Shown here: one piece after another, positions 1-64,000 of the stretch
Layout: each line of letters starts with the position of its first letter
Position numbering within the stretch: the first letter of the stretch is position 1
NCBI GenBank assembly: GCA_903908245.1
Contig: CAIVRE010000006.1
Span: 85,951-149,950, forward strand
DNA from: Candidatus Omnitrophota bacterium
GTDB taxonomy: Bacteria > Omnitrophota > Gorgyraeia > Zapsychrales > Fredricksoniimonadaceae
Length of the DNA stretch: 64,000 nt
Direction: 5' to 3'
Notes under the pieces: model-generated
Database searches by the model: none
Seen by the model: the letters and a program-made list of their open reading frames with translations, nothing else
What the model was told of the DNA's origin: nothing
Made by a program: the position numbers and the translations under genes

Positions 1-844
1 GGAACCTTTCCAGCGCCGAAAAATATCTCTTTCCTGACGGCAGTTCCCTCAAAAAGCCCCCCTTCAAGTCCATCACATAAAAACGCTCGCGGACCTTTTC
101 CGGGAACGAGAGGAAAACCCAGCTCGGAAGGACCCTCCCGTCCGGAAGAACGACCATGTCCCAGGCACCGCCGGCAGGGCAGGAATACCCGCGGCCGATC
201 ACACCAATACAGCCTTGCCGGATCTCCCATGCGGTGATCCGGCGATACTGCTCAAGGAACACCTTGGCCGAGCGCTTGTCCCAATCTTCAAGAAATGCCG
301 GATGCACCTCGACCGAACGAAGCCCAAAAGAAGCCAACAACTTGACGTTTTCCTCCAAACGGCAAACCCCTGAAGGATGGACCGTCATTGTGGCCGTAAA
401 CGCTTTACGGGTACGCCGCACGGACTTCAATCCACGAAGAATATCAACATACCGGACCCCCGACCCCGGCCGATTGGCCAGGACCGTTTGTTCATCGCCG
501 TCGATACCCGCTTCGATATTAATACCCCGCCGGGCCATGAACGCCGCCCGTCGATCATCCATCAATGTCATATTCGTCTGAACGGACACATACCTCTTGG
601 GATATCGCCGCTGTATCGCCGCAACCATCTTTTTAAGCGCATCCCAGGCGGCTAACGGCTCCCCTCCTGAAATAATGAACTCGCCTTTTTGCACCGCCAT
701 CGCGAGCGCAGCCCGGAACACCTCAAAAGGCATCACTTTCCGTCCGGTCTTATATTTAAAAAAACAATACCCGCACCGGAGGTTACATTTGTCGGTGATG
801 AACAACCAGACATGATTCAATCCTGATGGGACCCGCTCTGCCAT
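1..844 (-). CDS. Radical SAM enzyme, anSME/SPASM-like, 5' part only (C-terminus lies beyond the left window edge). The frame is open from the start codon (cat at 842-844) down to position 2. It is absent from the ORF track because it is incomplete.
   Basis: Hand translation of the minus strand gives MAERVPSGLNHVWLFITDKCNLRCGYCFFKYKTGRKVMPFEVFRAALAMAVQKGEFIISGGEPLAAWDALKKMVAAIQRRY... This carries a CxxxCxxC radical SAM motif and a GGEPL motif. It is a paralog of ORF 1854-2882. There is a 5-nt gap to the stop of the upstream gene (850). Confidence 0.75.
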   Translation of the reverse strand, partial: MAERVPSGLNHVWLFITDKCNLRCGYCFFKYKTGRKVMPFEVFRAALAMAVQKGEFIISGGEPLAAWDALKKMVAAIQRRYPKRYVSVQTNMTLMDDRRAAFMARRGINIEAGIDGDEQTVLANRPGSGVRYVDILRGLKSVRRTRKAFTATMTVHPSGVCRLEENVKLLASFGLRSVEVHPAFLEDWDKRSAKVFLEQYRRITAWEIRQGCIGVIGRGYSCPAGGAWDMVVLPDGRVLPSWVFLSFPEKVRERFYVMDLKGGFLRELPSGKRYFSALERF

Positions 845-849
845 CACAC

Positions 850-1890
850 TCACAGGGACTCTCCACGCTGCCGGGCCATTTTCTTCCTGTTCATGGCCAG
901 GATCGTTCGTGCGACCTTCCTCTGCTCATCCACATGGATACACGCGCCACACGGTTCGAACATCTTCTGAAAATCGCCCCGCCGTCCTGCCATACGGATA
1001 CGCATGAACTCTTTTGAGAACCAAATGTCGTAAAGAGACCTTTTCTTTATATTCAGGACCGTCTTCTGCTGGACCGAACAACACCAGCCGACCCCTCCGC
1101 CAAGGTCATTCATCACAAAGAACCACCCTTCAAAACACGGGAACCGGCAGGAAGATCCCTGCTTTAGCTCCGGCGACAAGGCACCGGATCCCGGCCGGAT
1201 ATCCAGATCGTATGGATGAACATCCATCTTTTTGGCGATCAGCCCATCCGCGCCCAAATGCCGGATCAATGCCCGCATCCGGCCCTCAAGGCCCGCATTC
1301 AATCGATTGACCACAAAAACAATATGGATCCTGAATCCCGGTTTTCGCGCGTCCCGAAGCGCTGCCAACTTCCTGATATTCTCCGTTACCCGGACAAAAA
1401 AGTCCTGCCCCTGAAGCTCTTTATACAATTCCCGGTCGGGCGCGCTCAAATTAATGCGCACACTGTCCGCTTTAAGGACGTCCCGGCAAACCGCTGACGG
1501 AAAAGTCCCGTTGGATACGACCGCAACATCAAAAGGCTGCCGGCCCAGGATCGCCATCATATCGGCGAAACGAGGATGCAATGTGGGCTCTCCGTCGCCG
1601 GAAATATCCACTGAATCAACTTTCAGTCTTTTAAGGTCCCGGACAAGCTCTTTGAACTGGTCAAATGGAAGGTCCTTGCGCTTGCGTAAATGCCAGGGAT
1701 TCCCAGGGGCGTGCGCGCCGCAATACCGGCAGCGGAGAGTGCACCGATTAGTGATATTAAGCTTGGCCATCTGCGGGCCGATATAAACCTTTCCGTCACT
1801 GGCGCCGAGGACGCGCAACCCTCTCCTGTTCATTTTCTCTTTAATACTGATCTTCATGCCCGGCGTCTTTCTTTCAGGATCATCATCCAA
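850..1890 (-). CDS. Radical SAM enzyme with a C-terminal Cys-rich (SPASM/twitch-like) region. It is a paralog of 7279-8274 and 8290-9285.
   Basis: The motif ITNRCTLRCRYC is a CxxxCxxC cluster, followed by GDGEPTL. The C-terminus has CxxxxC...WCC...CGAC cysteines. It overlaps the next gene by 37 nt, which suggests an operon. Confidence 0.85.
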   Translation of the reverse strand: MDDDPERKTPGMKISIKEKMNRRGLRVLGASDGKVYIGPQMAKLNITNRCTLRCRYCGAHAPGNPWHLRKRKDLPFDQFKELVRDLKRLKVDSVDISGDGEPTLHPRFADMMAILGRQPFDVAVVSNGTFPSAVCRDVLKADSVRINLSAPDRELYKELQGQDFFVRVTENIRKLAALRDARKPGFRIHIVFVVNRLNAGLEGRMRALIRHLGADGLIAKKMDVHPYDLDIRPGSGALSPELKQGSSCRFPCFEGWFFVMNDLGGGVGWCCSVQQKTVLNIKKRSLYDIWFSKEFMRIRMAGRRGDFQKMFEPCGACIHVDEQRKVARTILAMNRKKMARQRGESL

Positions 1891-2882
1891 TGCATTTTTG
1901 TCAGGAACCTCATCAATGCGACGATCTGCGTGGTATTAATGTACTCCTTGCCCATGATCCTGTTGACCAGGTCAAAATTACAACAGACAAGGTCACGGTA
2001 TGTGACCCTCGTCCTGCGATGATGCAACGCAGAATAAGCCCTCTGATAGAACGCCAGCACCTCCGGCCTGAGATCCCCGGTCTTGAGCGCCCAAAGGCTC
2101 GACCGCGACCGCTGAGCCTCCGGCAAACAGAGGAATGCATCCCCGGCCAAAAGATGCCCCGGCGGATGCAGGCTCAGGTCCATGACCCCGGGATGAATGA
2201 ATTCCTGGTCCTCACTGGTTAAAAGGACCTGCCTCAGCGATGGATCGGCAATGACCATCTTATAATTCTCACGGAACTGTGCCACAGCCCCCGGCGTCCA
2301 GGGCATGAAGGCCGCAGGGGTAACATCAACAGAGCCCAGGCCGAGTGTCTTCAAAAAAGTCGCCTGGTGAAGCATGTCCCCCGAGGCTTCAGGATGGACC
2401 GTCATGGTACAGCCGCATTTAATACCGGCAGCCACACACAACCTGATATTCCTGACAAGTTTAACGTACCCGGCACTCTCCAGGCCGCAACGATGGCGCA
2501 CGGTCACATCCTTGTCCCCGTCAATACCGAACTCCAGGCTAACCCCGGATCGACGGATAAAAGCGATCCGTCCGGGCGTAAGCAAAGTCCCGTTCGTCTG
2601 TAAATGAATGTGCCGACCGGGAAAACGCCGCTGCAAAGTGGCCACCAGCCAGCGGAACTGGTCCCAGCAAAGCAATGGTTCTCCGCCACTGATAACAAAA
2701 GAACCAGGGCCGGAAGAAAGCCCCTGCATCAGATCAAGGGACCGGATGATCACCTCCCGTGGAAGGTCACGGGCCCTTTTGTCACGGAAATAACAATACG
2801 CACACCGGAGCGTGCAACGCTCCGTCAAATAAAAATACGCCGACCGGATATGAACCTTAGACTGCTCTTTCCCGACCATCAA
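1854..2882 (-). CDS. Radical SAM enzyme, anSME-like subfamily.
   Basis: Motifs LTERCTLRCAYCYF and SGGEPLL are present. It is a paralog of the partial ORF at 1-844. Confidence 0.85.
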   Translation of the reverse strand: MMVGKEQSKVHIRSAYFYLTERCTLRCAYCYFRDKRARDLPREVIIRSLDLMQGLSSGPGSFVISGGEPLLCWDQFRWLVATLQRRFPGRHIHLQTNGTLLTPGRIAFIRRSGVSLEFGIDGDKDVTVRHRCGLESAGYVKLVRNIRLCVAAGIKCGCTMTVHPEASGDMLHQATFLKTLGLGSVDVTPAAFMPWTPGAVAQFRENYKMVIADPSLRQVLLTSEDQEFIHPGVMDLSLHPPGHLLAGDAFLCLPEAQRSRSSLWALKTGDLRPEVLAFYQRAYSALHHRRTRVTYRDLVCCNFDLVNRIMGKEYINTTQIVALMRFLTKMHWMMILKERRRA

Positions 2883-4032
2883 TAAAATACCTTATTTTCC
2901 CGTTTGCCATCCTGGGGACCGCGCCATGGAACGCCTTTGCAACAACACACGGATCTATCCCGGCGACAAGCCGGAGAAGGCCCGTCAACTTTGGGCCAAC
3001 AGGCATATCGGCGGCCGGAATATTGACCAAAAGAGTGTCCTTGTATGTTGTGCTATCCTTTTTGATCTCAAAAAAGAAATCCGGATGCCCCAAAAGATCG
3101 TTGACCGTCCGGATCATCATGCTTTTGACGCCCACCACGCCATTCACAAGGACAGTATCCTCCGTTCTGGATAATACCTTCACCATGATCGCACCACGCC
3201 GCCGACAAAGCTCCACCCGATCGCCCAGGCGGTAACGGATAAAAGGCATGCAGGTATTTTCCAGGTCTGTCACAAGCAAAGCCCCGACCCCTTCATCGGC
3301 CGCGGTCCCGTCATCCCTGAGGACCTCAAAAAAAAGTCCGTCAGAGAACACGGACATATACGGATCTTCCGGCCTTCGGGTGATCGCGAACCCGGAAACC
3401 TCCATCGCCCCGTAATGATCATGGATCCGGACCTTCCCGATCCGTTCGATCCGTTCCCGATACGACGGCCACAACGGCTCTCCATTGACCACGCATTTTC
3501 TGATCGAATGCCTGGCCCCAAGCCTTGAAAAAAGGTCGAACAGCTGGTTGGTATAGGCATTCACTATCGCAGGACGCAAGGCCCGGATAAGGCTCACGGC
3601 TTCATCACATTTTTGCGGAGTGCTGATACCCCCTAAAGCAATGACCCCCGAACCAGCCGCTTTATAAGCCGCCTCCATCATACGTCCGCCGCTGTTCAAC
3701 TCGTAGGAACACAAATTAAGGCACACCTCCCCCGGCCCGGCCCCTATGCTGCGGTACATCCGGGCAAGCCGGCGAAGATGCATGTTATACGCCGCCCGGG
3801 AATGCACGATCAAAAGACGGGAACCGGTCGAACCGGATGTGGATGTGATATTGAACGCGGAAGGGATAAAACCCGCAGCGGCAAAGGCTTTCAGGTCCGC
3901 ACGCGCCATCACCGGAAGCCGAAGGATATCTTCTTTCTTCCTGAGTGGCAGTAAGACCTTCCGGTAGCCACGCACGCGCACCATAAAACCCGATACAAGC
4001 GCGGATATCTTTTTCAAGGCAAGGCTACTCAT
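2857..4032 (-). CDS. Adenylate-forming enzyme of the PaaK / coenzyme F390 synthetase family (AMP-binding).
   Basis: TSGSTG is a core adenylation motif. The length of ~390 aa is typical of PaaK-like ligases. It is in an operon with rSAM genes. Confidence 0.65.
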   Translation of the reverse strand: MSSLALKKISALVSGFMVRVRGYRKVLLPLRKKEDILRLPVMARADLKAFAAAGFIPSAFNITSTSGSTGSRLLIVHSRAAYNMHLRRLARMYRSIGAGPGEVCLNLCSYELNSGGRMMEAAYKAAGSGVIALGGISTPQKCDEAVSLIRALRPAIVNAYTNQLFDLFSRLGARHSIRKCVVNGEPLWPSYRERIERIGKVRIHDHYGAMEVSGFAITRRPEDPYMSVFSDGLFFEVLRDDGTAADEGVGALLVTDLENTCMPFIRYRLGDRVELCRRRGAIMVKVLSRTEDTVLVNGVVGVKSMMIRTVNDLLGHPDFFFEIKKDSTTYKDTLLVNIPAADMPVGPKLTGLLRLVAGIDPCVVAKAFHGAVPRMANGKIRYFIDGRERAV

Positions 4033-4958
4033 TAAAAGCCTCTCCGGATCTTTATGTCCGTTTTATCAGCGAACGCGGAACTGATACCGGTCAACGCCGG
4101 AACAGCGATCCGGTGCCGCCGGGCAATTTCCAGGAGCGCCCCGGTCATAAAACACATTTCCGTCGGACGGCCGGACATAACATCCGTATAGGTCGAGCCC
4201 ATATGACGGATCACTCCGTAACGGCCAAGGCGGATGCCATCCACCGCGCGCATGGGGTCAAAAGCAAGGCGGACCCCTTCCGCCGCCGCCAAACGCTTCC
4301 CTTCCAGGATAGCCCTGCGGGCCAGCCCATACACCGCCGCATCCTCCTTAAGGATATCATACCCGCGGCCGGTAATGACAGGAAGCGGGTTCATGACGGC
4401 ATTAAAAATAAGCTTCGCCCACACCGCACGCCGCGGATCCGCAACGGCGGCAGACCTGACCCCTGCCCTGGCGAACAGCGCGGCGATCTTTCTCGCCCCG
4501 GCCCCCCCCGCGAACACCTTCCCGCGAAAAGCGATCTCAACGCGCCCTGCCCCGGCCTCACGACAGGCAATGGTCGCAACCCCGCGGGAAATATCAGCAC
4601 TCCTGAAAAGATCCGTCGCCCAGGAAAGATCGAAGATCCCGTTCTGCGGGAAAAAAACATTCTTTGCCCTGGCATAACGCGCCGTCAGCTCCGCCGCGGC
4701 ACGCACCCCCGCGACCTTGGTCGTGATAATGATAAGGTCGAACAAACGCCCGGATAATTCCCGAGGGTGATCGACCACTTCCGCTCGCGCATGAAAGGCC
4801 TTCCGGCCCTCCTTCAAAAAGATCCCCCGGCGGCGAATGATACGGCGAGTCCTCTCCCCACGGTCATACACCGTAATGGCAGCGACCGATGACAACATCG
4901 CCGCCAAAGAACAACCAAGGGCCCCGCAGCCAACGATCAGGACATTCTTCTTTATCAT
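4032..4958 (-). CDS. 2-Dehydropantoate 2-reductase family (PanE/ApbA-like) NAD(P)-dependent oxidoreductase.
   Basis: The N-terminus has a Rossmann motif, LIVGCGALG. The C-terminus has STYTDVMSGRPTEM, which resembles the ketopantoate reductase signature STxQDxxxGRxTEID. Confidence 0.65.
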   Translation of the reverse strand: MIKKNVLIVGCGALGCSLAAMLSSVAAITVYDRGERTRRIIRRRGIFLKEGRKAFHARAEVVDHPRELSGRLFDLIIITTKVAGVRAAAELTARYARAKNVFFPQNGIFDLSWATDLFRSADISRGVATIACREAGAGRVEIAFRGKVFAGGAGARKIAALFARAGVRSAAVADPRRAVWAKLIFNAVMNPLPVITGRGYDILKEDAAVYGLARRAILEGKRLAAAEGVRLAFDPMRAVDGIRLGRYGVIRHMGSTYTDVMSGRPTEMCFMTGALLEIARRHRIAVPALTGISSAFADKTDIKIRRGF

Positions 4959-5917
4959 GACACCATAACTTTCAGCTCTGACAACACTTTTAATGCCCGC
5001 GTTCTGGCCTCAGCGCTCTTTAAATATTCATCGAGCTTCTTAAGCCGGCCCTGTGATCCCTTCGGATCCCAGAATCCCCTTTGGATCAATGTGCTCATCA
5101 ATGCCAAATGAGGATTATACCCCCGGGCCTTCCTGAAAAGATACATGCACGCATGAACGATCTCGCAGGAGGTCTCCTCCGACCTGAACTCCTCGGTCCG
5201 GGAGATACCGACCTCCTTCTTCAAGACACGGAATATCTCCGCTTCAGTGACCAAAAAGGTATTCAACGGGTAACAAACATCAACGGCCACTTTTCTCTTT
5301 TTTAAACGGGTCGCATCCATTGCCGCGATGAACTGCGCGATCACCGGCGTGGGAGGAGGGCCTCCGGTTTCCCAAAGCTGCGGATGCTCCAGGTCGAATT
5401 TGCCTGTCATGACCAAAGGGATCCCGCTTGCTCCTGCATGTCTCTCGATCACCAAAGGAAGCACCCTGGAACACACATCGCACGGCAGCCCTACGGAAGC
5501 GGAAAGGAACCCCTGACGAAAAGTCTGCCGGTACATCTTCCGGAACAAGCGTGCCTCATCAAGAACGACGTGGTCCATCCCCAAACGTCCGGTGACACGT
5601 TCCACATTCTTGAACGCCAGCGGCTCCATGAACCCGTTATCAACGGTCACCCCGAGAGCGCGAAGCTTGTATCTTTTCGACACCAGCCACGCCAGGTACG
5701 CGCTGTCTTTCCCCCCGCTCAAAGCCAGGACAACATGGTATTTCATGTCGCTTCGCCTAAGGCGTGCCAACCGCGCCTCAAGTTCCCCGCGCAGCTTTTC
5801 TCTCAACACGCCGACCTGTCTGGAAGACAAACGGATCATCTGACAACCCATATCCTTCGATCCCCGGATTAAACAGAACAACTGCACTTTGACCCCAAAG
5901 ACCGTAATAACAAGCAA
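4955..5917 (-). CDS. PP-loop (N-type) ATP pyrophosphatase, adenine-nucleotide alpha-hydrolase superfamily. The true start is probably internal, e.g. M at ~5851 or MKYHVV at ~5746.
   Basis: A SGGKDS PP-loop motif follows MKYHVVLAL. There is a 4-nt overlap with the downstream gene. Confidence 0.65.
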   Translation of the reverse strand: MLVITVFGVKVQLFCLIRGSKDMGCQMIRLSSRQVGVLREKLRGELEARLARLRRSDMKYHVVLALSGGKDSAYLAWLVSKRYKLRALGVTVDNGFMEPLAFKNVERVTGRLGMDHVVLDEARLFRKMYRQTFRQGFLSASVGLPCDVCSRVLPLVIERHAGASGIPLVMTGKFDLEHPQLWETGGPPPTPVIAQFIAAMDATRLKKRKVAVDVCYPLNTFLVTEAEIFRVLKKEVGISRTEEFRSEETSCEIVHACMYLFRKARGYNPHLALMSTLIQRGFWDPKGSQGRLKKLDEYLKSAEARTRALKVLSELKVMVS

Positions 5918-6002
5918 ATATCCTAACTATTTATATTTATATAATTATATCATATAATTAAAACATACAGCGTCGTATCACGATCGGCACCAGGACCATT
6001 GA
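5918..6002. promoter_or_regulatory. AT-rich divergent intergenic region. It is the likely bidirectional promoter region between the minus-strand operon (850-5917) and the plus-strand rSAM operon (6003-15007).
   Basis: The sequence tatttatatttatataattatatcatataattaaaa sits in otherwise ~58 % GC DNA, between divergently oriented genes. Confidence 0.4.
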
Positions 6003-7268
6003 ATGACAATGAAAAACGATCCCCGTTCTACCGCCAATATATTCCTGCCGCCCGTGACATTCTCGGCGTGCATGAATCACTGGACCATGCGCCTTTACAC
6101 CGCCTATGTTTATCTGGCACTGCGCGACAATGATCTGCGCGTACAGTTTTACGACCATCTCGACGACATCCCCGGCTTCGAAAAACACCTTCGATCGCAA
6201 ATAACAAAAAGCCCCCGCAGCAGGAACATCCATGGCATCGCCATGTTCCTGGGAAATAAAAAGAACGCGTTAAGGCTCATGCAACAGATCAGGGCCAAGG
6301 ACCCCCGCGGGCTGATCGTGGCCTTTGGCCCGACCGCCTCTTTTTTCCACCGGCAGATCCTGACCCGCGGCCTGGCCGATATTGTCATTACCGCAGACCC
6401 CGAGTTTGTTTTCCCGAAGCTCGTCCGGGCCGGAACAGATATCTCCACGGTCCCTAACCTGGCCCTTCTGCAACATGAAAAGATCATGAAAACCCGGCCA
6501 AAAACCTTTACCGACCTGGACTCCCTTCCTTTCGCCGGACAATATTTCTGTGATAAAGGACTGACGCCGGTCCCGGTCGTAACAGCCCGCGGATGTCCTT
6601 TCAGCTGTTCTTTCTGTGACCGCCCGCTCCTGTGGGGCGCACAAACACGCCTGCGGAGCGTTGATAATATTTTCGCCGAGATCCATTCCCTGGTAACCCG
6701 CTACAACCTCCCGCGGCTGTTCTTCGATGACGCCAATTTTATTCTCAATAAGGACCGGACCATCCATTTATGCCAACAGCTGACGAAACTGCCGAAACCC
6801 GTTTCCTGGGGCTGCACCGCCAGGGTTGATTGCGCCGACCCGAAAACCCTGCGCCTGATGCGATACGCCGGCTGCGAAACGGTTTATTTCGGGATCGAGT
6901 CCGGCGATGAAACGATCCTGCGGAATATAGGGAAGGAATACGGGCAAAAAGAGATCCTGCAGGCGGTTAAATGGACCCGGGACGCAGGCATAAAAGTGGG
7001 GATCTTCCTGACTGTCGGGAATCCTGGCGAATCCGGCCGATCACTGGTCAAAACGAAGAAACTTTTACGCGATCTGTACCCTTTTTCCGAACTCACGATC
7101 AACCCTCTGGTGGTGCTGCCCGGGACCCCCATCTATGCCCGATTCATCAAAGAAAAAAAGATCACCGAAGAAGCCTGTTTCGACAATGACACCCTGATGT
7201 TCTTCGATACCAAGGCCCAGGCCTACATGAAAGATATTGCCCAGTTGAGAAAGTTCTTTAAACAATGA
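6003..7268 (+). CDS. B12-binding-domain radical SAM enzyme (class-B-like).
   Basis: An N-terminal Rossmann-like B12-binding region precedes TARGCPFSCSFCDR, a CxxxCxxC cluster. The architecture is shared with 11803, 16455 and 17820. Confidence 0.85.
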   Translation: MTMKNDPRSTANIFLPPVTFSACMNHWTMRLYTAYVYLALRDNDLRVQFYDHLDDIPGFEKHLRSQITKSPRSRNIHGIAMFLGNKKNALRLMQQIRAKDPRGLIVAFGPTASFFHRQILTRGLADIVITADPEFVFPKLVRAGTDISTVPNLALLQHEKIMKTRPKTFTDLDSLPFAGQYFCDKGLTPVPVVTARGCPFSCSFCDRPLLWGAQTRLRSVDNIFAEIHSLVTRYNLPRLFFDDANFILNKDRTIHLCQQLTKLPKPVSWGCTARVDCADPKTLRLMRYAGCETVYFGIESGDETILRNIGKEYGQKEILQAVKWTRDAGIKVGIFLTVGNPGESGRSLVKTKKLLRDLYPFSELTINPLVVLPGTPIYARFIKEKKITEEACFDNDTLMFFDTKAQAYMKDIAQLRKFFKQ

Positions 7269-7278
7269 AAGACAACCG

Positions 7279-8274
7279 ATGATCCTTAAAGAAAATGAAC
7301 TGTTGCTTCGGCGGCGGCTTCGCGTGGCCGGCATCCGCGACAATAAATTGTATATCGGCCCGGAAGTGGTCCACCTCCACATCACGAACCGCTGCAATCT
7401 GCGTTGCCGGCACTGCTGGTACCATTCTCCGGATAATCCCGTGCACACCCGTCCGGCCCAGGACATGCCTTTGGCGGAATTCGACGCCATATTAAAAGAC
7501 TGCGCGGACCTGAAAGTCGACGCCCTTTATATCTCCGCCGAAGGAGAGCCGACCTTACATCCGCAATTCGAACAGATGATGGATCACGCAGCGAAATTCC
7601 CGTTAGCTTTAACGGTCTTTACGAATGCCGCATTCCCCGCCAGACTTCGCCCGGCTTTATTAAAAGCCGACCGCCTGATCATAGACATTAGCGCCGCGGA
7701 TGCCAAAATGTATCACGCCATCCATGGCGCGGATCATTTCAACAAAGTCATTGCCAACATCAAGGCATTATCGCGGATGAACGGGGCCTCGGGTAAAGAC
7801 GGCCTGATGTCTGTCACTTGTATCATCAATAAACTTAACGCGTCACGGACCGGGGAAATATCAAAACTGATGAACGACATGGGCATTAATTCTGTGGATT
7901 TCAAACCCATGCAGCCTCATGCCCATAACCAGGACATCCTGGTCCCCCAAAAAGATCAGCCGGCCCATTGTTTAAATCAGCCCCCTTTATTTAAGTGGTG
8001 CTTTCAAGGCTGGTTCTATATATCGATAAGATTGGACGGGCAGATCAGTTATTGCTGTTATGTCAACGAAATGAACGCCGCGCGATTGAACAAGGGATCG
8101 CTCAAGGCCGCCTGGAGATCACTGTCCCTGATGAAGGCACGCCTTCTGGGAAAGACCGGGCAACTCGGCAGGAAGTTCAGGGAATGCCCGGGGTGCGCCT
8201 TCCGAAAACAGAATACGGCCGTTCTTGCCGAATTGGCAAGAATGAAGAAAAATAGGTCCGTGCACACTCCTTAA
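7279..8274 (+). CDS. Radical SAM enzyme with a C-terminal Cys cluster (SPASM/twitch-like). It is tandem paralog 1.
   Basis: HITNRCNLRCRHC and AEGEPTL are present. The C-terminus has C...C..W...YCC...CPGC. It is ~55-60 % identical by eye to the next ORF. Confidence 0.85.
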   Translation: MILKENELLLRRRLRVAGIRDNKLYIGPEVVHLHITNRCNLRCRHCWYHSPDNPVHTRPAQDMPLAEFDAILKDCADLKVDALYISAEGEPTLHPQFEQMMDHAAKFPLALTVFTNAAFPARLRPALLKADRLIIDISAADAKMYHAIHGADHFNKVIANIKALSRMNGASGKDGLMSVTCIINKLNASRTGEISKLMNDMGINSVDFKPMQPHAHNQDILVPQKDQPAHCLNQPPLFKWCFQGWFYISIRLDGQISYCCYVNEMNAARLNKGSLKAAWRSLSLMKARLLGKTGQLGRKFRECPGCAFRKQNTAVLAELARMKKNRSVHTP

Positions 8275-8289
8275 AATGAAAGACCGTCG

Positions 8290-9285
8290 ATGATCCTGGA
8301 AAAAAATGAACAAGAACGCCGGTGGCGCCTTCGGGTGGCAGGGGCCCGTGATGAAAAACTGTATATCGGCCCGGAGATCGTTCATTTGCATATTACGAAC
8401 CGCTGCAATTTACGCTGCCGATACTGCTGGCACCATTCCCCCGGGAATCCGGAGCTCGCTCATCCGGCCCAGGACCTGCCTTTCAGGAAGTTCTGTGCCA
8501 TATTAAAAGACTGCCGGACATTGAAAGTCAATAACCTTTATATCTCCGGCGAAGGGGAACCGACCCTGCATCCCCGGTTTGCGCAAATGATGGACCTGGC
8601 CGAACAATATCCTTTGGCCGTTACGGTCTTTAGCAATGCCACCTTTCCGTCCAGCCTGCTCCCGGCCCTGTTAAAAGCGGACCATCTGGTCGTTGATCTT
8701 AGTGCGCCTGATGCCGCCGATTATCAGATCATCCACGGAGCGGATCATTTCAACCGCGTCGTCAATAACATCAAGGCCCTGTCGCAAATGCGCAAAGACC
8801 TCGGGAAACATCTCTCCATAACAGGCCGCTGTGTCATGAACCGGATCAATCAGCCGCGCCTTCATGAAATATCAGGCCTGATGAGGTCCATCGGAGTTGA
8901 CTCGATAGAACTCGTCCCGATGCAGCCAACCCCGTTCAACCGCGATATTGCGATCAAGCCGAAAGATCCATTACCCCATGGCCCGAAAAAAGGCCCTGAA
9001 TGCAACCGTTGTTTTAATGGATGGTTCTATCTTTCAGCAAGGCTCAACGGCCAGATGAGTTACTGCTGCCGGGTCCCTCAGATCAACACCGGGCATCTAT
9101 ACCGAAGCTCATTGAAAACAGCCTGGGGATCAAAAAAATTCATGGCCCTGCGCGTTCTGGGAAAGACCAGCCAGATCAATAAGAAATTCAAGGAATGCGC
9201 GGAATGTCATTACAAACGACAGAATATAGCGGTACTTCTCGAACTCGCAAGAATGAAACGAATAACCCCGCGAAAAAGCCCGTGA
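8290..9285 (+). CDS. Radical SAM enzyme with a C-terminal Cys cluster (SPASM/twitch-like). It is tandem paralog 2.
   Basis: HITNRCNLRCRYC and GEGEPTL are present. The C-terminus has C..C..W...YCC...CAEC. Confidence 0.85.
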   Translation: MILEKNEQERRWRLRVAGARDEKLYIGPEIVHLHITNRCNLRCRYCWHHSPGNPELAHPAQDLPFRKFCAILKDCRTLKVNNLYISGEGEPTLHPRFAQMMDLAEQYPLAVTVFSNATFPSSLLPALLKADHLVVDLSAPDAADYQIIHGADHFNRVVNNIKALSQMRKDLGKHLSITGRCVMNRINQPRLHEISGLMRSIGVDSIELVPMQPTPFNRDIAIKPKDPLPHGPKKGPECNRCFNGWFYLSARLNGQMSYCCRVPQINTGHLYRSSLKTAWGSKKFMALRVLGKTSQINKKFKECAECHYKRQNIAVLLELARMKRITPRKSP

Positions 9286-9334
9286 CCAACAGATATGTAA
9301 ACATCCCTGTTTATGTTATTATGATCGATAAAAT

Positions 9335-10234
9335 ATGCCGTTAACTGACGCCTCAAACATCCTCTGGTCCTTACTCTTGCTGATCACCGGTGCCATCACC
9401 TGTTTCTTCGACATAACCCGCCAAAAGATCCTCAACACCCATCTTGTTTTCCTGGGGATGCTGGGGGCCATCGTCCTTCTCTTCCATTCGCTCTTGTGGC
9501 ATCACGACCCGGCCACGCACATGCTCAACGGGGCCATTGCGCTGGTCGTCGGAGCCGTCCTCTATATCAGCCATACCTGGCGCGGAGGCGATGCCAAACT
9601 TTTCACGCTTTACGCCTTTCTTATGCCGCTGCCCGCCAAAAGCAACCTGTTCTCATTACCGCCGGTCGCTTTATTCATCAACACCTTCCTCGCCGGGATG
9701 TTCTTCCTGGCCCCGTTCCTCATCAAAGACATGATCCATAACCGCGCCGCCGTTATCGCCCAGGCCAGGTCCGCCGAAGAACAACAGGCCTTTCTCCGGG
9801 GGATCTCCGCCGCGTTCTTCGCGTCATGGATACTGTCCCCTGTCATGCAAACTGTCGTTAAAGCCTACCACACACCGCTCTCGTTCTTTATCGCCTACGT
9901 CGTTTTTGCCATAACCCGGAACGCCGCCATCAAGACCCGGACGGATTATATCCAGCACAATATCCAGAAACACCTGCTCATGATCGTGGCCCTGCTGGTC
10001 ACCGGCACGCTCCTTAGGATATTCCTGACCCCCTGGGCCCTGAACCCTTTTTACCTGGCCCAATATGCCGTGATCTTCCTGGCCTTTTCCGTCTCTTTTG
10101 CCGTCATCTTCCATACGATCCAGCATTTGGAGAACCACAAGGAACGGATCGCTTTCGCGCCTTTCCTGTTCATCGGGTGCGTTCTGAGCTATACGCCGTT
10201 CCTGTCACTGTTCATGCGGGCGCTCCATCATTAA
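9335..10234 (+). CDS. Polytopic membrane protein with motifs of the A24 prepilin-peptidase family (intramembrane aspartyl protease). It is a candidate peptide-processing protease.
   Basis: It has 8 or more hydrophobic segments. It has WRGGDAKLF, which matches the A24 second catalytic motif G-G-D-(V/A)-K-L. An upstream Asp in FFDITRQ lies ~50 residues before it. Confidence 0.45.
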   Translation: MPLTDASNILWSLLLLITGAITCFFDITRQKILNTHLVFLGMLGAIVLLFHSLLWHHDPATHMLNGAIALVVGAVLYISHTWRGGDAKLFTLYAFLMPLPAKSNLFSLPPVALFINTFLAGMFFLAPFLIKDMIHNRAAVIAQARSAEEQQAFLRGISAAFFASWILSPVMQTVVKAYHTPLSFFIAYVVFAITRNAAIKTRTDYIQHNIQKHLLMIVALLVTGTLLRIFLTPWALNPFYLAQYAVIFLAFSVSFAVIFHTIQHLENHKERIAFAPFLFIGCVLSYTPFLSLFMRALHH

Positions 10235-10353
10235 AAGATGATGCCGCATATGTCCGGGCATGCCCGGTACCAGTAAAATTTATTCTGGAATTAGCTAAAA
10301 GTTCTGTGTAAAGTGGTCCATCGGAAACAATATCTCCTTGAGGCTGTTAAAGC

Positions 10354-11784
10354 ATGCTGACGAGTTCCCTGGAATTGAACTTCCTGAGATTCTTGACCCG
10401 CAATATCCCCATGAGCCTGGAGGATGTTCTTTTCACCCCCTTATATGAAGACCTCCCGCGCGACCATTTCCACCGGTTCCTGACCGGATATTTTGCCGAT
10501 CAGGCCAATGATCACATCGTTCACCGCGGATTATATCTGCACATCCCTTACTGCGTGAATAAATGCGCTTATTGCCATTGCCAGACCTGGCCCGGCCCGG
10601 ATCACCCGTTAAGCCTGAACGATTACGTTAAACGATTAAAGAATGAAATAGCCTGGATCGCCCCCGTCACCGGCGGCCGGGGCTTCAGCCACCTTGCATT
10701 CGGCGGAGGGACTCCATCTCTGCTGAGTGAAAAGCAGATCCAGGGATTGTTCGCTGCGGCAGAACCGCATTTGAACAAGAACACAAGACCGCCCAGGATC
10801 TCTTTTGAAGGCAATCCCGGGTCGCTGACAACACCCAAACTGGAACTGTTGCGCAAACTGGGGGTTCAACGGCTAAGCATAGGGGTACAAACACTCAATG
10901 ACCGCACGCTTAACCTGGTCGGCAGACACCAGTCCTCTGAGGACGTTACCCGATGCATCAACGATGTTAAGGCCCTGGGGTTCCCATTCCTGAACATCGA
11001 CCTGCTGGCCGGCCTGCCTGGACAAACGTCGCAGGAGTTCCTCGACGACCTTGCCCGCATCGTTTCCTTCCGCCCGGAGATCATCCACTTGAACGGGCTC
11101 AGTGACATCGCCGGTACAGCGTTAAACGCCAACAGGCCTTTTAATACGGCCTCGTTCTTCCAACGCCGCCAAAAGATGCTCCTTCAGGGAAAAACGTTCC
11201 TGTCCGAACATGGCTACAAGCAGCAAGGATCAAGCGCTTTTGCGATCGCGCAGGATGGAGAAGATTATGACCGGCTGTTCTATACCGATCGCCCGGGCGC
11301 GGTCATAGGCCTCGGCGCTTTTGCCAGAAGCTCCCTGCCGGGCGGAGGCTTGTTCGAAAGCCTTCTTTCCGGGAAATCCGTCAACGCATTCGCGTATCGC
11401 GGGCAAAAGATCTCCCGAAAACAATCCATGGCAAAAATGATCGTGATCAATATTATTAACGGTATGGATATCGATCGGCTCGGCACCCTCTTTAACGAAG
11501 ATGCGCGGGCTGTATTCGCCGAAGAGATCAAGGCCCTTACACAACGCGGGATGGTCGCGGAAAAAGCCGGCTGCTGGATCTATCCGGGAGAACACAGTTT
11601 CAAGGGGCTTTTCGATCTTCACTCACACCTGAAGATCCTTTTCGGCAAGGAAGTCCTGGAACTTTTATGGCGGAAATACCGCAAGGCCTATTCCGCTTCC
11701 GAAAACTATCTGGACGCCCCCCATCTGGCATGGGCCATACAAAACCAATGGTTCACCAACAGCTATTACGGCCTTGGCTGGTAA
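10354..11784 (+). CDS. HemN-like (coproporphyrinogen III oxidase family, class-C-like) radical SAM enzyme.
   Basis: YLHIPYCVNKCAYCHC is present. The N-terminal extension NFLRFLTRNIP... is shared with 13562 and 15028. GGGTPS is present. Confidence 0.85.
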   Translation: MLTSSLELNFLRFLTRNIPMSLEDVLFTPLYEDLPRDHFHRFLTGYFADQANDHIVHRGLYLHIPYCVNKCAYCHCQTWPGPDHPLSLNDYVKRLKNEIAWIAPVTGGRGFSHLAFGGGTPSLLSEKQIQGLFAAAEPHLNKNTRPPRISFEGNPGSLTTPKLELLRKLGVQRLSIGVQTLNDRTLNLVGRHQSSEDVTRCINDVKALGFPFLNIDLLAGLPGQTSQEFLDDLARIVSFRPEIIHLNGLSDIAGTALNANRPFNTASFFQRRQKMLLQGKTFLSEHGYKQQGSSAFAIAQDGEDYDRLFYTDRPGAVIGLGAFARSSLPGGGLFESLLSGKSVNAFAYRGQKISRKQSMAKMIVINIINGMDIDRLGTLFNEDARAVFAEEIKALTQRGMVAEKAGCWIYPGEHSFKGLFDLHSHLKILFGKEVLELLWRKYRKAYSASENYLDAPHLAWAIQNQWFTNSYYGLGW

Positions 11785-11802
11785 TGGCCCCTTAACCTTT
11801 AT

Positions 11803-13122
11803 ATGAAAAACCCGAAGATCATCATATTTTCGCCTCCCTACCATCATCTCGGCACCAGGGAGTTATACGGTCAAAGCGGACGGGAAGACTGGTTCCCCCT
11901 CGGCGCTTTTTCCATCACCAATGCGCTGCGGCTGGCCGGCAATGAACACACCTTTCTTTATTACCAGGAAGACCATTCTCCCCGGACTCTGGAGCGCCTG
12001 ATCAAAAGGATCAAGCCGGACATTGTCGGCATATCCTGCTTTTCGTTGACCCGGTTCGCGTGCCTTGACCTTGCGAAACGTGTTAAAAAGATCGACCGGG
12101 ATACCCTCACCATCCTCGGGGGGACCCATCCTTCGTTCCTGGATAAACAGATCATGACAAACTACCCGTTCATTGATATGGTCCTGCGGGGTTACGGAGA
12201 AACGGCCTTTCCGGATATTGCCGATGCCTTCTCCCGCCGGAAAACTTTTGACGGGATCCCGGGATTATCCTGGAGGGATAAAGGGCGCTGGATCAGGAAT
12301 CGCGACGGACAAATCCACGATGAACTATCCCTGCCGCTTGCCAAAGACATGCGCGATGCGATCCTCGGAGAGTTCCCGTCCTGGATATCCCGGGACATGA
12401 TCTCCCATACTATCCCGGTTGAGACCGCCAGGGGATGCCCGTACCATTGTTTCTTCTGCAGTAAAATAGAGCAGAAAGAAAACAGGGTCATTGACCGCGA
12501 TCCCGGTCATGTCCTCAAATATATCAAAGGGCTGTTCAAGCTTTTCGGGCCGCGTCCGATATACTTCTGCGCCCCCAATTTTACGCTCAACAAGAAAAAG
12601 GCACTGGCCCTCTGCCGGGCCTTAAAACGTTCAAAACTTCAGGTCCAATGGACATGCGGGACGCGTATCGACCTTATCGACAAAGAACTCCTCCTCGAAA
12701 TGAAAACTGCCGGCTGCCAGCGGATCTATTACGGCGTGGACTCCTTATGTCAAAGGCTGCTCCATTCCATCCACAGGGACTACACGCCGGAAAAAGCCGT
12801 CAGGGACCTGAACCTTACCGTTGCCTGCGGCCTGGCATGCGAAGCCAATTTACTGATCGGGTTCCCGGGTGAAGACCGCCGGTCCCTGTCGGAGTCGCTG
12901 TTGTTCCTGCGCAAGATCGACCCGAAGGTCTCCGTTGTTGTCCGGCCGCTGAAGATCATGCCCGGTTCGCAGCTTTACCATAAAGCGATCGAAGAAGGCT
13001 TTGATGAAACATACTGGCTCAAAGACCATGGCACCGATTTTCCGGATTATACGGGCAGCTTGCCTGCCAAAGAACTTGTTAAATACTGCCGGACCTTTAA
13101 CGAAATCAGGAGAAGAACATGA
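11803..13122 (+). CDS. B12-binding-domain radical SAM enzyme.
   Basis: ARGCPYHCFFC is present. An N-terminal B12-binding-like domain is present. Confidence 0.85.
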   Translation: MKNPKIIIFSPPYHHLGTRELYGQSGREDWFPLGAFSITNALRLAGNEHTFLYYQEDHSPRTLERLIKRIKPDIVGISCFSLTRFACLDLAKRVKKIDRDTLTILGGTHPSFLDKQIMTNYPFIDMVLRGYGETAFPDIADAFSRRKTFDGIPGLSWRDKGRWIRNRDGQIHDELSLPLAKDMRDAILGEFPSWISRDMISHTIPVETARGCPYHCFFCSKIEQKENRVIDRDPGHVLKYIKGLFKLFGPRPIYFCAPNFTLNKKKALALCRALKRSKLQVQWTCGTRIDLIDKELLLEMKTAGCQRIYYGVDSLCQRLLHSIHRDYTPEKAVRDLNLTVACGLACEANLLIGFPGEDRRSLSESLLFLRKIDPKVSVVVRPLKIMPGSQLYHKAIEEGFDETYWLKDHGTDFPDYTGSLPAKELVKYCRTFNEIRRRT

Positions 13123-13592
13123 CCCAGGCCGCTTCCAGGATCTGCCTTGCTGCCCAAAGGCTGGCACAACACGCCGGGCAATGCCTTTTCGTGACCCTCG
13201 GCCACGGCGGGTCCCCCAGGGCGAGATATATGGGCGCTTTAAAGGTCGACAACGGAATGAAGGTATTCCTGGTCTGCCGGCCCGGATCGAACAAAGTGCG
13301 GGAGATCGCCCGGGACCCCCGCGCGCAGGTCGTCCTTGCGGATGAGCCCCGTCGCCGGGTGGTCACGCTCAACGGGAACGCTTATCTGGAACGCTCAAGG
13401 ACCGTCCGCAAGAAACTTTTTACCGCTACGGCCCCTTTGAAATTGTATCCCGCCTTTAATAACGATTTCGGGGTGATCCGTTTCATCCCTGAAACACTGG
13501 AATATCTGGACCTGGATATCAGGCTTGAACCCGTCATCATTGACCTGACAGGGAGGCGCCATTGCTCGCCCAAGACACTAAAAACTTCCTGA
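13119..13592 (+). CDS. Pyridoxamine 5'-phosphate oxidase-like FMN-binding split-barrel protein.
   Basis: Its size of 157 aa and its sequence pattern are typical of PNPOx-like small flavoproteins. There is an ATGA start/stop overlap with the upstream gene. Confidence 0.55.
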   Translation: MTQAASRICLAAQRLAQHAGQCLFVTLGHGGSPRARYMGALKVDNGMKVFLVCRPGSNKVREIARDPRAQVVLADEPRRRVVTLNGNAYLERSRTVRKKLFTATAPLKLYPAFNNDFGVIRFIPETLEYLDLDIRLEPVIIDLTGRRHCSPKTLKTS

Positions 13593-15007
13593 GGTTCCTG
13601 ACCCTCACCGTCCCCGGAGGGATCGAAGATACTCTGGCCGTCCCTCTGTTCCATCCTTTAAGCCCGAAAGAGATCGGAACACATCTTAAACGCTTCGCGC
13701 AAAAGCCGTTCCCCGGCGGCCAACCGCCCAAAACGCACCTCAATATCCATATCCCGTTCTGTTCCTCCCTGTGCTCTTATTGCCATTGTTCCCGCGTCAA
13801 ACTCAAGAACAGGGAACAATTGCGTGATCATGTCGGGCTCATTATCGACCAGATCCGGACATTTGCGCCCTTGTTAAAAGGCCATGAATTCACCTCCCTG
13901 TCCCTGCTGGGAGGAACAGTATCCCTCCTGGAAGATCCCGCGATCGACCAACTCCTGACCGAAGCCCTCGGCCGATTCACATTCCGGAAGAAAACCGATA
14001 TCCATTTCGAAGGGCATCCGGTGTCCCTGACCTCCGCCAAACTGCGCCTTTTACGGCGCCGGGGCGTCAACCGCATCAACCTCGGAGTCCAGACCCTGGA
14101 TGAAAAAGTACTGAAGAACATCAAACGGAACCAGACCAGAAAAGACGTGGAAAAGTGTATCAAGGCTGTCAGGCGATCAGGCTTTCCCTGCCTGAATGTT
14201 GACGTCATCGCCGGACTGCCTGGCCAGACAGTGACCAGCTTCCTGAAGGACATCCAGGACCTGATCCGCTGGAAGGTCGATCTGATCCATATCAACCCCT
14301 TCAGCGATATTGTCGGATCAGCCTGTTACCGGGAGAACCCCGTCGATCTGGCCATGCTTTTCAACCGCCGGCAGGCCATGATCCTCAAAGCCGTTTCACT
14401 CTTGGGATCCGCCGGCTATTCCAACCGGTCGCTTGCCGGATACCAAAGGGCCGGCCTGAAATATAAAGCCGGGAAACAAACGCTTCCCCCGGACGATCAT
14501 GCCGGCGCTGTGCTGAGCCTCGGGATATTCGCCCGCAGCAGCCTTCCGGGAAGCCTAGTCTTTGAAACCCTCCCCTGCGACGACACCTTCAGTACCGCCC
14601 GTTACGCCGGCCACCCGGTCGATCAACGCTACGCCATGGCCAACTATGCCACGCTGCATCTGCTTGACGGAATGGACATCGCCGCCTTCCGGCGCCTTTT
14701 TACCGCCGGTCCCGCTGATATCTTTCAAAAAGAACTTCTGGCCCTTGCCGAAGAAGGCCTGCTGTCATCCGACGGAAAGACATGGCGCTACTGCGGCCCC
14801 TGGACCATCCCCGGACTTTTCAATTATTACTCCCTCACCAAGATATTGTACGGGAAGAAGATGCTTGATGCATTGCGGCGGACCTATGCGGCAAAATATG
14901 ATCCGGCGGCCGATCATGGCTCGCCGAAAAACCTTTTGAGGATATTCCAGGACCTCTGGTACACGCGGACCTATTACCGGTTAGGCTACAAATCCTGCTG
15001 GCTATAA
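13562..15007 (+). CDS. HemN-like radical SAM enzyme.
   Basis: NIHIPFCSSLCSYCHC is present. The N-terminal motif NFLRFLTLTVP is shared with the other HemN-like paralogs. Confidence 0.85.
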   Translation: MLAQDTKNFLRFLTLTVPGGIEDTLAVPLFHPLSPKEIGTHLKRFAQKPFPGGQPPKTHLNIHIPFCSSLCSYCHCSRVKLKNREQLRDHVGLIIDQIRTFAPLLKGHEFTSLSLLGGTVSLLEDPAIDQLLTEALGRFTFRKKTDIHFEGHPVSLTSAKLRLLRRRGVNRINLGVQTLDEKVLKNIKRNQTRKDVEKCIKAVRRSGFPCLNVDVIAGLPGQTVTSFLKDIQDLIRWKVDLIHINPFSDIVGSACYRENPVDLAMLFNRRQAMILKAVSLLGSAGYSNRSLAGYQRAGLKYKAGKQTLPPDDHAGAVLSLGIFARSSLPGSLVFETLPCDDTFSTARYAGHPVDQRYAMANYATLHLLDGMDIAAFRRLFTAGPADIFQKELLALAEEGLLSSDGKTWRYCGPWTIPGLFNYYSLTKILYGKKMLDALRRTYAAKYDPAADHGSPKNLLRIFQDLWYTRTYYRLGYKSCWL

Positions 15008-15027
15008 AGACCGCGTCGGAAAACCTT

Positions 15028-16458
15028 TCATACCCCCAGGTCATATACCGCTTGCACGAACCAGCCGTTATCCATGATCTTTAACATGAACCGCTCCTGA
15101 GAATAATCAACCGACGAATGATACTCCCGGCTGAAATTGGCCTGCAACTTTTCCAACAGGGCATCATCGTACAGGATCTTGATCCACGCAAAAAGATCGA
15201 ATAATGCCCGGAACGACCTTGTGCCCGGATAAACAAGCCGCCCGTCCTGCCAGGCCACCAGGCCCAGATGCTCCAAACGCTTCAACCCCGCTCCAAAAAC
15301 GCCCTCCAGGCTTTCCCCGAAGATCCTTTGAAAATCTTTCCTTTGGATCCCTGATAAAATATTTAAAATAATAAAATTAGCCATTACGGCATGTTTCGGA
15401 TAAGCATAACCAAAATATTCATTATCCGTCATGTCCTTTCCCGACCTTGGCAGGCACTGCATCACGGCCTGCCCCGGAAAGGTACTGATCGCATACGCCC
15501 CGATCCCCAGCGTAGCCCCGACAGATCGTTCATAAAGCACAGACTGCTCCTTTTCTCCTCCGGAGACCATTTGAAAAGCCTCATGCCCCCGCCTCAAATA
15601 CCCTCCGGAAAGGAGCATCTCCCTGCCTTTTCTGGTCATGGTATGCCGCCCCTTGAAAAAAGCGGCAATATCCCCTTTCTTCATTTGATAATAGGGCGAC
15701 GGCTGTATATTCCAGAAAGGATGAAGATGGATCACTTCCGGCTTACGCGCGATCAGGAACCGCAGGTCCGCCAGAAAGCTTGCCTCTGTCTGCAACGGAA
15801 GGCCTGCCATCACATCAATATTCAGGAAATCAAAACTCAAACTCCGGATATTATCGATACAACGCTCGACCTCTTCCCTGCTCTGCAAGCGATCTACTGC
15901 GTTAAGAACTTTCTTGTTCAGGGTCTGCACGCCAAGGCTTATCCGGGAAACTCCCCCTTCTTTCAAAGCCTTCAATTTATCAAGCGTTAATGTCCGCGGG
16001 CTGCCTTCAAACATAAAATAAGCCTTTTCCCGTACAGCAAACGACCGGCGGATCGACCCGAGGAGCCCCGTGATCTGAGCCGCGCTCAATAATGAAGGGG
16101 TCCCTCCGCCAAAATTACATATATCAACAGGCACGCCCCTGGCATGAGGCGCATAAGCATCTATCATCCCCAACAAATACTGATAATACGCCTGCATCTC
16201 CGCTTTTTGAGCAACGGCCTTTCGCTCGCACCAGCAGTAAAGGCAACGCTTCAGACAAAAAGGAATATGAAAATAAAGAGAAAAAGCCGGAGAATAAGAA
16301 CGATACCCCCGCTGAAAGAAACGGTCGATATGCTTCCCCATGACAGTCCCGGGAACCGGATTAAAAAGGGCTCCGCCGAACATGTCCACCTGGCCCAGAG
16401 GCAGCTTAAGTGTCAGGAATCTCAGGAAATTAATATCCCGGATCTTCATGGCCTTCAT
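15028..16458 (-). CDS. HemN-like radical SAM enzyme. The start was chosen at MKAMKIRD, which gives an ATGA overlap with the upstream stop; the ORF track extends to 16515.
   Basis: YFHIPFCLKRCLYCWC and GGGTPS are present. The N-terminal motif INFLRFLTLKLP is present. Confidence 0.8.
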   Translation of the reverse strand: MKAMKIRDINFLRFLTLKLPLGQVDMFGGALFNPVPGTVMGKHIDRFFQRGYRSYSPAFSLYFHIPFCLKRCLYCWCERKAVAQKAEMQAYYQYLLGMIDAYAPHARGVPVDICNFGGGTPSLLSAAQITGLLGSIRRSFAVREKAYFMFEGSPRTLTLDKLKALKEGGVSRISLGVQTLNKKVLNAVDRLQSREEVERCIDNIRSLSFDFLNIDVMAGLPLQTEASFLADLRFLIARKPEVIHLHPFWNIQPSPYYQMKKGDIAAFFKGRHTMTRKGREMLLSGGYLRRGHEAFQMVSGGEKEQSVLYERSVGATLGIGAYAISTFPGQAVMQCLPRSGKDMTDNEYFGYAYPKHAVMANFIILNILSGIQRKDFQRIFGESLEGVFGAGLKRLEHLGLVAWQDGRLVYPGTRSFRALFDLFAWIKILYDDALLEKLQANFSREYHSSVDYSQERFMLKIMDNGWFVQAVYDLGV

Positions 16459-17813
16459 TGTCCATTCCCGGAGGAAAAATACTCGCGGCCCGCGCTGCGG
16501 AACGCCCGGAGCCAATGCTCCATCGAGCGCCCCTTGATGGCCGCCATATACGACGGGATCGCTTCCTCGTGGTCGCTTAACCAGTACGACTCGTCAAACC
16601 CCTCTTCCAGAGCCTGCTGATACAGCGGCGATCCAGGCATAATATACAGCGGAGAAACATCCACCACGCAAGAAGCCGGAAGCCGCTTTAAATTCTGAAA
16701 AGACTCTTTCAGGGTAACTTCTGTTTCTCCGGGGAAACCGATCATCAGGTGGACGCAAGGCCTTATCCCCGTTGACGCAACCAACGCCAAGTTCCGGATC
16801 GCCAGCCCCGGAGCATAGTTCTTCCCCGACGAACGCAGGATCCTGCGGGATAACGAATCCAGCCCGAAGAAAATACCCCGGCAGCCGGCCTTCTTCATCC
16901 CAAGCAAAAGCTCCTCATCGACAAGGTCGACCCTTGTTGTACATACCCAGGAAAAACAGAACCGCTCGCGGATGATCGCCGAACACAGCCGCAGGGCATA
17001 TTCCCTGTTAAGCGTAAAATTCATATCATGGAAATAAACAAAATCCCGGCAGCCTTCAGGGATCAGGTAAAGCTGTGCGATGACCTGATCGATGTTTTTT
17101 TCTGAAACCTTCCGCTGCCAAAGCCCGACGGTACTGCAGAACCGGCAAGCGAACGGACACCCCCGATGCGTTTCAACAGGGATCCCGTCGTGCATCAGGA
17201 TCGCGGCGTCCGGGTCTTTCAGCGGTTTGACCGGAAAAGCCTTAAGATCGATCAGCGGTAATTCGTCAAGACCGGTCAACGACGGACGGGATGCGCTGCG
17301 GTGAGGCTTCCCCCCGGACCGGAACGTTATCCCCGCCACAGACGAAAGGTCCCGGCCCGCATCGAGCGCCCTCAACAGCGCCTCAAAGGAATCCTCGCCT
17401 TCTCCCCTGACAACATAATCAACACACGGATACGAAGACAGTATCTGTCCGTCCAGGAAAGTGGCATGGATCCCGCCCATGATCACCGTGACCGCCGGGT
17501 CGACTTCCTTGACGAGCCGGGCAAGCTCGACACAGGCAAAACGGTTGAACGATTGGCATGAAATACCAATGACCGAAGGCCGCTCCCGCCGGATATACCG
17601 GGCCAGCGTCCCTGGCGAATAGTCGGTACCGCAATAGATCCGGCAGCGCGCCTTCAACCGCTCCTGAAGACAGGACGCTATTGACGCCAGCCCCAGGGAG
17701 AGCCGCAGCGGGGCTTCAAAAGGGTCCCGAAGGCGCGGGTTCCCCAAATGCCGTCCGGGTGGCAGAAAAAAAAGAATGTTAAAGCTGTTTATCCGGGATC
17801 CCATGATCATCAA
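16455..17813 (-). CDS. B12-binding-domain radical SAM enzyme.
   Basis: HRGCPFACRFC is present. An N-terminal B12-binding-like region is present. Confidence 0.85.
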   Translation of the reverse strand: MMIMGSRINSFNILFFLPPGRHLGNPRLRDPFEAPLRLSLGLASIASCLQERLKARCRIYCGTDYSPGTLARYIRRERPSVIGISCQSFNRFACVELARLVKEVDPAVTVIMGGIHATFLDGQILSSYPCVDYVVRGEGEDSFEALLRALDAGRDLSSVAGITFRSGGKPHRSASRPSLTGLDELPLIDLKAFPVKPLKDPDAAILMHDGIPVETHRGCPFACRFCSTVGLWQRKVSEKNIDQVIAQLYLIPEGCRDFVYFHDMNFTLNREYALRLCSAIIRERFCFSWVCTTRVDLVDEELLLGMKKAGCRGIFFGLDSLSRRILRSSGKNYAPGLAIRNLALVASTGIRPCVHLMIGFPGETEVTLKESFQNLKRLPASCVVDVSPLYIMPGSPLYQQALEEGFDESYWLSDHEEAIPSYMAAIKGRSMEHWLRAFRSAGREYFSSGNGQ

Positions 17814-17819
17814 AACCCG

Positions 17820-19133
17820 CTAACCGTTCCGCGCGGTAACCCGCTCGAATTTCTTCACCCATTTCCACTGCTCCTGCGCCGGGATCGACCCGGTGTAATA
17901 CGGCAGCGCCTCCGCATGATCCTCAAGCCAGTACGCTTCATCGAACCCCTCCCCAAGGGCGACGTCATATAACGGCGCCCCGGGCACGATCTCCAGCGGA
18001 TGCACCGCGAGAGTGATCCCGGGATGAAGCTTCCTGCACCCGATCAACGATTCCATCAGCGTTTCTTTGGTCTCCTGCGGAAATCCTACAATAAGGTTGA
18101 AATGAACCCTTATCCCCATCTCCGCTGTCAAATTGGCATTCGCGATAGCCACCTCGGGATCATACTCCTTATGGATCGAACGCAAGACAGTGCCGGAAAG
18201 CGACTCCACTCCGAACAGGATCATTTTGCAGCCCGCTTTCTTCATGATCTTCAAAAGCGGCTTGTCGATCAGATGGACCCTGGTCTGACAGCCCCAATGC
18301 AGATCCATGCCACTGGCAATGACCGCGGAACAAAATGCGCGCGTATACGCTTTATCCAACGTAAAGGTCAGATCCGGGAAAATAATATGCTTTCGATACG
18401 CTTCAGGAATAAGGCGGATCTGTTCTATGGCGCGCTCGACGCTTCTCTTGACGGTCTTCCGCCCCCAAAACCCGACGGCACTGCAAAAAAGACACACAAA
18501 AGGGCATCCGCGCGTTATTTCCACCGGTAATCCGGACAAAATATCTTCTTTTTCCCAGGATCGGCCCAAAGGCTGCAATTGATATTTGGAATAATCGATC
18601 AACGGGAATTCGTCAAGGCTCGCCACCCTGGCCCGAGGCGCTGTACGCATGACTTTCCCTGAATGAAGAAAAGAAATACCCCGGATCTTGCGCAGATCCT
18701 TTCCCTGCCGAAGGGCGTCGAGAAGATCAAGAAAAGTTATCTCCCCCTCGCCGCGAACAATATAATCCACATCCGGACAGGTGCGAAGGATCTGCCGGTC
18801 CAAACACGTCGCGTGAGCCCCCCCCAGGATCACCGTCACGGAAGGATCCAGGGCCTTCATCAATCGGGCCAGCTCCAGGCAGGCGAACCGATTATAAGAT
18901 ACGCAGGATAAACCGATCACGGAAGGCCGATTCGTCCGGAGAAATTCCTTTAACGCCGCGATGGAATAATCTCCCGATGAATACGGGATACAGGTTATAT
19001 CCGAATGATGCTCAACATATGCCGCGATCGATGCTATCCCAAGATCAATATGAAATGGCGGAACAACGGTCTCGTCGAACTTAAAGGACGGCAGCAGATG
19101 CCTGTCAGGAGGATTGAACAATACGACCCGCAT
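17820..19133 (-). CDS. B12-binding-domain radical SAM enzyme.
   Basis: TRGCPFVCLFC is present. It is a paralog of 16455-17813. Confidence 0.85.
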   Translation of the reverse strand: MRVVLFNPPDRHLLPSFKFDETVVPPFHIDLGIASIAAYVEHHSDITCIPYSSGDYSIAALKEFLRTNRPSVIGLSCVSYNRFACLELARLMKALDPSVTVILGGAHATCLDRQILRTCPDVDYIVRGEGEITFLDLLDALRQGKDLRKIRGISFLHSGKVMRTAPRARVASLDEFPLIDYSKYQLQPLGRSWEKEDILSGLPVEITRGCPFVCLFCSAVGFWGRKTVKRSVERAIEQIRLIPEAYRKHIIFPDLTFTLDKAYTRAFCSAVIASGMDLHWGCQTRVHLIDKPLLKIMKKAGCKMILFGVESLSGTVLRSIHKEYDPEVAIANANLTAEMGIRVHFNLIVGFPQETKETLMESLIGCRKLHPGITLAVHPLEIVPGAPLYDVALGEGFDEAYWLEDHAEALPYYTGSIPAQEQWKWVKKFERVTARNG

Positions 19134-20330
19134 TTAAATGGCCTTCCTTACTGCAGACGCCCCGCCGAACCACGCCCCCGGGATCTTGACCCCGGCCATA
19201 TCCTTACGCAACATCCTGACAAGCGCAGCGGCCATCCCCGAGGCTGAAAGCTGTTTGAACAAAAGGACTTCGCTGCGGATATGGTCGGACAATAAACGCG
19301 CCCGGGCCGGTTGTTCCCGGAAGTTCAGCGCCCCGCCATAACCTTCAAACGGAATGACCACCGCCCGCTTGGCATGCCTCAGCAAACTTAACGACGTATG
19401 ATACGGAGCCGGACAGATGCAGACATCACTCTCCGCAATAAGCTGGTCATAGCGGTCCGTCCACCTTACCAGACGGCCATTGGGCACTTTCTTCTTTGCC
19501 ATCAGTCCCTGGAACATCCGCCATTCCCCGTCAGTTGTCGACGGGCCGGCAACAAAGATATATTCATAGCCATCGCCTGAAATATCGCTGGCTTTAATGG
19601 CTGCCGCAATGATCTGCGGATAATACGCCCCGCCGCCGCGGACAACCGCCACCCGGACAACTCCCTTGCGGACAAATCCCGCCTTGCCTTCGCCCGGCTT
19701 GATCGCCGGAGCCTCAGGCACAAGATAGCCTGTAAAAACAACCTTGCGCTCGTTCTTCTTAAAGAATTCACGATACGCGCGCCGGCCAATTCCGGCAGGA
19801 TAAAGGCCGGACATATAATCCATTTCGATCCGCGGGCACAAAATAAAGATACGCTGATAAAGGCTCAGGATGAAGTCCAGCGAACGCCCTCGTCGGGCGG
19901 TCAACAGCGGGTATCCGGCAATGGAGAAGAGCGGGACTTTCTGCGAAGATAATGCCATTAAGGAAGGCAACAACTCGTCACGGCACTCGCCGCGGCCCAA
20001 CGGAAAAAATTCTGTAACAAAGACACCCGGCTTTGCCTGTTGAACAATATCCAGGCATTCCTTCGCCCGGATGGCAGAAGAAAAAGGATCTGCGGCCGCC
20101 GGATACCTGAAATTCGCCCGGCTGTTAAATGGCCGGCTCAAGGAATGCACCACCCCCGACCGGTCAAGGCTGGCCGCCGGCTGGTCACAGCCGCCCTGAA
20201 TAAAAAAGAAGTTCCTTTGAGGGAACTTCTCTTGATATATCCCGGCGAACGCCGCTACACGCGACGTATGCCCAAAACATTCGTAATGAGTATAATAAAC
20301 CCCGATCGTCTTGCGCAAGGGTGATCCATT
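19134..20330 (-). CDS. GT-B fold glycosyltransferase (GT1/MGT/GT28-like). The start is uncertain; the track ORF reaches 20432, but that extension overlaps the peptide gene in another frame, so a TTG start near 20330 is proposed.
   Basis: The N-terminus has KTIGVYYTHYECFGHTSRV, resembling the GT-B N-terminal glycine/His motif. The C-terminus has ESDVCICPAPYHTSLSLLRHAKRAVVIPF, typical of the GT-B donor-binding domain. Confidence 0.5.
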   Translation of the reverse strand, partial: NGSPLRKTIGVYYTHYECFGHTSRVAAFAGIYQEKFPQRNFFFIQGGCDQPAASLDRSGVVHSLSRPFNSRANFRYPAAADPFSSAIRAKECLDIVQQAKPGVFVTEFFPLGRGECRDELLPSLMALSSQKVPLFSIAGYPLLTARRGRSLDFILSLYQRIFILCPRIEMDYMSGLYPAGIGRRAYREFFKKNERKVVFTGYLVPEAPAIKPGEGKAGFVRKGVVRVAVVRGGGAYYPQIIAAAIKASDISGDGYEYIFVAGPSTTDGEWRMFQGLMAKKKVPNGRLVRWTDRYDQLIAESDVCICPAPYHTSLSLLRHAKRAVVIPFEGYGGALNFREQPARARLLSDHIRSEVLLFKQLSASGMAAALVRMLRKDMAGVKIPGAWFGGASAVRKAI

Positions 20331-20340
20331 GGTCAACACT

Positions 20341-20595
20341 TCAATAAGAAGTATGTGACGCCGTATTCGTATGATCAAAACAACCCGCGGTCGTCTGAAG
20401 GCTGTTCGCGTGGTTCGTATGGTCTCCCGCACTCGCGTTAAAAGCCGCGCCCAGCGCCGCCATTCCGGCTACCGTGGACAATCCCACCTTAAGGATCGTC
20501 TCCTTGCTGACAAACCCGTCCTCATCCATCACAAACCCCTTAAGGCTTTTAACAACATCATCCTTCTTAAGAAGTCTTTTTTTCTTGAGCGCCAT
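20341..20595 (-). CDS. Candidate RiPP precursor peptide of 84 aa with a C-terminal His-Xaa-(Ser/Thr/Asn)-rich core.
   Basis: The sequence is MALKKKRLLKKDDVVKSLKGFVMDEDGFVSKETILKVGLSTVAGMAALGAAFNASAGDHTNHANSLQTTAGCFDHTNTASHTSY. A strong Shine-Dalgarno, GGAAGGAAAG, lies 4 nt upstream of the ATG. It overlaps the 3' end of the SPASM rSAM gene by 29 nt, on the same strand. Residue use is atypical for an enzyme: K-rich N-terminus, hydrophobic middle, H/T/N/S-rich tail. Confidence 0.5.
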   Translation of the reverse strand: MALKKKRLLKKDDVVKSLKGFVMDEDGFVSKETILKVGLSTVAGMAALGAAFNASAGDHTNHANSLQTTAGCFDHTNTASHTSY

Positions 20596-21988
20596 AACGC
20601 TTTCCTTCCGTCCAGCGGTTGAAGATATCGGCTTGGTCCCCGCCTTCGATCAGGCGGCTGAAAATATGCTCGTACTGAAACGCCTGTATCTTCTGCATTG
20701 ACGAACAGGCGGTTTTTGGAACGATGTTCTTCTGCTCGGCATAATTGACCACCGGGCAATACCCCATCCACGGGCTGAACACGGAACTGTAATGCCAAAG
20801 ATTCACGCAGGAAGCCTGCAACAGATTGAGCAGGTTTTCCTTATTAAGTATAGCATCAAATTCCTCATTCACAATATTCCCCAGCTTGAACATTTCCTCC
20901 CCCAGCATCCGCGCCTCGTCACACGGATAGGCACTGCCGTCCGGCATATACACCATCGTGGAACGGCCGGCCCCGCATGGGCTCATCATATCCACATAAC
21001 CCGGGTCTCTTTTGGCCAGGACCTTGGTAAGGATGACCCGCGCAACACGTTCGCTCAAGTGCCGCCCCTGACGGTTGATCTTGATGATATGCTCAAATCC
21101 GCGTTGATAGAAATCACAAAATTCTTCCGGTGTGACCCCGATATCCCGCCAGGAACAACGCGCCGATCCCATGCAATTCGCAGGCCGAAGCGATATCTCT
21201 TCCTGCCCCAGGCTCACATACTCATCAATGATCCGTTCAGGATGCGCCAGGGAATGTTTGGTGATCGTGGGCAACAGCGTGACTTTCCGGCCAAATTTAT
21301 CCTTGAACCGCCTGATCCTGGCAACCACCTCGCTGTAAGTCCCGCGGCCCTCTATGTCCACCCGATTACGGTCATGAATGTCTTTCGGGCCATCCAGCGA
21401 AGAACAGACATCCACATCGTGTTTGGCCAGGAATGCCATTTTTTTGTCATCCAGGAGCATCAAATTGGTCACCAGCACCAGCTGAAGTTTCTTGCCCAGT
21501 GTGTTGAACTTGCGGGCATTCACGACCAGAAGCTCCAGCACCGGCCAATTGAGCACCGGCTCACCGCCCTGGAATTCCAGGACGACCGATGGATTGGCGA
21601 CATCAAAAAGATATTTCAGCACGCGCCCGGCCACCTCGATCGTCATATCCTGCGATAAAGTGCCTCCTTCTGCCTGGCAATAGGAACACCGCAGATTACA
21701 GCGTTTTGTCAGCACGGCAATATGCAATGAGGTGTCTGTAAAGAGATTGGCGTTCAGGGACCGGAACCCGGTAATGACATCCGCGATGTTCGACTGATCC
21801 ACGACGATCCCGCGCGTGCGCAGGCGTTGGGCAAGGGCATCGGAAGACTTAAGGCGCAAGGCATTCAGCTGCCGGAATTCGGCAGGGGTCAGCGCATCCC
21901 AGCACCCCATCATATTGCTGACAAGGTATTTCCCGTTGATCTTCGCGGAATTGAACGGCAGGATAACAATATCATTTTCGTTCTTCAT
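20567..21988 (-). CDS. Radical SAM/SPASM enzyme (anSME-like) with a ~100-aa N-terminal extension, possibly a peptide-recognition (RRE-like) domain. It is the candidate maturase for the adjacent peptide.
   Basis: LTKRCNLRCSYCQAEGG is present. The C-terminus has multiple Cys (C..C...CSSMQ), consistent with SPASM. It is 473 aa. Confidence 0.85.
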   Translation of the reverse strand: MKNENDIVILPFNSAKINGKYLVSNMMGCWDALTPAEFRQLNALRLKSSDALAQRLRTRGIVVDQSNIADVITGFRSLNANLFTDTSLHIAVLTKRCNLRCSYCQAEGGTLSQDMTIEVAGRVLKYLFDVANPSVVLEFQGGEPVLNWPVLELLVVNARKFNTLGKKLQLVLVTNLMLLDDKKMAFLAKHDVDVCSSLDGPKDIHDRNRVDIEGRGTYSEVVARIRRFKDKFGRKVTLLPTITKHSLAHPERIIDEYVSLGQEEISLRPANCMGSARCSWRDIGVTPEEFCDFYQRGFEHIIKINRQGRHLSERVARVILTKVLAKRDPGYVDMMSPCGAGRSTMVYMPDGSAYPCDEARMLGEEMFKLGNIVNEEFDAILNKENLLNLLQASCVNLWHYSSVFSPWMGYCPVVNYAEQKNIVPKTACSSMQKIQAFQYEHIFSRLIEGGDQADIFNRWTEGKRYGAQEKKTS

Positions 21989-21997
21989 AATGGCCGA

Positions 21998-22732
21998 TCA
22001 AGGATTGTCCGGTAATGGTGTGGTGAACGGCCCCTTGCAAAAGGCTTTAATATCGGCATCCTCGATCCCGTCGCAATAATCCTTATCTTCTGCATGACGG
22101 GCAAACCTGAAATAGGCAAGATCCGATTCCAGCTGCTTCGCATCCGCCCCTTCGAACAGCATCTTGCAATCAACGACATTCTGATAATTCACCGCTGTCC
22201 AGGAAAGAGGATTATCGCCCACCATCTCGCGCACAAATTGCTGGCACTGCCGCGGGCCTTTCACATACCCCCGCGCAAAAGAGATCAAACGGATATCCCA
22301 ATCCCGCTCTGATTTAGGATAAAAAACCTGCACTTTCGCGTGCAAACGGTCAAGAAGATCCCGGCTCGGCTGCTGCAATAACGAACAAAAAATGGATTCC
22401 AGTTCATTAAGGTCCTTGGACGGCTTGCAATTTTCGGCAGCAAGGGCCTTTTTTATCCGAAGGTACTGATTTTCCTGCGAAGGAAAACCCGCGGGACAAT
22501 TCTTTTGAGAAAAACAGGACAGGTCCTCGATCTCTTTCGAGTCGACTATGTCAAACTTGTACCCCAGGCGGATCGCCTTGTGCTCCCACTCAATCCGCTC
22601 CTCCAAAGTAGGCACGGCCGGCGCTTCAGTCCTCTCGACATCTTTGGCCAACAAAGAAGGCGTAAACCCCGTTGCGCAAAATAAAACAAGGACACCGGTA
22701 AGAATAACGGAAACTTTCCCCCAAGAGATCAT
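21998..22732 (-). CDS. Hypothetical exported Cys-containing protein (signal peptide, 8 Cys).
   Basis: The N-terminus is MISWGKVSVILTGVLVLFCATGF, then a hydrophilic domain. There is a 4-nt overlap with the upstream ORF. Confidence 0.45.
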   Translation of the reverse strand: MISWGKVSVILTGVLVLFCATGFTPSLLAKDVERTEAPAVPTLEERIEWEHKAIRLGYKFDIVDSKEIEDLSCFSQKNCPAGFPSQENQYLRIKKALAAENCKPSKDLNELESIFCSLLQQPSRDLLDRLHAKVQVFYPKSERDWDIRLISFARGYVKGPRQCQQFVREMVGDNPLSWTAVNYQNVVDCKMLFEGADAKQLESDLAYFRFARHAEDKDYCDGIEDADIKAFCKGPFTTPLPDNP

Positions 22733-23172
22733 TTCTTCCCCTTCTTGCCGGTCTTGCCGGTCTTGCTGGTCTTGCTGGTCTTGACTTCCTCAGCCTCAAG
22801 TTCTTTAATAAGATCTTCGATCTCCTTGTCTTCCGCCTCTTTCACCATCGTCGGAGATGCGGAAAAGAGAGCGCGCTGCAACAGCAGCTTGAGCCCTTCG
22901 GCATTGGCCTTGAGGCTGGAAAAATAATGGGCATAATTCAGCAGTTCCTGCGAAAAGTCCAGCGCCAGTTGATCAAAGTCTTTCTCTTTCCCTTTAGGCG
23001 AAAGCCACACATCCACCGTTCCTTTTTTTCCTTCATCCAGGCGCACATACGCGCGGTCCATGAAAACATACCCCGCGGAATGAATGGACTGTAACGGATA
23101 AACATTGGTATTCACCGGCAATTTGACCCAACCATCGGCCTTCTGGAAAACTTTCGCCATATACATCTCCAA
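22729..23172 (-). CDS. Hypothetical 147-aa protein with a C-terminal K/T/S/G low-complexity tail.
   Basis: The tail ends ...EAEEVKTSKTSKTGKTGKKGKK and is encoded by 9-nt direct repeats at 22745-22800. Internally it has ELLNYAHYF, a weak resemblance to the LLNDYxLRE signature I recall for HxsD; this is unverified. Confidence 0.45.
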   Translation of the reverse strand: MEMYMAKVFQKADGWVKLPVNTNVYPLQSIHSAGYVFMDRAYVRLDEGKKGTVDVWLSPKGKEKDFDQLALDFSQELLNYAHYFSSLKANAEGLKLLLQRALFSASPTMVKEAEDKEIEDLIKELEAEEVKTSKTSKTGKTGKKGKK

Positions 23173-23226
23173 GAAATATTACAGATTAAGAAGAAAATCT
23201 TTAAAAATTATAACAAATTCCCAACA

Positions 23227-23601
23227 TCATTCAAGCAGTCGTTCCACCTTAAGCGCGAGGAATTCATTGCGAAAAGGCTTGGCAAGATAATCATTGGCGC
23301 CTGCCTTCATGAACCGTTCAACATAGTCCATATCCAGCGCGCCCGACACCACGATGATCTTCACATGGTTCGCGGCAGGATCCATTCTAAGCCGCTGACA
23401 TACCTCAAAACCGTCCATCCCGGGCATCCGCAGGTCCAGCAGGATCAGGTCGGGCCGGAACTCCGCGAACTTTGCCTCGGCGGCAAGGCCATCATAGGCG
23501 ACATCCACCATATACTTCTTCTGATTGACCAGCACCCGGCGCAGGGCATTAGACATTTCATGGTCGTCATCAACGATCAATATTTTCTTCGGATCCGCCA
23601 C
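23227..23601 (-). CDS. Single-domain response regulator (CheY-like receiver).
   Basis: KILIVDDD, the phospho-acceptor motif DLILLDLRMPGMDG, and the K in YLAKPF are present. Confidence 0.8.
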   Translation of the reverse strand: MADPKKILIVDDDHEMSNALRRVLVNQKKYMVDVAYDGLAAEAKFAEFRPDLILLDLRMPGMDGFEVCQRLRMDPAANHVKIIVVSGALDMDYVERFMKAGANDYLAKPFRNEFLALKVERLLE

Positions 23602-23605
23602 CGGG

Positions 23606-23974
23606 CTATCCTTCCAGTAAAGATATGACTTTTAAATGATAGAACCGCAGATATTTTTCTTTTTCCCGTTCAGGCAAAGCTTCGAACTTCCCGCCGGCAC
23701 GATAGCCCTTGTATTGCTCGAAATACCCCGCCCAAACAACCTTTAAACACACCTCCAACCGCCCGATCTCGGGCAACTCCATCACCAAGCGGACGACCTG
23801 GTCCGGCTGAAGCCCTTCCGGCGACAAAAAACACATGCCATCAGGGGTAATATTGACCACTTGACTGGCAAAGATCTTGCCCGATCCCGCAAGAACCTCG
23901 CCCTGCGCGGCAATATCAACCCCGACTCTGCGCCATTCACGCGATTCATTCATAATATTATTATCAAGCCTCAT
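23606..23974 (-). CDS. PilZ-domain (c-di-GMP binding) protein.
   Basis: The RxxxR motif (REWRR) and D/NxSxxG-like NITPDGMCF are present. Confidence 0.45.
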   Translation of the reverse strand: MRLDNNIMNESREWRRVGVDIAAQGEVLAGSGKIFASQVVNITPDGMCFLSPEGLQPDQVVRLVMELPEIGRLEVCLKVVWAGYFEQYKGYRAGGKFEALPEREKEKYLRFYHLKVISLLEG

Positions 23975-24017
23975 TATCTTAATTTACCATATTTTCGACT
24001 TTCTTGCGAATAATTAA

Positions 24018-24081
24018 GGGGACACTTTACTTAATTCCCTTTTTAACCATCCGCGTTACGGGAATTAAGTAAAGTGTCCCC
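24018..24081. repeat. 21-bp perfect inverted repeat with a 22-nt spacer, 4 nt past the hcp stop codon. It is copy 1 of a palindromic element shared with 36859-36903.
   Basis: ggggacactttacttaattcc (24018-24038) pairs with ggaattaagtaaagtgtcccc (24061-24081). Confidence 0.7.
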
Positions 24082-24085
24082 CTAA

Positions 24086-25744
24086 TTACACGCCCGACAT
24101 GATCGCGGGAACATCGACCTCGGCTGTGGCCGTCGGCCTAATATTGAACTTCTCCACCAGCACCTTGGCCACATTGGGCGACAGGAACGCCGGAAGGGTC
24201 GGGCCCAGGCGGATATTCTTGACCCCCAGGAAAAGCAATGCCAGCAACACAGCCACCGCCTTCTGCTCATACCACGCGATATCGTAGGAGATCGGCAACT
24301 TGTTGATATCATCAAGCCCGAACGCCTCTTTAAGTTTAAGCGCGATGACCGCCAGTGAATACGAATCATTGCACTGACCAGCATCAAGCACGCGCGGGAT
24401 CCCGCCGATATCGCCCAGCTTCAGTTTGTTATAACGGTATTTGGCGCACCCCGCGGTCAGGATGACCGCGTCCTTCGGAAGGGCGGCGGCCACATCCGTA
24501 AAATACTGACGGTCCTTGTTTCGCCCGTCGCAACCGGCCATCACCACAAAACGTTTAATCGCTCCGCTCTTGACCGCGGCCACCACTTTATCGGCCAGTG
24601 CCATCACCTGGTTATGGCCGAAGCCGCCCACCAGTTCACCTGTTTCGATCTCTTTCGGAGCCGGACAGGACTTTGCGCACTTGATGATCGCAGCAAAATC
24701 CTTTCTTCCGCCTTCAGGCCGTTCCCCGATATGCACGGCCCCCGGATATCCGGCCGCACCCGTCGTAAACATCCTGCTCAAATAAGACCCTTTAACAGGA
24801 ATGATACAATTGGTCGTCATCAGGATCGGCCCGCTGAAATTCTCGAAATCCGAACCCTGATGCCACCAGGAACTGCCATAATTCCCGACGAAATTATCAT
24901 ACGCCTTGAACTTCGGATAATAATGGCCGGGAAGCATTTCACTGTGCGTGTACACATCAACGCCCGTCCCCCTGGTTTCTTCCAGAAGGTCTTCCAGGTC
25001 GCGCAGATCATGGCCGGAAATAAGAATGCCCGGATTCTTGCGCACGCCAAGGTTCACTTTGGTTATCTCCGGATTGCCGAACCTTTCGGTATTGGCCTTA
25101 TCCAGAAGAGCAAGCGTTGTCACCGCATTCCCTCCTGTCTTCATGACCATCGCGACCAGGTCATCGACGCTCAGGTCCTTCACCGTAGCGACCAAGGCAT
25201 CAACGATCTGCCCATAGATCGCCGGATCCTCATGCCCCAGGTCCGCCGCGTGATCGGCATACGCCGCCACCCCTTTAAGCCCGTACATAATAAGCTCGCG
25301 CAATGAACGGATATCCTCATTGCCCGTTGTCAACACACCCACACTGCCCGCCTTGGCACGGATCGCCTCGTCCGTATCGGCCGTCCAGGTCGCACATTCA
25401 GGCGCCGAAGCCTGGCATCCGCAACTCTGCGACGCGCCTAACACCTTGTGTTTCCAGATATCGCGAACTTTAAGGGCTTCCCTGATCCGTGCAATGATCA
25501 CCGACTCATCAAAATTGGCATTGGTGATCGTCATAAATATGGCGGAGGTCATAAACCTCCCTGTCTTAAAATCCAATGCAATGTCCTTTTGCCTGGCCTT
25601 ATCGGCCCACACCGCGATCCCCTTGACCGTAAAGATCAACAGGTCCTGAAGATTGGCGAGCTCATCACTCTTGCCGCAAACACCCTTGACCTTGCAGCCG
25701 GTATTCCCGGCTGTTTCCTGGCACTGATAACAGAACATGCTCAT
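24086..25744 (-). CDS. hcp: Hybrid cluster protein (hydroxylamine reductase / prismane protein).
   Basis: The N-terminus [25 protein letters not shown] is the Hcp N-terminal Cys motif. It is 552 aa. Confidence 0.9.
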
Positions 25745-25758
25745 AATTTCCCCCTTTT

Positions 25759-26484
25759 TTAAATGATCTCGCCCCGAAGCGAGATCGTATATTCTTTCAA
25801 CACAATGCCCCTGCCTGAACGGCGCACCGCATCCTCAACGAGGCTGACCGTCCCCCCGCAACAGGGCACTTCCATCCGCACCATGGTGACCGAACGGATA
25901 TTATTCACCTGGAATATCCCGGTGAGCTTTGCAACATACCCCTCCAGGTCTTCATCGAGCTTGGGACAGAACACGACCAGGACTTTCCCCTTAAGGAACT
26001 TGCGATGAAAATCAGCATAAGTGAACGGCACACAATCCGCGCTGACCACAAGGTCCGCGTCCTTAAAAAATGGCGCATGGGGATCAAGCAAACGCAACTG
26101 CACCGGCCATTGCATCAGTTCCGAAAGCAGCGGCCCCGAGCCGGCCTCCGGCTTCACGCAAGAGCCTGCCGGAGATCGTCCCCGAAAATCCTGCGTCATG
26201 CTCCCCGGGCAACCGCATGCCATGGGCTTACGGGCTTCTGTTTCTTTATGCATCTTCACTTTCTCCTCGCTGAATTTATCGGCCTCCCGCTCCTCGATCG
26301 CGATCGCCCCCCGGGGGCACTCCCCAAGACAGGCCCCAAGGCCGTCGCACAATGCATCCGCCGCCAGCCGCGCCTTGCCGTTGACGATCCTGATCGCCCC
26401 TTCATGACAGGAAGGGACGCACACCCCGCAACCATTGCATTTGTCTTCATCGATCCTGACAATACTTCGTTTCATAAACCCCAC
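25759..26484 (-). CDS. 4Fe-4S dicluster ferredoxin-domain protein, co-transcribed with hcp.
   Basis: Two CxxCxxCxxxCP motifs are present: [11 protein letters not shown] and [12 protein letters not shown]. Confidence 0.65.
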
Positions 26485-26529
26485 CTGCGATTAATGACAC
26501 CATGGCAGTATCATATTTTAATAAAAAAA

Positions 26530-26931
26530 TCATCTCTTCATCAACGACGCGATCGTGACTCCACGCAAATGCGCCAGCGCCATGGCCTCGATCTGCTTGA
26601 TCTCGCGGCGCAAAGGACATGTCTTCACGCATTCACACAACTTCTTCCTGAAAAGACAGTCCCCCATTGAGACCGGCCCCTGAAAAAGTGCTATCAGATC
26701 GGCCAAACGGATCTTTTCAACCGGTAAAACCAGCGTAAAACCGCCGTTCTTCCCCTTGGCCGATGCCAGATATCCGGACTTCTGAAGCGCCTGAAGGGTC
26801 TTGCGCATGAACGGCCTGGGAAGTTCAAGGTCGCGCTCAAGATCTCGCGCCGACACTCTTTCCGGCGCCTTCCCGGCCATGTGGATCAGAGCGCGCACCG
26901 CATAATCTGTATTTCGGGTCAACAGGTTCAT
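26530..26931 (-). CDS. Rrf2-family transcriptional regulator (NsrR/IscR-like).
   Basis: MNLLTRNTDYAVRALIHMA is an Rrf2 N-terminal winged HTH. Cys residues are present for a possible Fe-S cluster. It is located upstream of the ferredoxin-hcp pair. Confidence 0.8.
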   Translation of the reverse strand: MNLLTRNTDYAVRALIHMAGKAPERVSARDLERDLELPRPFMRKTLQALQKSGYLASAKGKNGGFTLVLPVEKIRLADLIALFQGPVSMGDCLFRKKLCECVKTCPLRREIKQIEAMALAHLRGVTIASLMKR

Positions 26932-26988
26932 CCGGTTTAAATGATACCATTAAGGTGTCATTTGTCAAGAAAAAAAATCGCCATAGCC

Positions 26989-27348
26989 CTACTCGCCCAG
27001 GATCATCCTGACCTTGCTCATCAGATCGCCCATATTCAAAGGCTTGGGGAAAAAAGCGGCCACGCCTTCAGTACGAAAGATCTCCCCCAACTCTTCTCTG
27101 GCAGTAATCACGATCAAAGGGATATGCCGGAGATTCTCATCCGAGCGGGCCTCGGAAAGAAAAGAATACCCGTCCAGGCCCGGCATCATCACATCAAGAA
27201 TAACCAGATCAGGAAGGTCGCAGCGCATACGCGCCATCCCTGCCGCGCCATTGGATTCCAGCAAAGGCTGAAATCCGGCCGACTGGATCTGCTTTTCCAG
27301 AAGCGCCGTGATCCCGGGATCATCGTCCACAACAAGTATTTTTTTCAT
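26989..27348 (-). CDS. Response regulator receiver domain protein.
   Basis: KILVVDDD and DLVILDVMMPGLDG are present. Confidence 0.8.
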   Translation of the reverse strand: MKKILVVDDDPGITALLEKQIQSAGFQPLLESNGAAGMARMRCDLPDLVILDVMMPGLDGYSFLSEARSDENLRHIPLIVITAREELGEIFRTEGVAAFFPKPLNMGDLMSKVRMILGE

Positions 27349-27406
27349 ATAATTCCAGTTTATCCAAATATATTATAACGGCCTAAACCCCGCTGACCAT
27401 TTGTTT

Positions 27407-29518
27407 TCATGATTTTCTTATCGGCAACCTGACGGTCATGGTAGTGCCTTTCCCGGGCTCAGAGGATGCCAGGATCTCGCCGCCATGATTCTTTATGATC
27501 TCATAACTCACGCTCAGGCCAAGCCCCGTCCCCTGCCCCACCGGCTTGGTGGTAAAGAACGGATCAAAGATCCTGCCAATATTCTCCGGCAGAATACCAT
27601 ACCCGTTATCTGAAACCTCGACAACAACCGACGCCCCGTCCACGAAAGTCCGTATGCCAATAACACCCTTCCCCGGGACAATGGCCTGTGTCGCGTTCAC
27701 GATAATATTCATGAACACCTGGCCCAGCCGCTGGGGGAAACAATTGACCAAAGGCAAGTCCCCGTACTCCCGCTCCAGCCGGGCCTTATACCGGATCTCA
27801 TTGCCCACGATCGTGATGACCTTCTCGATGATCTCCCGGATATCCGCGTCAACCTTGACATCCCCCTCGGTCCGGGCAAAGGTCCTCAGGTCGATAACAA
27901 TACGCTTCACCCGCTCCAATCCGTCGTGAAGTTCCGAAAGCAGCTCCCCCATGTCCCGGCGCACGTCCTTCAGCCGCATAGTATCGCGCAATTTCAACGC
28001 CACTCCCGCCCGTCTGCAGGAGTTCTCCCGACAAACAGCGTCGGCCCCTTTCTTGTGAAAGATCACATCATACCCGTCCAAAAGCTCTTCATAGACCTTC
28101 ACATACTGCTCAAGGGTCTCGAGATTGCTCATCACATACGCGAGCGGATTATTGACTTCATGCGCCACCCCCGCCGCCAGCTGGCCGATCGCGGCAAGTT
28201 TTTCTGCCTGCACCAGGCGGCCGTGCGCGCTTTCCAGGGCCGCATTGCTGCCCATCAGGGCCGTCCGGGACTTCTCGATCTCGCTGATCTTGTCATGCAA
28301 ATGCCTCATCATGGTCAAAAAAGCATTGGCCAGGCTTCCGGTCTCGTCATTCATGGAAAGGATCCTGTGATCGATGATCGCATCCAGGTCGCCGCTGGCC
28401 GCCACCTCTTCAAGCCTGCGGATCGGCCGCGTTATCCATACGGCGAAGAAATACGCCACCAAAGACCCCAACCCGAGAAACAGCGAACAGATCTGAAGGA
28501 CACGCCACTTGATCGTGCCCAGACCCTTCAAATAATCCGTCTCGTAAGCACTAGCCCCGATGACCCAATCCCACTTGGGGAAATACATGACCGCGGCCAT
28601 CTTTCGCAGCGGCGCCAGGTCCCCGATATCCTTCCACGGATATTCATACACAAAGTAGCCGCCCGCCTTGAGCTCACGCGCCTGCTGGATCATCTCCAGA
28701 ATGAACAGCCGCCCTTTCTCGTCGCTGGCCGTGATCATGTTCTCGCCGTCGCGAAAACGATTCTTCGAAACAACATAAGCACCCGTTGAGTTATAGACCC
28801 AGAGATACCCGTGTTCGCCGATCTTCTGGCTGGCCATGCGGTCCTTCAACTCGTCCTGGACGATCTTCTCCATATCATAGCTCTTGAAATCCGAATAATA
28901 CATGCCTGCGCCTATGATCCAGTCCTTTTCCGGAACATAGATCAGCACCGCCAACTTCCTGCGCAGTGCCACGCCCTCCGGATCAGCAAAGTCATAACGG
29001 ATCGTCTTGAGCTCATCACCCTTCAGCTGACGGGCCGCACGGACAAAATCCAGGTACTCGGGTATTTTTTCCTTGAAAGGGCCATCCTCGACCTTTTTCC
29101 CGTCATTTTTATGCCCGCCGGATAAAATAAAACGGTCCTGCCCGTCAATAATAAAAACATAACCGCTGCGGCCTATCCCGATCTCGGAAATAAGCGCTAG
29201 CATCCTGGCCTCACTATCGGCACTATGCGACGTCAGTTCGAGCTGGACCATCTTTTTAACATCCAGCACGACCGAACCCAGGCGTTTTTCCACCAGATAT
29301 TCCTCACGCCTGAGGATGCGCTGGACCTCCTCGTAATAAACATCCGCGGCGGTATACCATCCGCCCGCGATCAATCTCAGGTCGCGGCGGACAGTCTCGA
29401 TCGCTTCCATGCGGTAAGTTTGATAGATCTCCAGGCCAAGAATAAAGGTAGGAAGAAAAACAAGGGCAACACCGATGAGAAGGAATTTCCACTTGATGCT
29501 AAAGAACCTTTTGGCCAT
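27407..29518 (-). CDS. Sensor histidine kinase (dCache-like periplasmic domains, HAMP, HisKA, HATPase_c).
   Basis: Two TM segments flank a large periplasmic region. The H-box AAGVAHEVNNPL is present. The C-terminus has G-boxes GTGLGLSVS. Confidence 0.8.
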   Translation of the reverse strand: MAKRFFSIKWKFLLIGVALVFLPTFILGLEIYQTYRMEAIETVRRDLRLIAGGWYTAADVYYEEVQRILRREEYLVEKRLGSVVLDVKKMVQLELTSHSADSEARMLALISEIGIGRSGYVFIIDGQDRFILSGGHKNDGKKVEDGPFKEKIPEYLDFVRAARQLKGDELKTIRYDFADPEGVALRRKLAVLIYVPEKDWIIGAGMYYSDFKSYDMEKIVQDELKDRMASQKIGEHGYLWVYNSTGAYVVSKNRFRDGENMITASDEKGRLFILEMIQQARELKAGGYFVYEYPWKDIGDLAPLRKMAAVMYFPKWDWVIGASAYETDYLKGLGTIKWRVLQICSLFLGLGSLVAYFFAVWITRPIRRLEEVAASGDLDAIIDHRILSMNDETGSLANAFLTMMRHLHDKISEIEKSRTALMGSNAALESAHGRLVQAEKLAAIGQLAAGVAHEVNNPLAYVMSNLETLEQYVKVYEELLDGYDVIFHKKGADAVCRENSCRRAGVALKLRDTMRLKDVRRDMGELLSELHDGLERVKRIVIDLRTFARTEGDVKVDADIREIIEKVITIVGNEIRYKARLEREYGDLPLVNCFPQRLGQVFMNIIVNATQAIVPGKGVIGIRTFVDGASVVVEVSDNGYGILPENIGRIFDPFFTTKPVGQGTGLGLSVSYEIIKNHGGEILASSEPGKGTTMTVRLPIRKS

Positions 29519-29527
29519 ACGATCCTT

Positions 29528-30832
29528 TTATTCCTTGTAATACCCGGCTGCTTCAAACTGCTCTTCCCACTCCCGGGCCACGCTGGACATCGCTTCTTGC
29601 GCGGTGATCGTATCCATGAACAAATACTGGGTCCAGTATTTCTGGGAGACCGCAAGCAATCTGGCATACTCCGGCACGGACCAAAAGTCCTTGAGCATGC
29701 CCATCGAATCCCTCAAAGAACGGTTATACGGGGTCGCGGCGAGGAACTCTTCCGAATTCAGGACCGCCTTATCGCAGGAATAACCCCCCAATCGCGCCCA
29801 TTTCCGCTGAATACCGGGCCGCACGAACCAGTCAATGAACCTGAAAACCTTGTCTTTCTTTTTGGAAAAACTGACCACGGAAAGCCCTTGTCCGCCCAGT
29901 GAGGAATACCGGCCTTTCGGTCCGGACGGATTGGCAAAAAATCCGGTCGATGCGGCATACGGATTCTTTACGGGATTCAAAAGGTCAGGAAAAAAAGCAT
30001 AATAACTCATGACCATCGCCGTCTTCCCTTGAAAGAAGGCCTCATTGACATCCAGATAAGCGTGCTTCCACTCCGGAGCACCTAAAGCATGCAGCTCTTT
30101 ATAGAATTTCAACGCCTCCGCACTGGCGGGGACATCAAGGATCCCCTTGACCTTGTAAGATGCCTGGTCACCCAGGTCAGCCCCCCAGTCCCAGATAAAC
30201 GTCTCCACCCCCATTGTTGTCCCGTCATAATTCTCCGACGCCCAGATATTAACCCCGAAGAAATTCTTTTCAGGACGATAAAAAAATGTGGCAATATCTT
30301 TTAGCTCCAACCATGTCTTGGGAATAGCCAGCGGATATCCAAAACGCGCGAGGAACGCACTTTTTTCTTTCGGGTCTTCAAAAAGATCCTTACGATAAGC
30401 GAACCCCATGGCATCCCCCATCAAAGGGATCGCCCAGTAACGCTTCGATCCTCTGGTATACTCCGCATACCCCGCCATAGACGCTTCCGTCATCCTGTCA
30501 TTGATACCCTTGTCCTGGATCCACTTGGTCAGGTCCACATAATACCCGCCCGTTGATCCACGGCCGAGCCACTGGGAATCGCCGCCGACCAGGTCGTATT
30601 CCTGCGCATGATCGAAGAACGCGGAATAAAACTTGTCCCAGGTGACCTGGACAATAGTCACCTTGATCCCCGTTTCCTTCGTAAAATCCTCGGAAAGCTT
30701 CTGCAAATAATCGGAAGGCGCCCATTTCGCCCACAAGATCGTGATCGTTTCTTCCCCGCGCTGTTCTACCCTTGAAGAACATCCGCCGATACCAAACAAA
30801 AGAAGGAGAATAACAACTGCCAAATTTCTCAT
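29528..30832 (-). CDS. ABC-transporter-type extracellular solute-binding protein (family 1), lipoprotein-like. The start is probably MRNLAVV...; the track ORF extends to 30895.
   Basis: A signal peptide with GGCSS lipobox is present. The SBP fold sequence pattern is present. No adjacent permease is seen. Confidence 0.65.
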   Translation of the reverse strand: MRNLAVVILLLLFGIGGCSSRVEQRGEETITILWAKWAPSDYLQKLSEDFTKETGIKVTIVQVTWDKFYSAFFDHAQEYDLVGGDSQWLGRGSTGGYYVDLTKWIQDKGINDRMTEASMAGYAEYTRGSKRYWAIPLMGDAMGFAYRKDLFEDPKEKSAFLARFGYPLAIPKTWLELKDIATFFYRPEKNFFGVNIWASENYDGTTMGVETFIWDWGADLGDQASYKVKGILDVPASAEALKFYKELHALGAPEWKHAYLDVNEAFFQGKTAMVMSYYAFFPDLLNPVKNPYAASTGFFANPSGPKGRYSSLGGQGLSVVSFSKKKDKVFRFIDWFVRPGIQRKWARLGGYSCDKAVLNSEEFLAATPYNRSLRDSMGMLKDFWSVPEYARLLAVSQKYWTQYLFMDTITAQEAMSSVAREWEEQFEAAGYYKE

Positions 30833-30946
30833 AATAGACCTCTCCGGCTGACGAAAGATTAGAACTTCCTTAATAATAGCAAAAAACCGGGACACATTGA
30901 GTTTTTATTCAATGGCACCCGGTTCTATAACAGTCCCCTCCGATCG

Positions 30947-31384
30947 TCAGACCATTTCGAGGCCGCCTTTACCGATCCGGCGGTAATAACAGCCAAACCG
31001 CGTCTGCCCTTTTGCATCCTTTACATGGCAGGAACCTTTCCCCGCCATTGTCACCAGATAAAGAAGGGAATTCTGTTCGCAGTTCACCCGGACCTCAACA
31101 ATATTGAGCTCATCCCCTGAAGTTTTCCCCTTGACCCAGAGTTCATTGCGCGAGGTACTCCAAAATGTCGCCAGGCCGGACTCAAGCGTATGCCGCAAGG
31201 CTTTCTCATTGGCGTACGCGAGAATAAGCACTTGTTTGGAAACAGCATCCTGCACGATCACCGGGACCACAAGCTCCTGGCACGCGGACACTTTCCGAAG
31301 CTTTTCAAAGTCCATCGAAACAGACGTCCCGTTCTCAAGCGCCGCGTGATCGATCGTCCCTTTGGATTCTTTACGGTTCATCAT
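30947..31384 (-). CDS. hisI: Phosphoribosyl-AMP cyclohydrolase.
   Basis: LILAYANEKALRHTLESGLATFWSTSRNELWVKGKTSGDEL matches the HisI core. Confidence 0.8.
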   Translation of the reverse strand: MMNRKESKGTIDHAALENGTSVSMDFEKLRKVSACQELVVPVIVQDAVSKQVLILAYANEKALRHTLESGLATFWSTSRNELWVKGKTSGDELNIVEVRVNCEQNSLLYLVTMAGKGSCHVKDAKGQTRFGCYYRRIGKGGLEMV

Positions 31385-31390
31385 GATCCT

Positions 31391-32572
31391 TTATTTGTTT
31401 ATGTGCACTATCTTGGCCGGCGGGAACCCGTTAAAATAAGTGGATGAAGCATGTGAATACGCGCCTATATTCTCCGCATACACCAGGTCATGGATCTCAA
31501 GCTCGGGCAACTCGGCAGATAATGTAATGGTATCGAGCGCATCGCAGGTCGGGCCAAATACAGCGGACATCTGGCTGTCGCCCTCCTTGAATGCCTTCAC
31601 AGGATAATTGCAGTGATCGAATATCTGTCCCGAAAAAGTATGGTAAACACCGTCATTGATATAGTAACACGGCTTCCCGTCCCTGACCGCCTTGCCCACG
31701 ACCTTTGCCACAACGGTGCAGGCATCCGCGACCATGAACCGCCCGGGCTCTGCAAGCAAGTGCATATCTGCCGGGAAGAGCCTTGCCATCTCGTTGTTCA
31801 GTTTCTTTGCCAGCACCTTGAATGCCCTGACTTTTCCATCATACTGGACGGGGAATCCACCGCCTATATCAATAATGATCAATTTCTTGTCCAGCCGCGA
31901 CGCAACTTCCTTGATGATATTGGATGAAAGCTGCAATGCCTGTATGTAATTGTTAAAATTGGTGCATTGGCTGCCGACATGAAAACTGATGCCTTCAACA
32001 ACAAGGTCCATTTTGAAGGCTTCCTCGATCAGGTCAACGGCCTCGCCGGGAGACGCCCCGAATTTCGAAGACAATTCCACCATTGATCCGGTATTGGGAA
32101 CGCGTATCCTTAAAACAAGGCCAGCCTGCGGCGCATGTTTCTTTATTTTCTTGAGCTCTTCACTGTTGTCATAGGTCACAAGCGGCTTGTATTTGTCCAA
32201 TGCTTCAAGCGTTTCCACCGGCTTGATCGTATTGGCATAGATGATCTTGTCCCAGATAAAATCCTGTCTTTCCTGGTCCGGCAGGTCTTTGATATTCTCG
32301 TGGACCAGCATGAATTCCGGCATCGACGCCACATCAAAGCTCGCGCCCATTTCATACAGCGTCTTGACGATCTCCGGATTTGAATTCGCCTTCACCGCAT
32401 AATAAGCCTGCACCCTGGGCAAATGCTCCTTGAACTCGCGGTAATTCTGCCGGATCTTTTCATGATCGATCACAAAAAGCGGCGTACCATGCTCTTGTGC
32501 CAGCTTTTGCATGAGGGCCTTTTCATCCTCTGACAGCGTGAATTCAGTGGTCTTTACAGCATTTGCGCTCAT
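31391..32572 (-). CDS. PLP-dependent fold-III decarboxylase (ornithine/lysine/arginine decarboxylase family). It is likely an ornithine decarboxylase supplying putrescine.
   Basis: YAVKANSNPEIVKTL is a PLP-lysine region of the Orn/DAP decarboxylase family. It is adjacent to homospermidine synthase. Confidence 0.7.
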   Translation of the reverse strand: MSANAVKTTEFTLSEDEKALMQKLAQEHGTPLFVIDHEKIRQNYREFKEHLPRVQAYYAVKANSNPEIVKTLYEMGASFDVASMPEFMLVHENIKDLPDQERQDFIWDKIIYANTIKPVETLEALDKYKPLVTYDNSEELKKIKKHAPQAGLVLRIRVPNTGSMVELSSKFGASPGEAVDLIEEAFKMDLVVEGISFHVGSQCTNFNNYIQALQLSSNIIKEVASRLDKKLIIIDIGGGFPVQYDGKVRAFKVLAKKLNNEMARLFPADMHLLAEPGRFMVADACTVVAKVVGKAVRDGKPCYYINDGVYHTFSGQIFDHCNYPVKAFKEGDSQMSAVFGPTCDALDTITLSAELPELEIHDLVYAENIGAYSHASSTYFNGFPPAKIVHINK

Positions 32573-32581
32573 CCTGTCTCC

Positions 32582-34039
32582 TTACGCTACAAAAAAGAAA
32601 TTCTTGAACTGCCACGGGTCCTTATGGTCGAGCTTATTGGAGGGATTCTCCTTGAAATAAGTCTTCCTGTTCTTCAGCGGGGTCCAGTCATAAGCCCTGG
32701 AAACAAACTTGCCAAGATACGGCTTGGCAACCTTCAAAACATAATCATGCGGAAGATCATCCGGAAGGCAAAAACCTTTCCTAGGATTTTCGATCATCCA
32801 CATGGCCGCCGCAATGATACCCAGCGCCACCTGGATCGTGGTCGCATTCTGTCCGGGAGCAAGCTTTCTGGACTCCTCGATCGACAATATGCTTCCTGTC
32901 CACCATGAATTATAGCTATGGCCCATCAGCAAAGCGCCCAGGATATCGTCACCAGAGAGTATTTCATGATCCTGCAATATCCGAAGCCGGGACTGCATCT
33001 CGTAATTGTTCCCCCTCAACTCATGCAATGACATGATCGTTTCATCGCAGGGCATATACGCATAATGGACCGTCGGCCTGTACACCACTTTTCCGTTCTT
33101 TCTTAAAGTCCACTTGTCCGAGATCCCGAAAGCCTCTCCATGCCTGATGACCATGCCTACGATCTCATAATCGGGAACAAATGACCTGACCCATGTGTTC
33201 ATCCCCATCTGGGCAAGGAATACCTGATTCTTTGGGCCTATTTTCGGACAATGCGCCAGCGCGGGAAGCGCCTTCTCATGCGTGCCCCAGCCCATCTCGG
33301 CGGGCGCCGTTCCCTCTTCTCTTAAACCTTCAATGCTCCAGGTCCCGACGAACTCATCGACCTGTTTCGGCCTGTTCGTTATCTGGGTGTCTCTTTCCGA
33401 ACAGTGAATGACTTTCACGCCTATTGCGCTGCCGAGCGCCGCAAAATCCCTGGCATCGATCAATTCCTCAAGCCTGGCAGGGTCCTTCGCCTTGTTTTCC
33501 TTGATCAGCTTATTCGCTATGTCAATAGCGCCCTGTTTGGCAAAATGTGAGATCAGCCCCGGATTAGCCCCATGGTCAACAACAAAAGTGGTCGCATCTT
33601 TCCAGGTTTTGGTCAATTCCCTTAATTTCATCTGCCTTGAGTACAAGGACTTTTCATACGGCGTCGCCGTGAACCTTTCTTCAAAAGAATCCCATACTTC
33701 CACCGACGTGTTCACATAAAGCACTTCATGCTCATGGCACCACTTGACGATCGCACAACAGTCGATATTCCAGGCAAGGTCTACCAATAATCCGCCCTTT
33801 TCCAGGTGCTGTGAAAGGATTTTCCCCATATTCTCCGGGGTGACTTTCTGCCTGAAGAACTTGATACCCCTGGCTGTTAACTCTTTCAGGTCAGCGGCTT
33901 TATCTTCAAGATCAATGATAGTGATATTTTCATTGGGGATATTCACAAGCTTTAACAAGATCGGAACGGTGCACCGTGACACAGACCCGTACCCGATGAT
34001 CAGCACTTTTCTCTTGAACTCGATCATTTTCTCCCCCAA
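32582..34039 (-). CDS. hss: Homospermidine synthase (saccharopine dehydrogenase superfamily).
   Basis: Its length of 485 aa and blocks SERDTQ, GTWSIEG, AEMGWGTHE, VVYRPTVHYAYMPCDE, SIEESRKLAPGQNATTIQV, DWTPL and DPWQF match bacterial Hss as recalled. Confidence 0.75.
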   Translation of the reverse strand: MGEKMIEFKRKVLIIGYGSVSRCTVPILLKLVNIPNENITIIDLEDKAADLKELTARGIKFFRQKVTPENMGKILSQHLEKGGLLVDLAWNIDCCAIVKWCHEHEVLYVNTSVEVWDSFEERFTATPYEKSLYSRQMKLRELTKTWKDATTFVVDHGANPGLISHFAKQGAIDIANKLIKENKAKDPARLEELIDARDFAALGSAIGVKVIHCSERDTQITNRPKQVDEFVGTWSIEGLREEGTAPAEMGWGTHEKALPALAHCPKIGPKNQVFLAQMGMNTWVRSFVPDYEIVGMVIRHGEAFGISDKWTLRKNGKVVYRPTVHYAYMPCDETIMSLHELRGNNYEMQSRLRILQDHEILSGDDILGALLMGHSYNSWWTGSILSIEESRKLAPGQNATTIQVALGIIAAAMWMIENPRKGFCLPDDLPHDYVLKVAKPYLGKFVSRAYDWTPLKNRKTYFKENPSNKLDHKDPWQFKNFFFVA

Positions 34040-34188
34040 AAAATAATTTTAAAAATACGCTGCAGGCTTTTATATTATTCCTGTTCCCGCTGGAACTTTC
34101 GTGCGAAATTCTATCATAATCCGCACATAAATCTATTTTTTTCTTGCACTGTTTTTCACGTCATCATCCTCCAGCGTTCCCGACGGTG

Positions 34189-34878
34189 TCAGAAGCGGCA
34201 AAGAATGCCGGCCGTAAAGGATCCGCCGTCCTGCCAGTCGGACTCAAGATTGACCCACACCCGGTCGTTGACCGGGATATCAACGCCCGCGATCAACCCC
34301 AGGCGGCGCCCCTCAACGGACTTGATCATCTTGCGGCTGGTGTCGAGATTATGGATATAATCCATCAACGTATAGCGCGGCCCGATGTAAGACGTAAAAT
34401 ATTTCATATCATAGGAAACAAGCGCGGAACCCTGCCAGTCCTCAAGGATACCATTATTCTTTTCACCGTTCGCCTTGACCGTTTTAGGGTGAATACTAAA
34501 ATGCTGAAATCCGACAACAGACTTGAGCGGGCCTGATTCGTAAGCCTTGATACGAAAACCATACCCGCCGCCCCAAACAGGATCTTTGTAGGCCATCCGG
34601 TCCCCCGACGATGGATCATGACGGAACGTGCTGTAAAGGCTCGCCTTAAGATCCAGCGACAACCAGTCTGTCAGCCCATAGGATACCGTAAGATAATTTT
34701 GAACGCTGCGCACACTGCCAAGGTCATTCGCCAGATCGCGGCGGCGCACATAATAATCCTGCAACCCCCAGAAAGCCTCTTTCTTCGCCGGCATCTTCGT
34801 ACCATAAGCCGACGCCGCCTCCGCCAATGGCGCAAAGATCAACATGAAAGAGATCATCACAAGAATGGAACGCTTCAT
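34189..34878 (-). CDS. Putative outer-membrane beta-barrel protein.
   Basis: A signal peptide is present. Alternating amphipathic strands are present. The C-terminal residue is Phe. Confidence 0.45.
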   Translation of the reverse strand: MKRSILVMISFMLIFAPLAEAASAYGTKMPAKKEAFWGLQDYYVRRRDLANDLGSVRSVQNYLTVSYGLTDWLSLDLKASLYSTFRHDPSSGDRMAYKDPVWGGGYGFRIKAYESGPLKSVVGFQHFSIHPKTVKANGEKNNGILEDWQGSALVSYDMKYFTSYIGPRYTLMDYIHNLDTSRKMIKSVEGRRLGLIAGVDIPVNDRVWVNLESDWQDGGSFTAGILCRF

Positions 34879-34951
34879 CCCCTGTCCTTTCGCTGATCTA
34901 TTGCGTTGTGAACATTAGAACCCGCGCATAAGCGAGCGGGGGACCAAATGA

Positions 34952-35917
34952 CTAGACCACTAATGATCCCTGCACCGCATTAATGAAATACCCGATCATA
35001 ATGATCGCCGCGGTCGTAATGCCGAAAAATATCAGGATGAGCGGAAGCTTCATCGCCCGGCGGAGCATGATCGCCTCAGGCAAACTGAGCGCGGCAATGG
35101 CCATCATGAACGCCAGCGCGGTCCCCAGCGGCACGCCTTTCTCGAAAAGCACGACCGCGATCGGGACAATAGCCGCGCAGCTGCCGTACATCGGGACCCC
35201 GATCAGGACGGCGATCGGGACAGAAAATATCCCCGTCGAAGCAATGACCGACCGGATCAGCGCCTCCGGCACATAATTATGGATCACCGCGCCGACCCCG
35301 ACGCCTATCACAACCCACAGCCATATCTTCTTCGTGATCGACAACGCTTCCGAATACCCATAAATACAACGGCTTCTAAAAGAACTGAACACCGGAAGCT
35401 GCAACGCGCCGGCGCCTGGTGCGCCGGCAATATCCTCGACCAGATACTTCTCCAGACGCATCTTCCCTAAAACAAGCCCGGCCGCTATCCCGATCGCCAG
35501 GCCGCTGGCCACATAGACCGCCGTGATCTTCCAGCCGAAGACGCTGAGCATCAACACGACCAAATATTCATTAATGATGGGGGATGTCACCAGGAAAGAG
35601 AACATAACACCCAGAGGAGCCCCGGCCTTCATAAATGCCAGAAAAATGGGGATGGAAGAACACGAGCAGAATGGCGTGATCGCGCCGAAGACCGCGGCAA
35701 AGATACAACCAAGTCCGCCGGGGAGGTCCATCCAGCGCTTCATCCGTTCGAAAGGGATAAAGGAACGAAGAACGCCAATGATAAAGATCAGGACGAACAA
35801 CATGACGTTGATCTTGATCACATCATAAATGAAAAACTCGAGCGTTTCGCCCAAAGATGAACCGGGGACGAACCGCAACAGGCCGAAAACCACCCAATGG
35901 CTGAAGCCTAACAGCAC
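34952..35917 (-). CDS. DUF318-family permease (ArsP-like predicted permease).
   Basis: The polytopic protein contains CSCSSIPIFLAFMKAGAPLGVMFSFLVTSPIINE, characteristic of PF03773-type permeases. Confidence 0.6.
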   Translation of the reverse strand: MLLGFSHWVVFGLLRFVPGSSLGETLEFFIYDVIKINVMLFVLIFIIGVLRSFIPFERMKRWMDLPGGLGCIFAAVFGAITPFCSCSSIPIFLAFMKAGAPLGVMFSFLVTSPIINEYLVVLMLSVFGWKITAVYVASGLAIGIAAGLVLGKMRLEKYLVEDIAGAPGAGALQLPVFSSFRSRCIYGYSEALSITKKIWLWVVIGVGVGAVIHNYVPEALIRSVIASTGIFSVPIAVLIGVPMYGSCAAIVPIAVVLFEKGVPLGTALAFMMAIAALSLPEAIMLRRAMKLPLILIFFGITTAAIIMIGYFINAVQGSLVV

Positions 35918-36054
35918 TTATTGTCCTTCTTCTTGTCGCTGCCCGAGCAACATCCGCCAGAACAAGCCGCTTCCGCCATTTTCTTGTCGACCTTATCCAT
36001 CAAGCCGGCCCAGAAACCTTTTTTCGCTTTTGTTTCTTTCTTTTGATCAACCAT
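35898..36054 (-). CDS. Small Cys-rich peptide (~52 aa) upstream of the permease. It is not in the ORF track because it is <60 aa.
   Basis: Hand translation gives MVDQKKETKAKKGFWAGLMDKVDKKMAEAACSGGCCSGSDKKKDNKCC. It is on the same strand as, and overlaps, the permease start. Confidence 0.3.
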
Positions 36055-36135
36055 AAAACACTCCTCGCTTTTTTATTCCGCTGTGTTAAAATTCGTTCCT
36101 GTGAATAATGACATCATCCCTGTCATTATTCCTAT

Positions 36136-36207
36136 GTCCCCTTAGCTTAACGGATAAAGCACCAGCCTCCGGAGCTGGTGATGGGGGTTCGATTCCCCCA
36201 GGGGGCG
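36136..36207 (+). tRNA. tRNA-Arg (anticodon CCG).
   Basis: Manual folding gives a 7-bp acceptor stem with U2-G71, D-arm GCTT/AAGC, anticodon stem CCAGC/GCTGG with loop CTCCGGA, T-arm GGGGG-TTCGATT-CCCCC and discriminator G. Confidence 0.8.
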
Positions 36208-36217
36208 TTCTTTCCTC

Positions 36218-36835
36218 TTAATAATTCTTCGCGCGGACCTCAAACACACTTTTCGGATTCTGGCATACCGGACAAACATTGGGCGTCTGTTTACCCACAT
36301 GGATATGCCCGCACTCGCGGCAGACCCAGACGGTCTCTTCATCTTTAACAAAGATCTTATTATTCTTTAAGTTCTCCGCAAGCTTGCGATAGCGCTCTTC
36401 ATGCTCTTTCTCGACCTTGGCGATCATTTTAAACTGCGCTCCGATCTTCGGGAACCCTTCTTTCTCCGCGACAGCTCCGAACGCGGGATAAATATCGACG
36501 AACTCTTCATGCTCGCCTTCCGCGGCGGCGATCAGGTTCTGATACGTATCACCGACGACGCCTGCCGGATAGGTGGCCGTGATCTCCAGCGGCCCGCCCT
36601 CAAGAAAAGCAAAGAACGCCTGCGCGTGCAATTGCTCGTTATGCGCGGTCTCATCGAAAATAGCCGCGATCTGGTCAAAGCCATCCTCACGCGCTTTTTC
36701 AGCGAACATGTTGTAACGATTGCGCGCCTGCGACTCGCCGGCAAACGCTTTCAGCAGATTCTTCTCGGTGGCAGTACCCTTGATGGTCTTGCCCGCGCGG
36801 TATGAAGCAAATCTTTCCCTTAATTCGGCTTTCAT
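36218..36835 (-). CDS. rbr: Rubrerythrin.
   Basis: Ferritin-like diiron motifs (E...EGEHEE, EKEHEERY) are present. The C-terminal rubredoxin-like domain has CRECGHIH...CPVCQNP. Confidence 0.85.
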   Translation of the reverse strand: MKAELRERFASYRAGKTIKGTATEKNLLKAFAGESQARNRYNMFAEKAREDGFDQIAAIFDETAHNEQLHAQAFFAFLEGGPLEITATYPAGVVGDTYQNLIAAAEGEHEEFVDIYPAFGAVAEKEGFPKIGAQFKMIAKVEKEHEERYRKLAENLKNNKIFVKDEETVWVCRECGHIHVGKQTPNVCPVCQNPKSVFEVRAKNY

Positions 36836-36858
36836 CGCGAACCTCCATGTCGGTTAAT

Positions 36859-36903
36859 AGGGGGGCACTTTACTTAATTCAAAAGAATTAAGTAAAGTGT
36901 CCC
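36859..36903. repeat. ~20-bp inverted repeat with a 4-nt loop between the ABC-F stop and the rubrerythrin start. It is copy 2 of the palindromic element seen after hcp. Coordinates are +/-1.
   Basis: ggggggcactttacttaattc aaaa gaattaagtaaagtgtcccc shares the 20-nt arm with 24018-24081. Confidence 0.7.
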
Positions 36904-36928
36904 CATACTATCACCCCGCGAGGGGAAA

Positions 36929-38545
36929 TCAAGAATAAAGCTGATGGCGCATATCCTTCAGGCGCTCGTCGGAAAGATAATCATCGAAATTGGTCCCCGC
37001 GCGGTCAATACAACCCTTGGGCGTTATCTCAATGATACGGTTGGCCACCGTTGAAACCAGCGTGTGGTCATGGGAAGAGAAAAGAACGGTGCCTTTGAAG
37101 CGCTCCAGCCCTTTATTCAAAGCGGAAATAGATTCAAGGTCCAGGTGATTCGTGGGCTCATCCATCACCAGGACATTGGGTTTAAGGAGCATCATGCGCG
37201 AAAGCATGCAACGCACTTTCTCGCCGCCCGAAAGGACATTGACCTGCTTGAGGGATTCCTCGCCGCTGAAAAGCATTTTGCCCAGGAAGCCGCGGATGAA
37301 CATCTCGCTGGTATCATCCGAATATTGCCGCAACCAGTCAATGATCGTCAGCTCGCTGTCAAAATATCTGGAATTGTCTTTCGGGAAATACGCCCGCTTG
37401 GTGGAAGCGCCCCACTTGAACGACCCGACATCCGCGGACATTTCCCCCATCAGGATCTGGAAAAGCGTCGTCTTCACAAGGTCATTCGGACCGACAAAAG
37501 CGACCTTGTCCCCTTTTTCAATATTGATATTCAATTTGGGGAACAACGGCTGCCCATCCACCAGCCTGGACAAACCGTCGATCGAAAGAAGGTCATTGCC
37601 GGCTTCGCGCTCCTGCTCGAATCCGACGAACGGATATTTCCGCGAAGATGGCTCGATCTGTTCAATGGTCAGCTTCTCGAGCATCTTCTTGCGGGTGGTC
37701 GCCTGCTTGGATTTGGAAAGGTTGGCGGAAAACCGCGCGATGAATTCCTGCAGCTCCTTGCGCTTGTCTTCTTTCTTCTTGTTATCCTCGGAACGCTGAC
37801 GCAGGGCCAGCTGGCTCGACTCGGACCAGAACGTATAATTCCCGGTATAAAGCTTGATCTTGCCGAAATCGATATCGGCGATCATCGTGCAAACATTGTC
37901 CAGGAAATGGCGGTCGTGGGAAACAATAATGGCCGTATTCTCGAACTTGGCCAGGAATTCTTCCAGCCACAGGCAGGTCTCGACATCCAGGTGGTTGGTG
38001 GGCTCGTCCAATAACAGGACATCAGGGCTGCCGAAAAGGGCCTGCGCCAACAGCACGCGCACCTTCTGGCCGCCTTCCAGCTGTTTCATCGGTACAGCAT
38101 GCAATCCCTCGGCGACTCCCAGGTCATTCAAAAGTTTTGCGGCATCGGATTCGGCGGTCCAGCCGTTAAGGTCGGAAAATTCGCCCTCAAGTTCGGAAGC
38201 GCGCATGCCGTCGGCATCCGAAAAATCCGCCTTGGCGTAAATGGCGTCTTTTTCAGCCATCACATCAAAAAGGCGTTTGTGCCCCATCATCACCGTCATC
38301 AGCGGCGTAAGATCATCAAACGCGAACTGGTCCTGCTTAAGGACCGAGATACGCTGGCCCGGCGTAATGGCAACCTCGCCCTCCGTGGAATCAATCTCGC
38401 CTGAAAGGACCTTCAGGAACGTGGACTTGCCGGAACCGTTGGCACCGATAAGCCCGTAACAATTCCCGGGCGTGAATGTAATATTGACGCCGGAAAATAA
38501 TTTGCGTGAGCCGAACTGAAGGGAAACATTATTGACAGTGATCAT
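36929..38545 (-). CDS. ABC-F family ATPase (two tandem ABC domains, no TMD; EttA/Uup-like translation factor).
   Basis: Two Walker A motifs (GANGSGKST, GPNDLVKTT) and two ABC signatures (LEGGQKVR, LSGGEKVR) are present. No membrane domain is present. Confidence 0.85.
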   Translation of the reverse strand: MITVNNVSLQFGSRKLFSGVNITFTPGNCYGLIGANGSGKSTFLKVLSGEIDSTEGEVAITPGQRISVLKQDQFAFDDLTPLMTVMMGHKRLFDVMAEKDAIYAKADFSDADGMRASELEGEFSDLNGWTAESDAAKLLNDLGVAEGLHAVPMKQLEGGQKVRVLLAQALFGSPDVLLLDEPTNHLDVETCLWLEEFLAKFENTAIIVSHDRHFLDNVCTMIADIDFGKIKLYTGNYTFWSESSQLALRQRSEDNKKKEDKRKELQEFIARFSANLSKSKQATTRKKMLEKLTIEQIEPSSRKYPFVGFEQEREAGNDLLSIDGLSRLVDGQPLFPKLNINIEKGDKVAFVGPNDLVKTTLFQILMGEMSADVGSFKWGASTKRAYFPKDNSRYFDSELTIIDWLRQYSDDTSEMFIRGFLGKMLFSGEESLKQVNVLSGGEKVRCMLSRMMLLKPNVLVMDEPTNHLDLESISALNKGLERFKGTVLFSSHDHTLVSTVANRIIEITPKGCIDRAGTNFDDYLSDERLKDMRHQLYS

Positions 38546-38647
38546 AAGGGCGGAATTATAACACGATGTTCAGGAAAGGAAAGAAAAAACCTGCTCCACC
38601 CCGGGGGCGAAGAAGAACGCTTCTTCACCCCCGGGGTAGGGGAGGTT

Positions 38648-40981
38648 TTATTTAAAATTGATCTGCCCGCTGCCATCGACAGGCTGGGAATGATCATAAT
38701 AAACATCATCCACAGGAACAGGCTGACGCTGCGGTTGCGGATCAATGCTGCGGGCCGTCTCGACCAAACTGACAAATTCGGCGCGCAGCCCTTCGGGATC
38801 GTTCCCGATATTGTTACGGGCATTGCTCAGGACATGCTCATAGGACGCATACCCCCTGTTGTCGGAACCGCGCAACAGCATCCCGAACTCCGCCACGGAA
38901 GTCGCCCAGGCGAAATCCCCCTTGGGATACGGGGCATAATCCCCGCGTTTCACTGTTTTAGCGATAAGCTTGCTGGTATTCCCGTCGGGATCCTTATAAC
39001 GGAGCTTCACCGTAGCGATCTCACTGTTGTTCCCCGGACGGGTAACGATCAAAGGCTTCTGCCGGTATTTGAGCGGATCAACATTCGGGCCGACAGAAGA
39101 CGGCCATTCGAAACTCCCTGCCGGAACGATCTCATAAAGCGCGGTCACGGTATGCCCCGCGCCGATCTCGCCGGCATCTTTCCTGTCATTATTGAAGTCT
39201 TCCTTGGCCATCACGCGCTTCTCGTAACCGATCAAACGGTAGGACTTGACCAGCGCCGGATTGAATTCGACCTGGATCTTCACATCCTTGGCGATCGTAA
39301 AAAGCGTTGATCCAAGCTCACTCACCAGGACCTTGCGGGCTTCCTGCAAGCTGTCGATATAAGAATAATTGCCGTTCCCCTTGTCGGCAAGGGCCTGCAT
39401 GCGATTATCCTTGAGGTTAGCCTCGCCAAAACCAAGCACCGTCAGAAAAATACCGTCACGACGACGCTCCTCGATCATCCGCTCCAGTTCCGTGACGCTG
39501 GAAGCTCCGACATTGAAATCCCCGTCGGTCGCCAGGATAACACGGTTATTCCCACCCGGGATAAAACTCTGCCGGGCCACCTGATACGCCAGCTGGATCC
39601 CCTCACCACCGGCCGTAGAACCTTCGGCACGTAAACTTTCGATGGCCCCGATGATACTGCGCTTGTCCGCTCCCGTGGTGGGTGCAAGCAACTGATGGGC
39701 ACTGCTGGCATAAAACACGATAGAAACATAATCTTGCGGACGAAGCTGCTGGACCATCATCTTGAGGCCTTCCTTGAGCAGGGGCAGCTTGTTCGCGTCC
39801 GCCATTGACCCCGACACGTCGATCAGAAAAACCAGGTTACTGGACGGGAGGCTTGATCCGGACGGGACCTTTCCTTTCAGGCCAATCCGCATCAGCTGAT
39901 GGCCGGGCGCCCACGGGCAGGCCGCGAGGTCGGTCGTAATAGAGAACGACTGGCCGAACCAGGGCTGAGGATAATCGTAAGAAAAATAATTGACCATTTC
40001 CTCAATGCGCACAGCATCCTCAGGTGGCATCTGGCGCTGGGACAAAAAGCGGCGGACATTGCTGTAAGACGCCGTATCAACATCAGCCGAGAGCGTGGAG
40101 AGCGGGTCATTCGCCGCGTCAAAGAAAGAATTCTCCTCGATCCGCTTGTACTCCTCGGTATTGCCCGGGGCATACTGGATATTCTGGCTGGACGGATAAT
40201 ATTCCCGCGAATACGCCTGGACCAAAGACCGGTCATACGCCATCCGGGAACCATCCACATTCCCGCCATACCCATACCCGTTTCTCGCCATCGGCATGGA
40301 CTTGGCGCTAAGTTCGGCGTCCGCGAAAGCAGCACGATTATTAACAACACTCGTAGAATAATACGGCTCATACTGCACGCTTTTCCCCGCAACGGACGCA
40401 AGCGCGACCACATTCCCCTTCTCCTGCAATGCCCCGGAACCCCAAGAACCACGGCGGACATCCTTATCCTTCCTGAAAGAAGAAGTGGCAAATTGATCCC
40501 CTATATCATCCGAAGACGACTTCAACCTTCCCTGAACACCCCGGCTTAACATATTCGGCATCCAGTCGACCGCCTCGCTTTTCTTGAACGCGATCTGTTC
40601 CTGCGGTTTCATCGGGACCGCGGCCGTCATCTCGATCGTTGAGGCATCCCTCAAACGGCCCTGTATCCCATGACGCGCATAATTATCAAATACCAACACC
40701 ACGACCAATACGGTCGCGGCCACAGCGGCACCTTTTTTCCAATAAGCTGGTTTCATACTTCCCTCCTTGTGGACTGCTGCAAAGACCTTAAGTTCTGCAT
40801 CGGGAGAGAGAGTTTCATCGGGTATCATTCCCAAAGACGAGGATATTTTCCTGAGCTCTTCGAAATAAGTCCGGCATTCGGCCCGTTCAAGCAAAAGCTT
40901 CTCGGCCTGGGCGGCTTCCTCGGGGGAAACCTCTCCATCGGCATAAGCAGAGAGCAGTATTTTCCAGTCTTGAGCGTTCAT
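38648..40981 (-). CDS. Anti-sigma factor / von Willebrand factor type A fusion (YfbK-like) membrane protein.
   Basis: The N-terminal anti-sigma motif YADGEVSPEEAAQAEKLLLERAECR is followed by a TM segment. The VWA MIDAS region VFLIDVSGSM...TAGGEGI is present. There is a 4-nt overlap with the ECF sigma gene. Confidence 0.7.
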   Translation of the reverse strand: MNAQDWKILLSAYADGEVSPEEAAQAEKLLLERAECRTYFEELRKISSSLGMIPDETLSPDAELKVFAAVHKEGSMKPAYWKKGAAVAATVLVVVLVFDNYARHGIQGRLRDASTIEMTAAVPMKPQEQIAFKKSEAVDWMPNMLSRGVQGRLKSSSDDIGDQFATSSFRKDKDVRRGSWGSGALQEKGNVVALASVAGKSVQYEPYYSTSVVNNRAAFADAELSAKSMPMARNGYGYGGNVDGSRMAYDRSLVQAYSREYYPSSQNIQYAPGNTEEYKRIEENSFFDAANDPLSTLSADVDTASYSNVRRFLSQRQMPPEDAVRIEEMVNYFSYDYPQPWFGQSFSITTDLAACPWAPGHQLMRIGLKGKVPSGSSLPSSNLVFLIDVSGSMADANKLPLLKEGLKMMVQQLRPQDYVSIVFYASSAHQLLAPTTGADKRSIIGAIESLRAEGSTAGGEGIQLAYQVARQSFIPGGNNRVILATDGDFNVGASSVTELERMIEERRRDGIFLTVLGFGEANLKDNRMQALADKGNGNYSYIDSLQEARKVLVSELGSTLFTIAKDVKIQVEFNPALVKSYRLIGYEKRVMAKEDFNNDRKDAGEIGAGHTVTALYEIVPAGSFEWPSSVGPNVDPLKYRQKPLIVTRPGNNSEIATVKLRYKDPDGNTSKLIAKTVKRGDYAPYPKGDFAWATSVAEFGMLLRGSDNRGYASYEHVLSNARNNIGNDPEGLRAEFVSLVETARSIDPQPQRQPVPVDDVYYDHSQPVDGSGQINFK

Positions 40982-41559
40982 TGGCCTTCCTCCGTGATCA
41001 TCGGGCCCAGTTCCTCCCGCAGCCGTTCACGGCCGCGGAAGATCAGGACCTTGACCTTTTCGAGCGAACATTCCAGGATCTGGGCGATCGCGGCATAATC
41101 CTTCTGAAAATATTCCCTGAGGATCAATGCCTCTTTCTGCTCGACCGGCAGCTTGAAAAGCGCCTGCCTGACCACTTGCGCTAATTCCTTCTTTCCGAGT
41201 TCAGCGCCCGGTGGTGCACTGTCATCGGGGATATCCCATTGCTTATATCCGCCATCGGCATTATCCTTGAACCACAAGGATACAAAATGTTTTGCCGAGC
41301 GCATCCGTGACAGGCAGGCGTTCCTGGCTACCGTAAAGAGCCAGGTCACAAGCTTGGCCCTTCCGTCATCCTGGAACTTTCTGTTAAAGAGCTGGACGAA
41401 CACGTCACTGGTGACATCCTCCGCATCCGCGCGGCTTCCTGTCAGGCGAAAGGCAAAGTTGAAGATCCTGCCCTTGTGCCTCTGGAAGAGCGCCTCGAAG
41501 GCGCCTGCATCACCCGAATTGTAACCGAGCCACAATTCTTCGTCCGTTTGTTCCATCAT
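40978..41559 (-). CDS. ECF-subfamily RNA polymerase sigma-70 factor.
   Basis: Region 2 (FEALFQRHKGRIFNFAFRLTG) and region 4 are present. It is 193 aa. Confidence 0.85.
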   Translation of the reverse strand: MMEQTDEELWLGYNSGDAGAFEALFQRHKGRIFNFAFRLTGSRADAEDVTSDVFVQLFNRKFQDDGRAKLVTWLFTVARNACLSRMRSAKHFVSLWFKDNADGGYKQWDIPDDSAPPGAELGKKELAQVVRQALFKLPVEQKEALILREYFQKDYAAIAQILECSLEKVKVLIFRGRERLREELGPMITEEGQ

Positions 41560-41616
41560 CCTTATCCTCTTTGGGAACTGCCCTTGGCTAGCACTTTAAG
41601 CTGTCCCCTGATCCGC

Positions 41617-41652
41617 GGCCCCTGCAGGGGCCTTTCTCTCTTCTGTCCTTTA
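41617..41652 (+). terminator. Intrinsic-terminator-like GC-rich palindrome followed by a T-rich run, on the plus strand, with no plus-strand gene upstream.
   Basis: The perfect 16-nt palindrome ggcccctgcaggggcc (41617-41632) is followed by tttctctcttctgtccttta. Confidence 0.35.
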
Positions 41653-41715
41653 AACGCTCAACAAGGCAAAAAGTTACAGATTATTTTGAAAAACCTGATG
41701 TGTTGTCCCGGCTCT

Positions 41716-42399
41716 TTATATTAAATCCAGCGCAGGCCCGTTTGTTTTCAACCATTTACGGCAGCGGTCCGCATCGGGATAAAGAGCTCTCACCCTCCCC
41801 CAGAACCGCGAAGAATGGTCGCAATGATCAAGATGCGCCAGTTCATGAACAACCACATAATCGATCACGTCCAACGGCGCCATGACCAGCCGCCAGCTGA
41901 AACTCAAGCTCCCCTGCGCACTGCACGACCCCCAGCGCCTGCGCGCACCAGTGATCCTGAGTTCCTGATAACGGAACCCGTCTCTTTGTGCAAAGAGAGC
42001 AACACGTTCCGTAATAATACGCCGCGCTTCACGCTTATACCACCAGACAAACAACTCTTTCGCCCTGGCCCTTTCACGGGAACTTAACACAAACCCGTCC
42101 TCAAAACAGAATGACCCTTTGATATCATCGGAGATCCGCAGTCCATACTCGTGGCCAAGATACAAGAACCGCTCCCCCTCAACGAACTGTTTGACACCGG
42201 CTGACGGACGGGCCTTCTGCTCAAGGATCTTCCGGTTGATCCAGCGGATCTTTTCACCGATAAGGATTTCGATACGCGACAGCGGCATCTGCAACGGCGC
42301 GCGGACGGTCAGGACAGCATCGGTCGAGATCACAAGCGCGGCCGTACGTCGGCGGGAACGGACAAGGGTGTATTCGATCCCCGCCCCTTCCGCCCTCAT
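41716..42399 (-). CDS. YgjP-like metal-dependent hydrolase (DUF45, M48/WLM-like zincin).
   Basis: HELAHLDHCDHSSRFW carries HExxH. The family size is typical. Confidence 0.65.
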   Translation of the reverse strand: MRAEGAGIEYTLVRSRRRTAALVISTDAVLTVRAPLQMPLSRIEILIGEKIRWINRKILEQKARPSAGVKQFVEGERFLYLGHEYGLRISDDIKGSFCFEDGFVLSSRERARAKELFVWWYKREARRIITERVALFAQRDGFRYQELRITGARRRWGSCSAQGSLSFSWRLVMAPLDVIDYVVVHELAHLDHCDHSSRFWGRVRALYPDADRCRKWLKTNGPALDLI

Positions 42400-43094
42400 G
42401 CTTTTCCCACCAGCGCGGTAAAATATTCAGGGATATCGGATTCGAACGACAACGGCGCTTTTATAACAGGATGTGCAAAAGAAATGGCCTGGGAATGAAG
42501 AGCCAGGCGCGGATATTTTGTATCCGGCCGGCCGTATTTATCGTCGCCGACGACCGAATGGCCTTCATCAGCCAGATGCACACGGATCTGGTTCTTACGG
42601 CCGGTAAGCAAATTGATCTTAAGCAGGGTGAATTTAGGCGACTCTTTAACAACGGTATAAGCGGTATACGCCAGCTTGCCCTCATTGCTGTTCATCGTTG
42701 AATGCATCACATAGTCTTCGTCTTCCACCAGATAGCTCGAGATCTCCCCCGACTTGTGCTCCATCCGCCCGTGAACGACCGCATAATAGGTCTTGATAAC
42801 ATCCTTCCAGTTATCCTTGAGCTGCTGCTGGACACGCTCGCTCTTGGCAAAGATCAAGAGACCCGATGTCGCCTGATCAAGCCGATGGACCACGAACACC
42901 ACTTTGTTCGACCTGGAATTGCCCTTGCGCACATATTGATTGAGCAGATTATGGACCGTATGCTGACGCTCCCACAACGCGCCCACCGTAAGCAACCCGG
43001 GGGCTTTCTCCCCGACGATCAAATGATCGTCCTCATAAATGATCTCAAAACCCTTGGGCTGGTATTTCCTGGGGATCTTCGTCCTAACGGTCAT
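42396..43094 (-). CDS. RluA-family pseudouridine synthase.
   Basis: HRLDQATSGLLIFAKS carries the catalytic Asp motif. Confidence 0.8.
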   Translation of the reverse strand: MTVRTKIPRKYQPKGFEIIYEDDHLIVGEKAPGLLTVGALWERQHTVHNLLNQYVRKGNSRSNKVVFVVHRLDQATSGLLIFAKSERVQQQLKDNWKDVIKTYYAVVHGRMEHKSGEISSYLVEDEDYVMHSTMNSNEGKLAYTAYTVVKESPKFTLLKINLLTGRKNQIRVHLADEGHSVVGDDKYGRPDTKYPRLALHSQAISFAHPVIKAPLSFESDIPEYFTALVGKA

Positions 43095-43130
43095 GATCGT
43101 CTGGTCGCCGGGCGAGGCGCCGCCTCGCCC

Positions 43131-46100
43131 CTACTCCTTGATGTCCAATAAGAATTTCATGTCATCCCATCCGAGCGTTTTGGATATGCCGTCTTCCGAC
43201 AGGACCAGCGCGCTCATGAGGAACTTCTTGCGCTCCTGAAGTTCCAGGATCTTTTCCTCAATAGTACCGCGGGCGACCAGATGATAGGCCACCACCGGCC
43301 TCTTCTGCCCGATACGGTGCGTGCGGTCAATGGCCTGCTGTTCAACCGCCGGATTCCACCACGGCTCATAAAGGATAACAGTATCCGCCGAAGTCAGGTT
43401 AAGCCCAAGGCCGCCCGTCTTGAGGCTAAGCAGAAAAACCTGCACCGCGGGGTCGCTGTTAAAATGCTCCACCCTCTTCTGGCGGTCCTTGGTGCTGCCG
43501 TCCATATACTCGAAAACGATCTTCTCGCGGGTCAAATGATCACGGATGATATCAAGCATCCCGACGAACTGGCTAAACACAAGGACCCGATGGCCTGACG
43601 AAAGGATCTCTCCGAGCATTTCCTTTAAAAGATCGGTCTTGGCCGAAATGCCGATGCGGTGTTTGAGCTTTACCCCCGCCAGCTCCGGATGACAGCAGAT
43701 CTGCCGCAAACGCAGGATCAGGGTCAGGATCAGCATACGGCTGCCCTGCAAACCTTTGGAACGATAGGCATTGACCGCCTCGACACGCGCCTTATCCGCC
43801 ATCGCGGCATAGATCCTGGCCTGTGCCGGCTCCAGCTCACAAAAGGACGTCTGTTCGATCTTTTCCGGAAGCTCCTTGATCACATCCTGTTTCATCCGGC
43901 GAAAAACGAACGGCGCGATCCGGCGGGACAGCTCACGCAGCTTGTCGGTACTGCGCTCCTGCGTAATAGGGACCTCATACACTTCCCGAAAACGCTCATA
44001 ATCTCCCAGGAATGAGGGCATCAGAAAATCAAAAATAGACCAGATATCGGCCACGCTGTTCTCCAGCGGGGTCCCTGTAAGCGCGAGGCGCTGATCGGCA
44101 TTGAGCTGTTTGGTCACGCGCGCGCTGATGGTGTGGCGGTTCTTGATATTCTGCGCCTCGTCCAGAATAAGATAATGGAAATGATGCGGATGATAATGTT
44201 CGATATCCCGGCGCAGCAGCGCGTAGGATGTAATGACCACAGCCGCCGCCGGAGCTTCCTGGATCTGCGCACGGCGGTCCTTGCCGCTGATCACCAGGGT
44301 CTTCAAACCCGGCAGGAATTTCCGGATCTCGGCCTCCCAGTTCCACACAAGCGTCGTAGGACATACGACCAGGGACGGTAAAGTGCAGCCCGCTTCAATG
44401 TCACGCTGGATCATGGCCAGGGCCTGGACCGTCTTCCCCAGGCCCATCTCGTCGGCCAAAATGCCGCCGAACCTGAATTTCTTGAGGAATGCCATCCAGC
44501 TTACGCCATGGCGCTGATAATCGCGCAGGACTCCGTCAAGCGATGCCGGAATGGCGGCCGTCTCGATCCCTTTAAAACCCTTGAGTTCTTCATAAAGTTT
44601 TTGCGTCGCCGAATCCAGCTCGACGCCCACCCCCGCGTCTTTAAGTTCATCGAGGACGAACGGGATATGCGCCGGCATCAGGCGGCCTTTATTCTGCGGA
44701 TCATCCAGCAGGCCTGAAACCCGGGCGAAGGCGGCCGCGTCCAGGCGGACGAACTCACCGGTCTTCAGCCGCACGAACTTGCGGTTGGCGGCAAGATGTT
44801 CGGCGAACACCTTCAGCGGAATATCAATATCCTGCCCATCCCGGCTGAAACGGACATCATAAGCGAACCAGTCAATACCGGAACTCGACACCCGCACCCT
44901 CGGGGTAATAAGCGCGTCCGGCTGATACAGCTTCCGGGCCTTATCCGATAAATAAACCTCACCCTCCTGTGCGAGTGCATGCACATGGGCTGATAAAAGT
45001 GCGTACATCCCCTCCGCGGAACCAACCACAAAGCGCCCTTCGCGTCCGTCGGGAATAAGCCCGTAAAGTTTCACAAGGTCCTGGGCGATCCTGTCTTCGC
45101 GCGCGATATCGCGCCGCAAAAGGACTCCGGCCCCGTTCACAACAGCCTCGATATACATCCCCTGGCCGCGGCCGGCATAATGCAATGGCTCGCTGCCATA
45201 AAGGAATACCAGCGACAATACCAGTTCCCCGCGCGCGGCATCGATCTCATAACGGGGCTTCAACACTGGCCGCTCAACACGCAATTCCTGCGCGCCGGGG
45301 TCATCCATGCTTATGTCCGCGAATTTGCCGAGCTTCGGCAGGACGCCGACCAGAAAATGCTGGCGCTCTTCCTCATCGAGGATGCGCTCGGCATTAAGGA
45401 AATACTCCAGGAAGCGGTGTTCGATCTTCGGATGCAGGACACGAAACGCCGTATCCTGAGGATCAAAGACCCATAAACGCCCCCCCGCCAGGATATGGCC
45501 GATCTCAAACCGGCGATCCGGATGCAAAGGATCGACCAGGGACGCACAAACCCCGATCTTCTTTTTGGAAATGGTACGGACCGCCGCCTTTAACCCGATG
45601 GGCGGATCCTGAAGGAACAAAAGCTTCTGATGGCTCTTGATATCCACCATCTCGATGCCCGCCTCACGGCTGATATGCTCGAGCAAAATGGCCAGCTGGA
45701 ACGGCTGGACCCGCCAGTGCGCCCGATGATGGCCTTCGCTGGACTCAGGGATAAACCCGCGGAGCATGGCCAGAAAATGTTCCTGGCCGTGCGTGAACAT
45801 CGCCAGTGACGGGAAAGGATCGTCGGGCCCCTGCCGGTCCGGCGCAAGGAGCTGGTCGATGTCCAGGACCTTTTGCGCCTTTCCCTGATGAAGGACCGAC
45901 AAACTGAAAACGATCCCCCTGGCCGAAACAGCCTGAAGGCTTTTGATCGTAAGGCCCAGCTGAAGAAGGGGGGCATCATCCGCCGCGACAAGAAAATCCT
46001 TGAACGCGGACATATTCTCTGCCGGAGAACCCTCTTCCTCCGCCTCGGGCACATCGGACGTACAAGGCTCGCCGTGATCGATCAGGTACAACAGGACCGC

Positions 46101-46391
46101 CACACCATGTTTACACAACCCGCCCCAATCGGACGGGCATGTACAACGGACCGCCGGAGCGCCCCGCGTGAACGACGCTGTCACCTGATACGGGCGGCGT
46201 TTGGACCCGTCCACCTCGGCCTTGACATACAGCCCCTCCCAAACCAGGGAACGCACCATTCCGGCGCGGTAATACTCTTCCCCGCGCGTGAAGATCACAG
46301 CACCGGATATTTTTTTGACCTGTTGAAATGTTAACGCCATTAATGCTCTTTCCTGTAGCCATGCCAAGTTTGAAATTTTTAATTTTAGCAC
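43131..46391 (-). CDS. SNF2-family helicase/ATPase with an N-terminal SWIM zinc finger.
   Basis: The SWIM finger is CTCPSDWGGLCKHGVAVLL. The helicase motifs are ILADEMGLGKTVQ, LILDEAQNIKN and the C-terminal QAIDRTHRIGQKRPV. Confidence 0.85.
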   Translation of the reverse strand: MLKLKISNLAWLQERALMALTFQQVKKISGAVIFTRGEEYYRAGMVRSLVWEGLYVKAEVDGSKRRPYQVTASFTRGAPAVRCTCPSDWGGLCKHGVAVLLYLIDHGEPCTSDVPEAEEEGSPAENMSAFKDFLVAADDAPLLQLGLTIKSLQAVSARGIVFSLSVLHQGKAQKVLDIDQLLAPDRQGPDDPFPSLAMFTHGQEHFLAMLRGFIPESSEGHHRAHWRVQPFQLAILLEHISREAGIEMVDIKSHQKLLFLQDPPIGLKAAVRTISKKKIGVCASLVDPLHPDRRFEIGHILAGGRLWVFDPQDTAFRVLHPKIEHRFLEYFLNAERILDEEERQHFLVGVLPKLGKFADISMDDPGAQELRVERPVLKPRYEIDAARGELVLSLVFLYGSEPLHYAGRGQGMYIEAVVNGAGVLLRRDIAREDRIAQDLVKLYGLIPDGREGRFVVGSAEGMYALLSAHVHALAQEGEVYLSDKARKLYQPDALITPRVRVSSSGIDWFAYDVRFSRDGQDIDIPLKVFAEHLAANRKFVRLKTGEFVRLDAAAFARVSGLLDDPQNKGRLMPAHIPFVLDELKDAGVGVELDSATQKLYEELKGFKGIETAAIPASLDGVLRDYQRHGVSWMAFLKKFRFGGILADEMGLGKTVQALAMIQRDIEAGCTLPSLVVCPTTLVWNWEAEIRKFLPGLKTLVISGKDRRAQIQEAPAAAVVITSYALLRRDIEHYHPHHFHYLILDEAQNIKNRHTISARVTKQLNADQRLALTGTPLENSVADIWSIFDFLMPSFLGDYERFREVYEVPITQERSTDKLRELSRRIAPFVFRRMKQDVIKELPEKIEQTSFCELEPAQARIYAAMADKARVEAVNAYRSKGLQGSRMLILTLILRLRQICCHPELAGVKLKHRIGISAKTDLLKEMLGEILSSGHRVLVFSQFVGMLDIIRDHLTREKIVFEYMDGSTKDRQKRVEHFNSDPAVQVFLLSLKTGGLGLNLTSADTVILYEPWWNPAVEQQAIDRTHRIGQKRPVVAYHLVARGTIEEKILELQERKKFLMSALVLSEDGISKTLGWDDMKFLLDIKE

Positions 46392-46452
46392 ATCTTCAGC
46401 CGGACAGGTAAAAGTATCTTTTCAAAAGAAGCCCCCAACCCCCTAAAAGCGG

Positions 46453-46480
46453 TTGACAACCACCCGAACTCACTTATAAT
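46453..46480 (+). promoter_or_regulatory. Near-consensus sigma70 promoter (TTGACA, 16-nt spacer, TATAAT) 40 nt upstream of the carrier-protein gene.
   Basis: ttgaca accacccgaactcact tataat. Confidence 0.55.
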
Positions 46481-46519
46481 TTTTTATATCTTTTAAAAAT
46501 ATTTAAAGGAACACTGCCC

Positions 46520-46825
46520 ATGTCCCCCAGAGAAGCTGTCATTTCCGCTATCAAGACCGCGATCAATGATATCAACGAAACACTCCCCCGCGACCGGAAG
46601 ATCGGTCTGGCCGATGATGCAGCGCTCTACGGACCGGCAGGCGTGATCGATTCCCTCACGCTCACGCTTTTGATCGTGGCCGTTGAGCAGAAGATCGAAC
46701 AATCCCTCCACCGGACCATCAGCCTGGTGGACATGTCGATCGTCACCGAAGACAACAACGCTTTCAGGAATATTGCGACCCTGGCCAGCCACATCCTGTC
46801 GCTCATCGGGCCCAACGATCAATGA
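46520..46825 (+). CDS. Small carrier protein (acyl/D-alanyl carrier protein-like, DltC-like).
   Basis: It is 101 aa with GVIDSLTLTLLI, a DSL phosphopantetheine-attachment Ser motif. It is co-located with an MBOAT. Confidence 0.6.
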   Translation: MSPREAVISAIKTAINDINETLPRDRKIGLADDAALYGPAGVIDSLTLTLLIVAVEQKIEQSLHRTISLVDMSIVTEDNNAFRNIATLASHILSLIGPNDQ

Positions 46826-48504
46826 GCGGACCCGTCAGCGGCCTCATCCTCTCGGATTTCACGATCGACACCCTCAAGGCGTACCTGGTCAATTCCATAC
46901 AACAGCCTCAGTGTGCGATCACGACCGGCCCTTACGGCCAGGTCATTCCGCTCCTGAACAGCAATAATGATGCCGTCTGGGCCGGCCGCCCCGACTTCAC
47001 CATCGTCTGGACACAAATATCGAACTCCGTCCCTTCATTTCAAAAGCTCCTGGCCTTCGAACCCGTCGCCGAAGAACAGCTCGTCAAGGAATGCGACCTT
47101 TTCATCGATGCCGTCCAAAGCGCTGCCCGACGGACGCGTTTTCTATTCGTCGCCTCCTGGACACTGCCTGCCTTCCTGCGCGGTTACGGCCCTATCGACC
47201 ATAAGGCCGGAGGCTGGCAAAGCACGCTTCTGACACTGAACAAAAGAATGGCCGACCAGCTTTCCGGCAGCCCGAATATTTTTATCCTTAACACCGCGGC
47301 CTGGGCACAAACCGTCGGCGAAAACGCCTTTAATCCCAAGCTGTGGTATTTAAGCAAGATCCCTTTTGATCCGGCCGTGTTCAAGCTGGCCGCACAGGAC
47401 ATTAAAGCCGCCATGCTCGCCTGTCTGGGCAAAAGCCGCAAGCTGATCATCGTGGACCTGGACGACACCCTGTGGGGCGGGACCGTGGGCGAGACCGGAT
47501 GGCCGGAACTCAACATCGGCGGGCACAATGCGGCCGGCGAGTCCTACACGGATTTTCAGCGGGCGCTCAAAGCACTCAAGAATCGCGGCATTATCCTCGG
47601 GATCGTCAGCAAGAATGACGAAACCGTGGCATTGGACGCTATCGACAAACACCCGGAAATGATCCTGCGGCGCAGTGATTTCGCCGGCCGGCGCATTAAC
47701 TGGAAAGATAAGGCAGAGAATATCATATCCCTTCTTGCCGAACTCAACCTCGGGACTGACAGCGCCGTCTTTATTGACAACAACCCGGCGGAACGCGACC
47801 GTGTCCGCCAGGCACTGCCGGATGTCCTTGTGCCTGACTGGCCACAACACAGCCTTTTATATACCAAAGCCCTTTCATCCCTCTCCTGCTTCGATACGAT
47901 CTTTATCGGCGACGAGGACCGCGCCCGCGCTCAAATGTACAGCACCGAGAATCAGCGCCGGGAGATCCGCGCGCAAGCCCAGGATATCCATGAATGGCTC
48001 AAAAGCCTTGATATCAGGGTCACTGTCGAAAAACTTAACGCCGGCAACCTTCCCCGGGCAGCTCAATTGCTCAACAAAACCAGCCAGATGAACCTTGCGA
48101 CCCGCCGCCTCAGCGAACAGGAATTTTGGGCCTGGGCCCAAAAACCGGAGCATGCCGTCTGGACATTCCGCGTTAAAGATAATCTGGGCGACTCGGGATT
48201 GACCGGGATCATCAGCCTGGAACAGGAAGGCCACAAAACCAGGGTCATCGACCTGGTCTTAAGCTGCCGGGTATTCGGGCGACAGCTGGAAAATGTCATG
48301 GCCGCGGTCCTTATTGACCACGCGGCAAAACAGGGCGCCGCCGCCATTACCGCGCACTATATTCCGACGGAAAAGAACGCGCCATGCCTGGAGTTCCTGC
48401 GCGACCGCTCGGGATTTACCCCCCTGCCGGACAACACTTTTCAATGGGACACCCGAAAACCTTACCCCCATCCTTCCATGATCACGGTGCAGCATGAAGG
48501 ATAA
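46822..48504 (+). CDS. FkbH-like HAD-IIIC domain protein.
   Basis: LIIVDLDDTLWGG is a HAD motif I of the FkbH type. It is 560 aa with extra N- and C-terminal domains. There is an ATGA overlap with the carrier protein gene. Confidence 0.6.
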   Translation: MSGPVSGLILSDFTIDTLKAYLVNSIQQPQCAITTGPYGQVIPLLNSNNDAVWAGRPDFTIVWTQISNSVPSFQKLLAFEPVAEEQLVKECDLFIDAVQSAARRTRFLFVASWTLPAFLRGYGPIDHKAGGWQSTLLTLNKRMADQLSGSPNIFILNTAAWAQTVGENAFNPKLWYLSKIPFDPAVFKLAAQDIKAAMLACLGKSRKLIIVDLDDTLWGGTVGETGWPELNIGGHNAAGESYTDFQRALKALKNRGIILGIVSKNDETVALDAIDKHPEMILRRSDFAGRRINWKDKAENIISLLAELNLGTDSAVFIDNNPAERDRVRQALPDVLVPDWPQHSLLYTKALSSLSCFDTIFIGDEDRARAQMYSTENQRREIRAQAQDIHEWLKSLDIRVTVEKLNAGNLPRAAQLLNKTSQMNLATRRLSEQEFWAWAQKPEHAVWTFRVKDNLGDSGLTGIISLEQEGHKTRVIDLVLSCRVFGRQLENVMAAVLIDHAAKQGAAAITAHYIPTEKNAPCLEFLRDRSGFTPLPDNTFQWDTRKPYPHPSMITVQHEG

Positions 48505-50158
48505 TCCCGGGCCTTTTGCCTTTCTGCCCGAAGGCTGGGCCTGGCACGCCGAACTCGATGTCACCGACGAAATTATCCGTGCCTTCAGCCGCCTTACCTC
48601 CGATGCCAATGCCCTGCATATGGACAGCACCGCGGCCAGCGCCTTTCCTTACCGTCAACGTGTCGCCCACGGGATGCTCCCGGTCAGCCTGCTTTTATTA
48701 TCCGGACCGCTGACGTTAAAAGGCGCTGTCATCCAAAAAATTGCGGGGCGCTTCAACCATCCGGTCTTTATGGGTGACAGGGTCGCCGTTGACCTCGCCC
48801 TGATGACCACCGACACCATCGGCGATACACAAACCTTCAGTTACACGATACACACCTCCTCGATCCGGGAGAACGCGACTTACGGCGAGATCACGATCAG
48901 GCCAGGCCACCATGCCACCGGCACCGAACAAACAGCGCCCTCCCTCATTACTGTCCCGCTGGAGGAGCACACCCTGGAATTTGCATCGATCACCAAAGGG
49001 ATGTCGCAGCAGATCCCGTTCGTCATTGCGCCGCAACTGTTGGCCGAATGGACCGGCCTCCTTAAAGAACATGCCTGTCCCGGCACGCTGCCCTGCGAAG
49101 GCAATGCGCCGTCACCCGAACTTGCCGCCGCCCTGCTCTCATCAACCCTGGTGGGAATGCGCCTGCCTGGAAAACTGGCCACATTCCTGGATTTCAGCTT
49201 CACCTTTCAGGCCCCTCTGGCCGTACTTTCCGCCTACACCCTCGAAGGCTCGGTGGACTTCATTTCCGCCTCAAACCAGATTATCGTTGAAAACATCAGT
49301 ATCTATGATAAGAATACTACTCATAAACTTATGCAAGGAAAGATCACGGTCAAAATGAACGAACAGTCCATCCCGGCCCCCACCATGAAAGACCTGACAA
49401 CAGACCTTGGCCTCAACGGAAAGACCGTGCTCATCACCGGCGCAAGCCGCGGGATCGGCGCCACCACGGCCAGGCTTTTTGCCTGCCATGGCGCGAAGGT
49501 CATCGTCAACTACCATCAAAGCCAGGCCGAAGCGGATGCTGTCGTCAAAGATATCGTCGCAAACGGCGGGAAAGCACTCGCGGTCAAAGCGGATGTGACC
49601 CAGCGCGAACAAGTCAAGGCGCTTTTTGAACAGGCCCGCAAAACCTTCGGGAATGTGGACATCCTGGTGAACAATGCCGTCGGAGATTTTCTCGCCATTC
49701 CTTTCCAGGCCCTCACATGGGAGAGGCTACAACAGGATATTGATATCATCGTCAAGGGCGCGTTCAACTGCTGTCAGGAGGCGATCCCCTCCATGATACA
49801 ACAGAAGCAGGGCCGCATCATCAATGTGGTGACCATCGCGACCGAAACGCCTCCGCCGAATCAAAGCAAATATGTGATCGCCAAAAGCGCGCTGGTAGGA
49901 CTCACGCGCAGCCTGGCGTCCGAACTCGCCGGCCACAATATCCTGGTGAATATGGTCCTGCCGGGGATGGTGGAAACCGACCTTACCAAGACGATCCCGC
50001 CGGCGGTCCGCGACAAGATCAAGAACTATATCCCGCTGGCCAGGCATGCATCGACCGTTGACGTCGCCAAAGCCATCGTGACACTGGCCAGTTCATTAAC
50101 GCCCTACACAACAGGGCAAAAAATACTCGTGACCGGCGGACTTCCGCCTTTTATTTAA
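48494..50158 (+). CDS. MaoC-like (hotdog) dehydratase fused to a short-chain dehydrogenase/reductase (FabG-like).
   Basis: The N-terminus has hotdog-fold motifs. The C-terminus has VLITGASRGIGATTARLFACHGAKVIV...NAVG...YVIAKSAL, i.e. Rossmann TGxxxGxG and the YxxxK catalytic pair. Confidence 0.7.
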   Translation: MKDNPGPFAFLPEGWAWHAELDVTDEIIRAFSRLTSDANALHMDSTAASAFPYRQRVAHGMLPVSLLLLSGPLTLKGAVIQKIAGRFNHPVFMGDRVAVDLALMTTDTIGDTQTFSYTIHTSSIRENATYGEITIRPGHHATGTEQTAPSLITVPLEEHTLEFASITKGMSQQIPFVIAPQLLAEWTGLLKEHACPGTLPCEGNAPSPELAAALLSSTLVGMRLPGKLATFLDFSFTFQAPLAVLSAYTLEGSVDFISASNQIIVENISIYDKNTTHKLMQGKITVKMNEQSIPAPTMKDLTTDLGLNGKTVLITGASRGIGATTARLFACHGAKVIVNYHQSQAEADAVVKDIVANGGKALAVKADVTQREQVKALFEQARKTFGNVDILVNNAVGDFLAIPFQALTWERLQQDIDIIVKGAFNCCQEAIPSMIQQKQGRIINVVTIATETPPPNQSKYVIAKSALVGLTRSLASELAGHNILVNMVLPGMVETDLTKTIPPAVRDKIKNYIPLARHASTVDVAKAIVTLASSLTPYTTGQKILVTGGLPPFI

Positions 50159-50160
50159 TT

Positions 50161-51597
50161 ATGCTTTTTAATTCTTTCGAATTCGCCGTCTTCTTCCTGA
50201 TCGTTCTCGGCCTTTACCGCGTCCTGCCTCACCGCGGGCAGAACATCATGCTGCTCGTGGCCAGCTATGTGTTCTACGCGTCCTGGGACTGGCGTTTTGC
50301 TCCGCTGATCTTCTTATGCACGGCCGCCTCATACATTTGCGCCGGTCAAATATTCAAAAGCAGCAACAACACCCATCGCCTCTGGTGGCTGATCGCGAGC
50401 CTGACGGTCAATCTCGGGGTCCTCGGATTCTTTAAATACTGTAATTTCTTTCTGGAGAACCTAAGCGGGCTTCTGGGATTATTCGGGGTAAAAACAGCCA
50501 TCCCCGCGTTATCGATTATTTTACCGATGGGCATATCCTTCTTTACATTCCAGGCGTTAAGCTACACCATCGACATTTACCGCCGGACACTCAAGCCAAT
50601 GGGGACATTCTGGGATTTCGCCCTGTTCAAGGCCTTCTTCCCGCTGTTAATGGCAGGGCCCATTGAGCGTGCGTCGCACCTCCTGCCCCAGGTGGTAAGT
50701 CCACGGCGCCAGGACCTCAGCGGATTCAAACAAGGCGGATACCTCATCTTCCTGGGATTATTCCAGAAGATCTTCGTAGCCGACAATCTTGCCAGGATCG
50801 TCAACCCCGTATTCGCTGACCCGGCTTCTTTTCAGGCGGTGGACATCTTAGTCGCCATCTATGCATTCACGTTCCAGATCTTCTGTGATTTCGCCGGCTA
50901 CAGCAACATCGCCCGCGGGCTGGGTGCTGTCCTCGGGTTCAGGATCATGGTCAACTTTAACGTGCCATTCTTCGTCACCAATGTCCAGGAATTCTGGAAC
51001 CGCTGGCATATCAGCCTCAGCTCCTGGATACGCGATTATCTGTATATCCCTTTAATGGGGACCCTGCGCAAGATCCCCGGCAATGCCCGTGTTTATATTG
51101 CCTTAATGATCTCCATGTCCCTCATCGGCCTTTGGCACGGAGCCTCCTGGCATTTTGTGGTATTCGGAATGTATTACGGCGCGCTGTTGATCCTTTATAT
51201 CATCATCCGCGGACGCTTCAGCCGCCTGATCGACCCGAAGTCGGCGGCCGGCCAGGCCATATGGTTCTGGGCACGGGTCCTGTTCATGTTCAACATCACG
51301 GCCTTCGGGATGATGCTCTTCCGCGCCAGATCAATGGCGCACGCGGGGACCATCCTCTCTTCCTTGTTCGCTTTCACCGACCCGTCGCTGGTCCGCTGGG
51401 ACTTCCTGTCAAGCGCACTGGGCTTCGCGGCGCCGGTCATTCTTCTTCAATACGGAGAATTCCGGTTCAAGAACATTTTCTTCATCATTGAAAAAACGCA
51501 CTGGGCCGTTCGCCTGGCCATCCTGGCATTAATGGCCTACATGATGTTCGGCTGGGGCGTCATGACCGCGGAAGAATTTATTTATTTTCAATTCTAA
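50161..51597 (+). CDS. MBOAT-family membrane-bound O-acyltransferase (DltB/AlgI-like).
   Basis: It is polytopic. The conserved His region WHISLSSWIRDYLY is present. The N-terminus resembles AlgI/DltB. Confidence 0.85.
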   Translation: MLFNSFEFAVFFLIVLGLYRVLPHRGQNIMLLVASYVFYASWDWRFAPLIFLCTAASYICAGQIFKSSNNTHRLWWLIASLTVNLGVLGFFKYCNFFLENLSGLLGLFGVKTAIPALSIILPMGISFFTFQALSYTIDIYRRTLKPMGTFWDFALFKAFFPLLMAGPIERASHLLPQVVSPRRQDLSGFKQGGYLIFLGLFQKIFVADNLARIVNPVFADPASFQAVDILVAIYAFTFQIFCDFAGYSNIARGLGAVLGFRIMVNFNVPFFVTNVQEFWNRWHISLSSWIRDYLYIPLMGTLRKIPGNARVYIALMISMSLIGLWHGASWHFVVFGMYYGALLILYIIIRGRFSRLIDPKSAAGQAIWFWARVLFMFNITAFGMMLFRARSMAHAGTILSSLFAFTDPSLVRWDFLSSALGFAAPVILLQYGEFRFKNIFFIIEKTHWAVRLAILALMAYMMFGWGVMTAEEFIYFQF

Positions 51598-51615
51598 CGA
51601 GCAAAGGCCGGAACA

Positions 51616-52926
51616 ATGAAAAGTGCACTGACCATCCTCAAATACACGCTCTGTTTCCTTCTTTTCCTGGAAATGTTCCTCTGGATCGGCAGCTTCATCA
51701 CCCAGGGCACCCAGAAAATGGCCAACTCACGGCAAGCGGCCTCGAACAGCACCTACAAGATCATTTGCGTCGGCGAATCCAACACCCTCGTTGGCGGCCC
51801 GGACTCCTATCCCAGCCAGTTACAGGCCATCCTCAATGAACGCCTCCCGGGGCGGAATATCCAGGTCATCAACCAGGGAATGGCAGGCTACAGCACGGCC
51901 AGGATCGCCCAGGAACTGCCACAGTGGATCAATACCATGAAACCCGACATGGTCATCGCGATGATAGGGATATTTGACGGAGAGCAAGCCCGGAGAGACA
52001 CCGTCAAAAGCTCATCCCCCTTTGGGTTGCTCCAGAACGCCAAGCTTTACCAGCTCATGATCCAACTGCAAAAAAAGATATCCGCCTCCCTGCAGGCGTA
52101 TGTTCAACGGCAGCAGCAGCAATTCCACGCCAAAGCCAAAGAACAAAACGCCAGCATGACAGAACATGAGATGTTCCAGGACGCAATGAAAAATGCCTCC
52201 GACGACCTGAGAAAAATATATATGTTGATCGCCCTCACGGAAGGCAACGAAAAATATGAAATGGCCGACCAGCTCTATGCAAAATTCTTCGAGATCAACA
52301 AGGATCCCGTCATCCGGGGCTGGGTCATCAAACAATACGGGCGCTTCCTGATGAAGGCCAAGCTCTATGAGAAATTCGTTGATGTCATGGAAAACATCCC
52401 GGCCAACGCCTGGTCCATGGAATGGGTCCGGGGCTATTGCACCAGCGAAGAACATGTCAACAAAGTCAGGATGGTGATCGAACGGAAAGTCAAAAAAACG
52501 AACGATACGGAAAGCTACGGCTATGTTGCCGCCTGCCTGGAAATGAACGGACAAAAAGACCTGGCCAATGCGTTCATTAAGGAGAAAATGGGGACCTTCA
52601 ACGACACCTACGCGGCCCCCGGAACACGTAAAAGCTACCTGGAGGTCAAGGACCTGCTGATCTCAAAACAAATACAGCCCGTGTTCGTCCAATACCCGCT
52701 GCGCGATATCCAGCCGCTGATGTCCATATTCGGATCCCAGCCCGACAAAGACCGGATCATTTTTGTGGATAACGGCCCGGTATTCAAGAAAGCCGTGGCC
52801 GCCAGTTCCTATTCCACCTATTTCAAAGACCGGGCCTCGGGAGATACCGGCCACGCGATGCCGGCGGGAAACCATCTGCTGGCCCAGAATATCGCCGACA
52901 CGATCGTTCCATATTTGAGCAAATAA
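51616..52926 (+). CDS. Membrane-anchored SGNH/GDSL-like hydrolase/acyltransferase domain protein. It is the probable extracytoplasmic partner of the MBOAT (DltD/AlgJ/PatB-like role).
   Basis: An N-terminal TM segment is present. YKIICVGESNTL is SGNH block I, with Ser in a GxSN context. Confidence 0.45.
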   Translation: MKSALTILKYTLCFLLFLEMFLWIGSFITQGTQKMANSRQAASNSTYKIICVGESNTLVGGPDSYPSQLQAILNERLPGRNIQVINQGMAGYSTARIAQELPQWINTMKPDMVIAMIGIFDGEQARRDTVKSSSPFGLLQNAKLYQLMIQLQKKISASLQAYVQRQQQQFHAKAKEQNASMTEHEMFQDAMKNASDDLRKIYMLIALTEGNEKYEMADQLYAKFFEINKDPVIRGWVIKQYGRFLMKAKLYEKFVDVMENIPANAWSMEWVRGYCTSEEHVNKVRMVIERKVKKTNDTESYGYVAACLEMNGQKDLANAFIKEKMGTFNDTYAAPGTRKSYLEVKDLLISKQIQPVFVQYPLRDIQPLMSIFGSQPDKDRIIFVDNGPVFKKAVAASSYSTYFKDRASGDTGHAMPAGNHLLAQNIADTIVPYLSK

Positions 52927-52930
52927 AAAA

Positions 52931-53004
52931 CGTCATCCCGCGGCCGGATGGCCGAGGGATCTCAAGGGTTGATCTTGAGACCCCTCACTTCGTTCGGGAT
53001 GACG
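52931..53004. repeat. Compound inverted-repeat element between convergent genes. Its 3' arm (52982-53004) is repeated at 61813-61835.
   Basis: The outer arms are cgtcatcccg...cgggatgacg. The inner arms are gagggatctcaag / cttgagacccctc. The small hairpin cggcc ggat ggccg is also present. Confidence 0.6.
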
Positions 53005-53180
53005 CATGAGCCGTTTAACGTCCTGCTCAGGACATCCTACTGCAACCGGACTTACAATGCGCTACCCGGCGCAATAACCAGCGAGTGTAGATCCTTTCCA
53101 TGATCAACCCCCTTTTTGATGTTGAGAACAAATACTCTTCAACACATTAGTCCGCAGCCGATCAAAAACCTTTCAAAGAA

Positions 53181-54140
53181 TTAACCGCCTATCCCTTCGA
53201 ACAAAACGGTCGAAAGATACCGCTCACCGGAATCAGGCAGTATCGCAACGATCGTTTTTCCTGCGAACTCATCCCTCGCCGCAAGGCGAAGTGCCGCCGC
53301 CACTGCCGCGCCGCAGGAAATACCGGCCAGGATCCCTTCTTCCCGCGCCAGCCTGCGGGCAAAGTCAACCGCTTCCGCGCTATCAACCAACTCCACACGG
53401 TCCACCAGCGAAAGGTCCAGCGTATCCGGAATAAACCCGGCACCGATCCCCTGGATCTTGTGCGGACCGGGCTTAAGCTCCTGTCCGGCGAGCTTTTGCG
53501 TAATAACAGGGCTTTCCTTCGGCTCAACCGCTACCGAAATGATCTTCCTGCCCCTGGTCATCTTGATATAACGCGAAATACCGCTGATCGTCCCGCCGGT
53601 GCCAACGCCTGCCACCAGGACATCAATGGCCCCGTTGGTATCGTCCCATATTTCCGGGCCCGTTGTTTTCTCATGGATCGCCGGATTGGCCGGATTCTTG
53701 AACTGCTGGGGCATAAAATATTTGACCGGATCCGAAGCCGCGAGCTCCTCCGCCCGGCGGATCGCGCCCTTCATCCCTTCGGCGCCTGGAGTCAACACCA
53801 CATTCGCACCGAACGAAGCCAGGACCCGTCGGCGCTCAATGCTCATGGTCTCAGGCATGGTCAGCGTTAACTTGTACCCGCGGGCCGCGGCCACATAAGC
53901 CAGCGCGATCCCGGTATTCCCCGACGTCGGCTCAACGATCTCAATCCCGGGCTTCAATACACCGCGTTTTTCCGCATCCCAGATCATGGCCGCCCCGATA
54001 CGGCACTTCACCGAATACGCCGGATTACGGCCCTCGATCTTGACCAGGACCTTGGCCTTAAGCCCTTTGGTCAGATGATTCAACTGGACCAGCGGCGTAC
54101 GTCCGATGGATTCTGCGTTGTCTTTATAAACTTTTGACAT
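53181..54140 (-). CDS. cysK: Cysteine synthase A (O-acetylserine sulfhydrylase).
   Basis: The PLP-lysine context is [25 protein letters not shown] and GTGGTISG are present. Confidence 0.9.
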
Positions 54141-54152
54141 AAATACCGCCTT

Positions 54153-55313
54153 TTAAACTTTTTCCACAAGGATCGCCTGCTTCAGATCGTTCAAAATATC
54201 CAAAGGATCTTCCAGCCCGACGGACAATCTTAATAAACCGTCCGTTATTCCCCGTAAACTGCGCTCTTCCCGGGGCATTGACGCATGCGACATTTTAGCT
54301 GGATACGAGAGGATGCTTTCCACCCCGCCCAGACTCACCGCCGGCAAACATAATTTAACCCGACGCAACACCTGATGGGCCACCGCCCCATCTTTCAGTT
54401 CGAATGACAGGACCGCGCCAGCCCCGGAACTCTGCCGCTCATTAATGGCACGCCCGGGATGCGCCGCAAGCCCCGGATAAAAAACCTTATTGATCTCCGG
54501 CCACCTGGCCATCTCTTCCGCCACGATCTGCGCGGAGCGCTGCTGCGCATCCATTCGTACAGCAAGCGTCCGTATCCCGCGCAGGATCAGCCAGGAATCC
54601 TGGGGGCCAAGGACAGAGCCTGTAATATTCTGTATCGATTTGACCCGATGCGCAAGATCATCCGTCCGCACGACCGCGAGGCCCGCCACACAATCACTAT
54701 GCCCTCCCAGAAACTTTGTGGCGCTATGAAGAACAATGTCAAACCCACGCTCGATCGGCCGCTGAAGCCAGGGAGTCGCGAAAGTATTGTCAATGATCGT
54801 CAAAAGCGAATGCTTGCGGGCAATGGCCGCGATCGCATCCAGATCCGTGATCTTCAAAAGCGGATTCGACGGCGTCTCCACAAAAATCCCTCGCGTCTCC
54901 GGCCGGACGGCCGCTTCTACCAGCCCGGGCCGGGTCATATCCACGAATGTTGCGTCCAGCCCCCATTGCCTGAACAGGGTCGTTAAAATACGATACGTCC
55001 CCCCGTAAATATCCTCGGCGGCGATCACATGATCGCCCGGCTTAAACAATAAAAGTGCCGACGTAATTGCGGCCATCCCCGAAGCGAACGCGAAACCGTG
55101 CACCCCGCCCTCAAGCTCGGCGATCGCCGACTCCAGGGCTTCGCGCGTTGGGTTCCCGCTGCGCCCATAATCATAAGCGCCCGGATGATCAGGATCAGGC
55201 TGGGCAAAAGTTGAGCCCTGATAGATCGGCACACTCGATGCCCCTGTATACGGATCACGGTCCTGTCCGCAATGAACAGCCCTGGTCCTCGGATCAATAT
55301 TGTTATGTGCCAT
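54153..55313 (-). CDS. Cystathionine gamma-synthase/beta-lyase family PLP enzyme (trans-sulfuration).
   Basis: The Cys/Met-metabolism PLP fold is indicated by SATKFLGGHSD around the PLP-Lys. It is 386 aa. Confidence 0.85.
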   Translation of the reverse strand: MAHNNIDPRTRAVHCGQDRDPYTGASSVPIYQGSTFAQPDPDHPGAYDYGRSGNPTREALESAIAELEGGVHGFAFASGMAAITSALLLFKPGDHVIAAEDIYGGTYRILTTLFRQWGLDATFVDMTRPGLVEAAVRPETRGIFVETPSNPLLKITDLDAIAAIARKHSLLTIIDNTFATPWLQRPIERGFDIVLHSATKFLGGHSDCVAGLAVVRTDDLAHRVKSIQNITGSVLGPQDSWLILRGIRTLAVRMDAQQRSAQIVAEEMARWPEINKVFYPGLAAHPGRAINERQSSGAGAVLSFELKDGAVAHQVLRRVKLCLPAVSLGGVESILSYPAKMSHASMPREERSLRGITDGLLRLSVGLEDPLDILNDLKQAILVEKV

Positions 55314-55326
55314 TTTTCTCCCTGAT

Positions 55327-55722
55327 CTAAATACTGTAACTTAACCCGTCTTCTTTGGCCTTCTCTTGCTCGGCAATATCTTTCAAGGTAAACGAATCAA
55401 GGACCTGCGCGATCCCGTTCGTTGCCTCACCCCAAAAACCTCCGGTCTCACCCGCCAAAGATAATTCACCCTCCACCGCTTCTATAATATCCTTAAGCGT
55501 TATCACTGAAGAAAAGCCAACCAGAACAAACCCGCCCTTTGAACCACGGGTCGCGTTAATAAGGCCGGCGCTCTTTAGCAAAGGCACAAGATGCCCCAAA
55601 TACTTCTCCGAAATGTTCTGTCTTCTCGCGATATCTCTAAGCAAGACAGGTCCTTTGGCTCCATGCATAGCCAGATCGATCATTAAACGAACGCTGTATC
55701 TTACCTTTGTCGAAAGTTTCAT
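55327..55722 (-). CDS. Rrf2-family transcriptional regulator (CymR/IscR-like).
   Basis: MKLSTKVRYSVRLMIDLAMHG is an Rrf2 HTH. It is adjacent to cysK and the cystathionine lyase. Confidence 0.8.
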   Translation of the reverse strand: MKLSTKVRYSVRLMIDLAMHGAKGPVLLRDIARRQNISEKYLGHLVPLLKSAGLINATRGSKGGFVLVGFSSVITLKDIIEAVEGELSLAGETGGFWGEATNGIAQVLDSFTLKDIAEQEKAKEDGLSYSI

Positions 55723-55740
55723 TTTTAGTTAACTACATTA

Positions 55741-55757
55741 ACTACTAACTTAGTAGT
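55741..55757. promoter_or_regulatory. 8-1-8 palindrome ACTACTAAcTTAGTAGT just upstream of the Rrf2 start. It is a candidate autoregulatory operator.
   Basis: It is a perfect inverted repeat ~20 nt upstream of the start codon, in an AT-rich divergent region. An adjacent direct repeat of ttaactac is present. Confidence 0.35.
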
Positions 55758-55809
55758 AAATATAGCACTGAAAAAAAAACTGTCAATATTTTATTTTGCA
55801 CCACACGCC

Positions 55810-55837
55810 TTGACAAGACATCCACAATGCTTATAAT
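55810..55837 (+). promoter_or_regulatory. Near-consensus sigma70 promoter (TTGACA, 16 nt, TATAAT) upstream of the GT2 gene.
   Basis: ttgaca agacatccacaatgct tataat lies ~60 nt before the ATG at 55899. Confidence 0.5.
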
Positions 55838-55898
55838 TTCAGGATAACTATAACGATCAAACACTTGCGGCCCAAAGCCGATCCAAAAGGAACAACAC

Positions 55899-56603
55899 AT
55901 GAAGGTCACCCTCGTTATCCCGGTATTGAATGAGATCACAGGCATGAAAGCGATCATGCCCCAGATCAAGAAAGAATGGGTCGACCAGATCCTCTTCATC
56001 GATGGGCAGTCAACCGACGGCACCATTGAATACCTCAAGGAGAACGGCTACGAATATGTGGTGCAGAAAAAAAGGGGTATGCGCAACGCCTATATGGAAG
56101 CCCTGCCCTACATCAAGGGCGATGTGATCCTGACATTCAGTCCCGACGGGAACTCGGTTTCCGAATTGATCCCGGCCTGCATCGCGAAAATGAAAGAAGG
56201 CTACGACATGGTCATCGTCTCGCGCTACGCGCCCGGGGCAAAAAGCCTGGACGACGACATCATTACCGGGTTCGGTAACTGGCTGTTCCGCACGCTCATC
56301 AGCGTATGTTTCGGCCACCGTTACCACGACCCGATGGTCATTTACCGTGCGTACCGCAAGGACCTCATCCAGGAGCTGGATCTCGATAAAGACAGCAGCT
56401 TTGAAAAGGAAGAAAAACTTTTCAGCACGAATGTGAGCTGGGAACCCCTGCTCTCGATCCGCGCGGCCAAACGCAAACTCAGGATCGGAGAGATCCCGGG
56501 TGACGAGCCGGCACGCATCGGCGGAGAACGCAAACTTCAGATCTGGCGCTGGGGCGCCGTCTTCATGTACCAGGTCATCCGCGAAATGTTCGTGTGGAAG
56601 TAA
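55899..56603 (+). CDS. Family 2 glycosyltransferase (polyprenyl-phosphate sugar transferase-like).
   Basis: VTLVIPVLNE...FIDGQSTDGT carries GT2 N-terminal DxD-type motifs. It is 234 aa. Confidence 0.8.
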   Translation: MKVTLVIPVLNEITGMKAIMPQIKKEWVDQILFIDGQSTDGTIEYLKENGYEYVVQKKRGMRNAYMEALPYIKGDVILTFSPDGNSVSELIPACIAKMKEGYDMVIVSRYAPGAKSLDDDIITGFGNWLFRTLISVCFGHRYHDPMVIYRAYRKDLIQELDLDKDSSFEKEEKLFSTNVSWEPLLSIRAAKRKLRIGEIPGDEPARIGGERKLQIWRWGAVFMYQVIREMFVWK

Positions 56604-56612
56604 AGAAGCGCG

Positions 56613-57068
56613 TTATTTGTCGGACACCCTGCCGTAAGACGCAATAGAGGCGTGGATATACTCTTCCGGCAACCCGCAATCACGAGCCCCCTGGATTATC
56701 TGGCCAAGATATTCATGCGAAGGCATTCCATCGACCAAAGGCTCATGGGAATAAACAAATGCCCTGACACGCTCCTGAATACCCGGCCTTCGGATATCCA
56801 TCAAAGAACGGCTGGAACGGTGCGGATAATCATGGTCATTATCCAGGATCTTCAAATGCTCCTCCGTGATCTCAAAGATCCCGCCGCAGACCGCATCATC
56901 ATATGAACGCTCAAGGTTGACGATCGCGCCACGGGTATCCGGGCTGAACCCGTCGAAGATCAGCATGTAGCCTGAAAGCTCCCCCTCCCCGACGAATTTA
57001 ACCCCGGGGCAAAGGTTGAACAAAAAGGCATGATTCATGTTCGGCCCGTAAGCAAAAAAATACATATG
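56613..57068 (-). CDS. Gamma-glutamyl cyclotransferase-like (AIG2/GGCT fold) protein. The start is set at MYFFAYGPNMN; the track ORF to 57227 would overlap apbE.
   Basis: YFFAYGPNMN resembles the GGCT signature YFAYGSNL. Confidence 0.55.
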   Translation of the reverse strand, partial: HMYFFAYGPNMNHAFLFNLCPGVKFVGEGELSGYMLIFDGFSPDTRGAIVNLERSYDDAVCGGIFEITEEHLKILDNDHDYPHRSSRSLMDIRRPGIQERVRAFVYSHEPLVDGMPSHEYLGQIIQGARDCGLPEEYIHASIASYGRVSDK

Positions 57069-57111
57069 ACCCCTCTCTGTCAACACTCCGATTCTACCAC
57101 TGATCACGCCC

Positions 57112-58161
57112 TCACGGCGCAAGATATCGCTTGTAATTACGGCTTTGTTTCTTGTCCATCCGCCCCTTCCCGCCATCAACCAGCACCATGCTGGCATAGC
57201 CTGATCCAAAGGCATCAATAAGCGCAATGCCTTTGTCAGGGTCGATCAGGCACAATGCCGTTGACCAAAAATCCGATAATTCCGTGCTCGGCGCGATGAC
57301 CGTCACGCTCACGATCTCGTTGCGCGGAAAACCCGTCCTGGGGCTGATGATATGTGAATATCTTTTGTTACCGATCGTGTAAAAATGCTCATAATTCCCG
57401 GAAGTCGTGACCGACAGATCGCGCAATGCCAGCACATCAACGAGCCCGAGCCCGGAGGGGTCCTGCGGATCCTTGATACCAACGTGCCAGGGCCGGCCCT
57501 CGCAATTATTCCCCCCGGCATAAAGCTCGCCGGTCGTATCCGTCAGGAAATTCGTGAACCCGTGCGCGCGCAGGATCTGCGCGGCCTCGTCACTGGCGTA
57601 TCCGTCGGCAATGCTGTCGATGGTAAGCCTGGTCCCCGGGCTCAACAGGCGCACCTGATCCCTGGGCAACAATTCGAATTTGTCCATGCCAATGGATCGT
57701 TGGACCGTACGGATCTCTTCCGCTGTAGGCAAAGCCCCTCTTTTTTCACTTTCTTTCCACAGCCTCAGCATCGGATAGATCGTGATATCGAATTCATGCA
57801 GGGATATCTGGTTATAATAAATGGAATCCTTGATGATCATCCAGGTATCCGCGCCTACAGTGACAGGGTCCGGATAAGAACGATTGATGCGGTTCATATC
57901 ACTTTGAGGATCGTGAACACCCAGGCGCCAGTGAATGTCTGCCAGACGGGCCCATATCTCATCGACCGCCTGGTTTAACGCTTCCTCCTGCCCCGAAGCG
58001 TAACAGACATCGAGGCGCACGACGCTGCTGAAGAACTCGCCTGTTTTGGTGAACTTCTTGAGCGGCGCCTGCCCGGGGTTGGAACACCCCGATACAGCCA
58101 ATAAAAATGTCATGAAAAACAGAAAACGTCTACTAATCATAAGAAGAACCGGATAAAACAT
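57112..58161 (-). CDS. apbE: FAD:protein FMN transferase (ApbE family lipoprotein). It is the flavinylation factor for NqrB/NqrC.
   Basis: A signal peptide with a lipobox (LLAVSGCS) is present. The ApbE family pattern is present. It is located directly downstream of the nqr operon. Confidence 0.8.
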   Translation of the reverse strand: MFYPVLLMISRRFLFFMTFLLAVSGCSNPGQAPLKKFTKTGEFFSSVVRLDVCYASGQEEALNQAVDEIWARLADIHWRLGVHDPQSDMNRINRSYPDPVTVGADTWMIIKDSIYYNQISLHEFDITIYPMLRLWKESEKRGALPTAEEIRTVQRSIGMDKFELLPRDQVRLLSPGTRLTIDSIADGYASDEAAQILRAHGFTNFLTDTTGELYAGGNNCEGRPWHVGIKDPQDPSGLGLVDVLALRDLSVTTSGNYEHFYTIGNKRYSHIISPRTGFPRNEIVSVTVIAPSTELSDFWSTALCLIDPDKGIALIDAFGSGYASMVLVDGGKGRMDKKQSRNYKRYLAP

Positions 58162-58180
58162 TCATTGCTGTTTAACATAC

Positions 58181-58384
58181 TTGGATTATACTTTTTTTAT
58201 GACATTCCTGGGAACATTAATTGTATTCATGGCTTTTTTCGCCCTGGTCGGAATTGGTGTATTCCTAACCAAGAAAACCTTCGAGGGCTGCGCCTGCAAG
58301 AACACAATGAACGACCTTTCCTGCTGTAAAAAAGAAACCTGCACCGAAGACTGTGCCGCCCCGGACGAAACAAAAAACAATTAA
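58181..58384 (+). CDS. Small single-TM Cys-rich protein, a possible NqrM-like (DUF539) Na+-NQR maturation factor.
   Basis: It is 67 aa with a TM helix (FFMTFLGTLIVFMAFFALVGIGVFL) followed by CAC...CC...C..C. It is convergent with nqrF. Confidence 0.35.
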   Translation: MDYTFFMTFLGTLIVFMAFFALVGIGVFLTKKTFEGCACKNTMNDLSCCKKETCTEDCAAPDETKNN

Positions 58385-58441
58385 TGCGTAAAACGTAAGC
58401 GAACGGGTGACGCCGTAGGCGGGTACCCTGTTTTCATGCAC

Positions 58442-58492
58442 GGGACATATTGAATTTCTTTGAATTCCAGCTCAGGAAATTCTATGTGTCCC
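58442..58492. terminator. Imperfect 17-bp inverted repeat between the convergent nqrF and the NqrM-like ORF. It is a possible bidirectional terminator.
   Basis: gggacatattgaatttc ...17-nt loop... gaaattctatgtgtccc, with 2 mismatches. Confidence 0.3.
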
Positions 58493-58500
58493 GACCCGCA

Positions 58501-59733
58501 TCAACCGAAACTGTCGAACGCGATCATTTTCTTGGGAACACCCAGGGAATCAAGCATTTGAGTGACCGCCGCGATCATCATGGGCGGGCCGCACAGGTAA
58601 TACTCACATTCCTCGGGCTCGGGATGGTCCTTCAAATAATTCTCATAAAGGGCATTATGGATAAAACCGGTCATCCCCGTCCACTTGTCTTCCGGTAAAG
58701 CATCCGACAAGGCCACATTATATTTAAAATTCGGGAACTGCTTTTCAATATTGACAAAATCCTCGGTGTAGAACATTTCGCGCCTTGAACGCGCGCCGTA
58801 CCAGAAGCTCACCTTGCGGGTGGTCTTCATCGTATGGAACAAATGGAACAGATGGCTCCTCATTGGGGCCATGCCCGCACCGCCGCCGATATAGATCATC
58901 TCCCGGCTGCTGTTCTCCTTGATAAAAAACTCGCCGTAAGGCCCGCTGATGGTCACTTTATCGCCGGCCTTTAAATTAAAAATAAAAGACGACGACTTCC
59001 CCGGCGGCAGGCTCATTTTGTTGGGCGGCGGGGTCGCAATACGCACATTAAGCATGACAATATCGCCTTCCGCCGGATGACTCGCCATGGAATACGCGCG
59101 AAAGATCGCGTCTTCATTCCTGCTCTTAAGGCCCCACAGCTTGAATTTATCCCAATCCGGGCGAAACCGTTCGGGAATGATAAAGTCCTTGAAAAAAATA
59201 TTATACCTCGGGATATCGATCTGAATATAACCGCCGGCTTTAAAATTAAGCGCCTGGCCTGCAGGGAGCTCGAGCACCAGCTCTTTGATGAACGTCGCCA
59301 CGCTGTTATTGGAACGCACGATACAATCGAACTTTTTAATATTAAAAACCTCTTCCGGGACATGAACGCTGATATCGCCCCGGATCTTCACCTGGCACGC
59401 CAGCCGATAATGGGTTTTCTTCTGCTCACGGGTTAAATGGCCGACCTCGGTCAACAGCGGCTCCCCGCCGCCCTTTGGGACCTGGCATTTGCACAACCCG
59501 CATTTCCCTTCCCCGCCGCAAGCCGCAGGAAGATAAATATTCGCGGCCCCGAGCACCTTTAAAAGATTATCCCCCGTGGAAACCCGGATAGGCTTGGGCG
59601 AATCATTGAGGGTCAGGTCGCAGGGGCCCGGCTTCACAACGGTCGCTTCAAAAAGGGAAAGCAATGCCACCAGGAAAAGAATAATGCCGGTAAAAACAGC
59701 CATGCAGATCAAGACAAATAAAAAAAAAGGCAT
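58501..59733 (-). CDS. nqrF: Na+-translocating NADH-quinone reductase subunit F.
   Basis: An N-terminal TM segment is present. The 2Fe-2S ferredoxin Cys motif is [12 protein letters not shown]. The FAD/NAD-binding domain has RAYSMAS. Confidence 0.9.
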
Positions 59734-59765
59734 AAGATCCGTCTATTCCGCGTTAATATTGCCGA

Positions 59766-60374
59766 TCAAAGGCTTATCCCCGAGAAACACATGAAACCGA
59801 TCGCCATGAGCCCGGTAATGATCATGGCGATCCCCCCGCCCCTGAGCGATCCGGGAATATTGGAGTACCCAAGGCGTTTGCGAATGGTCGCCAGCGCCAC
59901 AATGGCCAGCGCCCAGCCGGTACCGGAGCCGAATCCCCACACCAGCGATTCGGTCAACGTATACTCCCGCTGGTCCATGAAGAACGCCGCGCCAAGGATA
60001 GCGCAATTCACAACGATGAGCGGCAGAAAGATCCCCAGCTTGTTATACAAAGGCGGACTGAATTTCTCAATGATCATCTCGGTCAGCTGATTGACCGCCG
60101 CGATAACCGCAATGAACGTAATGAAGATCAGGAATGAAAGGTCAAGCCCCGGCAACCCCGCCCAGGCCATGCCCCCCTTGCGAAGGAAAAAATGCTTGAC
60201 CACCCAGCAGGCCGGTGTACAGACCGTAGAAATAAAAATGACCGCCGCGCCCATGCCGATCGCCGAGTCCGTCCTTTTCGAACATCCCAGGAAAGAACAC
60301 ATGCCCAGGAAATAGACCAGAAGGATATTCTCAATAAAAATGCTCTTGACCAGAAGGTTCACATAATAGATCAT
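59766..60374 (-). CDS. nqrE: Na+-NQR subunit E. The start is set at MIYYVNLLVKSIFIENI; the track ORF extends to 60437.
   Basis: LVKSIFIENILLVYFLGMCSFL matches the NqrE N-terminus. Confidence 0.85.
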   Translation of the reverse strand: MIYYVNLLVKSIFIENILLVYFLGMCSFLGCSKRTDSAIGMGAAVIFISTVCTPACWVVKHFFLRKGGMAWAGLPGLDLSFLIFITFIAVIAAVNQLTEMIIEKFSPPLYNKLGIFLPLIVVNCAILGAAFFMDQREYTLTESLVWGFGSGTGWALAIVALATIRKRLGYSNIPGSLRGGGIAMIITGLMAIGFMCFSGISL

Positions 60375-60375
60375 T

Positions 60376-61044
60376 TTATTTGCCCTCGACGTATTTAGCG
60401 ATCGTGCGATGGCCCCAGATGAGCAAGCCAAGGACAAAGAACGCGCCGGGCGAAAGAAGCATCAGTCCGTTATTGGAATACCCGTGATCGTAGAAATATC
60501 GCGGCAGGACATGAAAACCCAGCAAGGTCCCTGACCCGAGGACCTCCCGAAGCGACGACACCGCGGTCAGGGCCAAACCGTAACCCATGGCATTGCCTAT
60601 TCCATCAAGGAACGACTTCCACGGAGGGTTATGCATCGCAAAACCTTCCAGACGCGCGACAACCAGCGTATTGGTGATGATCAGCCCGATAAAAACAGTC
60701 AGCTGTTTCCAGATCGAATAAAAGTACGCCTTAAGGACAAGGTCCAGCGTAATAACAAAAGCCGATACCACGGACATCATGACAATGATACGGATCCTGG
60801 CGGGAATATGATTCCGGAGCGCGGCAATGATCGCCTCTGAAAAACCCTGAACAAATATCAGGCCAAGCGACATGACCAGCGCCGTTTTAACACTGGTCGT
60901 CACCGCCAACGCCGAGCAAATACCCATCACCTGATAAGTGATAGGATTGTTGTCCCAGAGGCCATCCTTGAATATCTTCTGATTGGCCCGGCCGAACAGG
61001 ACTTCCTTCACTGCAGGGGTCTTTTGAGCCGCTGGATCGGACAT
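60376..61044 (-). CDS. nqrD: Na+-NQR subunit D.
   Basis: It is a polytopic protein of ~220 aa in the NqrD/RnfE family. It is in nqr gene order. Confidence 0.85.
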   Translation of the reverse strand: MSDPAAQKTPAVKEVLFGRANQKIFKDGLWDNNPITYQVMGICSALAVTTSVKTALVMSLGLIFVQGFSEAIIAALRNHIPARIRIIVMMSVVSAFVITLDLVLKAYFYSIWKQLTVFIGLIITNTLVVARLEGFAMHNPPWKSFLDGIGNAMGYGLALTAVSSLREVLGSGTLLGFHVLPRYFYDHGYSNNGLMLLSPGAFFVLGLLIWGHRTIAKYVEGK

Positions 61045-61056
61045 AAAGCTTGACCT

Positions 61057-61770
61057 TTACATTTTCCTTAATTTACTGAAGAAGGGCTCGTACGTTCTGA
61101 CCCAATGATCCAGCAGGGCCGTTACACCTTTGCCGGTAAGTGTTGCCGCCGTGATCCCGTCGACATAATGATCAGCCCGCTCATCCTCGTAGAAATCCTT
61201 CACCTTACCCTTGACGAGCGCGATCGGCGACACCCTGTGCTCTTTTTCCGACCAGATCTTCTTGCCCTTGAAATTATCCTGGAACCAGTCTTTCTCTATT
61301 TCCGCGCCAAGGCCGGGAGTCTCGCCTTCTTTATAAAATGTAATGCCCCGCACCGTTATCGCGTCGGGTTCAATGGCCAGATAACCGTAAAGAACAGACC
61401 AAAGGCCAAACCCGGAGATCGGATAAGCATAAGAAATGACCTTGCCGCCCTCTTTGTATATATAAAGCGGATAAAGGCCTTTCATCCCGTCTTTAATATC
61501 CAGAGGCTTCCTGGCCGGGACCACATTGCCCTGAGCATCAATGACCAATTCCTCGATCTTTTCCTTGTAGATCCTCAAATATTCCTCATTCTTCAGGTTA
61601 TCCGCCAACGGCTCTTTCAGGCCAACAGCCTTGAGGATATTACGCTTCACTTCCGCATCGGCGTTCATCTCGATCCTCGGGCGCAAGCCTTCGTAAAAAG
61701 ACGAAAGCATGACACTGCAGACAATGCAGACGATGAACGCAAAAATAAAAGTTTCCTTATAACCTTTCAA
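61057..61770 (-). CDS. nqrC: Na+-NQR subunit C (FMN-binding).
   Basis: An N-terminal TM segment is present. The FMN-binding domain has ITAATLTGKG. It is in nqr gene order. Confidence 0.8.
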   Translation of the reverse strand: MKGYKETFIFAFIVCIVCSVMLSSFYEGLRPRIEMNADAEVKRNILKAVGLKEPLADNLKNEEYLRIYKEKIEELVIDAQGNVVPARKPLDIKDGMKGLYPLYIYKEGGKVISYAYPISGFGLWSVLYGYLAIEPDAITVRGITFYKEGETPGLGAEIEKDWFQDNFKGKKIWSEKEHRVSPIALVKGKVKDFYEDERADHYVDGITAATLTGKGVTALLDHWVRTYEPFFSKLRKM

Positions 61771-61812
61771 TCGAAGGACCTTTCTTTAAGCTCTGCCGCT
61801 AAACCTTGCGAT

Positions 61813-61835
61813 CCCTCACTTCGTTCGGGATGACG
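61813..61835. repeat. Second copy of the 23-nt element ccctcacttcgttcgggatgacg, in the nqrC-nqrB intergenic spacer.
   Basis: It is identical to 52982-53004. Confidence 0.6.
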
Positions 61836-63003
61836 ACAGCGCTTTATTCCGTTTATTACGGCTGCTGATATGGCTCATCATCACGCCATAATCAATGCTC
61901 GAAGCAAAAACATTCATGAACAGGATCGAGAGCATCACGCCTTCCGGATACGCCGGATTCGCCACACGGACGATCACCGTAATGACCCCGATCATGAACC
62001 CGTAGATCCAGGCCCCCAGCCTTGTAGCCGGAGCGGAGACCGGGTCGGTCGCCATAAAGACCGCGCCGAAAGCAAACCCGCCCAAAACATAATGCCAATA
62101 GACCGGCAGCGCGAAATACGCCGGTTGATCCGGCCCATTGAACAACGCAAATATTGTCGCCATCGTGAAAACACCCGCCACGCAGGAAACAACGATCTTC
62201 CAGTTCGCGACACGGGTGATCAAAAGGAACGCCAGCCCCAACAGGCATGCGAAAGTGGACGTCTCCCCGATCGAACCGGGACGAAGCCCCCAGAACAAAT
62301 TCTGGAATGTATACCCGGCAGTAGCAAGTGCCTGCACAGGATCAACCCCATGCGCCGCCTGCGACACAACGCCCAGCGGAGTGGCATGAGTGTACCCGTC
62401 CACCGCCACCCACACCTTGGCCCCGGACATCTGCGAAGGATACGCAAAGAACACGCACGCACGCGCCAGCAATGCCGGATTGAACACATTAAATCCCGTA
62501 CCGCCGAACACCTCTTTGCCCATGACCACGCCGAACGAGATCCCCACCGCCACCATCCACAAGGGGATCGTCGGCGGGAGGACCAGCGGGAACAACAAGC
62601 CCGTGACCAGAAGCCCCTCATTGATCTCGTGCTTTCGAACAACAGCGAATAACACTTCCCAGAACCCGCCCACCGCGTAAGAAACAGCGATGATCGGCAG
62701 GACTTTGCCGGCCCCCAGGCTCACACATGTCCAAAGATCGGGTGCGAGCCGCTGCGCCAGGAGCATCTGATATCCGGTATTATAGATCCCCATCAGCGTG
62801 GCCGGAATAAGCGCAATGATCACAAAGACCATCATGCGCTTAAGGTCCACCGAATCACGGACATGCGGCGCTTTACGGGTCACCTTGCCCGGAGTAAGCA
62901 CAAAAGTATCTATCGCCTCATAAAGAGGATACAGTTTTTCCAGCGGGCCCTTCTTCTGAAAAGGCGCACCGGAAACCTGCAGGATCTTTTTCACCCATTC
63001 CAT
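61816..63003 (-). CDS. nqrB: Na+-NQR subunit B.
   Basis: It is a polytopic protein in the NqrB/RnfD family. Confidence 0.85.
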   Translation of the reverse strand: MEWVKKILQVSGAPFQKKGPLEKLYPLYEAIDTFVLTPGKVTRKAPHVRDSVDLKRMMVFVIIALIPATLMGIYNTGYQMLLAQRLAPDLWTCVSLGAGKVLPIIAVSYAVGGFWEVLFAVVRKHEINEGLLVTGLLFPLVLPPTIPLWMVAVGISFGVVMGKEVFGGTGFNVFNPALLARACVFFAYPSQMSGAKVWVAVDGYTHATPLGVVSQAAHGVDPVQALATAGYTFQNLFWGLRPGSIGETSTFACLLGLAFLLITRVANWKIVVSCVAGVFTMATIFALFNGPDQPAYFALPVYWHYVLGGFAFGAVFMATDPVSAPATRLGAWIYGFMIGVITVIVRVANPAYPEGVMLSILFMNVFASSIDYGVMMSHISSRNKRNKALSSSRTK

Positions 63004-63008
63004 AACAT

Positions 63009-64000
63009 TCAGCCTTCTGCTTCCACCAGGTCAAGCCCCTGGCGGATATACCCACCCACGTCCGTCTTTGAAGGACAAGCGAAAGAACACAACGCAAAAT
63101 CTTCCTCATCGCATTCCAGTATCCCCAAACTTATCATCTCTTCAATATCCCCGACGATAATGGCCCGCACCAGAAAGAACGTAATAAGGTCAAGGGGGAC
63201 ATAATCATCATAAAGGGAAGTCCAGACAATGGCACGATGGCTGCCATGCGTATCCGTATCAAGGGTATTCTCCTGCCGCGGAAAGAACGAAGACAGATAA
63301 GTATTCGTGAATGTATATTTGTTAAGCCCCGGCGCCATCCATCCCAGGAGCTCCCTTTTCCCGCCTTCAGGCAACACCGTGACCTGGCTATCGTAAAACC
63401 CGAGGAACCCGTCTTTGCCGACATTGCGGCCAGTAAGGATACTTCCGGAAATACACCGTTGGCCTTGCAGGTCACTGCCCTGCAGAAGAACCGACACCGG
63501 AACGCCGGCTATGGTCCTGAAATATACGCGGTTCTTGACGCCTTCTCCCGTAACAGCAATAACCCTCTCTGCCGAATGGACCCCCTGCAGGAACAATGTC
63601 GCGATCCGGAGCACATCCTGAACCTCAACATACCAGACGATCTCACCTTTATTGACCGGATCGACACAATGAATATGCGTGCTCACATTCCCCGCAGGAT
63701 GCGCGCCTGAGAAACGCTGGATCTCAACCCCTTTGGCCCGAGTCAATGCCGACGACCTGGCTTTCGCATCAATGCACAGATGCGTCTTGCCATCGGTGAG
63801 TTTACGGATAATATCCAGCCCGGCCTGAAGATCAGCCTGACGGCCGTCCAGAACAAGATCAATATCCGCCGCCAAAGGCTCCGTATTCATGGCATGGATA
63901 AAAATGGATTTGGGAGTAACGCGGGGATCCGCGATCTTTGAGAACGGGCGCTGGCGCAGGCAAGGCCAAAGGCCGCCGGCCAAAAGCTGTCCGGTGATCT
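63009..64000 (-). CDS. nqrA: Na+-NQR subunit A, 3' part only. Its N-terminus lies beyond the right window edge.
   Basis: It is of the NqrA family. The ORF stays open to the window edge. Confidence 0.8.
   Translation of the reverse strand, partial: ITGQLLAGGLWPCLRQRPFSKIADPRVTPKSIFIHAMNTEPLAADIDLVLDGRQADLQAGLDIIRKLTDGKTHLCIDAKARSSALTRAKGVEIQRFSGAHPAGNVSTHIHCVDPVNKGEIVWYVEVQDVLRIATLFLQGVHSAERVIAVTGEGVKNRVYFRTIAGVPVSVLLQGSDLQGQRCISGSILTGRNVGKDGFLGFYDSQVTVLPEGGKRELLGWMAPGLNKYTFTNTYLSSFFPRQENTLDTDTHGSHRAIVWTSLYDDYVPLDLITFFLVRAIIVGDIEEMISLGILECDEEDFALCSFACPSKTDVGGYIRQGLDLVEAEG

Follow-up and report, generated by a model that had tools for sequence, protein, structure and literature searches.

The locus

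We analysed a 64 kb stretch of Omnitrophota DNA (the window), in which a first-pass annotation had noticed a SPASM-type radical SAM enzyme with an N-terminal extension and, overlapping its ORF by 29 nt, a peptide ORF taken to encode its substrate. The overlap was confirmed: both ORFs are on the minus strand, and the start codon of the peptide, preceded by a Shine-Dalgarno-like stretch (GGAAGGAAAG), lies 29 nt ahead of the stop codon of the enzyme. The two genes are part of an operon-like run consisting of hxsD, p244, hxsB, the peptide gene, a GT-like gene and three more radical SAM genes. From its upstream end, the region contains the following features:

23207..23234, minus strand: best sigma-70-like promoter match of the region, just upstream of hxsD (TTGAAT-16-TATAAT, 10 of 12 positions plus TG)
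22729..23172, minus strand: hxsD-like gene, 143-147 aa, with Lys-rich tail (TIGR03976 HxsD, 27.8 bits, cutoff 50; precomputed Pfam PF27806 HxsD)
21998..22732, minus strand: p244, predicted exported Cys-rich protein of no known family (hydrophobic N-terminus, 9 Cys)
20567..21988, minus strand: hxsB-like radical SAM maturase, 473 aa (TIGR03978; matches to the Pfam families Radical_SAM, Fer4_12 and SPASM; AF2 model)
20341..20595, minus strand: HxsA3-like precursor peptide, 84 aa (HxsA3 NF038309 match, homologues, overlap with hxsB)
19134..20318, minus strand: GT28_C-like protein of 394 aa, separated from the upstream peptide gene by 22 nt (sub-threshold match to Pfam Glyco_tran_28_C, E 5e-4)
15028..19133, minus strand: two B12-binding radical SAM genes and one HemN-like radical SAM gene, following the GT-like gene with near-zero gaps

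The promoter candidate is suggestive by its position alone, the number of such matches in the region being not above the expectation from shuffled sequence. The protein p244 occupies the slot that is held by HxsC in other loci. It is 38% identical to its homologue in locus L005 and is weakly linked to the p245 proteins, whose genes come after the peptide gene in 13 of the 15 loci. Searches of Pfam, NCBIfam and PADLOC gave no match for p244, and the homologue search returned p244 alone; the family was visible only through locus comparisons. PDB sequence searches with the GT-like protein and with HxsD gave no match either. Homologues of the GT-like protein (40-52% identity) adjoin hxs genes in 8 other loci, with a weak 24% match in L009, and the trio of GT-like, B12-binding and HemN-like genes also follows the hxs genes in L003.

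Conservation of gene order

Each of the 15 related loci, three of which were reached from the peptide, has the order hxsB-peptide, with the two genes overlapping or abutting. Among 12 related loci, an overlap of 4-29 nt between the peptide gene and the hxsB stop was seen in 10; the three additional, peptide-anchored loci have the order hxsD-hxsB-peptide, and the peptide gene overlaps hxsB likewise. Homologues of hxsD were found in 14 of the 15 loci, and an HxsC-like gene in only 4. In the window HxsC was sought by tblastn with two queries, and the best match (E 0.002) was due to generic radical SAM similarity. The proposed pairing of enzyme and substrate is thus supported by the conserved gene order, by the hxsD gene upstream and by a weak match of the peptide to HxsA3 (see below).

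The chromosomal neighbours Rrf2, ferredoxin and Hcp are retained between genomes even at HxsB identities of only 61-67%. The locus therefore looks vertically inherited, not like a mobile defence island.

The radical SAM enzyme

The protein encoded by the ORF at 20567..21988 (minus strand) starts with MKNENDIVILPFNSAKINGKYLVSNMMGCWDALTPAEFRQL. Three parts of it are discussed here:

21734..21988, minus strand: N-terminal RRE-like winged-helix domain, residues 1-85 (AF2 topology, Foldseek matches, conserved residues)
21677..21700, minus strand: CxxxCxxC radical SAM cluster motif, C97, C101 and C104 (read from the sequence)
20705..20977, minus strand: degenerate SPASM-like region, residues 338-428 (partial Pfam SPASM match and alignment)

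The motif, which had been placed at about residue 97, is indeed the sole CxxxCxxC of the protein (CNLRCSYC), with 96 residues ahead of it. Its three cysteines are invariant among 66 homologues. The NCBIfam model of HxsB (TIGR03978) matched residues 9-460 over profile positions 1-466 of 466 with 372.1 bits, a margin of only 2 bits above the equivalog cutoff of 370; homologues in sister MAGs carry the HxsB annotation. Scores with the anSME models were far below their cutoffs (TIGR03942, 107.1 bits against 349.45; NF010321, 87.7 against 441), so that the grouping with sulfatase-maturating enzymes, named in the first-pass annotation as an outcome that would speak against the pairing, was not observed. 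The enzyme scored 131 bits with the PapB model. Judged by these scores, it is to be assigned to the HxsB-family maturases and not to the anSMEs.

The AF2 model of the full-length enzyme had a pLDDT of 90.5. The closest PDB fold found by Foldseek was CteB (5wgg_A, E 1.5e-24, 475 columns), which was also the best solved sequence match (E 1.4e-27, core residues 89-391 against 102-393). With the RRE-containing radical SAM-SPASM enzymes CteB, TigE and SuiB the full model could be aligned over 454-486 columns, and with TigE and SuiB over 459-486, whereas the alignment with anSME, which has no RRE, extended over only ~380-394 columns.

The designation as a SPASM enzyme holds in part. Residues 338-388 matched Pfam SPASM (PF13186) with 27.7 bits, above the gathering threshold of 21.5, and the match covered only profile positions 1-50 of 67. 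We compared the region with the seven-cysteine signature CX9-15GX4C ... CX2CX5CX3C ... C. Its first half is represented by C338-x12-G351-x4-C356. The second half is missing: the corresponding segment reads S402-x2-S405-x5-C411-x3-N415 and is followed by C428. In the alignment S402 and S405 sit opposite the C-I-H-C pair of the canonical Rhizobium HxsB. The Pfam threshold was thus passed, but the seven-cysteine signature is incomplete, with SxxS for CxxC. One subclade of the homologues additionally lacks C356, C411 and C428.

The N-terminal domain

The segment preceding the cluster motif had been noted to have the size and position of a RiPP recognition element (RRE). AF2 predicted strands at residues 12-17, 20-25 and 30-33 and helices at 35-42, 51-58 and 68-78, with a pLDDT of ~95 in two independent runs. 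Such a series of three strands and three helices corresponds to the winged helix of PqqD-like RREs. The domain modelled in isolation (pLDDT 84.7) was used as Foldseek query against 350,542 PDB chains. The top six matches were all RRE-bearing RiPP proteins, with weak E values (0.04-0.3) and TM scores of 0.3-0.46. They comprised McbB (6gri, 6gos and 6grg), whose best-aligned chains had a probability of 0.90-0.99, CteB (5why_B) and the RRE of PbtF (8t19_A). In structure prediction and Foldseek the segment thus resembles RREs, at weak E values, and not a fold that does not bind peptides.

The extension can be aligned to its homologues from residue ~9 onward, its residues P11, V23, G28 and W30 are invariant in 66 sequences and it is covered by the HxsB profile, which argues that it is not a chance run-on of the reading frame. 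PqqD (PF05402) gave no match at E <= 10 in 35 N-terminal domains, and no other Pfam family matched consistently. SCIFF maturases, sought in the fetched loci for an RRE profile to be used in HMM-HMM comparison, were not present there. Searching PDB sequences with the domain profile produced matches to designed pentatricopeptide-repeat (PPR) proteins, which we rejected as an artefact of many ~5-bit repeat matches being summed. From the modelled structure, the first ~85 residues are predicted to fold as a winged helix of the RRE type, and this domain is most likely the docking site for the conserved leader of the 84-residue peptide.

The precursor peptide

Three segments can be distinguished in the peptide:

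20515..20595, minus strand: leader, residues 1-27, Lys-rich, ending K-S-L-x-x-F-V-M-D-E-D-G27 (conservation)
20437..20514, minus strand: hydrophobic segment, residues 28-53, FVSKETILKVGLSTVA... (conservation, hydropathy)
20344..20436, minus strand: core/tail, residues 54-84, with H-x-N, the single Cys72, H75-T-N77 and the C-terminal H81-x-S83-Y84 (conservation)

Residues 14-84 align to positions 5-79 of the 81 of the HxsA3 profile (NF038309, NCBIfam), scoring 25 bits against a cutoff of 65. HxsA3 was weakly matched by 78 of 87 diverse family members, which matched almost no other model (best E 2e-12); the best score seen, 50.5 bits, is still under the cutoff. We found 141 homologues of the peptide, all of about 62-106 aa. 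Among the listed rows with a source name, 'hypothetical protein' is the sole public name of these peptides. From the sequence comparisons we conclude that the 84-aa ORF is to be regarded as a real peptide gene.

Conservation was assessed in 119 sequences. In the leader L18, D24, E25, D26 and G27 are invariant; we propose that the leader contains both the sequence recognised by the RRE-like domain and a cleavage site for an A24-type peptidase, between G27 and F28. Residues 28-46 are the same in nearly all sequences, and the hydrophobic segment has a mean Kyte-Doolittle hydropathy of 1.2-1.7 (15-residue windows). In the tail H62, N64, H75, N77 and Y84 are invariant, and C72, H81 and S83 are kept in at least 90% of the sequences. 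The triads of the window peptide are H-T-N, H-A-N, H-T-N and H-T-S, that is, three H-x-N and one H-x-S; clear HxSHxSHxSY runs are present in more distant family members. The tail contains no Lys or Arg.

A second copy of the peptide gene was sought in the window and not found. The protein P0243 (4,220 aa), in which 33 stretches matched the peptide profile, is a repetitive adhesin-like protein and was discarded as a false positive.

Comparison with His-Xaa-Ser systems

In E. coli the HXS system was shown experimentally to be antiphage, and a 2026 study found all four genes, including hxsC, to be required (PMC13128918). The window locus shares with HXS the full-length TIGR03978 match including the ~95-residue N-terminal extension, the hxsD gene upstream and, behind a hydrophobic segment of the probable substrate, motifs that resemble the His-x-Ser type. 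The first-cluster residues mutated in E. coli HxsB were C98 and C101, against C97/C101/C104 in the window enzyme.

The differences are several. The HXS gene order is D-B-C-A, in the window it is D-(p244)-B-A, HxsC being absent. The second-cluster CxxC (C399/C402 in E. coli, C-I-H-C in Rhizobium) is replaced by S402/S405, and the window enzyme has new cysteines at 338 and 356. The HXS substrate is a peptidoglycan-binding protein of 190-215 aa, as opposed to a peptide of 84 aa. With HxsA3 (~81 aa) the window peptide is alike in length and can be aligned end to end, although the score is below cutoff. Finally, the host belongs to the Omnitrophota, whereas 99.7% of the HXS systems of a published survey were in Pseudomonadota (PMC13128918). 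We read the locus as an unusual, pared-down form of the His-Xaa-Ser system that occurs across the little-known phylum Omnitrophota, without HxsC, with SxxS for CxxC and with a short peptide as probable substrate.

Comparison with other RiPP maturases

The CteB/SCIFF maturase (5WGG), SuiB and TigE consist of the same three parts as the window enzyme: an N-terminal winged-helix domain, a radical SAM barrel and a C-terminal domain of SPASM type. In these three enzymes the N-terminal domain binds the leader. As in CteB-type systems, the substrate gene is adjacent to the maturase gene. However, identity to CteB is only 18%, the SCIFF model gave 134 bits (cutoff 425), and the second half of the SPASM cysteine signature is absent from the window enzyme. 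The substrate contains one Cys, compared with six in SCIFF, so that sactionine-type chemistry is not implied.

Radical SAM triceptide synthases crosslink His-C2 to the C-beta of the residue at +2 on HAA, HNR and HTK motifs (PMC11499958). HaaB, YhhB and HtkB are such radical SAM/SPASM maturases; the aromatic-x-x triads on which they act begin with His (PMC11499958). Formally, H-x-N and H-x-S are motifs of this kind too. The cyclophane-synthase models, however, cover only the first part of the radical SAM domain, with 61-70 bits against cutoffs of 310-450. By this analogy our best guess for the HxsB reaction, a doubtful one, would be a triceptide-type three-residue crosslink from His to C-beta. 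Two observations speak against it: the nearest characterised families by score (SCIFF, PapB) form thioethers, the cyclophane-forming ones reaching only 62-70 bits, and the +8 Da modification in E. coli is not expected of a simple crosslink. The set of auxiliary-cluster cysteines of the window enzyme is incomplete, which counts against the reading of the locus as a whole.

A possible link to prepilin processing

Two further features are located on the plus strand of the window:

9335..10234, plus strand: membrane protein of 299 aa resembling Peptidase_A24 (prepilin peptidase) (Pfam PF01478, homology to L087, Asp motifs)
7279..9285, plus strand: two paralogous small radical SAM/SPASM genes, directly upstream of the A24-like gene (Pfam Radical_SAM and full-length SPASM)

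The A24-like protein matched PF01478 over positions 2-103 of 104 with 23.3 bits, below the GA threshold of 26.5, which is passed by its orthologues in L088 (35.2 bits) and L018 (28.9 bits). It is 35% identical to the A24-like protein of L087 (tblastn E 3e-44), and it carries both catalytic-Asp motifs: the Asp in TM1 and, within W-x-x-G-D-A-K-L-F, the GDAKLF motif are invariant in 8 sequences. An A24-like homologue was found near hxsB in 10 of 15 loci. The two small radical SAM proteins are weakly similar (27-29%) to the small radical SAM protein flanking the A24-like gene elsewhere.

Prepilins (type IV/Flp) and the peptide have in common a charged leader ending in Gly, a hydrophobic helix and a Glu at +5 (K-D-E-D-G/F-V-S-K-E). 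The peptide differs in having Lys at +4 and +9 and no Tyr at +6. The resemblance is at the level of the motif only: Pfam Flp_Fap gave no match at E <= 10 in the 87 peptide family members. Genes for T2SSE/T2SSF are directly upstream of hxsD in 3 loci, and T2SSE or T2SSF is close upstream in 2 more; the 64 kb window contains neither.

We regard it as possible, though we would lean against it, that the Omnitrophota HxsA3-like peptides are hybrids of RiPP precursor and prepilin, with the leader (K-S-L-x-x-F/L-V/M-K-D-E-D-G) read by the RRE-like domain of HxsB, the His/Asn/Ser/Tyr tail modified without HxsC and the chain cut by A24 between G27 and F28 to yield a radical-SAM-modified mini-pilin. The A24-type aspartic peptidase encoded at 9335..10234 would then release a 57-residue product consisting of the hydrophobic helix and the modified tail. 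Such a product would be presented on the membrane or outside it, in some genomes through assembly by the T2SSE/T2SSF encoded directly upstream of hxsD. Cleavage by signal peptidase I after N-A-S-A56 was also considered, but it would leave the invariance of residues 24-46 and the accompanying A24-like gene unexplained. We found no paper in the searchable literature that joins radical SAM peptide maturation to pilin processing.

Proposed mechanism

From the observed gene content, motifs, family scores, predicted folds and conserved gene order we infer leader binding, chemistry and export as follows. The window probably encodes an HxsB-family radical SAM maturase whose RRE-like domain docks the leader of the coupled 84-residue peptide and which modifies that peptide, in a variant of HXS without HxsC. 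The overlapping downstream peptide gene would be translationally coupled to hxsB. After docking of the leader to the RRE-like domain, the radical SAM core (C97/C101/C104, GGEP at 141-144) would cleave SAM to give the 5'-deoxyadenosyl radical. The radical may then modify the C-terminal tail of the peptide, with its H-x-N and H-x-S triads, its one Cys and the invariant C-terminal Tyr. The modified peptide is probably inserted into the membrane or exported by means of its invariant hydrophobic segment, and the leader would be removed after modification.

Alternative explanations

The locus might instead be an antiphage system of the E. coli type, situated in a defence island and producing a matured peptide that acts in the periplasm as an effector blocking the entry of phage DNA. 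In favour are the occurrence of HxsB, of HxsD and of a substrate of His-x-Ser type whose hydrophobic segment is export-like, and the activity shown experimentally in E. coli. We nevertheless consider this unlikely: HxsC, which is essential there, is missing here, a peptidoglycan-binding domain is lacking from the substrate, and the absence of Lys and Arg from the tail makes electrostatic DNA binding unlikely. The conserved Rrf2/ferredoxin/Hcp neighbours fit vertical inheritance better than a mobile island. The near confinement of the surveyed systems to Pseudomonadota also argues against the assignment, and PADLOC matched only generic viperin-type radical SAM, its 2023 library having no HXS model. 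An anSME-like protein modifier, with the 84-aa ORF encoding an unrelated small membrane protein that happens to abut the enzyme gene, is very improbable. Among solved structures anSME ranks second as a relative of the catalytic core (4k37, E 1.2e-19; Foldseek TMt 0.83), but its family models scored far below cutoff, it lacks the N-terminal domain and no sulfatase gene was noticed beside the locus. Moreover, the peptide accompanies hxsB in every locus, whether anchored on the enzyme or on the peptide, and resembles HxsA3.

It is also conceivable, but quite unlikely, that the N-terminal domain is a structural cap or binds a partner such as HxsD, the peptide being recognised elsewhere. The domain has no sequence similarity to PqqD and the E values of its fold matches are weak. 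In E. coli HxsD binds HxsC (PMC13128918); here HxsD is kept even where HxsC is absent, and would therefore need a partner. On the other hand, the six top structural neighbours include no fold class other than RREs and the architecture of the whole enzyme is like that of CteB, SuiB and TigE. The high conservation of peptide residues 16-27, which precede every plausible cleavage site, implies that something reads them. Docking of the leader by the RRE-like domain thus remains the reading that we prefer.

Significance

If the mini-pilin reading is true, the locus would stand for a trait that runs through the whole lineage, in a phylum about which little is known, and not for a mobile antiphage cassette; should the link to A24 and type IV filaments hold, radical SAM peptide maturation and pilin processing would become connected.

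The E. coli study modelled the +8 Da modification on HxsC-HxsD and not on HxsB (PMC13128918). It found HxsB essential, left its role and the recognition of HxsA unexplained, and does not mention an RRE (PMC13128918). Since the TIGR03978 profile covers the N-terminal domain, an RRE-like docking domain may be present across the HxsB family, which would offer a testable answer, namely that HxsB is the substrate-reading component. The Omnitrophota variant would be a natural minimal system, consisting of HxsD, HxsB and an 84-residue substrate of soluble size, without HxsC. In vitro reconstitution may therefore be far simpler with this variant than with the system of E. coli, where the substrate is insoluble and has 214 residues.

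HxsB family assignment of the radical SAM enzyme

The enzyme and its neighbours in the window are:
19134..20318, minus strand, GT28_C-like gene
20341..20595, minus strand, 84-aa peptide
20567..21988, minus strand, radical SAM maturase of 473 residues
21998..22732, minus strand, protein p244
22729..23172, minus strand, hxsD-like gene

The enzyme starts with MKNENDIVILPFNSAKINGKYLVSNMMGCWDALTPAEFRQL and contains a single CxxxCxxC motif, C97/C101/C104. The first-pass annotation had placed the motif at about residue 97, and 96 residues indeed precede the cluster site. The N-terminal extension is genuine coding sequence: in 65 homologues (50-87% identity) the alignment begins at about residue 9, and P11, V23, G28 and W30 are invariant. 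The enzyme scored 372.1 bits against the NCBIfam model TIGR03978, 'His-Xaa-Ser system radical SAM maturase HxsB' (cutoff 370), query residues 9-460 matching positions 1-466 of 466. Because this profile spans the extension, the latter is a trait of the whole HxsB family, not of the window protein alone. The runner-up models were SCIFF maturase (134 bits), PapB (131 bits) and anSME. Grouping with the sulfatase-maturating anSMEs, named in the first-pass annotation as a finding that would refute the pairing with the peptide, was not observed: the anSME model, with a cutoff of 349, gave 107 bits.

Nearly all close homologues belong to Candidatus Omnitrophota MAGs, and several of them carry the HxsB annotation already. 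Among solved structures, the best match is the sactipeptide/SCIFF maturase CteB (5WGG), whose residues 102-393 align with 89-391 of the window enzyme over the catalytic core; CteB thus has an N-terminal extension of equal length. The window enzyme belongs to the known HxsB family.

HxsB homologues of 27-35% identity occur in Nanoarchaeota/Woesearchaeota (DPANN archaea; loci L013-L016, L024) and in Acidobacteriota and other MAGs (L017, L019-L022). Some of them adjoin an hxsD; no obvious HxsA-like ORF was found downstream of the hxsB homologues in these loci.

The N-terminal domain

An AlphaFold2 model of the full-length enzyme was built on a 66-sequence alignment (mean pLDDT 90.5, pTM 0.89). 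Residues 12-78, predicted with pLDDT ~95, form strands 12-17, 20-25 and 30-33 followed by helices 35-42, 51-58 and 68-78, and a second AlphaFold2 run with residues 1-92 alone reproduced the fold. Three strands followed by three helices is the winged-helix topology of the PqqD-type RiPP recognition element (RRE).

In a Foldseek search of the PDB with the whole model, CteB was the top match (E 1.5e-24, 475 aligned columns). The RRE-bearing TigE and SuiB aligned over 459-486 columns, anSME, which is without the N-terminal domain, over only ~380-394. When the isolated domain was compared with 350,542 PDB chains the E-values were weak (0.04-0.3), but the top six matches were all RRE-bearing RiPP proteins: the microcin B17 synthetase protein McbB (probability up to 0.99), CteB and the isolated RRE of PbtF. 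None of 35 N-terminal domains gave a PqqD sequence match. A PDB profile search with the domain returned only repeat artefacts, which were discarded. Assignment of the domain as an RRE, proposed in the first-pass annotation from its size and position, is thus well supported by the predicted fold, and the domain is a candidate for leader binding.

The peptide and its pairing with HxsB

The peptide ORF begins 29 nt ahead of the enzyme stop codon, as the first-pass annotation had it, and its start is preceded by the ribosome-binding-like stretch GGAAGGAAAG. We found 141 homologues of ~62-106 aa, named 'hypothetical protein' in public records among the matches listed with a source name; a profile search among 1.84 billion representatives returned 94 clusters. 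In an alignment of 119 homologues residues 24-46 (DEDGFVSKETILKVGLSTVAALG) are essentially invariant, as are H62, N64, H75, N77 and Y84. C72, H81 and S83 are at least 90% conserved, and all these peptides end in H-x-S-Y or a near variant.

The NCBIfam model HxsA3, and essentially no other, matched 78 of 87 diverse members. The scores seen do not reach its cutoff of 65 bits: the window peptide has 25 bits, and among homologues scored individually the highest value is 50.5 bits. In more distant members HxSHxSHxSY runs are clear. Together these similarities suggest that the family is an unannotated sister of HxsA3. One related locus, L010, has two divergent copies of the peptide gene (107..520 and 8379..8810), both encoding longer peptides that do not end in SY. 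The first copy is followed by an A24-like gene and a gene resembling p245 (weakly linked relatives of p244).

Of 12 related loci anchored on the enzyme, ten have a peptide gene that overlaps the end of hxsB by 4-29 nt; in the other two it comes 9-16 nt later. Three loci anchored on the peptide repeat the order hxsD-hxsB-peptide, again with overlap, and 14 of the 15 loci have an hxsD homologue. Given this conserved arrangement and the family assignments, the natural reading is that HxsB and the 84-aa peptide are an enzyme-substrate pair. The initial observation was thus confirmed and its interpretation supported.

Comparison with the HXS system of E. coli

The E. coli system consists of hxsD-hxsB-hxsC-hxsA, and each of the four genes is required (PMC13128918). 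E. coli HxsA, of 214 aa, combines a signal peptide with five HxS repeats and a peptidoglycan-binding domain. It undergoes N-terminal processing, its SHRSS motif acquires +8 Da, and from the periplasm it prevents phage DNA from entering (PMC13128918). The Rhizobium locus L026 is a canonical locus of this type. In contrast, no HxsC was found in the whole 64-kb window. The HxsC slot is filled by p244, which is rich in Cys, hydrophobic at the N-terminus and devoid of known domains. The substrate would be the 84-aa HxsA3-like peptide instead of a 214-aa peptidoglycan-binding protein. An HxsC-like gene occurs in only four of the 15 related loci, p244 relatives 3' of the peptide gene in 13. A GT28_C-like gene follows in nine, counting one weak match of 24%; the copy in the window is followed, gapless, by two B12-radical SAM genes and a HemN-like radical SAM gene.

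The chromosomal neighbours upstream of the hxs genes are also kept (window 23227..26931; L003, L005, L023), in genomes with an HxsB of only 61-67% identity: an Rrf2 regulator, a 4Fe-4S ferredoxin-like protein and a hybrid-cluster protein (Prismane), and beyond these a PilZ protein and a response regulator. The peptide tail has no basic residues. Because of these features, the missing HxsC and p244 in its place, we doubt that the antiphage mechanism of E. coli can be transferred unchanged.

The HxsC-like enzymes (L003, 6842..7997; L009; L023) had HxsC4 as best model (165 bits, cutoff 500). They are preceded by p74, a conserved protein of 73-75 aa also found in L007, which is without HxsC. Ten radical SAM genes lie in 16 kb of the window (6003..21988): four B12-binding, three HemN-like, two small SPASM paralogues and hxsB, the only one to reach an NCBIfam cutoff. 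The same segment contains a PPOX/F420-like gene (13119..13592) and a GT-like gene. A 9-bp tandem repeat (22743..22783, 4.6 copies, 96% matches) inside the 3' end of the hxsD-like gene encodes a Lys-rich (K-T-S/G)n tail missing from the canonical 90-aa HxsD.

The SPASM region

The SPASM label held in part. The Pfam threshold was passed and the first half of the Cys set is present as a CX9-15GX4C element (C338...G351-x4-C356), but the match covers only profile positions 1-50 of 67, and S402-x2-S405-x5-C411 replaces the C-x2-C-x5-C of canonical HxsB (C-I-H-C-P-Y-Q-A-F-C in Rhizobium). The equivalents of the two serines in E. coli HxsB, C399 and C402, are required for full activity (PMC13128918). 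Both cysteines are absent from all 12 Omnitrophota-type HxsB sequences examined. In homologue alignments Omnitrophota HxsB falls into two Cys subclades over residues 338-428. The first has C338/C356/C411/C428; in the second, residue 356 is T or S, 411 is D and 428 is missing. Those loci of the second subclade that were examined are without HxsC and encode short 84-90-aa peptides. Residue 353 is Ala in the window enzyme and Cys in 94% of homologues. With this incomplete Cys set it is uncertain how many auxiliary clusters the enzyme carries, perhaps none and perhaps one.

An A24-like peptidase and a possible prepilin link

The window also encodes a divergent membrane protein:
9335..10234, plus strand, Peptidase_A24 (prepilin peptidase)-like, 23.3 bits against a gathering threshold of 26.5, whole profile covered

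Its L088 and L018 orthologues exceed the Pfam threshold. In eight A24-like proteins the first transmembrane segment has an invariant Asp, and all share the motif W-x-x-G-D-A-K-L-F; this Asp and that of G-D-A-K-L-F correspond to the two catalytic aspartates of A24 peptidases. In 10 of 15 loci hxsB has an A24-like homologue only a few kb away, mostly with a small radical SAM gene at its side; in L010 an additional peptide copy adjoins it. T2SSE, MshEN and T2SSF genes lie directly upstream of hxsD in three loci, and T2SSE or T2SSF close upstream in two more; none of these genes was found in the window. The type IV filament/T2SS genes (T2SSE ATPase, MshEN, T2SSF platform) close 5' of hxsD in the five Omnitrophota loci are:
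L018, 1167..5584
L087, 1..3213
L088, 1..3197
L086, 331..1689
L008, 2..826

The peptide is organised like a class III (prepilin-type) signal, with a Lys-rich leader that ends in the invariant Gly27, then F-V-S-K-E (Glu at +5) and a hydrophobic helix. The K-D-E-D/S-G of the leader resembles the end of the Flp pilin leader, which we regard as a lead more than a test. Against this, the window peptide differs from prepilins by lysines at +4 and +9, Pfam Flp_Fap matched none of 87 peptides, and the window has no T2SS genes. That the peptide is prepilin-type and processed by the A24-like protein is a tentative and rather doubtful proposal, drawn from motifs and gene order. No paper linking prepilin peptidases with radical SAM precursor peptides was found in the literature searched.

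Proposed mechanism

Gene content, motifs, predicted folds and conservation are the results on which this proposal stands; binding, chemistry, cleavage and export are inferred from them. The precursor would have three parts: leader (1-27), hydrophobic helix (28-53) and tail (54-84). The winged-helix domain of HxsB may bind the leader at about residues 14-27, since conservation there is far above the need of a peptidase requiring only Gly at -1. The radical SAM core would then take hydrogen from the tail, and HxsD probably assists HxsB, because HxsC, its partner in E. coli, is absent.

The triceptide synthases HaaB, YhhB and HtkB form His-C2 to C-beta crosslinks on aromatic-x-x motifs (PMC11499958), and the H-x-N / H-x-S triads of the peptide share this form. 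By analogy, triceptide-type crosslinks on these triads are our preferred but weakly held guess. The alternative is a thioether from the single conserved Cys72, suggested by the nearest-scoring families, SCIFF and PapB. After modification, the A24-like peptidase may cut off the leader at G27|F28; signal peptidase I, cleaving after A56, is a less likely candidate. The tail would end outside the cytoplasm, where p244 is a possible partner.

The window system is an HXS variant, with no HxsC, an altered auxiliary-cluster site, a short HxsA3-like substrate and an A24-like peptidase companion. Its main value is as a minimal model for HxsB function, with a possible link to pilins.

Follow-up and report, generated by a model that had tools for sequence, protein, structure and literature searches.

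Whether two genes that carry the same palindromic sequence also answer to the same regulator is the question raised by a 64-kb stretch of DNA from an Omnitrophota bacterium (hereafter the window, i.e., the whole stretch that was analysed). Two hairpins built from one shared arm lie within it, the first beside hcp, coding the hybrid-cluster protein, and the second beside a rubrerythrin gene. A sequence-only reading of the window considered either a REP-like or terminator hairpin family, or an operator for a common regulator of nitrosative and oxidative-stress genes. Here, we examine the architecture of the two hairpins, their presence in close relatives, the distribution of their arm across other genomes, and the one gene family that repeatedly accompanies it.

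Four copies of the 20-nt arm GGGGACACTTTACTTAATTC are present in the window, and they pair head to head into two hairpins (24012-24087 and 36855-36910), each of which is a complete dimer of a 26-nt repeat (Table 1). Only 0.02 matches to the 18-mer GGACACTTTACTTAATTC are expected by chance in the window, and four matches were found in 0 of 100 shuffles, confirming that the arm shared by the two loci is real. No fifth copy of the arm is present in the 64-kb window, even when six mismatches to the 20-mer are allowed. Site 1 contains a perfect inverted repeat, as the sequence-only reading had recognised, but it measures 22 bp with a 20-nt spacer rather than 21 bp with 22 nt, and it can be extended to 34 nt with 91% complementarity. 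At site 2, the arms carry one mismatch; the loop is 4 nt long, as previously described. The placement of site 2 between the ABC-F stop and the rubrerythrin start also held, although the distance to the rubrerythrin ATG is 25 nt from the 20-nt arm, or 19 nt from the 26-nt arm, and not ~30 nt. Three of the four window arms read GGGGACAC and the fourth reads GGGGGCAC; the published TIR motif GGGGWSAS is present.

Table 1 Coordinates of the two hairpins, their arms and the neighbouring genes in the window.
Feature	Position	Strand	Description
Site 1, complete head-to-head TIR dimer	24012..24087	.	76 nt: two 26-nt arms and a 24-nt centre
Site 1 left arm	24012..24037	+	AATTAA-GGGGACAC-TTT-AC-TTAATTC (outer 6 nt and 20-nt core)
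Site 1 right arm	24062..24087	-	Same 26 nt on the minus strand; outer 6 nt AATTAG
Site 1 perfect inverted repeat	24018..24039 / 24060..24081		22 bp, spacer 20 nt
Site 1, first 18-mer match	24020..24037	+
Site 1, second 18-mer match	24062..24079	-
Site 2, complete head-to-head TIR dimer	36855..36910	.	56 nt: two 26-nt arms and a 4-nt loop AAAA
Site 2 left arm	36855..36880	+	TAATAG-GGGGGCAC-TTT-AC-TTAATTC; one core mismatch, G for A at 36865
Site 2 right arm	36885..36910	-	Exact 20-nt core; outer 6 nt TAGTAT
Site 2 inverted repeat	36861..36880 / 36885..36904		20-nt arms, 1 mismatch, loop 4 nt
Site 2, first 18-mer match	36863..36880	+	1 mismatch
Site 2, second 18-mer match	36885..36902	-
PilZ-domain ORF	23606..23974	-	Pfam PF07238; start 37 nt beyond the site 1 element
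hcp (hybrid-cluster protein, Prismane family)	24086..25744	-	Pfam PF03063, E = 1e-166; stop 24086-24088
Rrf2 gene	26530..26931		Upstream of Fer4-hcp
Rubrerythrin	36218..36835	-	Pfam PF02915 and PF21349; ATG 19 nt beyond the site 2 element
ABC-F ATPase	36929..38545	-	Pfam PF00005 and PF12848; stop (36929-36931) 18 nt before the site 2 element

Both sites fold into very stable structures, with predicted energies of -56.8 kcal/mol as RNA (z = -11) and -28.2 kcal/mol as DNA at site 1, and -42.4 kcal/mol as RNA (z = -6.8) and -20.6 kcal/mol as DNA at site 2. Because each hairpin recurs unchanged in independent assemblies of this organism from ENA and Logan (site 1: L143-L145; site 2: L045-L049), an assembly artefact is excluded; a sequencing adapter is likewise ruled out, as the sites recur in independent assemblies with their native flanks. 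One short contig begins exactly at a hairpin, as is expected of a repeat. The named best matches of a window protein point to the Omnitrophota as the source. The flanks, read from the sequence, contain no target-site duplication at either window site.

The four genes that flank the two sites all lie on the minus strand, and each hairpin is placed between the stop codon of one gene and the start of the next (hcp and the PilZ-domain ORF at site 1; ABC-F and rubrerythrin at site 2). The outer 2 nt of the site 1 right arm overlap the hcp stop codon itself. The closest relatives that we found (L053 and L054, ~80% protein identity) allowed the two junctions to be compared. In L054, the order from ABC-F to rubrerythrin is kept with a spacer of 54 nt, and both flanks align with those of the window (a hairpin after ABC-F on one side, GGAGG followed by ATG on the other), with ~40 nt including the site 2 dimer missing. 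In L053, the order Rrf2-Fer4-hcp-PilZ-response regulator is kept and the hcp C-terminus (..GV*) is the same as in the window; what follows hcp there is a classic G+C-rich terminator with a T tract and no dimer, whereas the spacer in the window holds the dimer only. The dimers are thus absent at the orthologous junctions, and no copy of the arm was found in either relative within the 13-21 kb read. Judging from these alignments, the window dimers are lineage-specific insertions in the hcp/PilZ and ABC-F/rubrerythrin spacers. We also noticed a small CCCCGCGAGGGG hairpin between the ABC-F stop and the site 2 element, the position of which is conserved in L054.

The sequence-only reading had suggested a search for further copies and a record of their adjacent genes. 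A scan of a one-genome-per-species collection (596 Gb) returned the exact 18-mer in 44 loci, and 81 further loci came from searching metagenomes with the 20-mer. By our own calculation, ~17 chance 18-mer matches are expected in the 596-Gb collection, and lone matches without a GGGG or AATT margin (e.g., L003, L006) were therefore discounted; most of the genome matches have a second arm nearby or the margin ..AATT..GGGG. The matches carry MAG labels of Omnitrophota, Desulfobacterota/Geobacter, Aminicenantes, Planctomycetota/Brocadia, Hydrogenedentota and Sphingomonadales, and a Nitrospirae MAG contains one flanked single arm. Overall, at least six phyla are named in the record titles of the 125 other loci, where the phylum names depend on how the MAGs were binned. 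The 18-mer has no match in the IMG/VR viral contigs, giving no sign of a phage vector, and the arm sequence was not found in our literature search.

We catalogued arms within three mismatches of GGGGACACNNTACTTAATT over 129 loci, which yielded 260 arms in 170 clusters. Single arms make up 93 of the clusters and simple head-to-head pairs, with 2-116 nt between the cores, another 53; direct doublets account for 15, larger or mixed clusters for 8, and a tail-to-tail pair was encountered once. The arms are dispersed, with a head-to-head orientation bias. They are also biased toward intergenic positions, as 20% of the clusters lie inside crude ORFs compared with 73% of random placements. Across genomes, the flanking genes are 33 times tandem, 16 times divergent and 14 times convergent, and given this mixture there is no general preference for gene 3' ends. 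The search for further copies thus returned ~170 clusters in other loci, mostly intergenic and with unrelated neighbours.

The limits of the arm are sharp. In 226 distinct arm sequences they fall at -6 and +19, with background composition beyond; conservation covers six outer positions, A-(A/G)-T-T-(C/A/T)-N, as well as one inner C. The full arm is 26 nt long, with the consensus AATTCN-GGGGACAC-NNN-AC-TTAATTC. The two outermost variable positions agree in ~72% of comparisons within a dimer and in ~30% between dimers. The arm core is unchanged over a host G+C content of 36%-68%, a constancy that is overstated in part, since the exact arm served as the query by which the other loci were ascertained. 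A single arm folds with 0 to -2.8 kcal/mol, no better than shuffled sequences. One Omnitrophota MAG contains the same 67-nt dimer twice (L030 and L041), identical down to its 15-nt loop but with unrelated flanks, and no direct repeat or target-site duplication was found there. The dimer has therefore been copied as a unit, as REPINs or MITEs are, at least in that genome; this is an observation on L030 and L041 and not on the window's own copies.

An all-against-all comparison of the ORFs near arm matches in the 44 genome loci recovered a single recurrent arm-bordering family, a Y1 transposase of ~220 aa (Pfam PF01797, Y1_Tnp, HUH/Y1). Its best NCBIfam match is the model of REP-associated tyrosine transposases, at 58.9 bits and below the 80-bit RayT equivalog cutoff, and its sole PDB sequence match is that to E. 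coli TnpA-REP (4ER8, E = 0.0016), in an alignment that covers the HUH and tyrosine motifs. The name TIRYTs, for TIR-associated tyrosine transposases, has been given to RAYT-like genes between long TIRs, and that of TIRtrons to the units that they form; a common TIR motif, GGGGWSAS, and the occurrence of TIR families as single, dimeric or grouped copies are described in the same paper (Di Nocera et al. 2013, PMC3733652). Additional file 5 of that paper aligns GSU2396 as a TIRYT, and the Geobacter protein at L037 is 78% identical to it (52% for the protein at L092). TIRYTs correspond to TnpA-Y1 subclass 2.1, or the Group 1 RAYTs of Bertels, with NHVH, W[EQ]/FQ and YIELNP or Y[IV]HLNP given as the subclass motifs (Quentin et al. 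2018, PMC6006769). The motifs NHVH, (W/F)Q (as (W/F)QGRF) and YVE(M/R)NP are conserved in seven of our proteins, which fit subclass 2.1 and are 218-243 aa long.

The gene at L037 is bracketed by arms, with (AGGAGTTCC)x4-GGGGACACCTTACTTAATTC upstream and GAATTAAGTAAAGTGTCCCC-AGAACTCAC downstream, the latter overlapping the stop codon. Another TIRYT locus that was ascertained through the arm (L016) has a similar layout, with only the outer half of the downstream arm. We also fetched five TIRYT genes by protein homology alone (G. pickeringii L050, the metagenome contigs L051 and L052, and Omnitrophota L139 and L141). All five carry (A/G)AATT..-GGG(G)ACAC-NNN-AC-TTAATT 20-90 nt upstream of the ATG, and in three (L050, L051, L139) the reverse complement of the arm lies at or across the stop codon; the downstream arm of L052 has kept its outer half and diverged in its inner half, and in L141 the downstream end is disrupted. 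Counting all TIRYT genes examined in other genomes, the upstream arm is present at 10 of 10, and the inverted downstream arm is recognisable at seven (L037, L050, L051, L139, L092, L097 and L128). The arm is thus identical with the TIRs that flank TIRYT genes.

The match extends to distant members of the transposase family. The TIRYTs of L092, L097 and L128 are only 44-48% identical to the L037 protein, yet they have exactly the TTT-variant arm of the window, and the same 20-nt core is shared by TIRYTs of 44-52% identity. Their flanks differ in arrangement, with single arms at L092, head-to-head dimers at L097 (67% G+C host) and direct doublets at L128. The central NNN differs among TIRtrons (TTT, CAT, CTT, AAT or AAC), and in intact TIRtrons it is complemented in the downstream arm. 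A TIRYT-like ORF is present in 11 of the 125 arm-ascertained loci (0.68 Mb), which we judge to be far above expectation for a gene averaging fewer than two copies per replicon. We found no TIRYT gene in the 64 kb of the window, nor in 9 kb past one of its ends, and the two dimers are the only arm copies within these ~73 kb. Omnitrophota TIRtrons with variant arms do exist (L139 and L141, and L014 with a decayed gene).

Taken together, we consider it highly probable that each hairpin is a TIR dimer that derives from a TIRtron and lacks the gene, i.e., a non-autonomous REPIN- or MITE-like derivative inserted regardless of the function of the neighbouring genes. The head-to-head arrangement of the dimer is the orientation that the arms have around a TIRYT gene, and the dimer can for that reason be read as a TIRtron without its gene: a left and a right 26-nt TIR would face each other across just 4 or 24 nt. 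If IS608 TnpA and E. coli TnpA-REP are taken as models, the arms could pair into a long hairpin on single-stranded DNA, such as the lagging-strand template, where a TIRYT encoded elsewhere in the genome might bind it in trans. The enzyme would then cut at the outer arm ends, beside the AATTCN margin, and move or copy the unit without target-site duplication. Our literature search found no biochemical work on any TIRYT, which makes this single-strand cleavage model purely one of analogy. Target-site duplications are not expected from HUH/Y1 enzymes.

The two window copies are not recent copies of each other, because their loops and outer 6 nt differ. Instead of mini-elements that are still active, they may be ancient remnants or full TIRtrons reduced by deletion in situ. 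Once inserted, a dimer would probably be co-transcribed with its neighbours into a very stable RNA stem (predicted at -57 and -42 kcal/mol). As a side effect, that stem could hinder 3' exonucleases, serve as a substrate of RNase III, or cause transcription to pause or stop.

An RNA role of this kind is the alternative that survives best, and it is compatible with a mobile-element origin. Under this reading, the hairpins are now RNA elements of the host, acting as stems that resemble terminators or protect 3' ends after hcp and ABC-F, or as sites of processing by which the upstream and downstream genes are uncoupled. Both hairpins stand just after stop codons, their RNA stems (-56.8 and -42.4 kcal/mol) are very stable, and the relative L053 has a T-tract terminator after hcp where the window has only the dimer. 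REPs downstream of coding regions have, moreover, been hypothesized to be transcribed and to take part in transcription termination and mRNA stabilization (PMC3733652). However, no T tract follows either stem, as read from the tails TTAATTATTCGC and TATTAACC, and a terminator scan reports no intrinsic terminator at either hairpin, with the restriction that the scan considers loops of 3-8 nt and site 1 is out of its reach. The mixed orientation of the flanking genes in other genomes (33 tandem, 16 divergent, 14 convergent) also speaks against a general 3'-end function. We therefore regard host RNA function as possible but rather unlikely.

The proposal of a REP-like or terminator hairpin family was partly right: the repeats are dispersed, mostly intergenic and linked to a RAYT-like transposase, but they are not canonical REPs and show no intrinsic-terminator pattern. 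A canonical REP or REPIN of the E. coli or Pseudomonas type, moved by a Group 2 or 3 RAYT, would explain inverted doublets that form hairpins, their intergenic dispersal, the link to a RAYT-like gene, and TnpA-REP 4ER8 as the sole PDB sequence match of the transposase. The window dimers indeed consist of two inverted units and a spacer that form one hairpin, as a REPIN does. This reading is nevertheless very unlikely, given that an arm by itself does not fold (0 to -2.8 kcal/mol), that neither end of the arm consensus carries a 5' GT[AG]G or CGTC tag, that the protein, with 58.9 bits, falls short of the 80-bit cutoff and reaches 4ER8 at E = 0.0016 only, and that its motifs and its 78% identity to GSU2396 lead to the TIRYTs.

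Still harder to sustain, and in our view extremely doubtful, is the possibility that the dimers are classical MITEs of a DDE-transposase insertion sequence. They are short and intergenic, with terminal inverted repeats around a variable centre, but target-site duplications are lacking both at the window sites and at the L030/L041 copies, no DDE transposase recurs near the arms, and the one gene that does recur there codes for a Y1/HUH enzyme and itself stands between copies of the arm.

Several other candidates were tried and rejected. REP-style self-folding of the arm through its AATT-rich ends was rejected by folding. Snap-back palindromes, which would arise from fold-back synthesis and be of unlimited extent, are at odds with pairing that stops sharply 6 nt outside GGGG. 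A sigma-54 promoter resemblance in the site 2 arm (GGCAC-N5-TT) is a coincidence, since the main family has GGACAC without the GC of the -12 box, and integron attC sites are dismissed by the lack of R''/R' boxes (RYYYAAC / GTTRRRY). An Rfam scan of the whole window at gathering thresholds returned tRNA only, and a lax scan around site 1 gave only sub-threshold matches to plant miRNA precursors, which are generic long hairpins.

The least probable reading is the one that the gene neighbourhood first invites. Although hcp and rubrerythrin both belong to the genes typical of stress regulons, Fer4-hcp has an Rrf2 gene upstream, and site 2 is just 19 nt upstream of the rubrerythrin ATG, operators of a shared dimeric regulator (e.g., of the Rrf2, NsrR or HcpR type) co-controlling both genes are scarcely credible when site 1 lies downstream of hcp and away from its promoter, the half-site spacing is 20 nt at one site, 4 nt at the other and 2 to 116 nt elsewhere, both sites are missing in relatives with the same gene orders, including Rrf2-Fer4-hcp, none of the ~170 other clusters adjoins an hcp, rubrerythrin or Rrf2 homologue, and the sole recurrent neighbour of the arms is a transposase. 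Two ABC-F homologues were found in other loci, 2-6 kb away from the arms. The suggested operator of a common nitrosative/oxidative-stress regulator is thus refuted by copies that adjoin unrelated genes in genomes assigned to many phyla, and no shared operator connects hcp with rubrerythrin in the window.

Having identified the hairpins as probable TIRtron derivatives, we note what follows for the window and beyond. For its annotation, a tempting regulatory reading is removed: two sets of mobile-element ends landed beside hcp and rubrerythrin. The hairpins belong to a known but little-studied kind of bacterial repeat, and their positions beside these two genes are due to chance. On the host side, the dimers put very stable predicted RNA stems into operons, which may matter for expression. 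The TIRYTs are almost unstudied even though they form the largest RAYT group; in our literature search, just two papers were found to employ the name. The present results add a 26-nt recognition sequence, a head-to-head bias, copying of a dimer with its loop, and many natural variants from uncultivated phyla, and all of these offer concrete substrates for a first TIRYT biochemistry.

A broader proposal may be put forward tentatively, and we think it more apt to fail than to hold. One 26-nt TIR with an identical 20-nt core might serve a single, horizontally spreading TIRYT lineage across at least six phyla and 36-68% G+C, with the dimers being true REPIN-like replicators for Group 1 RAYTs and some of them co-opted as RNA 3'-end modules, e.g., where the relative has an hcp terminator. 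In Bertels et al. (2017, PMC5581495), Group 1 is the RAYT group of largest size, widest distribution and greatest likeness to ISs; its flanking 16-mers are moderately repeated, its genes average fewer than two copies per replicon, and its horizontal transfer is said to be more frequent. They are currently regarded as being without REP or REPIN partners.

The window elements can be compared with several known systems. DDE-transposon MITEs resemble the dimers in consisting of two transposon ends minus the gene, in being short and in being dispersed, but differ in that target-site duplications and a DDE enzyme are lacking here. IS200/IS605 elements, typified by IS608 TnpA, share an HUH motif with a catalytic tyrosine (Pfam Y1_Tnp), the recognition of single-strand hairpins, and the lack of target duplication. 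An IS200/IS605 insertion sequence is, however, ruled against by inverted-repeat ends, the Y..NP motif and proteins of 218-243 aa: the ends of IS200 are different subterminal hairpins on one strand and not inverted repeats, the tyrosine motif there is Y...Q, and the core-only protein of IS200/IS605 has ~150 aa, whereas the proteins here carry a C-terminal extension of ~90 aa.

The likeness to REPINs and their RAYTs is closer (Bertels & Rainey 2011, PMC3116915; E. coli REP/BIME and TnpA-REP, 4ER8). Both are non-autonomous, hairpin-forming inverted doublets that are mostly intergenic, with repeats that also flank a usually low-copy HUH/Y1 gene, and both lack target-site duplications and presumably move by a single-strand mechanism. 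The unit differs, in that a REP is itself a hairpin and the repeat here is a non-palindromic TIR; it is the lack of structure in a single arm that sets it apart from a REP. The GTAG tag is also missing here, the RAYT group is another one, and the copy number in the window is low.

TIRtrons are the system in which the arms find their counterpart: a RAYT-like Y1 gene bracketed by long GGGGWSAS TIRs, which occur as singles, dimers and clusters, with 78% identity to GSU2396, the NHVH, WQ and Y..NP motifs, and a wide, patchy taxonomic spread. The window departs from them in holding orphan dimers without a TIRYT gene, in an uncultivated Omnitrophota host, and the copies known to us come mostly from MAGs and metagenome contigs. 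What the sequence comparison here appears to add to the TIRtron literature is the sharp-ended 26-nt arm, the 20-nt core common to distant TIRYTs and hosts, and the copying of a dimer together with its loop.

In five comparison loci (L037, from Geobacter; L050, from G. pickeringii; L139, from Omnitrophota; L051; and L092), the stop codon of the TIRYT gene, which codes for the ~220-aa HUH/Y1 transposase, lies within or directly at the downstream copy of the 26-nt terminal inverted repeat (TIR). The final residues of the protein (..KPGPK..) are encoded immediately ahead of this TIR/stop, and thus the end of the gene overlaps the end of the element. At the opposite end, a -35-like hexamer, TTGACT, is conserved within a few nucleotides of the inner edge of the upstream TIR in five TIRtrons, i.e., TIRYT genes flanked by TIRs (L037, L050, L051, L052 and L139), and probably represents the transposase promoter. 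TTGACT does not occur in the loops of either of the two gene-less TIR dimers of the window.

Beside TIRYT genes, tandem partial copies of the outer TIR end are frequent, as seen at four loci including L141 (Omnitrophota). These copies may have been left behind when the end of the element was cut or re-primed repeatedly.

Coordinates of the features described (window or comparison locus)
Feature	Locus	Position	Details
TIRYT stop/downstream TIR overlap	L037	4540-4575	
	L092	2780-2810	
	L139	~2150	
	L050, L051	~2650	
TIR-end tandem partial copies	L141	1240-1420	GAATTCC-GGGGACACAATAC x3, shorter stubs ahead
	L051	2650-2760	GTGTCCCCGGAATTT x3
	L037	3800-3860 and 4554-4660	AGGAGTTCC x4
	L016	downstream of 4248	
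Intrinsic terminator after hcp	L053	16880-16925	GGGCGGCC-AGTT-CGGCCGCCC-TTTTG
hcp 3' spacer	window	23975-24085	
tRNA-Arg (CCG)	window	36135-36208 (+)	
Tandem duplication	window	7264-9257	repeat families D1, D2, D8
Second short repeat family	window	52930-53005 and 61805-61835	CTTG(A/C)GA(C/T)CCCTCACTTCGTTCGGGATGACG
Longer Y1 proteins	L120	308-1252	
	L125	1242-2198	

The hcp gene of the relative with ~80% protein identity (L053) is followed by a textbook intrinsic terminator, whereas the hcp 3' spacer of the window contains no terminator of this kind and is instead occupied by a TIR dimer. A tRNA-Arg gene lies directly downstream of rubrerythrin, on the opposite strand.

The window also harbors a second short repeat family, unrelated to the TIR arm, with two copies matching exactly over 23 nt (chance expectation, 0 matches); the first is preceded by a partial inverted partner, with which it forms another palindromic element. 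Elsewhere, a tandem duplication with a period of 1011 nt and 71-75% identity probably corresponds to two adjacent paralogous genes or domains.

Longer Y1 proteins of ~315 aa are encoded at L120 and L125, with an exact arm 400-460 nt away; they share 25-31% identity with the L037 protein.

Follow-up and report, generated by a model that had tools for sequence, protein, structure and literature searches.

A candidate Dlt-like operon with an FkbH-type loader, a carrier protein and an MBOAT-SGNH pair in an Omnitrophota relative

We consider it fairly probable that a five-gene operon in the 64,000-nucleotide stretch of Omnitrophota DNA analysed here (the window) encodes a Dlt-like pathway in which a carrier protein feeds an MBOAT-SGNH pair, and in which a glycerate-derived acyl group, probably lactyl, would be esterified onto an extracytoplasmic polymer. 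The original prediction had drawn an analogy to the Dlt and alginate AlgIJFX systems, and this interpretation proves apt, as does a likeness to PatA.

All five of the predicted genes are real, lying co-directionally on the + strand at positions 46520–52926. Packing is tight: the first two junctions are overlaps of 4 nt (ATGA) and 11 nt, and the last two are gaps of 2 and 18 nt. Upstream stands the textbook sigma-70-type promoter that had been proposed, TTGACA-N16-TATAAT (46453–46480, + strand), which is perfect at 12/12 positions. Two such perfect matches occur in the window, compared with 0.01 expected from 100 shuffles. Moreover, in the nearest relative (L001, 69% identical) the orthologous operon is preceded by an equally perfect promoter whose spacer is likewise 16 nt long; the sequence flanking the promoter has diverged between the two, whereas the promoter itself has been kept. 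A putative Shine-Dalgarno-like element, AAAGGAA (46505–46511, + strand), is found 8 nt upstream of the ATG of the first gene. Directly 3′ of the last stop codon is a GC-rich hairpin (52934–52950) with a T-run on the minus strand only. Therefore, the convergent cysK gene probably uses it as a terminator, and the five-gene operon may end there too.

The first gene (46520–46825, + strand) encodes a divergent acyl/peptidyl-carrier-like protein of 101 aa with a predicted phosphopantetheine site, Ser45, in an IDSL motif (nt 46646–46657). Taken alone, this protein has no Pfam, NCBIfam or single-sequence PDB match, and its single-sequence AlphaFold model is unusable (pLDDT 49). At E≤1e-3, 1231 representative clusters match. 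Among 129 relatives Ser45 is the sole invariant column; weak PP-binding matches are present in 11 of these, and no second family recurs. Searching the PDB with the family profile recovered 31 sequences at E≤1, of which 29 were deposited as ACP, PCP or DltC (DltC chains being among the top matches) and the other two, at ranks 1 and 3, bear other deposited names. Comparison by hhalign with the canonical PP-binding ACPs of distant FkbH-MBOAT loci gave an E value of 3.6e-5, and Ser45 aligned with the phosphopantetheinyl Ser both of these ACPs and of solved ACP and DltC chains. At profile level, we identify the 101-aa protein as a carrier protein, which agrees with the DltC-like assignment made previously, and the modifiable Ser on which that assignment depended is present.

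The second gene (46822–48504, + strand) encodes an FkbH-family protein of 560 aa, in which an FkbH_N-like N-terminal domain and a GNAT-like C-terminal domain flank a HAD-IIIC phosphatase domain; FkbH_N and GNAT matches were found in a relative (P0020). Its predicted FkbH-type HAD-IIIC identity is borne out by both TIGR01686 (280.1 bits, cutoff 146.65) and TIGR01681 (63.6 bits, cutoff 35.75), and residues 136–362 match PDB 3SLR (BF1531) at 3.4e-44. The HAD motifs, likewise essential to the prediction, are complete (D212-L-D214-D-T216, S263-K-N at 263–265, K297 and D319) and invariant in 26 relatives. Three Cys residues, candidates for the catalytic Cys, are also invariant (C356, C482 and C522). 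As had been noted, no adenylating DltA-type enzyme is encoded among the five genes. We know of no characterised FkbH relative outside polyketide and NRPS pathways, and therefore the glycerate substrate is an extrapolation here. By analogy with FkbH enzymes that load glyceryl units onto a carrier protein (PMC7489565; Dorrestein 2006, as cited in PMC5318452), the protein is predicted to act on 1,3-bisphosphoglycerate: its HAD domain would strip off the 3-phosphate, and the glyceryl unit would become thioester-linked to the phosphopantetheine arm that Ser45 of the carrier bears.

The third gene (48494–50158, + strand) encodes a 554-aa fusion of a MaoC-type double hotdog (residues ~1–300; MaoC_dehydratas, PF01575, 1.4e-11) with a FabG-like SDR (residues ~305–554; adh_short, 9e-54), confirming the dehydratase-SDR fusion first proposed. 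The hotdog part is related both to enoyl hydratases and to the (3R)-hydroxyacyl-ACP dehydratases HadA/HadB, and carries a hydratase-2-like motif, S-D37-A-N-A-L-H42, whose D and H show conservation of 85% or more across 13 relatives. The SDR part scores 210 bits against TIGR01830 (FabG), under its cutoff, and has the motifs TGASRGIG (315–322), NNAV (393–396) and Y460-x3-K464, with Thr at the usual catalytic Ser position. The fusion is predicted to tailor the carrier-bound acyl group by dehydration and then keto-reduction. Because glyceryl-ACP is a 3-hydroxyacyl thioester, MaoC/HadAB-type dehydration fits it: the hotdog would yield enol-pyruvoyl and, by tautomerisation, pyruvoyl-carrier, whose 2-keto group the SDR would then reduce to give lactyl-carrier protein. 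He et al. (Angew Chem 2014) reportedly showed that glyceryl-ACP is dehydrated by a DH and that the alpha-ketone is reduced by a KR. FR901464- and bryostatin-type loading modules also have a dehydratase and a ketoreductase beside FkbH, and FR901464-type loaders turn glyceryl-ACP into lactyl-ACP (Zhang 2011, as encoded in PMC7901079). The DH and KR of the FR901464 system are PKS-type domains, not MaoC- and FabG-type enzymes, and therefore the chemistry would be analogous, not homologous.

The same carrier-fed MBOAT-SGNH architecture might nevertheless move a group other than lactyl, and to this we give a smaller yet real share of our belief. Such a group could be glyceryl, pyruvoyl, 2-hydroxy-3-oxopropionyl or whatever would be formed if the substrate were not 1,3-bisphosphoglycerate, with different chemistry for the MaoC-SDR protein, for example 3-OH oxidation or epimerisation. 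MaoC/SDR is missing from 11 of the 18 FkbH-MBOAT loci described below, including L086 and most of the distant FkbH-ACP-MBOAT loci, suggesting that an untailored group, presumably glyceryl, is transferable. Moreover, C3 is the normal site of FabG-like SDR action, and methoxymalonyl-ACP pathways oxidise glyceryl-ACP at C3 with no dehydration (PMC7489565). However, that route requires an FkbI-type acyl-CoA dehydrogenase and an FkbG methyltransferase, both of which are absent here. Dehydration of a 3-hydroxyacyl thioester by a MaoC/HadAB-type enzyme would give the enol of pyruvoyl directly, and the DH and KR path to lactyl-ACP has the precedent given above. We continue to favour lactyl.

The fourth gene (50161–51597, + strand) encodes a polytopic MBOAT acyltransferase of 478 aa (PF03062, 2.9e-18), in which the hydrophobic segments could be mapped and WNRWH (279–283) and LWHG (324–327) are conserved. 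It had been called DltB/AlgI-like, and this holds with a refinement. Among solved structures, its homologues are confined to DltB chains (1e-33), in which the WHG histidine aligns, but the protein scores 176 bits against TIGR04091 (DltB; cutoff 375), so that it is rejected as a DltB orthologue, and it carries a fused C-terminal motif as in PatA/AlgI-type proteins. This motif is the hexapeptide FIYFQF (F-x-Y-x-x-F; 51577–51594, + strand), an acyl shuttle motif described, with its role, for DltX and PatA (PMC12148441), and its Tyr475 is the predicted acyl-accepting residue. FxYxxF is kept in 116 of 120 MBOAT homologues and is also found in most FkbH-linked MBOATs of distant phyla.

The fifth gene (51616–52926, + strand) encodes a membrane-anchored SGNH-fold protein of 436 aa with a single N-terminal hydrophobic segment, a transmembrane helix at ~3–30. 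Pfam matches are sub-threshold only (NonGDSL 8e-10, Lipase_GDSL_2 4e-6), and the protein is split by a TPR-derived helical insertion (~125–345) that matches TPR proteins. Foldseek searches of the PDB with its AlphaFold model (pLDDT 82.7) returned SGNH esterases as the top matches, with DltD (6pfx) at rank 23; model and N-terminal helix together support the anchored SGNH-like protein that had been predicted. There is no match to PF04914 in the protein, and membership of the DltD family is therefore rejected. The catalytic residues are Ser55 (GESNT) and His413 with Asp405/Asp410, and all 28 relatives compared keep S55, G53, D121, D405 and H413. Near the oxyanion hole, Phe120 takes the place of the block III Asn; among the 13 closest members, 11 have F, Y, L, I or M at this position, and 15/15 distant ones have Asn. 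PatB has hydrophobic patches (PMC12148441), and by analogy we take the hydrophobic residue of this MBOAT-linked subgroup to be a transferase-like trait.

In the pathway that we favour, the acyl-carrier protein would dock at the cytoplasmic face of the MBOAT, which would shift the acyl group to its own Tyr475 at the outer face. The anchored periplasmic SGNH protein would then accept it on Ser55 and pass it, in ester linkage, to a hydroxyl on a polymer of the envelope. This polymer would be a glycan, possibly a periplasmic glucan, LPS or peptidoglycan. No pointer to the acceptor polymer is seen anywhere in the window, where the neighbours are housekeeping genes. Precedents for such a relay run from DltC through DltB, the DltX Tyr and the DltD Ser to LTA, and from the PatA Tyr through the PatB Ser to peptidoglycan, with FxYxxF (PMC12148441).

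Co-conservation of the genes, as anticipated, is observed in other genomes, with the same components in at least four gene orders and in split-gene versions in distant phyla. The window order (ACP-FkbH-MaoC/SDR-MBOAT-SGNH) is common to L001, L087 and L091, whilst in L099 the two halves of the operon are divergently transcribed. L088 has a different SGNH-like partner (ACP-FkbH-MaoC/SDR-MBOAT-LB_356), and L086 has this set without MaoC/SDR. The order in L085 is ACP-FkbH-MBOAT-SGNH-MaoC/SDR, and therefore the MBOAT and SGNH genes there sit inside the acyl-carrier module. Versions of the set in which MaoC and SDR are separate genes and the ACPs are canonical are also found in Clostridia and Nitrospinota: two Clostridium MAGs (L051 and L060) contain SDR, FkbH, an ACP whose PP-binding match exceeds the Pfam cutoff, MBOAT and an N-terminally anchored GDSL/SGNH protein, with a MaoC gene in L051 and not in L060, and a Nitrospinaceae MAG (L081) contains ACP-MaoC-SDR-FkbH-MBOAT and a 388-aa anchored protein. 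FkbH-ACP-MBOAT cores are present in several further phyla and in a Micrarchaeota MAG (L064), where the order is MBOAT-AcpS-FkbH (AcpS: PF01648, 9e-18). Across 79 species-level FkbH loci, an ACP lies within 5 kb in 58 and an MBOAT in 18, and 17 of those 18 have the ACP too.

These loci bear on a further explanation, which we judge unlikely, that the operon joins two independent activities. The MBOAT and SGNH proteins would then form an acetyl-CoA-type O-acetyltransferase (PatA/PatB- or AlgI/AlgJ/AlgX-like), and the acyl group made by ACP, FkbH and MaoC/SDR would be used by an enzyme encoded elsewhere, on the same or another glycan. MBOATs of ~50% identity exist without FkbH or ACP within 7–9 kb (L090 and L092, beside an SGNH-like partner, and L089, beside an unannotated neighbour). 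Therefore, a carrier is no intrinsic requirement of the MBOAT clade, which may, like PatA, draw on acyl-CoA; the MBOAT tail is the fused FxYxxF of the acetyl-CoA-using PatA class, not DltB plus DltX. The ACP-FkbH-MaoC/SDR module also pairs with other transferases: in L005, L030 and L034 it is followed by a GNAT acyltransferase in place of MBOAT and SGNH, which, together with FkbH-MaoC (P0111) and hexapeptide transferase-FkbH (P0069) domain fusions, fits a donor module plugging into alternative transferases. However, the pairing of MBOAT with FkbH and ACP over many phyla, the internal position of MBOAT and SGNH in L085, the AcpS gene between MBOAT and FkbH in L064 and translational coupling throughout the operon all argue against independence, and the window operon has no other acyltransferase to use the acyl-carrier protein.

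Least credible to us is that the operon serves to build or modify a membrane lipid or small secreted metabolite and not to decorate a polymer, with the MBOAT acylating a hydroxyl of that lipid or small molecule and the SGNH protein as an esterase or thioesterase: although MBOATs acylate small molecules in some FkbH-containing natural-product clusters, e.g. suomilide and varlaxin (PMC10143770), the SGNH fold matches include esterases and thioesterases such as TesA, and no glycan-synthesis context lies within the window, neither the operon nor the window contains a PKS, NRPS or ketosynthase, an FxYxxF MBOAT with an anchored SGNH protein is the signature of polymer acylation systems (PMC12148441), related loci lie amid glycosyltransferase, polysaccharide deacetylase, GH94 cyclic-glucan-synthase-like and GT-C/PMT genes, and the block III substitution would be transferase-like.

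The carrier-fed polymer pathway resembles DltABCD(X), the teichoic acid D-alanylation system of Firmicutes, in having a carrier with a phosphopantetheinyl Ser, an MBOAT and an anchored SGNH-fold transferase in one operon, and would share its logic from cytoplasmic acyl thioester through MBOAT, Tyr and SGNH Ser to polymer (PMC12148441). In contrast to Dlt, there is an FkbH/HAD-IIIC loader instead of a DltA-type adenylating ligase, a dehydratase-reductase tailoring enzyme is present, and the shuttle Tyr motif is fused to the MBOAT and not borne by a DltX microprotein. The MBOAT falls far under the DltB equivalog cutoff, the SGNH partner differs from DltD in its TPR insertion and lack of PF04914, the host is a diderm (an Omnitrophota relative) without teichoic acids, and the proposed acyl group is a neutral hydroxyacyl versus a cationic one. 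With the PatA/PatB, AlgI/AlgJ/AlgF/AlgX and WssH/WssI O-acetylation systems the operon shares an MBOAT of ~470–480 aa with C-terminal FxYxxF and an extracytoplasmic SGNH-fold transferase with one N-terminal anchor helix. Those systems use acetyl-CoA and, like MBOAT/SGNH pathways other than Dlt generally, no carrier protein (PMC12148441), whereas here carrier, loader and tailoring enzyme share the operon of the MBOAT-SGNH pair and are conserved together with it.

As in FkbH/OzmB/Tmn16-type glyceryl-ACP loaders, a TIGR01686 domain above cutoff adjoins a dedicated carrier. Unlike those systems, the operon has no PKS/NRPS, ketosynthase, FabH-like tetronate enzyme or FkbG/I/K set, its carrier belongs to a divergent ~100-aa family outside Pfam PP-binding recognition, and the proposed recipient of the product is a membrane acyltransferase, not an assembly line. 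Dlt-like use of a carrier protein in decorating a Gram-negative envelope is known from AlmEFG, which modifies lipid A with glycine in Vibrio cholerae, AlmE being a DltA-like ligase and AlmG an LpxL-type cytoplasmic-face acyltransferase; to our knowledge, AlmEFG includes no MBOAT, SGNH protein or FkbH. We found no description of an operon such as the present one in the searchable literature. Relative to Dlt, the architecture is alike, and both the loader and the acyl group would differ.

The five genes of the operon lie on the + strand exactly at the coordinates first assigned to them. The ORF listing gives a carrier protein gene (46520-46825, 101 aa), an FkbH-like gene (46822-48504, 560 aa), a MaoC-SDR fusion gene (48494-50158, 554 aa), an MBOAT gene (50161-51597, 478 aa) and an SGNH-like gene (51616-52926, 436 aa), all co-directional. 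From the first gene to the last, neighbours overlap by 4 nt (ATGA) and by 11 nt and are then separated by 2 nt and by 18 nt, a packing typical of a translationally coupled operon, with the ATGA overlap coupling translation of the carrier protein gene to that of the FkbH gene. The consensus promoter claimed ahead of the operon, TTGACA-N16-TATAAT (46453-46480, +), is a 12/12 match with a 16-nt spacer, and AAAGGAA is found 8 nt ahead of the first ATG. Two perfect TTGACA-16-TATAAT sites were observed in the 64-kb window versus 0.01 expected. Moreover, L001, the nearest relative (FkbH 69% identity), has both hexamers and the 16-nt spacer unchanged in its orthologous operon, amid diverged surroundings. 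Given how rarely such a site is expected by chance and its retention in L001, the promoter is a conserved feature rather than a chance match. In L001 (7664-7701) the carrier-gene ATG falls only 8 nt past the -10 hexamer, implying that either the mRNA is leaderless or translation starts elsewhere, whereas the window (46453-46522) has an additional A/T-rich leader of ~30 nt that includes a Shine-Dalgarno sequence. The nearest relatives of the operon are MAGs labelled Candidatus Omnitrophota, and copies of the MBOAT protein that are 100% identical occur on metagenome contigs. Rfam and tRNA scans returned no match within or close to the operon.

Single-sequence searches of Pfam, NCBIfam and the PDB with the 101-aa carrier protein gave no useful match, and it does not reach the gathering score of PF00550. 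A streptokinase hit in these searches (E 0.78) was rejected as chance. An exhaustive search at E<=1e-3 gathered 1,231 representative clusters of ~100-aa relatives, a large family without Pfam or NCBIfam annotation. When 129 carrier relatives were aligned, the only invariant column was Ser45, inside a D-S-L motif. The sole Pfam family to recur among these sequences is PP-binding, matched weakly by 11/129 (best 0.0011). The family profile recruited 31 PDB sequences at E<=1 (best E-values 0.002-0.01), 29 of which entered the PDB under names of acyl, peptidyl or D-alanyl carrier proteins, DltC among them; the remaining two, at ranks one and three, bear other deposited names. Profile-profile comparison (hhalign) with canonical PP-binding ACPs from distant FkbH-MBOAT loci gave an E-value of 3.6e-5 with the Ser aligned. 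An AlphaFold model of the protein alone was unusable (pLDDT 49). From the invariant Ser45, the carrier-dominated PDB matches, the recurrence of PP-binding and the hhalign result, we conclude on sequence grounds that the 101-aa protein is a carrier protein of divergent sequence whose predicted phosphopantetheine site is Ser45. It is at best a divergent member of PF00550, recognisable only at the profile level. The modifiable serine that the original prediction called for thus appears to be present, aligned to the Ser of PP-binding ACPs.

The putative loader of this carrier scores 280.1 bits against TIGR01686 (cutoff 146.65) and 63.6 bits against TIGR01681 (cutoff 35.75). As anticipated, it has the HAD catalytic residues: across 26 relatives with identities down to 47%, motifs I-IV (D212, D214, T216, S263 within S-K-N, K297 and D319) do not vary. 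Three Cys (C356, C482 and C522) are likewise invariant in the alignment and are candidates for the catalytic Cys that would carry a glyceryl-S-enzyme intermediate. The sole solved relative is BF1531 of Bacteroides fragilis, from structural genomics (3SLR, 3.4e-44). Pfam matches among the relatives are to FkbH_N and also, weakly, to GNAT in the C-terminal third. Natural fusions are found among four of the protein relatives (P0111, P0069, P0088 and P0116), combining FkbH with MaoC (881 aa) or a hexapeptide-repeat transferase with FkbH (748-818 aa). The window loader is a bona fide FkbH-family member, employed outside any assembly line; in the literature searched we found no FkbH relative characterised outside PKS/NRPS pathways.

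The MBOAT protein matches PF03062 (2.9e-18). Among solved proteins only DltB chains match its sequence (1e-33), and the WHG catalytic His is aligned. It scores 175.8 bits against a cutoff of 375 for the DltB equivalog TIGR04091 and is therefore homologous to DltB without being its orthologue; it also exceeds the solved DltB chains in length by ~55-85 residues. Its motifs are WNRWH (279-283), LWHG (324-327) and a C-terminal FIYFQF (473-478), and this FxYxxF tail is kept in 116/120 MBOAT homologues and in most FkbH-linked MBOATs of distant phyla. In the Dlt system, DltB transfers D-Ala from DltC to the Tyr of an FxYxxF hexapeptide at the C-terminus of the microprotein DltX, after which the Ser of DltD receives the D-Ala and esterifies lipoteichoic acid (PMC12148441). 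[quoted passage not shown] The window system, which joins a PatA/AlgI-type MBOAT with a fused Tyr shuttle to a Dlt-like carrier protein, is thus a hybrid of the two. The MBOAT of a Micrarchaeota locus (L064) is 390 aa long and without the FxYxxF tail; the short MBOATs of this locus and of L052 and L055 may have a separate DltX-like microprotein as partner.

The SGNH protein has a single N-terminal hydrophobic helix and presumably faces the outside. Its AlphaFold model (pLDDT 82.7) has SGNH esterases as best PDB fold matches, with DltD (6pfx) at rank 23, and PF04914 (DltD) finds no match in the protein. Ser55 (in GESNT), His413 and Asp405 are invariant in 28 SGNH relatives. The membrane-anchored SGNH-like partner originally proposed is therefore upheld by helix, fold and catalytic residues alike. 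The protein also contains a helical, TPR-derived insertion of ~220 residues, which swamps the search of the PDB with the family profile and leaves that search uninformative on DltD or PatB affinity. The block III Asn of the oxyanion hole is Phe in the window protein (GIFD, residues 118-121, 51967-51978). This position is F, Y, L, I or M in 11/13 of the closest SGNH relatives, window included, and the genes of at least 7 of these 11 proteins share a contig with an MBOAT homologue; 15/15 distant relatives of the alignment retain the Asn. In PatB the acyl-enzyme is shielded hydrophobically (PMC12148441), to which we liken the substitution, and by this analogy loss of the Asn may mark transferase rather than hydrolase activity. 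A metagenome scan showed that most of the distant SGNH-TPR relatives have no adjacent MBOAT and often form arrays of tandem paralogues. Because these distant relatives mostly occur without an MBOAT, the SGNH family taken as a whole cannot serve as a marker for the system. The tandem arrays have up to four members in a row with no MBOAT nearby (L165, 8935-15318; L152; L104/L105; L121) and come mostly from Omnitrophota/PVC-type metagenome contigs.

Two classes of known system resemble this operon. PatAB/AlgI-type pairs share with it an MBOAT that has the catalytic His and FxYxxF and an adjacent SGNH protein with a Ser-His-Asp triad, but in the window system these are accompanied by a carrier protein, a loader and a tailoring enzyme. 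With Dlt it shares a carrier protein, an MBOAT and an SGNH protein, and it would work in a like manner. However, Dlt has the ligase DltA, and no AMP-binding or adenylation domain was found in a search of the five operon proteins, in line with the original claim that DltA is missing. Moreover, Dlt has DltD and a separate DltX, whereas the operon has neither and carries FxYxxF fused to the C-terminus of its MBOAT. The system therefore falls outside Dlt; a true Dlt operon is ruled out by the missing DltA and by an MBOAT under the DltB cutoff. A methoxymalonyl-ACP or tetronate pathway is ruled out by the lack of FkbG/I/K, a FabH-like enzyme or a PKS.

What sets the operon apart from the acetyl-CoA-using pairs recurs in related loci. 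We compared 80 species-level FkbH genome loci, loci from identical-protein look-ups and 80 metagenome SGNH loci, labelling their ORFs by phmmer and HMMs. The components occur together in several gene orders among these loci, as expected of co-conserved genes. The window order is found in L001, L087 and L091, whilst L085 has ACP-FkbH-MBOAT-SGNH-MaoC/SDR and L099 has MaoC/SDR, FkbH and ACP divergent to MBOAT and SGNH. In L088 the order ACP-FkbH-MaoC/SDR-MBOAT is followed by an LB_356-family protein, and L086 has ACP-FkbH-MBOAT-DUF1574 without MaoC/SDR. An ACP lies within 5 kb of FkbH in 58/79 loci and an MBOAT in 18/79. Of the latter, 17/18 also have the ACP and 7/18 also have MaoC and/or SDR. 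By our own estimate, an MBOAT would fall within 5 kb of a given gene by chance in well under 1% of genomes. Distant FkbH-MBOAT loci retain FkbH at 31-40% identity and MBOAT at ~30%. They include two Clostridium MAGs (L051 and L060) with SDR, FkbH, MBOAT and anchored GDSL/SGNH proteins, MaoC in L051 only and an ACP scoring over the PP-binding cutoff, and a Nitrospinaceae locus (L081) with ACP-MaoC-SDR-FkbH-MBOAT and an anchored 388-aa protein. In the Micrarchaeota locus L064 (a DPANN MAG, 707-3954), MBOAT, an AcpS-type phosphopantetheinyl transferase (9e-18) and FkbH are consecutive. This gene context argues that the donor for the MBOAT would be a carrier protein rather than an acyl-CoA, and we consider it probable that the window MBOAT is fed in this way. 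The Dlt-like, carrier-fed acylation envisaged in the original prediction is thus supported by domains, residues and co-conservation.

Carrier dependence is not a property of the MBOAT clade, since MBOATs of ~50% identity occur with no FkbH or ACP nearby in L090 and L092, which have an SGNH-like partner, and in L089, where the only neighbour is an unannotated 333-aa protein. In L092 (711-10245) three SGNH-type genes flank the MBOAT, adjoined by a NodU/CmcH-type carbamoyltransferase and a PMT_2 GT-C glycosyltransferase; PMT/GT-C genes also lie near the MBOAT in L087 and L090. Conversely, L005, L030 and L034 lack an MBOAT, and there a GNAT acyltransferase gene comes after ACP-FkbH-MaoC/SDR. This replacement, together with the FkbH-MaoC and hexapeptide-transferase-FkbH fusions, suggests a picture in which ACP-FkbH-MaoC/SDR is an acyl-carrier donor module that can be plugged into alternative transferases, with MBOAT and SGNH as the transmembrane version.

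The MaoC-SDR fusion is the predicted tailoring enzyme for the transferred group. Its N-terminal 300 residues form a double hotdog (PF01575, 1.4e-11), with a hydratase-2-like motif, S-D37-A-N-A-L-H42, in the first half, whose D and H are kept in at least 85% of 13 relatives. Among NCBIfam families, the hotdog part comes nearest to enoyl hydratases and to the (3R)-hydroxyacyl-ACP dehydratases HadA/HadB. A FabG-like SDR (TGASRGIG, NNAV, Y460-x3-K464) makes up the C-terminal 250 residues and scores under every FabG equivalog cutoff; at the catalytic Ser position the window protein has Thr and its relatives have Ser or Thr.

We propose that the FkbH enzyme would divert glycolytic 1,3-bisphosphoglycerate onto the dedicated carrier protein. 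Glyceryl-ACP, as a 3-hydroxyacyl thioester, belongs to the class of substrates on which MaoC/HadAB dehydratases act. Dehydration across C2-C3 would yield the enol of pyruvoyl-ACP, which the fused reductase could then convert to lactyl-ACP. Dehydratase and ketoreductase steps from glyceryl-ACP to lactyl were reportedly demonstrated by He et al. in 2014. A precedent for this route is that FkbH loading modules with DH and KR domains generate a lactyl starter in FR901464-type PKS (Zhang 2011, via PMC7901079). By analogy with Dlt and PatAB (PMC12148441), the acyl group may pass from the carrier protein via His326 and Tyr475 of the MBOAT to Ser55 of the SGNH protein and on to a polymer hydroxyl. We name lactyl as the transferred group only tentatively, and at loci without MaoC/SDR the group would be glyceryl.

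A look through the window for a clue to the acceptor turned up only housekeeping genes, a single GT2 gene and an array of radical-SAM genes. The operon is neighboured by an SNF2 helicase, cysK, a Cys/Met PLP enzyme and an Rrf2 regulator. The GT2 glycosyltransferase gene (55899-56603) lies 3 kb downstream, with the second perfect TTGACA-16-TATAAT promoter (55810-55837, +) ~60 nt upstream of it. Three related loci provide acceptor leads only: L086 has glycosyltransferases and a polysaccharide deacetylase as neighbours, L087 has AsmA and a PMT/GT-C gene, and in L088 (3240-15434) the cassette is directly upstream of a 2,933-aa Glycoamylase/GH94 protein resembling cyclic beta-1,2-glucan synthase. 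A periplasmic cyclic glucan is a possible acceptor in the L088 organism. Elsewhere in the window, seven radical-SAM genes form a dense array on both strands (10354-21988), three with B12-binding, one with SPASM and one with a HemN_C-like tail; the array includes a 432-aa ORF without Pfam match and has no evident link to the operon. At 38648-41559 (-) an ECF-type sigma factor gene (40978-41559) lies beside a gene for a 777-aa protein with an N-terminal zf-HC2 anti-sigma motif, vWA and YfbK_C.

Beyond the original prediction, we add a Tyr-shuttle motif fused to the MBOAT, the prediction of lactyl, an SGNH partner split by a TPR insertion and a wide phyletic spread. No description of this system was found in the literature searched, and the FkbH and lactyl/pyruvoyl-ACP literature, to judge from parts of it, is apparently mostly about natural products. 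Taken as a whole, we put forward as quite conceivable, if somewhat short of probable, a second widespread carrier-dependent MBOAT-SGNH pathway besides Dlt, with FkbH loading from 1,3-bisphosphoglycerate, an optional conversion of glyceryl to lactyl and formation of glyceryl or lactyl esters on extracytoplasmic polymers in diderms, Clostridia and a DPANN archaeon.

Acylation of envelope polymers governs resistance to lysozyme and to cationic peptides, the properties of the biofilm matrix and recognition by phages and the immune system. To our knowledge, only two types of donor are known for MBOAT-SGNH machinery, acetyl-CoA and D-alanyl-DltC. The operon and its relatives, which extend over many uncultured phyla, Clostridia and a DPANN archaeon, hint at a third, a hydroxyacyl carrier protein derived from glycolysis. 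If so, this would be the first enzymatic route to decoration of envelope glycans with glycerate or lactate esters, and it predicts a chemically detectable lactyl or glyceryl ester modification of the envelope, for which we found no biosynthetic route in the literature searched. Moreover, it would mean that acyl-carrier proteins can serve as donors for PatA/AlgI-type MBOATs whose Tyr shuttle is fused, and would provide a natural experiment on how CoA and carrier-protein donors are told apart by MBOATs. It would also give a function to the very large set of proteins annotated as 'HAD-IIIC family phosphatase' and to an unannotated ~100-aa family of ~1,200 representative clusters.
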